Shown: positions 1 to 32,000 of the stretch, in pieces
Position numbering within the stretch: the stretch's first letter is position 1
How the letters are laid out: each line of letters opens with the position of its first letter
NCBI RefSeq assembly: GCF_008033135.1
Contig: NZ_CP041335.1
Location: 499,513 to 531,512 of the forward strand
Source: Chitinolyticbacter meiyuanensis
Lineage (GTDB): Bacteria > Pseudomonadota > Gammaproteobacteria > Burkholderiales > Chitinibacteraceae
Direction: 5' to 3'
DNA length: 32,000 nucleotides
Notes under the pieces: generated by a model
Told to the model about the DNA's origin: nothing
Databases searched by the model: none
What the model saw: the letters and a program-made list of their open reading frames with translations, nothing else
Made by a program: the position numbers and the translations under genes

Positions 1-228
1 GGTGGACAGGCGCGAGAACAACGTCTGGCATTGCTCCAGCAACACAAGCAGCTCTTGAGGGCCCACGGATATCGCTCCGAGACATGAGCGGCCCCGTTGT
101 CGCTCGGCGGCGTGTACCAGCAACTGGCAACGCGCCGCGATGTGATCATGCAGCCCGGCGCCCCTACGCCCAGCCGCCTGCCCAGGAAAGCCTCGCTGCG
201 TGCTTCCCAAGTTGAATCGCAGCGTCAT
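1..228 (-). CDS. hypothetical protein, 5' part only (ORF runs off the left window edge)
   Basis: Hand translation of the minus strand gives ATG at 228..226, an in-frame stop just upstream at 241..243, and an open frame to position 1 (MTLRFNLGSTQRGF...GPQELLVLLEQCQTLFSRLST). No recognisable motif; it may be a shadow ORF. Confidence 0.25.
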   Translation of the reverse strand, partial: MTLRFNLGSTQRGFPGQAAGRRGAGLHDHIAARCQLLVHAAERQRGRSCLGAISVGPQELLVLLEQCQTLFSRLST

Positions 229-492
229 TGGCGGTGCGAGTCACTGAGCAGCCTATGCCTTGACAGCGCTTTCCGTCGGCATTCCTCCAATTGGGGTGAC
301 GAGCGGGCTTGGGCTCCGTGGGATGGCTTGTGAGCGGGTGGCGGTGCGAGCAGCGTTGTTGATCTACCAGGCGGCAAGCTCATTCAAATCCGGCAATCGA
401 ATCGGTGTTTGGCCGACAGCGATGTCGGCCATGTATGGCGATGATGCATCCAGGCCACCGGCCAAGCCCGGCCGTGGCGCCCAGGATGTCGC

Positions 493-1578
493 ATGCCGAT
501 TGCCTCTGCCCGCCCTCCGCTGATCGTTGCCCGGCCCAAAGGGCTGTATTGCCCCGTGGGCGACTTTTACATCGACCCCTGGCGCCCGGTGCCGCGCGCG
601 GTGATCACGCATGCGCATTCCGATCATGCCGGCATCGGCAACGGCCACTACCTGGCGACCACGGCGGGCGAGCGGGTGCTGCGGCAACGGCTGGGCGATA
701 TCCCGTTGCAGACGCTCGATTATGGTGAGCCAGTCACGCACAACGGCGTGACGATCAGCCTGCATCCGGCCGGCCATGTGCTCGGTTCGGCGCAGGTGCG
801 CATCGAGGTCGGTGGCGAAGTCTGGGTGGCCTCGGGGGACTACAAGGTCGAGCCTGACCCGACCTGCGCGCCGTTCGAGCCGGTGCGCTGCGACACCTTC
901 ATCACCGAATCGACCTTTGGCCTGCCGGTGTACCGCTGGCAGCCTGCATCCGAGCTGTTTGCCGAGATCAACCACTGGTGGCGCACCAATGCGGCGGCCG
1001 GGCGCGTGTCGGTGCTGTTCTGCTATGCCTTCGGCAAGGCGCAACGGATATTGAGCGGGGTCGACGCCAGTATCGGGCCCTTGCTGGTGCATGGCGCAGT
1101 GGAGCCGTTGAATGCGGCATATCGCGACAGTGGCGTGATGCTGCCTGATACCCAGCGCGTGGCCGACATCGCGCTACGCGGTGCGGATAAATCCGCCTAT
1201 GCCGGCGCGCTGGTGCTGGCGCCGCCGTCGGCCAGCGGTTCGACCTGGATGCGGCGCTTTGGCGACTACGCCGATGCCTTTGCCAGCGGCTGGATGCTGT
1301 TGCGCGGCGCGCGGCGGCGGCGCGGCGTCGAACGCGGCTTTGTGATGTCCGACCACGCGGATTGGCCTGGCTTGTTGTGGGCCATTGGCGAGACCGGCGC
1401 ACAGCAGGTGTACGTGACGCATGGCCAGACCGGCGTGCTGACGCGCTGGCTGACCGAGCATGGCATCGATGCCCATACCTTCAGGACGCAATACGGCGAC
1501 GAGGACGAAGGCAGTCCTGTTCCTGAGGCCGCACCCGCCAACCAGCAAGTTGCGCCCCGCCACGAGGCCGGCACATGA
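493..1578 (+). CDS. ligase-associated DNA damage response exonuclease (metallo-beta-lactamase fold)
   Basis: 361-aa ORF with the MBL signature HAHSDH near the N-terminus. ATGA stop/start overlap with the ligase gene at 1575..1578. First gene of the conserved exonuclease-ligase-helicase-PdeM arrangement. Confidence 0.85.
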   Translation: MPIASARPPLIVARPKGLYCPVGDFYIDPWRPVPRAVITHAHSDHAGIGNGHYLATTAGERVLRQRLGDIPLQTLDYGEPVTHNGVTISLHPAGHVLGSAQVRIEVGGEVWVASGDYKVEPDPTCAPFEPVRCDTFITESTFGLPVYRWQPASELFAEINHWWRTNAAAGRVSVLFCYAFGKAQRILSGVDASIGPLLVHGAVEPLNAAYRDSGVMLPDTQRVADIALRGADKSAYAGALVLAPPSASGSTWMRRFGDYADAFASGWMLLRGARRRRGVERGFVMSDHADWPGLLWAIGETGAQQVYVTHGQTGVLTRWLTEHGIDAHTFRTQYGDEDEGSPVPEAAPANQQVAPRHEAGT

Positions 1579-3251
1579 AGCAATTTGCCGCGCTCTACGC
1601 CGAGCTCGATGCGCTGACGGCGACCAACGCCAGGCTTGCCGCGCTGATTGCCTACTTTCAGGCCGCACCGGCGGCCGATGCGGCATGGGCAGTGTATTTC
1701 CTGGCGGGCGGCAAGCCGCGGCAGATCGTGCCGGTGAAGGTGTTGCGGCTGGCCGCACGCAAGGCGGCCGCGCTGCCGGAATGGCTGTTCGATGAGTGCT
1801 ACGACGCGGTGGGCGATCTCGCCGAGACCATCTCGCTGGTGTTGCCTGAACCCCAGGGCGACACCGATACGCATCTGGCCGATTGGGTGGCGGGCACCTT
1901 GCTGCCGCTGCGTGGCGAACTGGCAGAGGCGCAGATCGCCGCGCTGCAGCGCATGTGGCGCAGCCAGAACCGCTGGGAGCGCTTCGTCGGCATCAAGCTC
2001 ATCACCGGCAGCCTGCGCATCGGCGTATCGCGACTGGCGGTGACCCGCGCGCTGGCGGCGGTGAGTGGCGTCGATGCCAAGCTCCTCGCGCAGCGGCTGG
2101 TGGGCTACACCGCGCAGGCGGCAATGAATGGCCGCGCATTGCCGGATGCCGACGCCTATCTCGCCTTGATCGCGCCGGGCGAGCTGGCGGCCGATGGCAC
2201 TGCGCAGCGCGGGGGCCAGCCCTACCCATTCTTTCTCGCCCACCCATGGCAGCAACCGGTTGAAGCGATGGCGCCGGCGCTCGGCGACCCGGCAGATTGG
2301 CAGGTGGAGTGGAAGTGGGATGGCATCCGTGCGCAATTGGTGAAGCGGGATGGCAACGTGTGGGTGTGGTCGCGCGGCGAGGAGCTTGTCACCGAGCGCT
2401 TCCCCGAGCTACAGGCGGCGGGCACGACGCTGCCGGACGGTACCGTGCTTGATGGCGAAATCCTGGTGTGGCAGCACGGCCGCGCTGCCCCTTTCGCGCT
2501 GCTGCAGCAGCGCATTGGCCGCAAGCACCTTAGCGGCAAGCTGCTGGCCGAAGCACCGGTGATCCTGCTGGCCTATGACCTGCTGGAATGGCAGGGCCGC
2601 GATCTGCGTGCCGAGCCGCAAAGCACACGCCGCGCCCTGCTGGAGCAGGTGGTCGCCGAACATCGTCCACCCGGGGTGCAGGTCTCGCCGGTGATTGATG
2701 CGGCCGATTGGGCCGAGCTCGCGACGATCCGCGCGTCGTCGCGCGAGCGCGGCGTGGAAGGGATGATGCTGAAGGCGCGCGGCGCGCAGTACGGTGTTGG
2801 CCGCACCAAGGATGTCGGCACTTGGTGGAAATGGAAGATCGATCCCTATTCGGTCGACGCGGTGTTGATCTACGCCCAGGCCGGCCATGGTCGCCGCGCC
2901 AGCCTCTACACCGACTACACCTTCGCGGTATGGGACCAGCCCGCCGACCAGCCAAACCGCGTGCTGGTGCCCTTCGCCAAGGCGTACTCGGGCCTCACTG
3001 ACGACGAGATCCGCCAGGTGGATGCCATCGTCCGCCGCACCACCGTGGAAAAATTCGGCCCGGTGCGCAGCGTGACGCCGACGCTGGTGTTCGAGCTGGG
3101 CTTCGAGGGCATTGCAGCCAGTGGTCGCCACAAGAGCGGCATTGCGGTGCGCTTTCCACGCATCCTGCGCTGGCGCCACGATAAACCGGTGGCCGAGGCC
3201 GATACGCTGGAGAGCCTGCGGGTGTTGCTGGCATCGGGGAGCGCGGCATGA
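1575..3251 (+). CDS. ATP-dependent DNA ligase (ligase-associated DNA damage response operon)
   Basis: 558-aa ORF with adenylation motif I KxDG in [11 protein letters not shown] and a C-terminal OB-like region ([17 protein letters not shown]). ATGA overlaps with both neighbouring genes. Confidence 0.9.
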
Positions 3252-5812
3252 ATACCGAACTGCCGCAGTGCTTCGACCCAGCCGGCTGGCTGGCCGGTGC
3301 CGGGCTCACGCCGTTCCCGTTCCAGCAGGAGGTGTGGCAGGCGCTGGCGCAGGGTGAGTCTGGGCTGCTGCACGCCACTACCGGCTCCGGCAAGACCTAC
3401 GCGGTGTGGCTGGGCGCGCTGGCGCGCTTCGGCGCACAGCGGGCCAATACCGCACGCAAGCCGGCTGCGCCGCCGCTGACGGTACTGTGGCTGACGCCGA
3501 TGCGTGCGCTCGCGAGCGATACCGAAAAAGCGCTGCGCCGGCCGCTGGAGGAAGCTGGGCTGGACTGGACGCTGGGCGCACGCACGGGTGACACGGCGGC
3601 CAAGGTGCGTGCCGCGCAGCAGCGCCGCTGGCCCACCGCACTGATCACCACGCCAGAGAGCCTGACACTGCTGCTGGCGCGCAACGATGCCGCTGCCGTG
3701 CTCGGATCGGTGCGGCTGGTGGTGGTGGACGAGTGGCACGAGCTGCTCGGCAACAAGCGCGGCGTGCAGGTGCAGCTGGCACTGGCGCGGCTGCGCCGCT
3801 GGCAGCCGCCGCTGCAGGTGTGGGGGCTGTCCGCCACGCTGGGCAATGTGCCGCACGCGCAGGATGTGTTGCTGGCCGGCGCGCCCGGCCGCCTGGTGCG
3901 CGGGCGCATCGACAAACCTTTGCAGGTCGATACCCTGCTGCCGCTCACGCTGGAGCGCTTTCCCTGGGCCGGCCACCTTGGATTGCGCATGCTGCCGCAG
4001 GTGATCGCGGAAATCGACCGCGCAGCCACTTCACTGGTATTCCTCAATACCCGCTCGCAAACGGAGCGCTGGTACCAGGCCATCCTGGAGGCCAGGCCGG
4101 ATTGGGCGGGCTTGATCGCGCTGCATCACGGCTCGCTCGACCGCGAGGTGCGCGATTGGGTGGAGGCCGGGTTGAAGGAAGGCAGGCTCAAGGCCGTGGT
4201 GTGCACGTCCAGCCTCGACCTGGGCGTGGATTTCCATCCGGTGGAGCGCGTGCTGCAGATCGGCTCGCCGCGCGGCGTGGCACGGCTGCTGCAACGTGCC
4301 GGTCGCTCCGGTCATGCACCGGGCCGACCCTCACGCATCACGCTGGTGCCCACGCACAGCCTGGAGCTGGTGGAGTCGGCTGCCGCGCAGCGCGCCATCG
4401 CCGACGGCGTGATGGAAGGGCGAACCGCGCCCGATAAACCATTGGATGTGCTGGTACAGCACGTGGTCACCGTGGCGCTGGGCGGCGGCTTCGTGCCGAC
4501 GGAACTGCTGTCCGAGGTACGCACTGCCCCCAGCTACCGCAGCCTGAGCGATGCCGAATGGGCCTGGGTGCTCGGCTTCGTGCGCCAGGGCGGCGAGGCG
4601 CTGACCGCTTACCCGGAATACCACAAGGTAGCGCCCGACGATGCTGGCGTCTGGCGCGTGCCGGACCGGCAGGTTGCGCGCCGGCATCGCATGAGCATCG
4701 GCACCATCGTCAGCGACAGCAGTGTGTTGGTGCAGTATCTGGGCGGCGCACGGCTGGGCACGGTGGAAGAGGGCTTCATCGCGCGGCTCAAGCCGGGTGA
4801 TCGCTTCCTGTTCGGCGGCAGGATGCTGGAGCTGGTCCGCGTGCACGATATGACCGCCTATGTGCGCCGCGCCAGCGGCAGCCAGCCGGCGGTGCCGCGC
4901 TGGAACGGCGGGCGCCTGCCGCTGTCGTCCGAACTGGCCGACGCGATGCTGGCGCAGTTCGAGGCAGCAGCCGCGGGCCGATTCGACAGCCCGGAAATGC
5001 GCTGCGTGCGCCCATTGCTGGCGGTGCAGCTCGAATGGTCTGCTCTGCCGACGCGCGATACGCTGCTGGTGGAAACGCTGCAGTCGCGAGAAGGCACACA
5101 CCTCTTCCTCTACCCGTTCGCCGGCCGCTCGGTACACCTGGGGCTGGGCAGCTTGCTCGCATGGCGGCTGGCGCAGCAGCAGCCGATGACCTTTTCCATC
5201 GCCGTCAACGACTATGGGCTGGAGCTGCTGACGCCGACGCGTTTCGAGTTGGGCGGATTGATCGATGCCGCCTTGTTCACGCCTGATGATCTGGCGCACG
5301 ACGTGCTCGCCAGCCTGAATGCGGGTGAGTTGGCGCAACGGCGCTTTCGCGAGATTGCACGGATTTCCGGCCTGGTGTTCCAGGGTTTTCCCGGCGCGCC
5401 CAAGAGCGCACGACAGCTGCAGGCATCGTCCAGCCTGTTCTACCAGGTGTTCCGCCAGCACGATCCAGGCAACCTGCTGCTGGCCCAGGCCGAGCGCGAA
5501 GTGCTGCGGCAGGAGCTGGATCTGGCGCGGCTGGATGCCGCGTTGCAGCACATCGCCGGGCAACGCATCCACCAAGTGACGTTGGCGCGTGCGTCACCAT
5601 TTGCCTTTCCGCTACTGGTGGAGCGTTTTCGCGAAAAGCTGTCCAACGAGAAACTGGCTGACCGCATCGCCCGGCTGCTGGCCGGGCTGGAGCGTGCGGC
5701 TGGCGGCAGTGCCGGTGACCCACACGACAGCGTGCGCTTTACCGCGCCGCCACCGCCTGCGCCTCGGCGGCTGCGGCAGCGCAAGACCGGTCGACCGAGG
5801 AGCGAGTTGTGA
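3248..5812 (+). CDS. ligase-associated DNA damage response DEXH-box helicase (Lhr-like)
   Basis: 854-aa ORF with Walker A ATTGSGKT, a DExH box in VVVDEWHEL, and helicase motif VI-like QRAGRSGH. Position in the operon supports the call. Confidence 0.9.
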
Positions 5813-6501
5813 TGGGTGATGCCGGGCCACAGTCAACGCGCTACGGGCACGGCGTCGAGGTGGAGGTCGCGGGTGAAACGCTGTGCCTGCTACCGCAGCG
5901 CGCCGCCTACTGGCCGCGCCGGGCCACCTTGCTGGTTGCCGACGCACATTTCGGCAAGGCCGCTGCCTTTCGCGCGCTGGGCCAGCCAGTACCGCACGGC
6001 ACCACCGCCGACAATCTGGATCGGCTGGACCAGATGCTGCTATCCCATACGGTGCAGCGGCTGGTGTTCCTCGGTGATTTCCTGCATGCCCGGCATGGCC
6101 GCAGCGATGCGCTGCTCGCCAGCCTGCTTGCCTGGCGCCAGCGTCACGCTCTACTCGAATGCGTGCTGGTGCGCGGCAACCATGATCGCCACGCCGGTGA
6201 CCCGCCGGACGCGCTGGGTTTTCACGTAGTGGTGGAGCCGTGGCTGCTGCCGCCCTTTGCGCTGTGCCACGAACCGGGCCTGCTCGAACCCGGGCACTAC
6301 GCGCTGGCTGGCCACCTGCACCCGGCCGTGCAACTGGTCGGCCCCGCGTTTGAGCGCATTCGCCTGCCGTGCTTCAGCTTTGACGCACACAGTGGTCTGC
6401 TGCCTGCGTTTGGTGCCTTCACCGGTGCCGCGCTGATCGCTCCACAGCCAGGGCGGAGGTTGTTCGTGGTCGGGGATGATGCGGTGTGGCCGGTGTGTTG
6501 A
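5809..6501 (+). CDS. pdeM: ligase-associated DNA damage response endonuclease PdeM (metallophosphoesterase)
   Basis: 230-aa ORF with calcineurin-like motifs DAHFGK, GDFLH and GNHDRH. The start (GTG 5809 or ATG 5812) overlaps the helicase stop at 5810..5812. Confidence 0.85.
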
Positions 6502-6582
6502 CCGACATGCTGGCGGCAGGCCAGGCGGCCGTATTGGATAACTGTCTGGATGGCTGTATCGATATGGCGGAGTCGGGCGCGG

Positions 6583-7011
6583 CTAGGCTGTCCGGACAGT
6601 GGATCGTTGTCGATACAGCAGCGCGCTGGCAAGGATGAGCGCGCTCAGCAGCGGGGGCATGACGAAACCCAGAAAATAAACCCAAGAACGGAAAATGACC
6701 TCTGGCCGCCCGATAAGGGAAACGGGTACTGCCATGGCCAATATCGAAGCGATACAGATGGCCAGAACCGCTAGCGCCGGTCGCAGGCGAGCAGCGACGA
6801 GTATGTGGGTGGCACCTGCGGCCAGTGCGGAAGCGATGCCCACCGGATAAGAAAGCAGGAGTGCGAAGACGAACAACTCGAACGGATTCGACCAAGGGGA
6901 TTGAGGGGTAAAGATCGAAGCCAGTGTCACGACCAGCGCGCCAATCGGTGGGCCGATTAGGCAATAGATGGCGATCAATCTTTTCGAGGCGAGCTTGGAA
7001 ATTTCTGTCAC
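6583..7011 (-). CDS. hypothetical integral membrane protein (about 4 TM segments)
   Basis: 142-aa ORF made of consecutive hydrophobic helices in a lower-G+C stretch. No recognisable family. Confidence 0.45.
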   Translation of the reverse strand: MTEISKLASKRLIAIYCLIGPPIGALVVTLASIFTPQSPWSNPFELFVFALLLSYPVGIASALAAGATHILVAARLRPALAVLAICIASILAMAVPVSLIGRPEVIFRSWVYFLGFVMPPLLSALILASALLYRQRSTVRTA

Positions 7012-7075
7012 TCAACGGTGAATTGACGAGCCGCTTGCCGCAGGCAATCCAGCGAACGTCGTCTCGGCGGCGCGC

Positions 7076-7330
7076 TTATGAGTTCGCATCCTTCGGATGT
7101 GGTTCGTTGTTGCTGGCGCCCCGGAGATTCATCAGGAAGAGTCCCACCTGCAGGGCAATCAGTGCATACGCCTCGTCATGCCAGCCCCACGCTGCCCACA
7201 GGATGTTGCTCAGGATGAAACACCAAAATCCCCAGCGGCGTTTGACCTGGCCTGAGGAAGCGACCAGCCAGGCAGCGATCAACGTGGCAAGCATGGCCGG
7301 CCACTGCAAAGCACTCAAGAATGTCTCCAT
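7076..7330 (-). CDS. hypothetical small membrane protein (about 3 TM segments)
   Basis: 84-aa ORF (METFLSALQWPAMLATLIAAWLV...WGFWCFILSNILWAAWGW...), Trp-rich and hydrophobic. No family recognised. Confidence 0.4.
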   Translation of the reverse strand: METFLSALQWPAMLATLIAAWLVASSGQVKRRWGFWCFILSNILWAAWGWHDEAYALIALQVGLFLMNLRGASNNEPHPKDANS

Positions 7331-7846
7331 GGGGCAAGATTACCCCAGTGCCGCCGCCTAGTCGCTCCTCACCAGGCCGCATTTCAGAGCGCGGGCCAAG
7401 GCTTGAACGATACTGCGCCTGGCATGACCATTCGCCACAGCGGCGAACTGACGGTATCCGGCGTGGACAAGCGGATCGCTGACGAAGGATGAGAAATGGG
7501 GGCGCCAAGCTTCAGGGCAGTTGACCTTGGCGCTGCCGGTGCCCCCGTGGGCGGGCAAGGTGTCGGCACACAATCTGTGCCGTTAAGCATTTCCTGGCCG
7601 GAAATAGAGCATTCACTGGCCAAGTGGCGTCCTTGCACGCAAAGCCGCCGCAAACGAAGGCCGCTTTGATAGGGCCGCCAGCGTGAAGAAGACCGCAGAA
7701 AGCAAATCTTGGCCAATCGCTACAAAATAAAGCAATACATGGCCAAAAAACTCGCTGTATTTTCAAGTGAGATTTAAAACAATGTCCGAGAAGTGGCCTA
7801 TGCCTTGGAGCTCCTCGAACAACAAGGCTGCTCTATCGCATCTGGG

Positions 7847-8344
7847 CTAGCTGGCCCCAGATGAACTTGGCGGCTCCCGGCGCAGGTAAAGCTGGTCCGC
7901 CAACGCCTCGATCTCCCGAGACATGACCAACCGACTCCGCCAGTGGGCTGGAATGGCTTCAAATCCGTAGTAGGCACCTGCGAGCTGGCCGCAAATGGCT
8001 GCGGTCGTATCCGCATCATCGCCGAGATTGACGGCTTTCAAGATGGCCGTTTCGAAGTCATCGGTCGTCCAGAAGCACCACAGCGCCGCCTCCAAAGATT
8101 CCACCACATATCCGCTGCCATGAATCGCGCTTTCCGCTTTGCTACGTCATGCGCCCGCAGCCAGGGGTGCCGTCTTCGGCGCTATTGCCTGATAGCCATG
8201 CTGGAAGAGAAACGATTCCTTGTCCGCGCCTGTCAATGCAGCGCGCAGCTGCGTCGCAAACAAGCGCGTGCATTCGATGGCCTCTTCCGTGCCGTGGGTG
8301 GTTCGAGCGCTCTCGCCGGCATATTCAGTAACGAGCGCTCCCAC
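7847..8344 (-). pseudogene. ADP-ribosylglycohydrolase family gene, frameshifted and 5'-truncated
   Basis: Two consecutive minus-strand ORFs in different frames. 8147..8344 reads ...THGTEEAIECTRLFATQLRAAL.... 7847..8107 reads ...VVESLEAALWCFWTTDDFETAILKAVNLGDDADTTAAICGQLAGAYYGFEAIP.... Together they match the central and C-terminal conserved blocks of ARH/DraG-like proteins. The N-terminal third of the family is absent. Confidence 0.75.
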
Positions 8345-8370
8345 GAGACACCTTGTTAAACTGCCATTTC

Positions 8371-8401
8371 AAGAAAAAGCCCACTCCTTATTGGAGTGGG
8401 C
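8371..8401 (-). terminator. rho-independent terminator downstream of the crystallin-like gene
   Basis: Minus strand reads GCCCACTCC-AATAA-GGAGTGGGC followed by TTTTT. The stem is 9 bp and perfect, about 40 nt after the stop at 8441. Confidence 0.7.
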
Positions 8402-8440
8402 GGCCGTAGGGGCGGTTCGACACTCGGCGTAATGCGATAT

Positions 8441-9088
8441 TTAGAACAGGACGGGCCAAACAATAGGCCCACCGGTAGCATTGCAGCTGTATTGATTCAC
8501 TGCAGTGATTTTGTCATTCAGACCTAGATCGCTGATATTGCTGTACGAACCTGGGTAAAAGGTTCTCGTGGGAGCAGCTCGCCATGCGTTGTATTGCGCA
8601 GGGTCTTTAGGAGGGGCATCAATCCACACCTCCAGGCAGATGCGATCCGGCACCTTAATGGCTGTAGTGCGATCATTCATGAACCCACCGATGTTTGACA
8701 CGGCCACGTTCAAGGGCGGTGTATATGTTCGGCCACCTTCTGCGTTGAAGTCTTTGTGTTCATATAAAACTGCTTTTTGGCACGCTATTGAATCGTACAC
8801 GTCGATACTGGTAGTCCGGTCTTGCATAGGGTACGGCTTTAGGTCGGCCTGGCTTCCCAGAAAACTCGACGTCATGCCGCCAAAGTACTCATGCTCGTAA
8901 AGCGTGACACATTGATTGGACGCGACTGAAGAAATTTGGTCATTGATGTTGTCGTCCACACGTGCAACAGGCCCGTTCGCCACCAAAATGGCCTCTTGGT
9001 AGTCCTTGTGCTTATAGAAAACAGCTGCATTCGCCTGAATTGCGACCCCGGTCGCGAGTAGCAAGCAAATCATCTTTGCCTTATGCAT
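8441..9088 (-). CDS. secreted beta/gamma-crystallin-repeat protein (four Greek-key-like repeats)
   Basis: Start chosen at ATG 9088, where AGGA lies 8 nt upstream; an alternative ATG is at 9097. Signal peptide MHKAKMICLLLATGVAIQANA. Repeats show a Y-x-H-x-(Y/D)-F-x-G type signature (YEHEYFGG, YEHKDFNAEGG) and N/D-D-x-x-(S/T)-(S/A) motifs (NDQISS, QDRTTS, NDRTTA, NDKITA). Lower G+C than the flanks. Confidence 0.65.
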   Translation of the reverse strand: MHKAKMICLLLATGVAIQANAAVFYKHKDYQEAILVANGPVARVDDNINDQISSVASNQCVTLYEHEYFGGMTSSFLGSQADLKPYPMQDRTTSIDVYDSIACQKAVLYEHKDFNAEGGRTYTPPLNVAVSNIGGFMNDRTTAIKVPDRICLEVWIDAPPKDPAQYNAWRAAPTRTFYPGSYSNISDLGLNDKITAVNQYSCNATGGPIVWPVLF

Positions 9089-9569
9089 GACATCCATCCT
9101 TTCGAGATTATTTTGTGTTGTTTTGGCCTTCTTGGCCGCAAACATTCTAGGCAAGTAATTTGTTCGAAATAAATGTTCAAATATTCCAAAAAACTTGTTC
9201 CGTTCTTCGGGGGCATTACGGGCTATGGCGGGCACATTTACTTGTGCAGATATTTTCCACCTAGGTTGAATAGGTAAACAGGCCTGCCTTGATGGCAGAC
9301 AAGCACGCCGAAAGTAATAAGCGTGGAGGCGCAGCAGCTGCCCACCTATATAGGTGGGCTGATGCATCGTACGTAGAGCGGAATCGCGGCGGGGCATAGT
9401 TCGTGCTGCCAGCCGCACACTCGATCGGTGGTCGCGCGCTGAAGAACAAGGTGCTGCGGGGAATCGCTGCCGCAGTGTTCGTGGCCATCATCGCGTTTGA
9501 AAGCGGCTATTGCGCTTTCAATCGACGGGGAAGCCCAATACGGACAGTAGCTTTGTCTCGACCTAAGGG

Positions 9570-10064
9570 TTAGGGCGCACGTTCGGAACTCGGAGCGGCT
9601 TCATCGGGCTGGGCCCAAGCATTGACTCCCCAGGACTTGTCCAGCGACTCACGGCATGCTCGCGCCACGGCCAGCGATGCAAGCTGGAGTTCTTGCTCGG
9701 AAGCGCCGGCTGCGAGTGCATCCCCCATCCGTTTCATCGCTGCTTCGACTGTTCTGTTCTCCACCAATGCAAGTTCACCCCAGTAGAGCTCCCAGAAACG
9801 CGTACGTGCCTTCTTACCGGCCTCGGTTGTGCCAAGCGTGGCCACTTGCGATGCAACCTTCGTAGCCTCTGAATACAATGTCAGTTGTCGGTCCAGGAAC
9901 GGCTTCGTCGCCTCTATTCGACGCGTCTCGGCCAAGCGTTCGGCTTCGAGTCGTCGCACTTCTAGTTCCTGCATTGATTTATCTCGCCACTGATAGACCC
10001 CCCACAGGAAACTGCAGATTGCGCCCGCTACGGCGAGTATCTTTAGCCAGTTCTCAAGCGACAT
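9570..10064 (-). CDS. hypothetical protein with N-terminal membrane anchor and helical/coiled region
   Basis: 164-aa ORF with N-terminal TM segment LKILAVAGAICSFLWGVY followed by charged helical sequence. No family recognised. Confidence 0.5.
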   Translation of the reverse strand: MSLENWLKILAVAGAICSFLWGVYQWRDKSMQELEVRRLEAERLAETRRIEATKPFLDRQLTLYSEATKVASQVATLGTTEAGKKARTRFWELYWGELALVENRTVEAAMKRMGDALAAGASEQELQLASLAVARACRESLDKSWGVNAWAQPDEAAPSSERAP

Positions 10065-10408
10065 TGTTCGCCTTCTGAGGACGCTATGCTTCTGTGCGCC
10101 CTAACGTGGAAGTAACCGGCCCCGAAGCGCCAGCGAAGGGAACCCAAATGCACAGCATTTGGGCTGTCCGGTTGACCGAAAGGTTAGAAGTCAATCTGCA
10201 ACCCCATAAAGCGCAGCTGTGCGCCTCGCTCAGAGCGCTTAACAACAACTGGTTTGAACCGAAGCAAACGTGATCTTAGGGCCCCGTTTTTTTTTTTGCG
10301 CCTGCTCGACGCGTGGCAGGCGCGCAGCAGGCAAAACCCACGCGAGTCCTGGGCAGATGGTCACTTTATGCTTAACGGCACACAATCGAATGACTGGCGC
10401 TTTGCGTT

Positions 10409-10484
<76 letters not shown>

Positions 10485-10648
10485 GTGGAGCCATCATAGC
10501 AACGCGGCCCCCCTGCAAAAAGTGGCCATTGATGCGGCGACGTGATGATTTGCGCCAGCGCAAACCGTGGAAGCGACTGAACACATCCGCGATGGCCGAG
10601 CAGAAACCGGATGTGTCGGCCGCCAAGGCGGGTTCGGCAAAATCCGCT

Positions 10649-10678
10649 CTTGAAAACGTCACACGGCGTCCATATTAT
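10649..10678 (+). promoter_or_regulatory. sigma32-type heat-shock promoter of groESL
   Basis: CTTGAAA (10649..10655), 14 nt, then CCATATTAT (10670..10678), compared with the consensus CTTGAAA-N13-15-CCCCATNT. About 100 nt upstream of groES. Confidence 0.6.
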
Positions 10679-10704
10679 TAGCACTCGTTAGCGATGAGTG
10701 CTAA
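10678..10704 (+). promoter_or_regulatory. CIRCE element (HrcA operator)
   Basis: TTAGCACTC-GTTAGCGAT-GAGTGCTAA is a perfect match to the CIRCE consensus TTAGCACTC-N9-GAGTGCTAA. It abuts or overlaps the -10 element. Confidence 0.85.
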
Positions 10705-10778
10705 CCGTCAAATTGTTGCAAGCGCAACCTGAGATGTTGCACCTGTTTCGCGTCATTCATTTCGCAGGAGTTTGAAAG

Positions 10779-11069
10779 ATGGCAATTCGTCCCTTGCACG
10801 ACCGCGTCGTGATCAAGCGTGTGGAAGCTGAAGAAAAGACCGCCTCCGGCATCGTGCTGCCAGGCGCAGCTGCCGAAAAGCCGGATCTGGGCGAAGTCGT
10901 TGCGATCGGCACCGGCAAGCTGCTGGAAAACGGTTCGGTCCGTCCGCTCGCAGTCAAGGTGGGTGACAAGGTCATCCTCGGCAAGTACAGCGGCCAGACC
11001 GTGAAGGTGAACGGTGAAGAACTCACCGTGGTGCGCGAAGAAGACATCTTCGGCATCCTCGAAGCCTGA
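10779..11069 (+). CDS. groES: co-chaperonin GroES
   Basis: 96-aa [32 protein letters not shown]..., a canonical Cpn10 sequence located upstream of groEL. Confidence 0.97.
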
Positions 11070-11233
11070 TTTCGGTTTGCCTTCGATTCGATGACTGCGT
11101 TGGCTGCGCTGCGAATCTCCTCGCCGTACTCATGTACGGCTGTGTCGAGTCTTGCTTGCCGCCTTGTCCTCGAATCGAATCCTTCCCGAAATGCTGCTGC
11201 ACACAGCGTGCAGCACTCCCCAGAATTCAATGA

Positions 11234-12889
<1,656 letters not shown>

Positions 12890-12914
12890 GCCAGCCCGGC
12901 ACCTGGTACCAAGC

Positions 12915-12945
12915 AAAACGCCACCTTCGGGTGGCGTTTTGTTTT
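12915..12945 (+). terminator. rho-independent terminator of groESL
   Basis: AAAACGCCACC-TTCG-GGTGGCGTTTT followed by GTTTT, about 25 nt after the groEL stop. Confidence 0.8.
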
Positions 12946-12985
12946 GCAATCAAGCTTGGTAAAGGGTAATAAGCGACGGCGCGTT

Positions 12986-15172
<2,187 letters not shown>

Positions 15173-15268
15173 GGCGGCGTGAACAAGGCTAATCGCGGAT
15201 TGTCGCAGATTTGCCCGGTGCTGCCAAAATCGATCAGCGGAAAAACCTGAAAATTCAGTTGGATATGA

Positions 15269-16027
15269 TCAAACGGGGGTCGCTTGCATGGTACGCAGCT
15301 GGGCCTGGATCGCGGCGCGCAGCAAGCGCACTGCTGCCCGCAACAGCCAGAGCAGCAAGCCCAGCGCCAATCCGCCCAGCAGCAGCAGGGCCAGGCCGAA
15401 CAGCGCAGAGCCAGTGCGGCTGGGTGCGAGTCCGTGCAGGGTGAATTGCGCTTCGCCATCGCGCAGCAGCAGGCGCCCGCCTTCGAGCCGCACCGCGTCG
15501 TCGCCCGACTCGATCAGCACAGAGGCTCGCCCGGCGGCATCCGGCTGGATTAGTATCCGGTCCGTGCCGTCGCTCACGGCAATGCGTGCCTGCGGCGCCA
15601 GCCAGCGCTCCAGCGCGGCATCCACGCTGCCGCTGTTGCCAAACAGGGCGCTGCCGAGCACGACGATCCCCAGTCCGGCGATCAGTGCGGCCACCAGGCT
15701 GGCACCACTCAGCAGCAATAGCCAGAGCAGGGTGGGCAGTGCCAGCAGCAGATTGACTGCACCGAGGCTTGCCGTGGCCAGCACCACTTGCCACAGGGCC
15801 GGCAACGAGCGCCGGGTTTCCCAAGCAGCAACCGAGCGCTCCACCCGCAGGGTGCGGCCCAGCTCGCGCGGATCGCCCAGCGCGGCTGCGATCTCGGTTT
15901 CGTTGCGCCCTTCCGCCAGGCCCTCGCGAAAATACTCACGGTAATCGGCCAGGATGTCGTCCCGTTGTGCCTGCTGCAGTCCGGCCAAGGCGGCAGCCAG
16001 TTGTTGCAGGAATTCGTGCTGGGTCAT
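15269..16027 (-). CDS. DUF1700-type membrane protein (partner of PadR regulator)
   Basis: Start chosen at ATG 16027 (MTQHEFLQQLAAALAGL...DILADYREYFREGLAEGRNE...), which overlaps the padR stop (ATGA). Several TM segments follow. Confidence 0.75.
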   Translation of the reverse strand: MTQHEFLQQLAAALAGLQQAQRDDILADYREYFREGLAEGRNETEIAAALGDPRELGRTLRVERSVAAWETRRSLPALWQVVLATASLGAVNLLLALPTLLWLLLLSGASLVAALIAGLGIVVLGSALFGNSGSVDAALERWLAPQARIAVSDGTDRILIQPDAAGRASVLIESGDDAVRLEGGRLLLRDGEAQFTLHGLAPSRTGSALFGLALLLLGGLALGLLLWLLRAAVRLLRAAIQAQLRTMQATPV

Positions 16028-16356
16028 GACGATGCTCCAGATGCGTCGGGCGCGAATACCACGGCCTCGACCTCGTTGACGAAACTGCGCCACTCATCGC
16101 GCATGGTGGCAAGCGCAGCGTGCCCGGCCGTGCTGAGCCGGTAGTACTTGCGGGAGGGGCCGCTGGCCGATTCGACCAGGTAGGTCTCCACCCAGTCTTC
16201 CTGCTGCAGCCTGCGCATCAGTGGGTAGATGGTGCCCTCGCTGATGTCCATGCCCGCGCTCAATTGCGTCACCAGCTGGTAGGCATAGCTGTCGCCGCGG
16301 GCGAGGACGGCAAGCACGCACATGTCGAGCGTGCCTTTCTTCAGTTGGATTTTCAT
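16024..16356 (-). CDS. PadR family transcriptional regulator
   Basis: 110-aa ORF MKIQLKKGTLDMCVLAVLARGDSYAYQLVTQL...GTIYPLMRRLQQEDWVETY, a typical PadR winged helix. Confidence 0.85.
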   Translation of the reverse strand: MKIQLKKGTLDMCVLAVLARGDSYAYQLVTQLSAGMDISEGTIYPLMRRLQQEDWVETYLVESASGPSRKYYRLSTAGHAALATMRDEWRSFVNEVEAVVFAPDASGASS

Positions 16357-16478
16357 CGTTCAGGGCCGCAGTGAATGAGCGCAATATATGGCAAGGTATC
16401 TTGTATTGCAAGATAGTTTGCGTTGCGTGTCGAAGCGAGCGCTCGTACCCGCTGGTCCGGTTGTCTTTGAGGGAGAGG

Positions 16479-16973
16479 CTAGATGGCGTTCCCGCGCAGC
16501 ATATGGCACTCCAGCTCAGCCGCAGTGCGCCCAACCAGCAGGGTCAGCAGGCCCTGCATCCGTTCCAGGCGATTCAGCGCGCGATCGTCCGCGACTGCCA
16601 GTAGTCCGATTACCTGACCATCGCTACCGGGCAGCGGCAGGCCACAGTAGCCGGAGTACACGCCGGTGGCGGCTGGGAATTGCTGCTGCACGTCGCACGG
16701 CATTGATACCGCATTGCCAGCCAGCACGCTGGCGCATGGTGTGTTCTGCAGCTGGTAGCTGACGGGTGCCTTGGGATTGGCACCGTCGACGAACACCAGG
16801 CTATAGCCCTGGCCGGCATGCCGGGCGTCGCGCAACGTGACAAACGCGAAGCGCGCGCCGGTGAGCCGGGTCAGGCACAGCGCCTGCGCCACGAAGAACT
16901 TGGGGCCGCGATAGTTGGCCGTGGCGCGGGCGATGTCGGCTTGGGTCTGGTTGATCCACTCGGTTTCGGTCAT
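16479..16973 (-). CDS. GAF domain-containing protein
   Basis: Start chosen at ATG 16973, with GGAG upstream. The C-terminal half ...GYCGLPLPGSDGQVIGLLAVADDRAL... is GAF-like. The family assignment is tentative. Confidence 0.55.
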   Translation of the reverse strand: MTETEWINQTQADIARATANYRGPKFFVAQALCLTRLTGARFAFVTLRDARHAGQGYSLVFVDGANPKAPVSYQLQNTPCASVLAGNAVSMPCDVQQQFPAATGVYSGYCGLPLPGSDGQVIGLLAVADDRALNRLERMQGLLTLLVGRTAAELECHMLRGNAI

Positions 16974-17035
16974 GACGTACTCCGCTGGCAGATGGTGGCA
17001 GTATGGCAAAGCTGTCACTCAAGCCCAGAGGAAAC

Positions 17036-17356
17036 ATGGCCAATCTTTACGACCAGCTGCCGATTGCCTTGCCGGACGAGGTGTTTACCGATCTGGTGCG
17101 CCAGGACGGCGTGCGGATCGAACGCATCGTCTCCCATGGCCAGGCCACGCCGGATGGCGTGTGGTACGACCAGGCCGAATACGAGTGGGTGCTGCTGCTG
17201 GCTGGGGCCGCCGGACTGATGTTCGACGACGGCACGCCGCCGCTCGAACTCGCGCCGGGCGAGCATGTGCTGCTGGCGCCGCACCGGCGCCATCGCGTCA
17301 GCTATACCGCGCCGCAGACGGTGTGGCTGGCGGTGTGGTGGTCGCCCCAGGCCTGA
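17036..17356 (+). CDS. cupin domain protein
   Basis: Start chosen at ATG 17036, with GAGGAAAC upstream. The sequence ...RIERIVSHGQATP...YDQAEYEWVLLLAGAAGL...PGEHVLLAPHRRHRV has a small cupin_2-like architecture. Confidence 0.6.
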   Translation: MANLYDQLPIALPDEVFTDLVRQDGVRIERIVSHGQATPDGVWYDQAEYEWVLLLAGAAGLMFDDGTPPLELAPGEHVLLAPHRRHRVSYTAPQTVWLAVWWSPQA

Positions 17357-17357
17357 A

Positions 17358-17552
17358 TCACGGGCATGCCACCCGCCAGGCATCCAAGTTGCGCCGCTTG
17401 AGTACGCCGGAGAACTTCAGCTGCTTTGCCTGCGGGCAGAACTGGCTGGTGTCGCCGGTGAGATCGGTGTACTCGGCCATGAACACCGCCTTGCCGGCGT
17501 CGGTATAGGGCTTGAGGTCGGCGCACCAGCCGTAGTGCGCGCAGTCTTCCGT
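17358..17552 (-). pseudogene. 3' fragment of a GH114 (endo-alpha-1,4-polygalactosaminidase-like) gene cut off by prophage insertion
   Basis: Minus-strand reading gives EDCAHYGWCADLKPYTDAGKAVFMAEYTDLTGDTSQFCPQAKQLKFSGVLKRRNLDAWRVACP*, the expected C-terminal block of GH114 proteins. It continues the reading frame interrupted at 25686. The track ORF 17358..17663 extends artefactually into phage DNA. Confidence 0.75.
17548..17552. repeat. attL core (TCCGT)
   Basis: Shared pentanucleotide at the left host/phage junction. Host GH114 sequence lies to the left and phage sequence to the right. Confidence 0.6.
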
Positions 17553-17634
17553 TTTTGCCCACCTTTTCTTACATCGCCGTTCGTCGGCTTGTTGGTCTAA
17601 TCTGTCAATTGTCGCCAACAACATACAGAACAGC

Positions 17635-18234
17635 ATGCTGATTGGATACGCACGGGTTAGCACTGATCATCAAGTAACTGACGTCCAACGTCGGGAATTG
17701 CAGCGTGTTGGCTGCAAAGTCATCTACGAAGAAACGCGATCAGGCGCCACCATGCGCCGACCAGAACTAAGAGCAATGCTTGAACGTCTCCAGCCCGGGG
17801 ACGTTGTTCTAGTCTACAAGCTGGATCGCATCGCACGATCCCTGAAAGACCTGCTGACCATCATCGAGCACATCGAGGACTCGGGAGCAGAGTTCAAATC
17901 CCTGACCGAAATCATCGACACCACCCAGCCATCGGGACGCATGATCCTACAAATCCTCGGGGCATTTGCCGAGTTCGAGAAAGAGCTAACCCGGGAACGC
18001 ACGAAAGCTGGACTAAAGGCAGCCAAAGAGCGCGGTGTCCGGCTAGGCCGAGAGCGTGTGCTATCCGACGATGAGGCTGCAAAGATAGTAGCGCTATGGT
18101 CTAACGGATCATTCAACAAGCTGCAGCTATCCCGCAAATTCAACATATCTCGCCGAACCATCAGCAGAGCAATTGACCGCGCTAACCGCGAAGCTCAACC
18201 CGAGCTGTTCGCCCATGTCCTGGCCGGGGATTAA
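17635..18234 (+). CDS. small serine recombinase (resolvase/invertase family)
   Basis: 199-aa ORF MLIGYARVSTDHQ... with the catalytic Ser in the YARVST motif, ...LVYKLDRIARS..., and a C-terminal HTH (LSRKFNISRRTISRAI). Lies 82 bp inside the left prophage end. Confidence 0.9.
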   Translation: MLIGYARVSTDHQVTDVQRRELQRVGCKVIYEETRSGATMRRPELRAMLERLQPGDVVLVYKLDRIARSLKDLLTIIEHIEDSGAEFKSLTEIIDTTQPSGRMILQILGAFAEFEKELTRERTKAGLKAAKERGVRLGRERVLSDDEAAKIVALWSNGSFNKLQLSRKFNISRRTISRAIDRANREAQPELFAHVLAGD

Positions 18235-18433
18235 CCCGGCCACCCTACGGGCAAGGGACGGCATGGGCTCTACCCACATCCGCTACGACGACACGCCGCC
18301 CGGCTAGCAGAAAGACCGTCTGGCCCGTCACGGCCCGGTGTCGGCTTCGCCTGCCCCCGGCCGTGCCCAGCCATCGACGTAAAAACCACCCGGGCGGCTT
18401 TTCGTGACGGTCGCTTTATTCCGACAGACGGCT

Positions 18434-18462
18434 TTGCGTATTTATGTGACAGTCACTATAAT
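18434..18462 (+). promoter_or_regulatory. sigma70-type promoter of the H-NS-like gene with an operator in the spacer
   Basis: TTGCGT (18434..18439), a 17-nt spacer, then TATAAT (18457..18462). The spacer contains the GTGACAGTCAC palindrome (18446..18456). Confidence 0.55.
18446..18456. promoter_or_regulatory. GTGACAGTCAC palindrome, copy 1
   Basis: Perfect GTGAC-N-GTCAC immediately 5' of the TATAAT box. Confidence 0.6.
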
Positions 18463-18496
18463 TTGAGTGTGGGCAACGTGCGTTAAGGGGATTGAA

Positions 18497-19183
18497 ATGC
18501 GTGACAGTCACGATGACAAAACACTGCAGCTAGATGTGGGCGAAACACCAAAGAAACGCGGTAGGCCAGCACTGGGCGATAAGCCAATGACTGCTGCTGA
18601 GCGCAAAGCCAAATCCCGACTTCAAGCAAAGCGCACAGCCTTGAGCATCGACCTCGATAACTTGAAAACCTTAAGCGATGAACAACTCCTTTACCTAATG
18701 AGAAACATGGTAGGCATAGCTAGTCGCGCCAGGCTTGCATGGGCCGAATATGGTCGCCGTCACGAAATCCTTGTTTTCGATCCTAGCGATGCGGTGCGAG
18801 CTCAGATACAGAGCCTGAAGGCAGCGGAAAGCAGACTTCAAAAAGCTATCGAGGTGACTGTCACAAAAGAAGCGCCCGCTCCTGGAAAGCCGAATAAAGT
18901 GACTGGCACAAAAGAAAAGAAGGACGAAGCGGCCCCACCAGTGCAAGAACGCCTGCCGATGGCAGACTTGATCCGCGAAGCAAAGACGCGAGGTAAATTC
19001 GCGACTGTCACTAATTCAAAGCCTACACAGAAGAATAAAGCGGCAGTCACTAAAACGCCCGCTGCAAAGTACCAGCATCCTACCGAGGCAAACGCCACGT
19101 GGAGCGGGCGAGGGAAGAAGCCTCAATGGGTTATCGACTGGATGGCATCAGGTAAATCGCTCGAGGCTCTCGAGAGCAAATGA
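18497..19183 (+). CDS. H-NS family DNA-binding protein with N-terminal AT-hook-like motif (prophage-encoded)
   Basis: Start chosen at ATG 18497, with AAGGGG 6 nt upstream. The N-terminus has PKKRGRPALG (RGRP AT-hook core). The centre is helical and followed by a K/T/P-rich linker. The C-terminus AAKYQHPTEANATWSGRGKKPQWVIDWMASGKSLEALE matches the H-NS C-terminal DNA-binding domain (TW[ST]G[QR]G+xP...GKSL[DE]). Confidence 0.8.
   Translation: MRDSHDDKTLQLDVGETPKKRGRPALGDKPMTAAERKAKSRLQAKRTALSIDLDNLKTLSDEQLLYLMRNMVGIASRARLAWAEYGRRHEILVFDPSDAVRAQIQSLKAAESRLQKAIEVTVTKEAPAPGKPNKVTGTKEKKDEAAPPVQERLPMADLIREAKTRGKFATVTNSKPTQKNKAAVTKTPAAKYQHPTEANATWSGRGKKPQWVIDWMASGKSLEALESK
18501..18511. promoter_or_regulatory. 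GTGACAGTCAC palindrome, copy 2
   Basis: Perfect copy at codons 2-5 of the H-NS-like gene, 55 bp centre-to-centre from copy 1. Confidence 0.6.
18854..18864. promoter_or_regulatory. GTGACTGTCAC palindrome, copy 3 (inside the H-NS-like CDS)
   Basis: Perfect copy. A one-mismatch copy GTGACTGGCAC lies 45 bp downstream at 18899..18909, both followed by AAAAGAA. Another one-mismatch copy GCGACTGTCAC is at 19001..19011. Confidence 0.5.
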
Positions 19184-19245
19184 AGCTGACGCCGGCATGT
19201 AAGCACTCATGTCAGCAATGGCCACACTAATTTCTCTGAAAACAG

Positions 19246-19270
19246 AAAAGCCCGCGATCGCGGGCTTTTT
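19246..19270. terminator. bidirectional rho-independent terminator between convergent genes
   Basis: AAAA-GCCCGCGATCGCGGGC-TTTTT: a 16-nt perfect palindrome flanked by A and T runs, between the stops at 19183 (+) and 19283 (-). Confidence 0.75.
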
Positions 19271-19282
19271 GGTCTGTAGCTA

Positions 19283-19681
19283 TCAAGAATCAGCGTTTTT
19301 AACTCGTCGACGGCTTCGGCCGGGGTCCACCTGGTTGTTTTCCAATAGGTTGCATCTATCCAGATCAACCACACGCCGCCCACTCTCTTCACGCATCTGC
19401 CGCAGCAACTCAGCCTCAAATAGCTTCGTCAACCGTCCCATATGCCACGTAAACGCACTACAACCAACATAGGCGTATGAAGCAAAAGCAGCATGACGGC
19501 TGGACCAGTTGCAATAACGTCCATTGCGTCGGCGGAAGCGCCAATACAGAGAGCTGAGCTCGCCCCAAAACGCCCAAGCCATTACCGCCACAAACAGCAT
19601 AAGCAACACACCGAGCTGAAATCCCGCCCAAAACACCTGCATGGCGGCCTCAGCAAGTTGCTGCGTTTCCAATTCACTCAT
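19283..19681 (-). CDS. hypothetical prophage membrane protein
   Basis: 132-aa ORF with AGGAAAG upstream of ATG 19681, two hydrophobic segments near the N-terminus and a basic C-terminal half. No family recognised. Confidence 0.5.
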   Translation of the reverse strand: MSELETQQLAEAAMQVFWAGFQLGVLLMLFVAVMAWAFWGELSSLYWRFRRRNGRYCNWSSRHAAFASYAYVGCSAFTWHMGRLTKLFEAELLRQMREESGRRVVDLDRCNLLENNQVDPGRSRRRVKNADS

Positions 19682-19695
19682 TGTCTTTCCTTTTT

Positions 19696-19706
19696 GTGAC
19701 CGTCAC
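19696..19706. promoter_or_regulatory. GTGACCGTCAC palindrome, copy 4
   Basis: Perfect GTGAC-N-GTCAC 15 nt upstream of the ATG of the 132-aa ORF, directly 5' of its RBS. Confidence 0.55.
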
Positions 19707-19840
19707 TCAGCGGCAATCCGTCGGGCGAGGTGAACGTATCGGGCACTCAGCCCATGCGATGAAATCGATCCGCCGTTGCTCTGGCGTTCTATCGAGAGAT
19801 GCGCAGCCAGAAAGGATCAGCACAAGGAGAACGGCGCACC

Positions 19841-20833
19841 TCATACCGATGCCCCGCCGTGCTCAACTGGTTGTAGCTGCTGCTGCTGCTGCTGCGTCTG
19901 CTGCTGATCCGGTGCAAGGTGCGGCAGGAAGATGCCATTAGCGACGATGTTGCGGCACAAGTCATCGTCCATCTGAATCGGCGTGGCTTGATTGGTGTAG
20001 CACTTGCAGCGGTCGCCGATGGTGACGCATGCCTGAGGCGCCGGAATCTGCTGCGGCTTGGCCAAGTCGTCGTAGGCCGGGGCGGTGTGCGGGAGCCCGT
20101 CCAGGCGCGGCTGCTGTTTCTCGATCCACGACAGCTCTGGCTTTGCCATGGCGGTCTGCTGGGGTGTGTAGCCGGCAGGCATTGCTTGCCCTTCCGCCAC
20201 TTCGGCAGCTTGAGGATTCTGCAAGCGGTTTAGGTACTTGGTGGCAGTCCAGATCAGCCCGGCCAGCACGAACGGCAGTAGCAGCAGGAAGAAGACGCGG
20301 GGCGGTATACGGCGCTTATGCGTGTGCATCTCAGCCGACTTGTAATAGCTAAATACCTCCTTCGGGTATCCCCACTTGGTTTTGACGGCATCGGCGCGGG
20401 AGGTATCGCAGTTGAGCTTTACTTGAGCCCATTCGTTGAGGTTAGCGGCATGCATGCCAAAGGCCCGCATGACATGGACGTGGCGCCCCACGAGCGGCCG
20501 CACGTTGCCATCGAGTAGGCGCGGGCCTTGCGTGATCAGAAACAGATCGTGGCCATTGTGACGGTGCGTTTCGCACTTGGAGACATGCTCGGGCACTTGC
20601 GATCCATTGGCACGGGGCCGAAACACGCGCTGGCACTCATCAATGACGATGATGGCGCCGGGCGGTAGCTTGTGCCAATCCTCGGCTTTGTCGAGCTCAA
20701 GCCACGGCAACTTGAGATCCGAGATCCCGGAGTAATAAACCTGCCGACCCTCTTTTTCGGCCATCTGGTTCACATACCAGAGCGTATATAGCGTTTTCCC
20801 AGCGCCGGGCTGTCCAGTAATGAGCGTAATCAT
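19841..20833 (-). CDS. Zot-like / gI-type filamentous phage assembly ATPase
   Basis: 330-aa ORF MITLITGQPGAGKTLYTLWYV with Walker A, a Walker B-like IIVIDECQ, a central TM segment (VFFLLLLPFVLAGLIW) and a Q-rich C-terminus. Its start overlaps the upstream gVI-like gene (ATGA). Confidence 0.88.
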   Translation of the reverse strand: MITLITGQPGAGKTLYTLWYVNQMAEKEGRQVYYSGISDLKLPWLELDKAEDWHKLPPGAIIVIDECQRVFRPRANGSQVPEHVSKCETHRHNGHDLFLITQGPRLLDGNVRPLVGRHVHVMRAFGMHAANLNEWAQVKLNCDTSRADAVKTKWGYPKEVFSYYKSAEMHTHKRRIPPRVFFLLLLPFVLAGLIWTATKYLNRLQNPQAAEVAEGQAMPAGYTPQQTAMAKPELSWIEKQQPRLDGLPHTAPAYDDLAKPQQIPAPQACVTIGDRCKCYTNQATPIQMDDDLCRNIVANGIFLPHLAPDQQQTQQQQQQLQPVEHGGASV

Positions 20834-21144
20834 TTAGTCACCCACTTTTTAACGGTTTCGCCGGTCAGGCCGTTGAGTACCATTCGCGCGACGATGGCCG
20901 AAAAGACAATAGAAAGCACGACGTCGAGCTTCATCACGCCGAGCACCTGTAAAACACCCGGCGGCGCACCTGAAATCACGGATTTGACGTTGTTGAATAT
21001 GCTATCCAGACCAGTGCGCAGGCCGGTATAAGTCACGACGCCAACACCCATTGCAATAATGGCGCGACCGATAATCGTGCCAGCAGCACTGGCAAGGGCG
21101 CCAACAAGGGCGGGAACGAATACAGCAAGTAACGGTACTGGCAT
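20830..21144 (-). CDS. gVI-like minor coat protein (DUF2523-type)
   Basis: 104-aa ORF, very hydrophobic (MPVPLLAVFVPALVGALASAAGTIIGRAIIAMGVGVVTYTGL...VLGVMKLDVVLSIVFSAIVARMVLNGLTG), positioned between the gIII-like and Zot genes as in other inoviruses. Confidence 0.75.
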   Translation of the reverse strand: MPVPLLAVFVPALVGALASAAGTIIGRAIIAMGVGVVTYTGLRTGLDSIFNNVKSVISGAPPGVLQVLGVMKLDVVLSIVFSAIVARMVLNGLTGETVKKWVTK

Positions 21145-21146
21145 GA

Positions 21147-22619
21147 TTAACCCCTAAATACGATCAATGCGGCGATGATCCATGCACCGGCAACCATTAA
21201 TTCGCCGATGATTTGTAGCGTTGAACAGATTTTAGATAGCGCAATGGTGACGCTTCGACCCATTACCGACACCTGTATGTCTTGAGGGCAGGAGCGCGAT
21301 AACCATGCATCGGTTTTGATGGCGCCTTGGAAGCTAATAGCATCGGACGAGTCGCCAAAAATTTGCCCTTTCACTTCTTCGAGACCAGTACCATCCATGG
21401 CACCTTGCCCTTTTTTATACAGGTCGCCCTCTTCAATTGTTTTAGCGTCTTGATCAGCCCGGCAGTACTCTTTCCAATTCACCTTTGCTATTTCACAACT
21501 GACCGCATCATCTGATTCACAGGTAAATGCTTCGCATGAAGCAGTTACGCTGCTTTTCGTGCCTTTGCATTGCTGTGCATTGGGATTGTTTTTGCAGTAT
21601 TCCTCGGACGGTTGATCCGTCGTTTCCGTGCGCGTTGTCGTGCAACCTTCAGGCTTGGTGCACGTAGAACCGTCCGGCATCTTTCCACCATTGGGAACAG
21701 TCGTCGTCGTGGTGTCCGTAGTCTTTACACCAGTGCCGGTATCAGTAGTGCTCTTGGTTGTCGTTTCCGTTGTCGGTTGACCACTGTCGGTGGTAGTTGT
21801 CTTAGTCGTTTGCGTTGTCGTCGTTACCGGCGTATCAGGCGAAGGATTGACGCATCTCACTTCACCATTGACGTACCCGAACGACTTTCCCTTAGCCAAG
21901 CAATCCCCCTCGGTTGTTTTAGGAACCGGCGTGGGGCCGGGCGTAGGAGAAGGACCGGGCGTTGGATTGACGGGCGTAGGAACTGGCGTAGGCTGCGCCG
22001 CAGGGTCTAATTCACCCCTTTCGCACGCCTCACCTATTGAGCGCTTGGCAGTAGACGTGCACGTATAGAAACCATTTTGCTTATTGCCGCAATAGAGACC
22101 GCCCGATGCCGCATACAAACAACCGTTGTCGCAGCGCAATACAAAATCGTCTATCGAGCTAGATTTAAACGTCATGCGCCCACCCATTGTGCCCTCGGCA
22201 GGGCATGGCTTTGGCGTCGGAGTCGGTGCAGGCGTCGGAGTCAGCGCTACACATTGCCCAGTTACAGGATCAAGCGTTGATGGCGAATTACAGGCTAAAC
22301 CGTCATCCGACAACATGGCAGCGGTTACAAGGCCCGTCCAAGTAGAGCCCGTCCACCGATCAACAGAACAGCCACTGCCAGCGACCTGCTTCATGTATGT
22401 ATTCGTTTTGTACGAAGACGGCGTCGCCGCATACCAAGCTTCACATGCGCCCCAAGCAGTATTCCCATATGCAGTAATACCCGGTGACGAATATGGAGAC
22501 TCGTTTGAAACGGCTTTCCATTTGGCAAGTGCTGGATTTGCGATTAGCAGCAGTGCAATTAATCCAATACCCAATAGAAGGCGACGAGCACCGCAAAAAT
22601 ATAGAGCCATACCATTCAT
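21147..22619 (-). CDS. gIII-like adsorption / minor coat protein
   Basis: 490-aa ORF with a signal-like N-terminus, Cys-rich domains separated by P/T linkers (TPTPAPTPTPKP; PTPVPTPVNPTPGPSPTPGPTPVP), a Thr-rich tract and a C-terminal membrane anchor (IIGELMVAGAWIIAALIVFRG). It sits after the major coat gene. Confidence 0.65.
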   Translation of the reverse strand: MNGMALYFCGARRLLLGIGLIALLLIANPALAKWKAVSNESPYSSPGITAYGNTAWGACEAWYAATPSSYKTNTYMKQVAGSGCSVDRWTGSTWTGLVTAAMLSDDGLACNSPSTLDPVTGQCVALTPTPAPTPTPKPCPAEGTMGGRMTFKSSSIDDFVLRCDNGCLYAASGGLYCGNKQNGFYTCTSTAKRSIGEACERGELDPAAQPTPVPTPVNPTPGPSPTPGPTPVPKTTEGDCLAKGKSFGYVNGEVRCVNPSPDTPVTTTTQTTKTTTTDSGQPTTETTTKSTTDTGTGVKTTDTTTTTVPNGGKMPDGSTCTKPEGCTTTRTETTDQPSEEYCKNNPNAQQCKGTKSSVTASCEAFTCESDDAVSCEIAKVNWKEYCRADQDAKTIEEGDLYKKGQGAMDGTGLEEVKGQIFGDSSDAISFQGAIKTDAWLSRSCPQDIQVSVMGRSVTIALSKICSTLQIIGELMVAGAWIIAALIVFRG

Positions 22620-22638
22620 TTCATCCCCGCCTAGGCAA

Positions 22639-22668
22639 TAAAAAAGCCGCCGCCAGATAGCGACGGCT
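22639..22668 (-). terminator. rho-independent terminator after the major coat gene
   Basis: Minus strand reads AGCCGTCGC-TATCTG-GCGGCGGCT (9-bp stem with one G:U) followed by TTTTTTATT, about 20 nt after the stop at 22687. Confidence 0.75.
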
Positions 22669-22686
22669 CGACCGGACCAGATGGAT

Positions 22687-22887
22687 TTACAGCGCGCCGC
22701 GAATCCACTTGTAAACCTTGATGCCGACGTAGATCAGCACCACGGCAGCACCGATGACACCAACGGCAGTCGCTGCATCGGTAATGCCGGCCGTAATCGA
22801 TGCGGTGTCGATGGCAGCAAAGGCCGCAGAAGTCGCAGCCATGAAACCTGCAGCGACAGGAGCAAAAAACTTAATCTTCTTGAACAT
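22687..22887 (-). CDS. gVIII-like major coat protein precursor
   Basis: 66-aa ORF with signal peptide [24 protein letters not shown]. The mature part of about 42 aa has an acidic N-terminus (AIDTASITAGITD), a hydrophobic core (AVGVIGAAVVLIYVGI) and a basic C-terminus (KVYKWIRGAL). Confidence 0.8.
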   Translation of the reverse strand: MFKKIKFFAPVAAGFMAATSAAFAAIDTASITAGITDAATAVGVIGAAVVLIYVGIKVYKWIRGAL

Positions 22888-23164
22888 CGTCTTTTTCCTT
22901 GATTTGACGGGCTATGGTTCGCCATCCCCATGCTATAGCCCAAAGCACGAGAATGGATGTGAGCAAGGAATTGGCTTCCGCCATGCTCAAATCTGGTAGT
23001 GTTTTTAACGACTGAATTTCGGCATGTGTCATCAGAATAAAACCCGGGCATTGTTCTGGCGGCACATCCCGATAGACCAAGGTATTACCCGTGCCCGGCG
23101 CATCCAAAGGACCACAACTAGCCGGCCCTGTACCACATAGCTTTACTTCAAAGCAGGTGGGCAT
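22871..23164 (-). CDS. hypothetical small prophage protein with C-terminal TM segment
   Basis: 97-aa ORF with a Cys-rich N-terminal half and a TM segment LLTSILVLWAIAWGW. It overlaps the coat gene start by 17 nt and may be a minor coat or morphogenesis protein. Confidence 0.45.
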   Translation of the reverse strand: MPTCFEVKLCGTGPASCGPLDAPGTGNTLVYRDVPPEQCPGFILMTHAEIQSLKTLPDLSMAEANSLLTSILVLWAIAWGWRTIARQIKEKDDVQED

Positions 23165-23165
23165 A

Positions 23166-23225
23166 TCAATTTCTCGACTTCCAAATTACAACGCCAATCA
23201 CCAGAGCGAGACCGGCAATGCTCAT
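23166..23225 (-). CDS. possible 19-codon hydrophobic mini-ORF (gVII/gIX-like size class)
   Basis: Hand translation gives MSIAGLALVIGVVIWKSRN*. Its stop TGA is 1 nt from the next ATG (TGATATG). No clear RBS, so this is speculative. Confidence 0.2.
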   Translation of the reverse strand: MSIAGLALVIGVVIWKSRN

Positions 23226-23235
23226 TACAGTTAAT

Positions 23236-23246
23236 GTGACAGTCAC
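23236..23246. promoter_or_regulatory. GTGACAGTCAC palindrome, copy 5 (extended ATGTGACAGTCACAT)
   Basis: Perfect copy in the short spacer between the Rep stop (23267) and the mini-ORF. The dyad extends to 15 bp (23234..23248). Confidence 0.55.
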
Positions 23247-23266
23247 ATATAAAGCAATTTGCGGAA

Positions 23267-24529
23267 TCATGCGGCCACCCGTTGTGCATGCTTGTAATCG
23301 CGCATTGCCAATAGATCGCGAATATCCAGCGGATTCATATTGAATAGGCTGGAATTACGCACCGGCATGACGCAAAGGCGATTGCTCGATTTAAATGGCT
23401 TGAAATCGCGCGGCACTTTAAGCGCCTCATCGAGCAAATAGACATTGCTGGCAAGCCAAGAGACGCCCGCGTCAATCAGCTTCTTACGGTTTTCGTAGAA
23501 TTGCGTCTTTGAATAGTCCATGCGCACAAGCGATTCACCTTCGGCCGCTAAGCGCATCCAGAAGGCGAGCAGGTTATTTGCAGAACGCGTGCCATACACG
23601 GATTGCAGACGGCTACGGACAGCTTCGTGATTGCGGACGGTTTCCATGTCGGAATCCCCCTCTTTAAGCAACTTTTGAACTTCGGTCGAATAAACGGATT
23701 CTAGGTATTCGTCAGTAATTTCTGAAACGAGCGGGTAACGGTCGCCAAAGTCATAATTCAATTTTGGCGCATTGATTTGCACTTCTACCCGTAGCCGTGA
23801 ATCAGCTATCTTCGCAAGTGCGCGCAAGGTGCGATGAACTTTGTTAACTTTTCTTGATTCGGTCCATTCGGACATATTCTTGTATTTAGCATTAAGAATC
23901 ACCGGCAGGATACGGCGGATTCTCGGCAAATCATGGGCGCGGAATTCCGGGCCTTTGTGATACAGCCGCAATGTCGTCATTTCGCCCGGAAAATGCAACG
24001 AGTGGTCGCCATGCTGGCTTGATTTATCTTTGCGACGCGGAAATACGGCTTTCTTCAATGCGCGGAAATATTCGGCTATTGCATCTGGGCTGAGATAGAA
24101 CATATGCGCCCAGTCAATACGACGTACTTCCCAGTATTTTGCCGATGGCAATTCCCAATTCGGGTCTTGCTGCGGATTAAGCAGTAATTCGGTTGTCGAT
24201 ATCAGCAAAAAGCACAGGGTTTGCACGTCAACGGGATTGCCATAGACATTTTGGCCATATAGCACTTTATGAACCGAGCACTCCAAGAGAATGTACGGTT
24301 CGCAAGGTACTAATTCGCAGCGACCTTTGATGTTGACCCAATCATCGCGGCAGACACGGAAGCTAATGCGGCTGTCGTAGCTGCCATCCAATTTGCCTGT
24401 CGTCATTTCGTAGAGCATTTCGCCGCTACGCAGATCGATACCTTGTTTGAGCGTGCATTGCTGTTCGAGGTAATCGGCCAATTGCGGATTAATGATCGGC
24501 GAACGCAGCTTGATCGTATCGACGGCCAT
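23267..24529 (-). CDS. putative rolling-circle replication initiation protein (gII / Rep_trans-like)
   Basis: Start chosen at ATG 24529 (MAVDTIKLRSPI...), overlapping the upstream ORF stop (TAATG). 420 aa. Blocks such as TLRLYHKGPEF and SRLRVEVQI resemble the (l/i)YdK..E and R.E. blocks of phage/plasmid Rep proteins. Size and position also fit. Not verified by search. Confidence 0.6.
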   Translation of the reverse strand: MAVDTIKLRSPIINPQLADYLEQQCTLKQGIDLRSGEMLYEMTTGKLDGSYDSRISFRVCRDDWVNIKGRCELVPCEPYILLECSVHKVLYGQNVYGNPVDVQTLCFLLISTTELLLNPQQDPNWELPSAKYWEVRRIDWAHMFYLSPDAIAEYFRALKKAVFPRRKDKSSQHGDHSLHFPGEMTTLRLYHKGPEFRAHDLPRIRRILPVILNAKYKNMSEWTESRKVNKVHRTLRALAKIADSRLRVEVQINAPKLNYDFGDRYPLVSEITDEYLESVYSTEVQKLLKEGDSDMETVRNHEAVRSRLQSVYGTRSANNLLAFWMRLAAEGESLVRMDYSKTQFYENRKKLIDAGVSWLASNVYLLDEALKVPRDFKPFKSSNRLCVMPVRNSSLFNMNPLDIRDLLAMRDYKHAQRVAA

Positions 24530-24795
24530 TATTCGATCACCGCCACGTTGATGGCCTTGAGATCTGCCACGTATCTGGCCCAGCGCGTCGGGCCGTAGAC
24601 ATTGAGCACGCCCGGCAGACCTTGGTGGTCCATCAGACACCACGCCATGAACAGCTCGGTGGCGTGAGGCTCTTTGTGGAACTCGTCGATGCGTTGCTGC
24701 ACTGCCGGAGTCGTCCGGGCCATCGTCGAGAGGGCCACAGCGCGTAACCGCTCTTGCTGGTTCAGGGCCTTTTGGCGATGCGAGACACGTGTCAT
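24529..24795 (-). CDS. hypothetical prophage protein
   Basis: 88-aa ORF translationally coupled to Rep. No family recognised. Confidence 0.45.
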   Translation of the reverse strand: MTRVSHRQKALNQQERLRAVALSTMARTTPAVQQRIDEFHKEPHATELFMAWCLMDHQGLPGVLNVYGPTRWARYVADLKAINVAVIE

Positions 24796-24870
24796 GGGGC
24801 TCTAGCGCTGTAAGGAAGTCGGTTTTCCGGTAAACCGGACTGATTCGGGGTGCTACATCCCGAACCCCGA

Positions 24871-24899
24871 AAAATCCGCCCCGGTTGGGGCGGCTTTTT
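24871..24899 (-). terminator. terminator-like hairpin after the 102-aa gene
   Basis: CCGCCCC-GGTT-GGGGCGG (7-bp stem) flanked by A5 and T5. On the minus strand it is followed by a T run, about 40 nt after the stop at 24934. Confidence 0.5.
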
Positions 24900-24933
24900 G
24901 GGAAAGGTTTCCGCTGTTTTTCTGACGAAGCCT

Positions 24934-25242
24934 TTAAGCTGGCTTGTGTTGCGGCTGAGGATCGCCATAACCAATGACGATGGGCTGCAAACGGCCAAAG
25001 CGCATGACGTTGTCCGTCACCAGATCAAGCCAAGCGGGGAACTTGACCTTTTCGAACTGAGGAAGCGTCTCGACTGCGAGATCAATCTCGCCGGGCTCAA
25101 AACCAAAGCCCTCTTTGGTGAAGGCTTCAGTCGCTGCAGGCTGGATGGGCGACCCGATGATCAGGGTGCACATGTCGTAGGGTTTCTTGCTGGCTTTGGC
25201 GATGCCTTTTTGGCGGCGGACGCCCAGAACGAGAGCTTTCAT
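24934..25242 (-). CDS. putative ssDNA-binding protein (gV-like)
   Basis: 102-aa ORF with a good RBS (AAAGGAAG) and first in the leftward operon. The N-terminal pattern RQKGIAKASKKPYDMCTL resembles the x-KG-x-PY-x segment of small inovirus ssDNA-binding proteins. The assignment rests on size, position and this weak similarity. Confidence 0.4.
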   Translation of the reverse strand: MKALVLGVRRQKGIAKASKKPYDMCTLIIGSPIQPAATEAFTKEGFGFEPGEIDLAVETLPQFEKVKFPAWLDLVTDNVMRFGRLQPIVIGYGDPQPQHKPA

Positions 25243-25320
25243 GCTGCTTCCTTTGAACGGTGAACGCGAAACGGTTTAGGATTCGCAATGAACCACCGAT
25301 TAAAAGAAGGCTTACCCCGT

Positions 25321-25372
25321 TCAACCAGTGATTGAATGCAAGCCGATAGAACCATTCAACGAGTGATTGAAT
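25321..25372. promoter_or_regulatory. two 17-bp direct repeats (candidate operators) in the divergent control region
   Basis: TCAACCAGTGATTGAAT (25321..25337) and TCAACGAGTGATTGAAT (25356..25372) match at 16/17 and lie 35 bp apart. Each contains an (A/G)TTCAA...TTGAAT inverted repeat. They sit between the divergent starts at 25242 (-) and 25397 (+). Confidence 0.5.
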
Positions 25373-25396
25373 CAATACCCGTAAAGAGGCCCAGTC

Positions 25397-25729
25397 ATGA
25401 AGACCAGCATAGATTTGCTTACTGAGTACCTAAGAGAGCATGAACAAAACGACGCAGCAAAGCTCTGCAACGTAAGCGCAGCAGCCGTAAGCGCATGGAA
25501 GAAGCGAGGAAGGGTTAGCCCTGCAGCAACAGTCAAAATCGGACTGTTCCTAGACTATCCCTATGATTTTCTTGTGAAAATTGTTGCGATCGAACAAGAA
25601 ACGACCGAAGAGGGCCGCAATTTTTTGACTCAACTGGCCCATACGCTACGCCCAGCGATGAGGACCGAGACTAATGGGCAGAAACGTCCGTCATGGCCCA
25701 GTCGAAGTGCGAGACCAGATCGCCGGTGA
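25397..25729 (+). CDS. Cro/CI-like HTH regulator; the 3' end crosses attR into host DNA
   Basis: 110-aa ORF with RBS AGAGG 7 nt upstream and HTH-like NDAAKLCNVSAAAVSAWKKRGRVSP. Codons after position 98 are host-derived (antisense of GH114). Confidence 0.7.
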   Translation: MKTSIDLLTEYLREHEQNDAAKLCNVSAAAVSAWKKRGRVSPAATVKIGLFLDYPYDFLVKIVAIEQETTEEGRNFLTQLAHTLRPAMRTETNGQKRPSWPSRSARPDRR

Positions 25730-26348
25730 GCGCGGGCGCGTTCTTCTGGCCGATGGACAGCCCGCGTGCATGCGCCTCGTCCGCCAACCAGCGGTTGTAG
25801 GCCAACTGATCGGCGCGGGTCAACGTAAAGCCGGTGTCGTTGGTGTAGCCCTCGATATTGTCCGGCTCCACGCCGTCGAAACCCTTGTCACGGCACAGGT
25901 CCAGCCGCGCACGCATGATGGGCGCCAGCTCGTCGATGCGCCGGATGTCCAGCCAGCGCTCGCCCGCCCAGCTGGCGTAGTCCTTGCCGAGTACGGCGGC
26001 GGGGAAGGCGTTGCGGTCCGGCCGCCAGTTTTCCCAGGCGCCGGCGTTCAGGTAGCAGATCACCCGCTTGCCGCGCGCCTTGAGCTGGCTTACCAGCTGG
26101 CTGGGCGTATCGAACAGGTCCAGATCATAGATGGCAACGTCCTGCGTGCTGTCGATATTGCCGTCGAGCTGCCATTGCCAGCTGGCGCCGGGTGCGGGAA
26201 TCCAGCGTGGCTGCGGATATGGCGTCGGGGTGGGTGTGGGATTCGGATTGATCACGATGCCGACCTCGGCATTGCAGCCGGCCAGCAGCAGCGCGGCACC
26301 GGCGACGGGCGTGGCCAGCCACCACAGCAGGGTTCGAGGCGAAGACAT
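25671..26348 (-). pseudogene. 5' part of a GH114 (endo-alpha-1,4-polygalactosaminidase-like) lipoprotein gene, interrupted by the prophage
   Basis: Start chosen at ATG 26348, with AGGAG upstream. Lipoprotein signal MSSPRTLLWWLATPVAGAALLLAGC. Conserved blocks include WQWQLDG, VICYLNAGAWENWRPD, GFDGVEPDNIEGY and GLSIGQKN. The reading frame leaves GH114-like sequence after ...SHFDWAMT and stops 5 phage-derived codons later. Confidence 0.8.
25687..25691. repeat. attR core (TCCGT)
   Basis: Shared pentanucleotide at the right phage/host junction. Confidence 0.6.
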
Positions 26349-26389
26349 GGCGGTACTCCTGACGTTGCCGGCCAGCATACGCCGACGCG

Positions 26390-27535
26390 CTAGCGGTCGA
26401 CGACGCCTGGGCTGCGGAATGGCGAGTGCATTTCCAGTTCGTCCCGGTAGCCGGCGACGAGTTCGCGTTCCTGCGCGAGGAAGCGGCCGACGGCATCGGC
26501 AAAGCCGGGGTGGGCCAGCCAGTGGGCGGAATGGGTGACGACCGGCGAGAAGCCGCGCGCCAGCTTGTGTTCCCCCTGCGCACCGCCTTCGAACACGGCG
26601 ATGCCGTGGCGAATCGCCCAGTCTATGCCCTGGTAGTAGCACAGCTCGAAGTGCAGGCCCGGCACCCAGCCGGCCTGGTCCCATTGCGCGCCCCAGTAGC
26701 GGCCGTACAGGCGATCCGGACCCACCAGGTCAAGCGCACAGGCAATGGGCTGACCATGCCGGCGGGCAAGGAACAGCAACCACTGCTCCGGCGCGGCGGC
26801 GTGGCTACCGGTGAAAAAATCGGCGTTGAGATAGGGGCTGGAGCGGTGCTCGTGATAGGTCTGTGCATAGCAGCGCAGGAAGAACGCCCAATGCTCGGCA
26901 GTGATCGCCGCGCCGTGCAGGGCTTCCACCTCGACGCCGGCTGCTGCCACCTTCCGGCGTTCCTGGCGGATCTTCTTGCGCTTGTCGTGTGACAGGCTCA
27001 TCAGGAAGTCGTCGAAATCGTGCCACGCGGGATCGCGCTGCCAATGGAACTGCAGCTGTTCGCGTCGCGCCAGCCCGGCCGCGTCGGCCGCGGCGAGATC
27101 GTCGGCGTCGCAGAACAGCAGATGCAGTGACGAGGCATCCTGCTGTCGCGCCAGCTCCTGCGCCGCGGCGAGCAGCTGCAGCCGGTCTTCATGGCTGCGT
27201 GCCAGAAGGCGCGGGCCGGGCAGCGGCGAGAATGGGATGGCCGACACCAGCTTGGGGTAATAGTCGTGGCCGTGCTCGGCATAGGCACGCGCCCATGCCC
27301 AATCGAAGACATATTCGCCGCGTGAATGGGACTTCAGGTACAGCGGCAACGCGGCAGCGAGGCGCTCGTTGCGCCACAGCGCCAGGTGGCACGGTTGCCA
27401 ACCGCTGGCGGCACTGGCGCAGCCGCTGGCTTCCAGCGCGGCGAGAAAACCGTGCTGCAGCGCCGGATGCGGGCCGGCAAGGCGGTTCCAGTCCGCGGCG
27501 GGCAGTTCGGTGAGGTCGGTGTGGATGCGGATCAT
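26390..27535 (-). CDS. DUF482 / FemAB-like (GNAT-fold) family protein
   Basis: Start chosen at ATG 27535 (MIRIHTDLTELPAADWNRL...). Blocks HGFLAALEASGC, PLYLKSHSRGEYVFDWAWA and YYPKLVSAIPFSPLPGPRLL are typical of this family. It lies directly upstream of the GH114 gene on the same strand. Confidence 0.8.
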   Translation of the reverse strand: MIRIHTDLTELPAADWNRLAGPHPALQHGFLAALEASGCASAASGWQPCHLALWRNERLAAALPLYLKSHSRGEYVFDWAWARAYAEHGHDYYPKLVSAIPFSPLPGPRLLARSHEDRLQLLAAAQELARQQDASSLHLLFCDADDLAAADAAGLARREQLQFHWQRDPAWHDFDDFLMSLSHDKRKKIRQERRKVAAAGVEVEALHGAAITAEHWAFFLRCYAQTYHEHRSSPYLNADFFTGSHAAAPEQWLLFLARRHGQPIACALDLVGPDRLYGRYWGAQWDQAGWVPGLHFELCYYQGIDWAIRHGIAVFEGGAQGEHKLARGFSPVVTHSAHWLAHPGFADAVGRFLAQERELVAGYRDELEMHSPFRSPGVVDR

Positions 27536-27733
27536 GGCTGACGGCCTGTAGCCAGGGGCAGACGAAGCGAGGGTGACAGCGCCGGGGCGGCGGCTTACAG
27601 TATCGCCCCGCTGCAGTGCAACAAACATACGCTAAAGCTGTAGCGGCGGCGATGGGGGACTGAGGGACATGCCTTAGCGACGCCTTGTAAGCATCAGACT
27701 ACCATCGCCTCACGCTTTCGGAGAGTGGTACGC

Positions 27734-28771
27734 ATGCCTCAGACTTTACGCGTCGGCCTGATCGGTTACGGTTACGCTGGCAAGACCTTCCACGCGCCGC
27801 TGATCGCTGCGACGCCGGGCCTTGATTTCGTGGCGGTGGCGAGCTCGCGCCCGGCCGACGTGATCGCCGACTGGCCCGATGTCGCGGTCAAGACCGATCC
27901 GGCCGCGCTGATCACCCGGCCCGATCTCGATGTGGTGGTCATCGCCACGCCCAATGATACCCATGCGCCGCTGGCGCGTGCCGCGCTTGCCGCCGGCAAG
28001 CACGTGGTGGTCGACAAGCCGTTCACCGTGACGGTGGCCGAAGCCGAGGAGCTGGTGGCCGCAGCGCAGAGCGCCGGCCGCGTGCTGTCGGTGTTCCAGA
28101 ATCGCCGCTGGGATGCGGATTTCCTCGCCTTGAAAGCGCTGATCGCATCCGGCCGGCTGGGCCGCATCACCGAGTTCACCAGCCGTTTCGACCGCTATCG
28201 GCCGCAGGTGCGCCAGCGCTGGCGCGAAGGCGCCGGACCGGGTGCCGGCCTGTGGTACGACCTGGGCCCGCATGTGATCGACCAGGCACTCGATCTTTTC
28301 GGCATGCCGCAGGCGGTCAGCGCCGAGCTGGCGATCCGTCGCGATGGCGGCCTGTCGGTGGATGATGCGCTGGTGGTGCTGCACTACCCGGACAAGCGCG
28401 CGGTGCTGGGCGCCAGCATGCTGGTGTCCGGTGGCACGCCGCGCTTCCTGGTGCATGGCACCGCTGCGAGCTTCATCAAGCACGGGCTTGATGGCCAGGA
28501 GGACCAGCTCAAGGCCGGGTTCGACCCGCGCCACGCCGACTGGGGCATCGATGCCAACGCCGCCACCTTGTTCAGCCACGATGGCGATACGCCGCGGAAC
28601 GAGCCGGTGACGCTGCCGCGTGGCGCCTACCAGGACTACTACGCCGGCGTGCGCGATGCCGTGCTCGGCATTGCGGCCAACCCGGTGCCCGCCACCGAGG
28701 CGGTGCGCAGCATGCGGGTGATCGAGGCCGCAGTCCGCGCCGCCAAGACCGGCAAGCGCGAGAAGCTGTAA
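27734..28771 (+). CDS. Gfo/Idh/MocA family oxidoreductase (YdgJ-like)
   Basis: Start chosen at ATG 27734, with GGAGAG 8 nt upstream; an alternative GTG is at 27725. Rossmann N-terminus LRVGLIGYGYAGKTFHAPLI and ...GKHVVVDKPF.... Confidence 0.85.
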   Translation: MPQTLRVGLIGYGYAGKTFHAPLIAATPGLDFVAVASSRPADVIADWPDVAVKTDPAALITRPDLDVVVIATPNDTHAPLARAALAAGKHVVVDKPFTVTVAEAEELVAAAQSAGRVLSVFQNRRWDADFLALKALIASGRLGRITEFTSRFDRYRPQVRQRWREGAGPGAGLWYDLGPHVIDQALDLFGMPQAVSAELAIRRDGGLSVDDALVVLHYPDKRAVLGASMLVSGGTPRFLVHGTAASFIKHGLDGQEDQLKAGFDPRHADWGIDANAATLFSHDGDTPRNEPVTLPRGAYQDYYAGVRDAVLGIAANPVPATEAVRSMRVIEAAVRAAKTGKREKL

Positions 28772-28785
28772 CGGCGGCAGCCAGC

Positions 28786-28813
28786 AAAAAGGCCGGGGTG
28801 ACCCGGCCTTTTG
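28786..28813. terminator. bidirectional rho-independent terminator
   Basis: AAAAA-GGCCGGG-GTGA-CCCGGCC-TTTT between the convergent stops at 28771 (+) and 28829 (-). Confidence 0.75.
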
Positions 28814-28828
28814 CGATGTCGGGCTGCG

Positions 28829-30445
28829 CTACAGCGTGAAGCGCTGCACGCTGCTGCCAAGGTCATGCGCCAGCGCTTGCAGCCGCCGCGCCGCGCCGCT
28901 GCTGTCCTCGGCGGCCTGGCTCGATGCATGCGCCATCTGCACGATGCGCTCCACATTGCGCGCGATGTCCTGACTGGCGCTCGATTGCTCCTTGAGCGCG
29001 AGCGAGATGTCGTTGGCCACCGCCTCCAGCTCGTGCTGGCCGGACTGGATCTCGCCGATGGCAGCGCCGGCTTCGCGTGCGCCGGCCACGCCGGCGGTGA
29101 CCTGGGCCACCGCCGACTGCATGGTGCCGACTGCTTCGCGCGAGCGCGATTGCGTGGTGGCGATCATTTCGCCGATTTCCTGCGTGGCCCGGCCGGTGCG
29201 CTCGGCCAGCTTGCGTACCTCGTCGGCGACCACGGCGAAGCCGCGACCTGTCTCTCCGGCGCGCGCCGCCTCGATGGCGGCATTCAGCGCCAGCAGGTTG
29301 GTTTGGTCGGCGATCTCCTTGATCACGGCGACGATGCTGGAAATACGGTCGGCCTCGCTGCCGAGTTCATCGATGCGCTGTGCGGCGGCGGTGATGGTCG
29401 TGGCCACCTGGTCGATCTCGCCGCCGACACGAGTGATCACGCGGTTGCCGGCCTCGGCGCGGCGCCCGGCATCGTCGGCCAGTTGGTGAGCGCTGGCGGC
29501 GTTGTCGGATACATGGTTCACCGACACGCTCATTTCCTCGATCGCCGCCGCCATGCTGGCGGCTGCATCGGTCTGGGTGCGAACGCCGCTGGAGAGCTGG
29601 CTGGCGGTGCTGCTCATGCGCTCGGCTTCGCGATCCAGGTCGAGCGCGTTCTCGCGCAGCGAGCGAATCATGTCGGCGAGGCGTTGCCGCACTTCTTCCA
29701 CGGTGGCCATCACGCTGCTGCGATCGCCGGTCTTCACGGTCACCCGATTGGCGAGGTTGCCTTCGGCCAGCGCCTGCATGGCACGGCGCACGTCGGCCGG
29801 ATCGCCGCCGAGCTGGCCCATCACGGTGCGCTGGATGCGCAGGCCCAGCACCAGCCCGACCACGATGGCAGCGATGGTGAGCAAGGCGGACAGCGTCAGC
29901 GCTGTGGCGTTGGCGCGCTTTTGCTCGCCGTGGCGCTCGGCCACGCGCTGGCGTGCCTCACTGGCCCAGGCATTGAGCTCGGCAGTCAGCGGCTGCGAGG
30001 CCTTCACTGCTTCCTCGGTATTGATCTTCTCGCGGGCGACGTCGAGCTGGCCGTTGTCGATATAGAGCGCGATCTCATCCTGCATCTTTTGCTGCAGGCC
30101 ACGCAGCGCCACCACCTTCTGCAGCCGCGCTTCACCCGCAGCATCGCCGGCAACGAGCTTGGCGAGCTGGGCACGGGCGGCATCGAATTCGGCCGGCACG
30201 GCTTTGAGGATGGTCATCGCGGCGGGATTGGCCGGATCGACGAAGAAGCTGCGGATGGCGGTGCTGCTTCGGCTGGCCGCTTCTTCCAGTGCATTCACCG
30301 CGATCAGCTCGGCCTGGTAGTGCTCGACGAAATCGTCGAGTTCGGTCGAGGTCTTGAGCAGCGCCCCCAATGCCAGCAGCGTGGCGATGGTGAACAGAAT
30401 GAAGGCGCCTCCCAGCGAGAACGCCATTTGCTTCGACAGTGTCAT
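28829..30445 (-). CDS. methyl-accepting chemotaxis protein
   Basis: 538-aa ORF with an N-terminal TM, a helical sensor region, a second TM plus HAMP, and the conserved signalling hairpin [41 protein letters not shown]. Confidence 0.92.
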
Positions 30446-30550
30446 CTCTTTGCCCCCTGCATCGGCCGTATTTCGGCTCTGCGATCATCATTGCATGGCG
30501 TCCGTCATCCCAATGTAAAGAAGTCTTGCGCCGCACCGTTCGTCCGAGGA

Positions 30551-30584
30551 CGCACAAATAAATTGTGTGCAATTTATTTGTGCG
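30551..30584. promoter_or_regulatory. perfect 14-bp inverted repeat upstream of ohr (candidate OhrR operator)
   Basis: CGCACAAATAAATT-GTGTGC-AATTTATTTGTGCG, AT-rich arms, ending about 55 nt upstream of the ohr ATG. Confidence 0.7.
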
Positions 30585-30637
30585 TTATGTTTGAGATGCC
30601 CCTTGGAAGTCCTTCCCCATACCCTCAGGAGAACACC

Positions 30638-31063
30638 ATGCCCAGCCAGATCCTCTATACCGCCGAAGCGCGTGCCACCGGTGGCCGCGAAGGCCGCGTG
30701 CAATCGTCGGACCAGGTGCTCGATGTGGCGCTGGCGGTGCCCAAAGCGCTGGGCGGCCCCGGCGGCGAGGCGACCAACCCGGAGCAGCTGTTTGCCGCGG
30801 GCTACGCTGCCTGCTTTGAGTCGGCCGTGCGTTTCGTCGCGCGCCAGGCCGGGGTGAAGATCGAGCAATCGAGCGTGACTGCGCGCGTTAGCATCGGCCC
30901 GCGCGAGGCCGGCGGCTTCGGTCTTGCGGTATCGCTGGAGTTGTCGCTGCCGGGCATTGCCCGCGAACAGGCCGAGACCTTCGCCCGCACTGCGCATGAG
31001 CAGATCTGCCCTTACTCGCATGCCACGCGCGGCAATGTTGACGTCACCGTGACCGTGGCGTGA
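30638..31063 (+). CDS. ohr: organic hydroperoxide resistance protein Ohr (OsmC/Ohr family)
   Basis: 141 aa starting at ATG 30638, with AGGAGAA upstream (MPSQILYTAEARATGGREG...). The two conserved Cys lie in AAGYAACF and ICPYSHATRGN. In the track it is fused to a long antisense shadow ORF (28811..31063). Confidence 0.92.
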   Translation: MPSQILYTAEARATGGREGRVQSSDQVLDVALAVPKALGGPGGEATNPEQLFAAGYAACFESAVRFVARQAGVKIEQSSVTARVSIGPREAGGFGLAVSLELSLPGIAREQAETFARTAHEQICPYSHATRGNVDVTVTVA

Positions 31064-31109
31064 AATCGCGGGCCCGGCAATCCGCCGGGCCCTTTGCCGG
31101 ATTGCCTGG

Positions 31110-31550
31110 ATGACCACGCCTGACTGGCTGCGGCTCGACGCCCAGCTCTGTTTCCGCCTCTACACCGCCTCGCGACTGATGACGCGTTGCTACCAGCCGT
31201 TGCTCGCCGAGCTCGGCCTGACCTATCCGCAGTACCTCGCCATGTTGGTGCTATGGGAAGGGGATGGCGTGACGGTGAAGCAGCTGGGCGAGCGGCTGCG
31301 GCTGGATTCGGGCACGCTCACGCCCCTGCTGAAACGGCTGCAGGCGCTCGACCTGGTGGCGCGTACCCGCCGGCCGGACAACGAGCGTGAACTGGCGGTA
31401 ACGTTGACCGCCGCCGGCCGTGCCTTGCGCGAACGGGCGGCGGAAGTGCCCGCCGCGATGCTGGAGCGCGTTGGGCTGGATGCGGGCGAGGCCGCCGAGC
31501 TGGTGGGCCTGCTCGACAAGCTGACCACCGCTGCGGGTCGCGCCGACTGA
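31110..31550 (+). CDS. ohrR: MarR family organic hydroperoxide sensor/repressor OhrR
   Basis: 146-aa ORF with the sensing Cys in LDAQLCFRLYTASR and the MarR winged helix LTYPQYLAMLVLWE...VKQLGERLRLDSGTLTPLLKRL. Adjacent to ohr. Confidence 0.88.
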   Translation: MTTPDWLRLDAQLCFRLYTASRLMTRCYQPLLAELGLTYPQYLAMLVLWEGDGVTVKQLGERLRLDSGTLTPLLKRLQALDLVARTRRPDNERELAVTLTAAGRALRERAAEVPAAMLERVGLDAGEAAELVGLLDKLTTAAGRAD

Positions 31551-31554
31551 GCGC

Positions 31555-32000
31555 TCAGCGCAGCAGCGAGGGATCGGCGGCGAGCGCGCCGAGGTCGCCC
31601 TGGTCCGGCAGGCGAGGCCGCGCGGGATTGGGGTTTACCCGGCGGATCCAGATGCCGGCGATCCGGTCCGGATATCGCTGGCGCAGCTGGTCATAGATTT
31701 CCGGATCCTGCTCGCCATCGTCGCCGAACAGGTAGAACCGCACCTTGGGCAGCGCCGCCAGCACCGCTTCCAGCCGCGCCGTCTTGTAGCTGCGCTGGTC
31801 GGTCAGCGAGCCTTCGCCCCAGCGCTTGGTCAACAGCACGCCCTGCGGAAACGCCTGGGCGGCGAGAAAGCGCCGCAGGTTGTCGGTGAACTGGCGCGGC
31901 GACGCAGAAAGGTAGAACACCGCCATGGTCGCTGGCTGCGGGTTGCTCGCGGCGATGCGGGTGTAAAGCTCGGCAGTGCCGGCGAAGGCCTGCCGCCCTT
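31555..32000 (-). CDS. DUF2183 / App1-like phosphatase family protein, 3' part (ORF open to the right window edge)
   Basis: The minus-strand frame has no stop between 31927 and 31998, so the ATG at 31926 is probably internal. The sequence ...AVFYLSASPRQFTDNLRRFLAAQAFPQGVLLTKRWG...FYLFGDDGEQDPEIY resembles the HAD-like core of this family. Confidence 0.6.
   Translation of the reverse strand, partial: GRQAFAGTAELYTRIAASNPQPATMAVFYLSASPRQFTDNLRRFLAAQAFPQGVLLTKRWGEGSLTDQRSYKTARLEAVLAALPKVRFYLFGDDGEQDPEIYDQLRQRYPDRIAGIWIRRVNPNPARPRLPDQGDLGALAADPSLLR

Follow-up and report, generated by a model that had tools for sequence, protein, structure and literature searches.

The window analysed here, a 32,000-nucleotide stretch of the Chitinolyticbacter meiyuanensis chromosome, contains a filamentous phage (inovirus) prophage at 17548..25686 on the minus strand (8,139 bp including one copy of the core), which splits a GH114 gene in two. 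The element carries a complete inovirus gene set and is apparently intact. Its G+C content is 53.4%, compared with 64.4% for the remainder of the window, in keeping with the less G+C-rich interior described in an initial annotation of this DNA. The TCCGT motif reported there at both junctions was located on the plus strand as two direct copies bounding the element (17548-17552 and 25687-25691).

The interrupted GH114 gene and its uninterrupted orthologue

The 5′ fragment of the GH114 gene (25671..26348, minus strand; PF03537 positions 1-171 of 231, 2e-67) encodes 225 aa and is annotated by NCBI as a 225-aa endo alpha-1,4 polygalactosaminidase (P0123). It comprises 220 native residues with a lipobox (LLAGC), ending in SHFDWAMT, followed by DVSAH and a stop codon, and thus leaves the family sequence exactly where the initial annotation had placed the break. 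The 3′ fragment (17358..17547, minus strand) runs from the third base of codon 221 through codons 222-283 to the stop codon. The minus-strand ORF ending at 17358, which had been proposed to resume the GH114 sequence, does so (PF03537 positions 166-231 of 231, 2.2e-13). Joining 26348..25687 to 17547..17358 in silico gave an in-frame protein of 283 aa with a single match to PF03537 (positions 1-231 of 231, 290 bits), and residues 36-281 of this protein aligned with Ega3 (6OJ1/6OJB; 5e-58), a GH114 endo-alpha-1,4-galactosaminidase from Aspergillus fumigatus. A join of the two pieces had been proposed, although at 25687|17551; the correct joint is 25687|17547, because use of 17551 duplicates four bases. 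The two fragments align colinearly across this joint with the Pfam model, with Ega3 and with the orthologue from Chitinolyticbacter albus.

Asp189 and Glu247 of Ega3, a pair confirmed experimentally, are conserved as Asp163 and Glu221 in the rejoined protein, with an equal spacing of 58 residues and gap-free alignment of both pairs. The two proteins differ in that Ega3 is fungal and the product of the split host gene is a bacterial lipoprotein. Bacterial GH114 enzymes are described as uncharacterised (PMC12054363). Residue mapping onto Ega3 placed the catalytic Asp163 in the 5′ fragment, which lacks Glu221. With a crossover in the Glu221 codon, the protein made by the lysogen would have at most 225 aa, without Glu221 or the final 63 residues (a count close to the 64 or so estimated previously), and should be inactive. 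A second GH114 paralogue of 418 aa (P0125) is also encoded in the C. meiyuanensis genome, which weakens the biofilm or exopolysaccharide consequence suggested earlier.

In C. albus, a search for an empty allele found one intact gene at the syntenic position, 84% identical over residues 1-283 of the rejoined protein. The sequences flanking the element in the window (17070-17561 and 25687-26612) are contiguous in C. albus, which thus carries the empty site. The gene upstream of GH114 in C. meiyuanensis matched FemAB_like PF04339 in profile searches, a family formerly called DUF482. The DUF482-GH114 operon of the initial annotation is conserved only in part: in C. albus, no more than the last 69 codons of the upstream gene are present.

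Phage genes and the lysogeny module

The structural and replication genes lie on the minus strand of the window. The first encodes an RstB-like protein of 102 aa (24934..25242; PF07459 9e-8, phrog_929 2e-16), which is probably a single-stranded-DNA-binding protein, and is followed by an 88-aa ORF without a family match (24529..24795). Rep, a pII-like rolling-circle initiator of 420 aa (23267..24529; PF05144 5e-11, PF05155, phrog_702 2e-32), starts at an ATG overlapping the upstream stop codon, and the longest ORF extends to 24643. Two small ORFs within 22871..23270, of 97 aa (22871-23164; phrog_4644 4.5e-9) and 34 aa (23166-23270; weak match to phrog_35299), occupy the position of pVII/pIX-like small virion proteins. 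The pVIII-like major coat protein (66 aa, 22687..22887; PF05356 1e-15) is encoded next, and 18 bp past its gene lies an intrinsic terminator-like hairpin (22669-22644, minus strand) with an 11-bp stem, seven G-C pairs and a T-run, matching the strong terminator noted behind the coat gene.

In the pIII-like adsorption protein (490 aa, 21147..22619; phrog_4352 8e-53 over residues 31-490), linkers rich in Pro and Thr accompany a signal peptide and a membrane anchor at the C-terminus; these features and the gene position also support the assignment. It is followed by a pVI-like minor coat protein (DUF2523, 104 aa, 20830..21144; PF10734 1.5e-15, phrog_1242) and a pI/Zot-like assembly ATPase (330 aa, 19841..20833; PF05707 4e-23, phrog_197 2e-81) with the Walker A motif GQPGAGKT and 42% identity to a protein of phage PE226. 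A 45-aa ORF with a lipobox (LSGC; 19707..19844), which overlaps the Zot stop codon, has no family match, and the last ORF of the minus-strand operon (132 aa, 19283..19681) matched neither Pfam nor PHROG; downstream of the latter is a terminator-like hairpin (19269-19246). The order of Rep, RstB-like, coat, pIII-like, DUF2523 and Zot genes is canonical and none of them is interrupted. Profile searches thus bear out the filamentous-phage module read from the letters, including the Zot, coat and DUF2523 assignments. No ORF of the element matched a secretin, as had also been claimed. Inoviruses often lack a secretin of their own.

The previously undivided lysogeny module resolves into a small serine recombinase, a helix-turn-helix (HTH) protein and an H-NS-like protein. 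The recombinase (199 aa, 17635..18234, plus strand; WP_148714027.1) matched PF00239 (8e-46) and phrog_125 DNA invertase (4e-66), and shares 53% identity with the Rs551 resolvase, which comes from a Ralstonia phage of the φRSM type. Among solved structures, Gin was its best match (4M6F, 3e-38, residues 1-159), compared with 1e-27 for gamma-delta resolvase. Sequence comparison thus identifies the candidate integrase as a Gin/Hin-like small serine recombinase. It is presumed to be both integrase and excisionase of the prophage by analogy with φRSM; classical Gin and Hin invert DNA and require an enhancer. Integration and excision by φRSM Int, of the same subfamily, were both shown experimentally (Askora et al. 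2011, cited in PMC4471427). The HTH repressor-like ORF (25397..25729, plus strand; phrog_4441 8e-7, phrog_35) crosses attR, and translation of both forms gave 110 aa when integrated and 127 aa when circular. The RstB-like and HTH genes diverge, and the region separating them contains two direct repeats of 21 nt, 35 bp apart (25317..25372), that are probable operators. A protein of 238 aa (18467..19183, plus strand) carries an H-NS C-terminal DNA-binding domain (PF00816 1e-15, residues 200-236) and is the product of an accessory or a lysogeny gene.

The reconstructed attP and the probable route of integration

Rejoining the prophage ends brings together a left arm, GGGCAGAAACG (25676..25686, plus strand), and a right arm, CGTTTTTGCCC (17550..17560, plus strand; ~75 bp upstream of the recombinase start codon). 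The resulting 24-bp sequence, GGGCAGAAACG-TC-CGTTTTTGCCC, has arms complementary at 10 of 11 positions around the TC, and is placed between the HTH repressor-like gene and the recombinase gene, ~85 bp upstream of the latter. Its gix-like core, AAACGTCCGTTT, is present only once the prophage is circularised. When the Gin core pattern AAASSWWSSTTT (PMC5175349) was searched with the central WW relaxed to NN, it was absent from the 32-kb integrated window and occurred once in the circularised phage, precisely at the joint. Over the inner 12 bp, AAACG-GA-CGTTT in attP and AAACC-GA-GGTTT in native gix have 10 of 12 positions in common, including the central GA. TCCGT would thus form the centre of a putative, reconstructible, dyad-symmetric gix-like attP. 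Folded as RNA, the dyad also forms a hairpin resembling a terminator (-17.6 kcal/mol, z = -4.7), and hence symmetry alone does not prove a recombinase site.

We consider it probable that the prophage was placed in the GH114 gene by its own Gin/Hin-like recombinase, acting at this gix-like attP and at the codon for the catalytic Glu. The 199-aa enzyme would act on the 24-bp dyad, with strand exchange at the central TC (GA on the gene strand). The exchanged GA would represent bases 1-2 of the codon for the general acid/base Glu221 (Glu247 in Ega3). The crossover dinucleotide would then be TC 17548-17549 in the attL core (17548..17552) and TC 25687-25688 in the attR core (25687..25691), the latter being the complement of GA in the catalytic Glu codon GAA. 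The same recombinase could excise the prophage and restore the GH114 gene exactly, with the circular phage junction predicted to read ...AATGGGCAGAAACGTCCGTTTTTGCCCACC...; virion export would require a host secretin. As the phage is carried by one genome only, the circular form and a same-species empty site are both unseen.

There is some real chance that the same phage and recombinase used GH114 as an accidental secondary (pseudo-attB) site, with gene loss being collateral and non-adaptive. The 3′ end of a tRNA-Ser adjoins the recombinase gene in all seven relatives examined (Rs551 and six further loci), and the core shared here is only 5 bp. At the insertion spot, both C. albus orthologues have ACCGA where C. 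meiyuanensis has ACGGA. Moreover, attB and attP agree at 15 of 24 positions, a likeness equalled by two further sites within 24 kb of host sequence; outside the 5-bp core it is at chance level, and so does not explain the specificity of the target. Nonetheless, similarity of the reconstructed attP region to tRNA-Ser was not above that of shuffled controls, which does not point to tRNA-Ser as the primary site of this phage. Serine recombinases require identity at the central dinucleotide only, and GA in a conserved catalytic Glu codon would be an evolutionarily stable target.

It seems unlikely that the element is a fixed, immobile remnant that merely looks complete. The missing secretin gene and the short Zot (330 aa, compared with 284-408 aa in relatives with recorded contexts) would fit such decay, as would searches of IMG/VR and JGI metagenomes, which found neither the circular form, nor the attP sequence, nor close relatives of the phage. 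On the other hand, the core ORFs are all open with good family scores, the recombinase and both att halves are intact, and the absence of a secretin is common among inoviruses.

The prophage acting as a reversible switch ("active lysogeny"), in which regulated excision would restore GH114 and couple phage state to exopolysaccharide turnover, is distinctly improbable. Excision at the core would leave an intact in-frame gene and no scar, and the gene pieces are otherwise undamaged relative to the C. albus orthologue, but a recent insertion would equally leave them intact, and the second GH114 paralogue weighs against such a role. In the integrated form, a host cupin gene of the same orientation does lie upstream of the recombinase gene, with no terminator-like site between the two (scanned from 17300), as might suit a regulated switch. 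We give very little credence to transposition or to host XerCD recombination at a dif-like sequence, with the serine recombinase uninvolved: the flanking 5-bp direct repeat resembles a target-site duplication, but profile searches found no transposase among the genes of the element, the ends are symmetric about an axis in TC, 1.5 bp off the middle of TCCGT, as expected of a 2-bp staggered serine-recombinase cut but not of a duplication flanked by terminal inverted repeats, and no dif-like sequence occurs in the window even with three mismatches allowed.

Comparison with known integration systems

Prophages that disrupt genes and excise precisely include Bacillus SPβ in spsM, the skin element in sigK and Listeria φ10403S in comK, and SPβ uses a serine recombinase and interrupts a polysaccharide-related gene. 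All are tailed phages or derived from them, carry large serine or tyrosine recombinases, and have been shown to excise in a regulated way. The C. meiyuanensis prophage likewise lies in a coding gene that excision is predicted to rebuild exactly, but is filamentous and has a small recombinase.

Among filamentous phages, attP lies inside a regulator ORF in XacF1 (PMC5666396) and inside the regulator ORF13 in φRSS0 (PMC4471427). Similarly, the attP described here falls in the 3′ part of the HTH ORF, such that integration alters the C-terminus of the protein. XacF1 and φRSS0 use host XerCD at dif, whereas the C. meiyuanensis window has no such site. In comparison with Gin/gix and Hin/hix, the sites in C. 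meiyuanensis are instead directly oriented at the ends of the element, and no second attP-like site was found inside the phage, which leaves no segment to invert. The outer bases of the half-sites also differ, being GCCC in the prophage attP and GGA at the same positions of the native gix core (PMC5175349).

The phages φRSM1, φRSM3 and φRs551 of Ralstonia solanacearum (Habenivirus) are likewise filamentous and integrate by a resolvase/invertase-type serine recombinase. They share with the C. meiyuanensis prophage the order of repressor-like gene, attP and recombinase gene on the strand opposite the structural genes, and also lack a secretin. In Rs551, attP is 53 bp upstream of the recombinase gene, rather than ~85 bp. 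The HTH protein showed no detectable relationship to Rs551 ORF14, and the structural module is nearer to phages PE226 and p12J (Zot 40-42% identical) than to the φRSM type. At the nucleotide level, the prophage matched no deposited phage. In five other inovirus loci, with recombinases 54-60% identical, the recombinase gene is likewise at the prophage or contig end. In the φRSM phages, a core of at least 13 bp reproduces the tRNA-Ser 3′ end exactly, and integration thereby rebuilds the tRNA (PMC4471427), whereas the C. meiyuanensis prophage destroys a protein-coding gene. The phage type is hence a known one, and its target, a protein-coding gene with a 5-bp core, is unusual when compared with the tRNA-Ser of the seven relatives examined.

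A prophage inside a GH114 lipoprotein gene

G+C content on the 4.33-Mb C. meiyuanensis chromosome, the source replicon of the window, drops from ~65%–69% to 49%–58% between about 17.5 and 25.7 kb of the window. The initial annotation attributed this stretch to an inovirus prophage inserted in a GH114 lipoprotein gene. The minus-strand 5′ piece of this gene, starting at 26348, encodes a lipoprotein with the signal MSSPRTLLWWLATPVAGAALLLAGC and matches positions 1–171 of the 231 in the Pfam GH114 model (2e-67). Its native sequence runs to ...SHFDWAMT, after which come five codons of unrelated sequence and a stop. The 3′ piece, a minus-strand ORF ending at 17358, matches positions 166–231 of the same model. 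As had been noted, TCCGT is present at both junctions (17548–17552 and 25687–25691). Joining 26348..25687 to 17547..17358 in silico produced an in-frame protein of 283 amino acids, and a single full-length GH114 alignment crosses the joint (model positions 1–231 of 231, 290 bits). Residues 36–281 of the joined protein also aligned with Aspergillus Ega3 (5e-58).

The full GH114 model together with the catalytic Asp/Glu pair was found only after the in silico join. Asp163 and Glu221 of the joined protein correspond, in an ungapped alignment, to Asp189 and Glu247 of Ega3, which are the experimentally verified nucleophile and acid/base (PMC12054363). The Glu221 codon, GAA, is itself divided, with GA supplied by the left piece and A by the right. 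The remaining 225-amino-acid product should be inactive, judging from its sequence, because it has Asp at the Glu221 position and lacks 63 residues.

An uninterrupted orthologue occurs in Chitinolyticbacter albus (84% identity over residues 1–283), where the gene is continuous at the interruption point of the window (...YDWAITEDCAYYDWCADLKPY...). Window regions 17070–17561 and 25687–26612 are adjacent at this C. albus locus (L001: 11143–10652 and 10665–9739, respectively). In C. albus, the downstream cupin gene is syntenic, and the upstream FemAB-like gene is recognizable over its final 69 codons only. A second intact allele was found in a Chitinolyticbacter MAG (81% identity). The empty-site scan covered one genome per species; no same-species empty site was found, with a single C. 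meiyuanensis genome in the protein collection and best intact alleles 81%–84% identical. The two fragments align as one, colinearly, to the Pfam model, Ega3, and the C. albus orthologue; C. albus has one intact gene with contiguous flanks; and the Zot (PF05707, 4e-23), coat (PF05356, 1e-15), and DUF2523 (PF10734) assignments hold in profile searches. All three lines favor insertion. The prophage insertion in GH114 is real, and the initial interpretation is supported.

The insertion inactivates one of the host's two GH114 genes. The other, P0125, is a paralogue located outside the window (418 amino acids, 77% identical, with an extra N-terminal PF03995 domain), and C. albus likewise carries two GH114 copies (L001 and L002). 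A functional backup for the disrupted gene may therefore exist, which makes any matrix phenotype uncertain; the loss would be consequential only if the enzyme is non-redundant in matrix turnover.

A second low-G+C stretch (51%–60%) lies at window ~6500–10400 and adjoins the only tRNA gene in the window, a minus-strand tRNA-Ala(CGC) at 10409–10484 (an Rfam scan of the window gave nothing else). Synteny with C. albus begins only at 10395, and ORFs of at least 110 amino acids within the stretch had no Pfam match, except for a sub-threshold beta/gamma-crystallin at 8441–9418. This stretch is probably another genomic island, inserted at tRNA-Ala.

Gene content and repeats of the prophage

The prophage is 8,139 bp long and has a G+C content of 53.4%, in keeping with the lower G+C first noted for the insert. 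Genes on the minus strand encode, in order, an RstB-like protein (PF07459), an 88-amino-acid ORF, a pII-like Rep (PF05144, PF05155, phrog_702), two small ORFs, the 66-amino-acid major coat protein, a pIII-like protein of 490 amino acids (phrog_4352, 8e-53), a pVI-like protein (DUF2523), the Zot/pI morphogenesis ATPase (phrog_197, 2e-81), and ORFs of 45 and 132 amino acids. The coat protein has a signal peptide, a hydrophobic core, and a basic C-terminus, and its gene is followed after 18 bp by a terminator with an 11-bp stem; another terminator follows the 132-amino-acid ORF. The Rep-coat-pIII-pVI-pI order and a length within 5–15 kb are those of an inovirus. At the nucleotide level, the complete prophage matched no deposited phage; its Zot shares 40%–42% identity with the Zot proteins of Ralstonia phages PE226 and p12J.

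No ORF of the element matches a secretin, which agrees with the initial reading. The 45-amino-acid ORF (19707–19844, minus strand) overlaps the Zot stop codon and carries a lipobox (LSGC), with no family match. This ORF may encode a small lipoprotein that assists assembly or exclusion in a phage without its own secretin.

Three genes are encoded on the plus strand, namely a 199-amino-acid serine recombinase (WP_148714027.1), a 238-amino-acid H-NS-like protein (18467–19183), and, at the other prophage end, an HTH repressor-like ORF (25397–25729). The H-NS-like protein has a C-terminal H-NS DNA-binding domain (PF00816, 1e-15), and its N-terminal part matches only the uncharacterized phage family phrog_6334. 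Its possible role is that of a silencer carried by the phage; the gene is not obviously carried by the relatives examined. The palindrome GTGACNGTCAC (≤1 mismatch) occurs eight times in the window, each time inside the prophage (18404–19011, 19696–19706, and 23236–23246), where ~0.6 copies are expected by chance and none of 100 shuffles reached eight. Six copies are clustered upstream of and within the H-NS-like gene, and the palindrome may serve as an operator or iteron. At 25317–25372, where the RstB-like and HTH genes diverge, two 21-nt direct repeats, CC(G/A)TTCAAC(C/G)AGTGATTGAAT, are spaced 35 bp apart. Both include the inverted repeat ATTCAA-N7-TTGAAT, and they are probable repressor operators.

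The attachment site and its surroundings

Rejoining the prophage ends reconstructs an attP, GGGCAGAAACG-TC-CGTTTTTGCCC, whose arms are complementary at 10 of 11 positions. On the other strand, the inner 12 bp are AAACG-GA-CGTTT and match the native gix site AAACC-GA-GGTTT at 10 of 12 positions, central GA included. The attP core AAACGTCCGTTT fits the pattern AAASSNNSSTTT, and the pattern AAASSWWSSTTT is important for Gin (PMC5175349). With its center relaxed to NN, the Gin pattern was absent from the integrated 32-kb window and occurred once in the circularized phage, at the joint (chance expectation ~0.2 per 32 kb). No other attP-like site was found in the phage or the window, where the only attP-derived sites are attL and attR. 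Because both attP symmetry and homology point to the TC/GA dinucleotide, we infer strand crossover there. As the GAA codon draws its GA from the left piece, the putative crossover dinucleotide would occupy positions 1 and 2 of the catalytic Glu codon. At the level of joined sequence, excision at the core would restore GH114 without a scar, leaving the host joint GACTGGGCCATGACGGAAGACTGCGCG, and the circular phage would read ...CTAATGGGCAGAAACGTCCGTTTTTGCCCACCTTTT... across the attP joint.

Extended similarity between attB and attP was considered as a sign of targeting and rejected, given that two further sites within 24 kb of host DNA equalled the 15 of 24 matching positions of attB. The resemblance of attB to attP is no greater than theirs, and the GH114 site may be a secondary one. 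Searches for the exact attP 24-mer in IMG/VR and for an attP/attL 22-mer in JGI metagenomes had no match, so the circular form was not seen directly. Queries with Rep, Zot, and the recombinase against IMG/VR and the metagenomes recovered only relatives of at most 45% identity. No collection searched yielded a circular form, close relative, or second lysogen.

The HTH ORF reads across attR at 25687. On integration, its product changes from 127 to 110 amino acids, as the last 29 phage-encoded residues are exchanged for 12 host-encoded ones. The attP dyad (25668–25691 joined to 17553–17577) also folds into a hairpin with an 11-bp stem and a U-rich tail (−17.6 kcal/mol, z = −4.7); for attL and attR, the fold was no better than for shuffled sequence. 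By its predicted fold, the attP hairpin resembles a terminator that separates the HTH and recombinase genes and is split by integration, and hence attP may have two roles. Speculatively, integration would remove this terminator and place the recombinase gene downstream of a same-strand host cupin gene. In the lysogen, the cupin gene (17003–17356, plus strand) is oriented toward the recombinase gene, and a scan of the intervening sequence from 17300 onward found nothing resembling a terminator.

A more far-reaching reading is that a φRSM-type recombinase was retargeted from tRNA-Ser to the invariant GA of the GH114 Glu codon and acts as a reversible switch, which we consider improbable. Integration would then turn GH114 off and excision would turn it on, with excision possibly driven by read-through from the neighboring host gene. 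If true, it would give inoviruses their first described "active lysogeny" switch.

Comparison with known integration systems

Integration through XerCD/dif, as in CTXφ, φRSS1, and XacF1, was rejected, as no dif central region (≤3 mismatches) occurs anywhere in the window. Across 96% of its length, the recombinase shares 53% identity with the resolvase of Rs551, a φRSM-type Ralstonia phage. Its best solved homologue is the Gin invertase (4M6F, 3e-38, versus 1e-27 for gamma-delta resolvase). The φRSM Int belongs to the resolvase/invertase subfamily and is the enzyme for which both integration and excision were demonstrated (PMC4471427).

Recombinases 54%–60% identical to this one are located at prophage or contig ends in five other inovirus loci with recorded contexts. 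In every relative with a readable flank (L082, L083, L085, L086, L088/L089, and Rs551), the 3′ end of a tRNA-Ser is present beside the recombinase gene or at the far junction. One of these prophages, in Chitinimonas taiwanensis (L086), is bounded at 9894–9925 and 17360–17450 by a full tRNA-Ser(GGA) gene and a ~28-bp copy of its 3′ end with two mismatches; its tRNA orientation relative to the recombinase gene is opposite to that in other relatives. A search for tRNA-like sequence in the attP region found tRNA-Ser similarity not above that of shuffled controls, and the 7 of 11 positions shared between the attP right arm and tRNA-Ser 3′ ends are only suggestive. When a crossover model for the whole family was anchored on the tRNA-Ser 3′ ends, the tRNA-side sites of the relatives showed low dyad symmetry (2–4 of 11 positions) and varied in their putative central dinucleotide. 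Having the φRSM integration unit in common, with a target other than tRNA-Ser, this prophage is therefore a serine-recombinase-integrating inovirus with a different attachment site, and it belongs to a known class. Inoviruses with small serine recombinases are already known, and the relatives examined and the published examples consulted all target tRNA-Ser. New in this analysis are the integrase type, the reconstructed gix-like attP, the catalytic-codon hit, and the contrast with the tRNA-Ser-targeting relatives.

The boundary finders of a large inovirus survey need direct repeats of at least 10 bp (PMC6813254), and short-core prophages like this one are missed by such finders. The prophage also supplies a candidate integration tool, a compact Gin-like recombinase from nature whose attP/attB pair is defined.

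The φRSM attP is placed between the Int and repressor genes (PMC4471427), and the Rs551 annotation puts attP 53 bp upstream of the resolvase gene. Similarly, the junction-derived attP here follows the HTH ORF and precedes the recombinase gene by ~85 bp. The HTH protein and the Rs551 repressor showed no homology. In XacF1 and φRSS0, too, attP is situated inside a regulator ORF. The prophage resembles Gin/Hin systems in its catalytic-domain homology (4M6F, 3e-38) and its gix/hix-like core, but its attL and attR are in direct orientation, whereas in those systems two inverted sites flank an invertible segment. Unlike φRSM phages, whose core at the tRNA-Ser 3′ end is 13 bp or longer and reconstitutes the tRNA, it has a 5-bp core within the GH114 coding sequence. 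A φRSM-type integration unit can thus use a 5-bp core in a coding gene, at a codon held constant by protein function.

Follow-up and report, generated by a model that had tools for sequence, protein, structure and literature searches.

A 24-bp dyad as the probable crossover site of an inovirus prophage that interrupts a GH114 gene in Chitinolyticbacter meiyuanensis

The analysed stretch of 32,000 nucleotides from Chitinolyticbacter meiyuanensis, called the window below, contains an intact inovirus prophage of 8139 bp. The prophage splits a gene for a GH114-domain lipoprotein and is single-copy in its own genome. Its G+C content is about 0.52 against 0.66 in the flanks, as seen in the composition profile. 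The features of the locus, in window coordinates, are the following.

17358..17549, minus strand, 3' fragment of the GH114 gene (rejoined ORF, PF03537)
17537..17560, no strand, attL: host left arm GCGCGCAGTCT - TC - phage arm CGTTTTTGCCC (from the sequence; boundary from the empty-site alignment)
17548..17552, no strand, left copy of TCCGT; the proposed 2-bp crossover TC is 17548-17549 (dyad centre on TC)
17550..25688, no strand, inovirus prophage (Pfam and PHROG: Zot/pI, DUF2523/pVI, coat B, G2P, RstB)
17635..18234, plus strand, small serine recombinase of 199 aa, candidate integrase (PF00239, E=8e-46)
18467..19183, plus strand, 238-aa protein whose C-terminal DNA-binding domain is of the H-NS type, encoded immediately downstream of the recombinase (PF00816, E=1e-15)
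19841..20833, minus strand, pI/Zot-like assembly ATPase (PF05707, phrog_197)
20830..21144, minus strand, pVI-like minor coat protein, DUF2523 (Pfam/PHROG)
21147..22619, minus strand, pIII-like adsorption protein (phrog_4352, E=8e-53; place in the gene order)
22687..22887, minus strand, major coat protein, Inovirus coat B (PF05356, E=1e-15)
23267..24643, minus strand, pII rolling-circle replication initiator, G2P (PF05144, phrog_702)
24934..25242, minus strand, RstB-like single-strand DNA-binding protein (PF07459, phrog_929)
25397..25729, plus strand, regulator-like ORF reading across attR (weak HTH matches)
25676..25699, no strand, attR: phage arm GGGCAGAAACG - TC - host right arm CGTCATGGCCC (from the sequence)
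25687..25691, no strand, right copy of TCCGT (from the sequence)
25689..26348, minus strand, 5' fragment of the GH114 lipoprotein gene, residues 1-220 (rejoined ORF, PF03537)

The prophage ends are independently fixed by the restoration of the host ORF and by gapless homologues of the empty site. When 17549 is joined to 25689, a continuous minus-strand ORF of 283 aa appears with a lipoprotein signal and a full-length GH114 domain (Pfam PF03537, E=1e-86). The insertion point is codon 220, and the gene is split after residue 220. The empty site of a genome of the same genus (L001) aligns over the join without gaps (172/198 nt identical, 87%), and a paralogue in the own genome also aligns through the join without gaps. 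The closest orthologue of the host GH114 gene is from Chitinolyticbacter (81% identity). The nearest tRNA in the window is a tRNA-Ala, 7 kb off. Neither a tyrosine integrase nor a transposase domain was found in the scanned ORFs of the element (Pfam/PHROG), and a whole-prophage megablast against 50,697 phage records gave no match. Hence, the element ends drawn by the first-pass annotation, its placement of the target inside an ORF and its statement that no tyrosine integrase gene is evident are all borne out.

The paralogous GH114 gene (G000:C1:224984-225558; 83% DNA identity) has an extra N-terminal PF03995 domain. It carries GCGCAGTCTTCGGTCATTGCCC at the equivalent position, which is unoccupied and differs from attB at 2 of 22 bases, core included (TCGGT).

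The sole block common to attL and attR is TCCGT. Joining the two phage arms around it gives the rebuilt attP GGGCAGAAACG-TC-CGTTTTTGCCC (GGGCAGAAACGTCCGTTTTTGCCC, 24 bp), the arms of which are complementary at 10/11 positions and the centre of which, TC, is formed by the first two bases of TCCGT. Such arms were reached by 52 of 2,000,000 random joins of the own genome (2.6e-5 per centre), which becomes about 1e-4 once the four centres possible in a 5-bp core are allowed. The attP dyad is thus confirmed, as is the first-pass claim of a near-perfect 24-bp dyad centred on TC with TCCGT at both junctions (17548-17552 and 25687-25691). Two of the figures given with it need correction. Between the host right arm and the corresponding phage arm the match is 8/11 and not 7/11, the latter being the score of the host right arm against the reverse complement of the other phage arm. 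The distance of 82 bp from attL to the recombinase gene is right when counted from the end of TCCGT to the ATG, but it is 74 bp from the end of the dyad. We infer from the symmetry and from the register seen in the family that TC is the probable cut position within TCCGT, in preference to CC, CG or GT.

Extra half-sites, which might serve as accessory sites, were sought in the window, and only the two arms themselves have fewer than 2 mismatches; near the half-dyads at the prophage ends no other copy of the dyad with at most 2 mismatches was found. An inverted repeat CTTGTTGG...CCAACAAC (17585-17625) lies between attL and the recombinase start and may be an operator or an accessory site.

The 199-aa recombinase has the catalytic YARVS(9)T motif and a C-terminal HTH, and all invariant positions of an alignment of 22 homologues are conserved in it. 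Among solved structures the Gin invertase of phage Mu comes closest (4m6f, E=3e-38); the TP901-1 integrase matches weakly (E=4e-13). The best matches in the phage collection are Ralstonia filamentous phages, phiRs551 included, with the ORF13 resolvase of phiRs551 being 53.4% identical over 96% of the length. The first-pass annotation had called this enzyme the sole recombinase of the element, of the resolvase/invertase type, and had pointed to the Ralstonia RSM-type phages, in which small serine recombinases act as integrases at a tRNA gene. Both statements are in agreement with our results: the protein belongs to PF00239, no other recombinase domain occurs in the scanned ORFs of the element, and phiRs551 and phiRSM are its nearest named relatives at the 53.4% identity given above. 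The integrases of these phages use tRNA-Ser as the integration site (PMC3816273, PMC5608472), the phiRSM1 core being 13 nt equal to the 3' end of tRNA-Ser(UCG) (PMC3816273). In phiRs551 integration is abolished by deletion of the resolvase gene or of the attP core (PMC5608472), and the phiRSM Int catalyses both integration and excision (PMC4471427).

With respect to the tRNA-Ser clade, the catalytic domain of the recombinase is 56-68% identical and the C-terminal DNA-binding domain is 22-41% identical. The recognition helix is ISRRTISRAI versus VHISSIKRAI, which is nearly invariant in the clade. The diverged C-terminal domain and the altered helix together point to a change of specificity. No relative with more than 60% identity was found in 5.8 billion proteins, and none with more than 52% in 56 genomes of the host family; the first of these results means that the GH114 integration event is known once only. 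We note that the public gene call of the recombinase (P0001, from MLERLQ...) appears truncated to 152 aa with the loss of the catalytic Ser9. The full 199-aa ORF aligns to its homologues from residue 1.

In the circular form the regulator-like ORF would cross attP as an ORF of 127 codons with its stop at 17641, thus overlapping the recombinase ATG (17635) by 7 nt, which agrees with the earlier statement that this ORF runs across attP into the recombinase start. The order of repressor, attP and resolvase annotated in the phiRs551 record is equal to that of the element here. Integration swaps the last 30 residues of the regulator for 13 largely host-encoded ones and parts the regulator-like ORF from the recombinase gene.

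The close homologues whose contigs were inspected are all situated at an inovirus prophage end, next to either a tRNA-Ser gene or a copy of the tRNA-Ser 3' end. Among 80 reference-genome loci the closest fall into two arrangements. In the first one tRNA-Ser is followed by the recombinase gene at a distance of 52-187 bp. In the second one the recombinase gene lies beside a displaced copy of the tRNA end, and the intact tRNA is found at the far prophage end. The two are mirror images, with the intact tRNA-Ser by the recombinase gene in L043, L045, L056 and L057 versus the far end in P2, L047, L060, L062 and L067. The arms are constant relative to the gene (18/22 between attP here and L062), with the central dinucleotide reversed, TC versus GA; the polarity may be flipped by a mere change of the centre in a near-symmetric site.

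For 15 of the tRNA-Ser prophages attP and attB were rebuilt and set in the tRNA sense. Their attP sites follow the pattern of a phage left arm, (A/T)C, and the acceptor 3' strand to CCA, and their attP/attB identity blocks span 13-25 bp. In 11 of the 15 the attP is more symmetric than the attB, with its centre on the AC or TC that opens the identity block; on 10-nt arms attP has a mean dyad score of 5.2 and attB one of 3.2. Next to the centre the bases covary by lineage (GG/CC or CG/CG). The attP of phiRs551, taken from the phage genome record, reads CGAAAAGG-AC-CCTCTCCG in equal register. The tRNA-Ser(gct) integrators L062 and L063 have the attP GGGCGAAATCG-TC-CGTTTCCGCCA, identical to the attP here at 18/24 positions. 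The published core ACCCTCTCCGCCA (PMC3816273) is present in the flanks of the Ralstonia homologues. The dyad at this register is missing in 4 of the 15 relatives (L047, L052, L060, L067), which copy the whole T-arm. Prophages L047 and L067 belong to Chitinimonas, a genus of the Chitinibacteraceae. In some RSM-type sites a competing dyad occurs 5 bp further left. It was rejected as the crossover, since the tRNA-side junction keeps host bases between that dyad and the core.

Eight Comamonadaceae prophages have the recombinase at the far end (L074, L081, L082, L087, L088, L094, L098, L114), with a clear tRNA-Ser repeat in L082 only, and non-tRNA targets may occur elsewhere in the recombinase family. 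The own genome has a second inovirus prophage of about 8.8 kb (about 4622-13428 of L013, G000:C1:3696000-3713000). Its integration site is tRNA-Ser(tga), with ACCGCTTCCGCCAA as a 14-bp repeat, and the small serine recombinase encoded at its far end is 52% identical to that of the GH114 prophage. One cell thus contains two related integrases with different targets, that of the GH114 prophage and that of the tRNA-Ser(tga) prophage.

The dyad was also found in metagenomes, where 42 contigs contain GCANAAACGTCCGTTTNTGC; it was not found in the viral-contig scan. In 7 of the 42 (6 distinct sequences) a homologous recombinase gene of 40-50% identity starts 87-154 bp from the dyad and reads away from it. 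Homologous recombinase genes at E<=1e-30 are present in only 10/56 genomes of the host family, and with such genes being this rare the adjacency is not due to chance. In contig L154 a dyad GTGCAGAAACG-TC-CGTTTGTGCAA, 20/24 identical to the attP here, is located 87 bp upstream of a 45%-identical recombinase gene, which is followed by a Tn3 DDE transposase gene. The latter makes the L154 dyad probably a res crossover site. The dyads of the metagenome contigs L151 (394-413), L119 and L154 lie within far longer perfect palindromes, with 19-nt arms in L151. Between dyad and recombinase gene a repeated TTGCAAAA...TATTGCATAA, noted in L151, L119 and L154, may represent accessory res subsites.

The assignment of the TC-centred dyad to a serine recombinase, made in the first-pass annotation, is upheld by the same register in most of the relatives' attP sites, by the dyads beside homologous genes and by the likeness to gix. 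Hence, we suggest, with a probability of about 0.8, that a filamentous phage of the phiRSM/phiRs551 type uses the 24-bp dyad as its crossover site (attP). The joining was, as we infer, probably carried out by the phage recombinase, and the reaction would be reversible.

We propose the following course of the reaction. In the circular replicative form attP would have the regulator ORF on one side and the recombinase gene on the other. Both arms, GGGCAGAAACG and its near-complement, would be bound by one dimer of the 199-aa Gin-like recombinase, and a second dimer would occupy the host site in the GH114 gene. The cuts, made by Ser9 of each subunit, would then flank the central TC and produce 2-nt overhangs, whereupon one half of the tetramer would rotate and the ends would rejoin. 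As TC is not palindromic, the phage would enter in a single orientation. The expected products are attL (host arm-TC-CGTTTTTGCCC) and attR (GGGCAGAAACG-TC-host arm), as observed. Excision would give the circle junction GGGCAGAAACGTCCGTTTTTGCCC and the repaired site GCGCAGTCTTCCGTCATGGCCC.

The meaning of the target is a separate matter. The phage arm by the recombinase gene, TC-CGTTTTTGCCCA, compared with the tRNA-Ser 3' end of the relatives, TC-CGTTTCCGCCA, looks like a decayed copy of it, and the lineage therefore probably descends from tRNA-Ser integrators. Whether it has since been retargeted or has used a look-alike site we hold to be about equal. We note that 42 other TC-centred sites of the genome match the arms at least as well (at least 8/11 on the right and at least 5/11 on the left). 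The idea that attB was chosen by its similarity to attP was dropped, as simple matching does not single out the GH114 site.

The strongest alternative keeps the same enzyme and the same dyad and takes the GH114 site as an accidental pseudo-attB, a look-alike of the tRNA-Ser 3' end that was used in a single integration. It overlaps with the explanation given above and differs only in the meaning of the target, and we consider that it comes close to an even chance. The host site TCCGTCATGGCCCA matches the 3' end of the own tRNA-Ser(gct), TCCGTCTCCGCCA, at 9/13. Nearly all relatives use tRNA-Ser, integration in GH114 is known from one event, the 42 other genome sites match attP equally well, and the insertion inactivates the gene instead of restoring it. 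However, the phage arm CGTTTTTGCCCA is unable to restore any of the four tRNA-Ser genes of its own genome, which suggests that the phage is no longer built for tRNA targeting. The tRNA-Ser(gct) gene of this genome is unoccupied, and the recognition helix is changed in a C-terminal domain of much lower identity to the tRNA-Ser clade (22-41%) than that of the catalytic domain (56-68%).

A more far-reaching version of the proposal is that an integrase of the phiRSM family was truly retargeted from tRNA-Ser to a protein-coding gene, by means of the HTH recognition helix and a re-symmetrised 24-bp attP, with the prophage acting as a reversible on/off switch of the GH114 hydrolase. In its entirety this seems rather unlikely to us. 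If the enzyme was retargeted, the switch would follow from the ability of phiRSM-type enzymes to excise as well.

The host machinery might have integrated the phage, either by XerCD at a dif-like site or by illegitimate recombination, with the recombinase only resolving multimers of the replicative form at the dyad. Many inoviruses indeed use XerCD/dif (PMC4471427), and the dyad is a probable res site beside a Tn3-type resolvase gene. Nevertheless, this is very improbable, as the junctions lie exactly at the dyad centre (about 1e-4), which is not expected of a host-mediated event, the target is inside a coding gene, and the dyad is devoid of the usual, well-established dif layout. In addition, integrase activity is proven for the homologous enzymes of phiRs551 and phiRSM (PMC5608472, PMC4471427).

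Entry by transposition, with TCCGT as a 5-bp target-site duplication, would account for the 5-base direct repeats that flank the insert and for the single copy in the empty site. Five bp is a common duplication length, and homologous recombinases do occur as resolvases beside Tn3-type transposases. This explanation is hardly credible in view of the scanned ORFs of the element, in which no transposase domain is found, and of the uneven terminal inverted repeats: the left one would begin 3 bases within the putative duplication and the right one would abut it, just as a 2-bp-centred dyad predicts. The identity blocks of 13-25 bp in the relatives also cannot be target duplications. Finally, with just one junction pair available the dyad could be a coincidence of two unrelated joined ends, but the chance is negligible, since random joins reach 10/11 at 2.6e-5 and the motif recurs beside homologous recombinase genes and in the attP sites of the relatives.

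Small serine recombinases have mainly been known in the role of resolvases or invertases dependent on accessory sites; that some of them act as phage integrases is seen from phiRSM and phiRs551. In the papers on them considered here, the phiRSM/phiRs551 sites are described only as a 13-nt tRNA core. We suggest a testable site model for the whole group, in which the identity block begins with the 2-bp crossover, one arm copies the tRNA acceptor strand and the other is an inverted repeat of that arm. The element described here would add a member that no longer uses the tRNA target and whose 24-bp attP is an almost perfect palindrome. Should the GH114 site be cognate, one genome would offer two related integrases of about 200 aa with different targets, which would be handy for studying site choice, and the GH114 and tRNA-Ser(tga) prophages (the latter at G000:3.70 Mb) would provide a natural pair for mapping the specificity determinants. 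The insertion inactivates a predicted exopolysaccharide hydrolase (GH114), possibly reversibly.

Among the known systems, the closest is the module of phiRSM1, phiRSM3 and phiRs551 (Habenivirus). It also has an inovirus genome, a resolvase/invertase-type recombinase of about 195 aa (53.4% identical), an attP between a repressor-like ORF and the recombinase gene, and an imperfect attP dyad with its centre at the two leading bases of the identity block. It integrates at tRNA-Ser(UCG), where the 13-nt 3' end serves as the target and is restored by the phage (PMC3816273, PMC5608472). Unlike in phiRSM/phiRs551, the target here belongs to the coding sequence of a GH114 gene, the common block has only 5 bp, and the gene is broken. 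The attP is also more symmetric on 10-nt arms (9/10 versus 6/10 for the Rs551-type site of L057), and the DNA-binding domain of the recombinase has diverged from those of the phiRSM/phiRs551-type enzymes.

Gin, the invertase of phage Mu, acts on a pair of gix sites by inverting the segment that they enclose, and depends on a Fis-bound enhancer. A crossover site of the gix/hix kind has half-sites of about 12 bp, a 2-bp centre and the inner motif AAAC/GTTT, and the attP here fits this description. Its inner 12 bp, AAACGGACGTTT, match the gix core AAACCGAGGTTT at 10/12, the central GA/TC included (PMC5175349). However, unlike in the gix/hix systems, the half-dyads here are parts of hybrid sites at the prophage ends and form no inverted pair, and the proposed reaction differs from that of Gin in being an intermolecular integration between unlike sites.

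The Tn3-family resolvase with its res site I is comparable through L154, in which a dyad likewise lies upstream of a homologous recombinase gene. The Tn3 setting of L154 implies intramolecular cointegrate resolution with accessory sites. In contrast, no transposase was found in the scanned ORFs of the element here, and the two halves of the dyad, one at each prophage end, are separated by 8.1 kb.

Large serine integrases (phiC31, Bxb1, TP901-1) share the 2-bp non-palindromic crossover and the unlike attP and attB, often inside coding genes. They have 450-600 aa with recombinase and zinc-ribbon domains and a separate directionality factor; the enzyme here, in contrast, has 199 aa and a simple HTH. 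In the usual dif layout 11-bp arms surround a 6-bp centre, and the attP dyad here is built otherwise. Unlike in the inoviruses that use XerCD/dif, the integration here is inside a coding gene. The element belongs with the phiRSM-type module as a variant of it, distinguished by an attP of unusual symmetry and by a target other than a tRNA, and does not represent a new kind of system.
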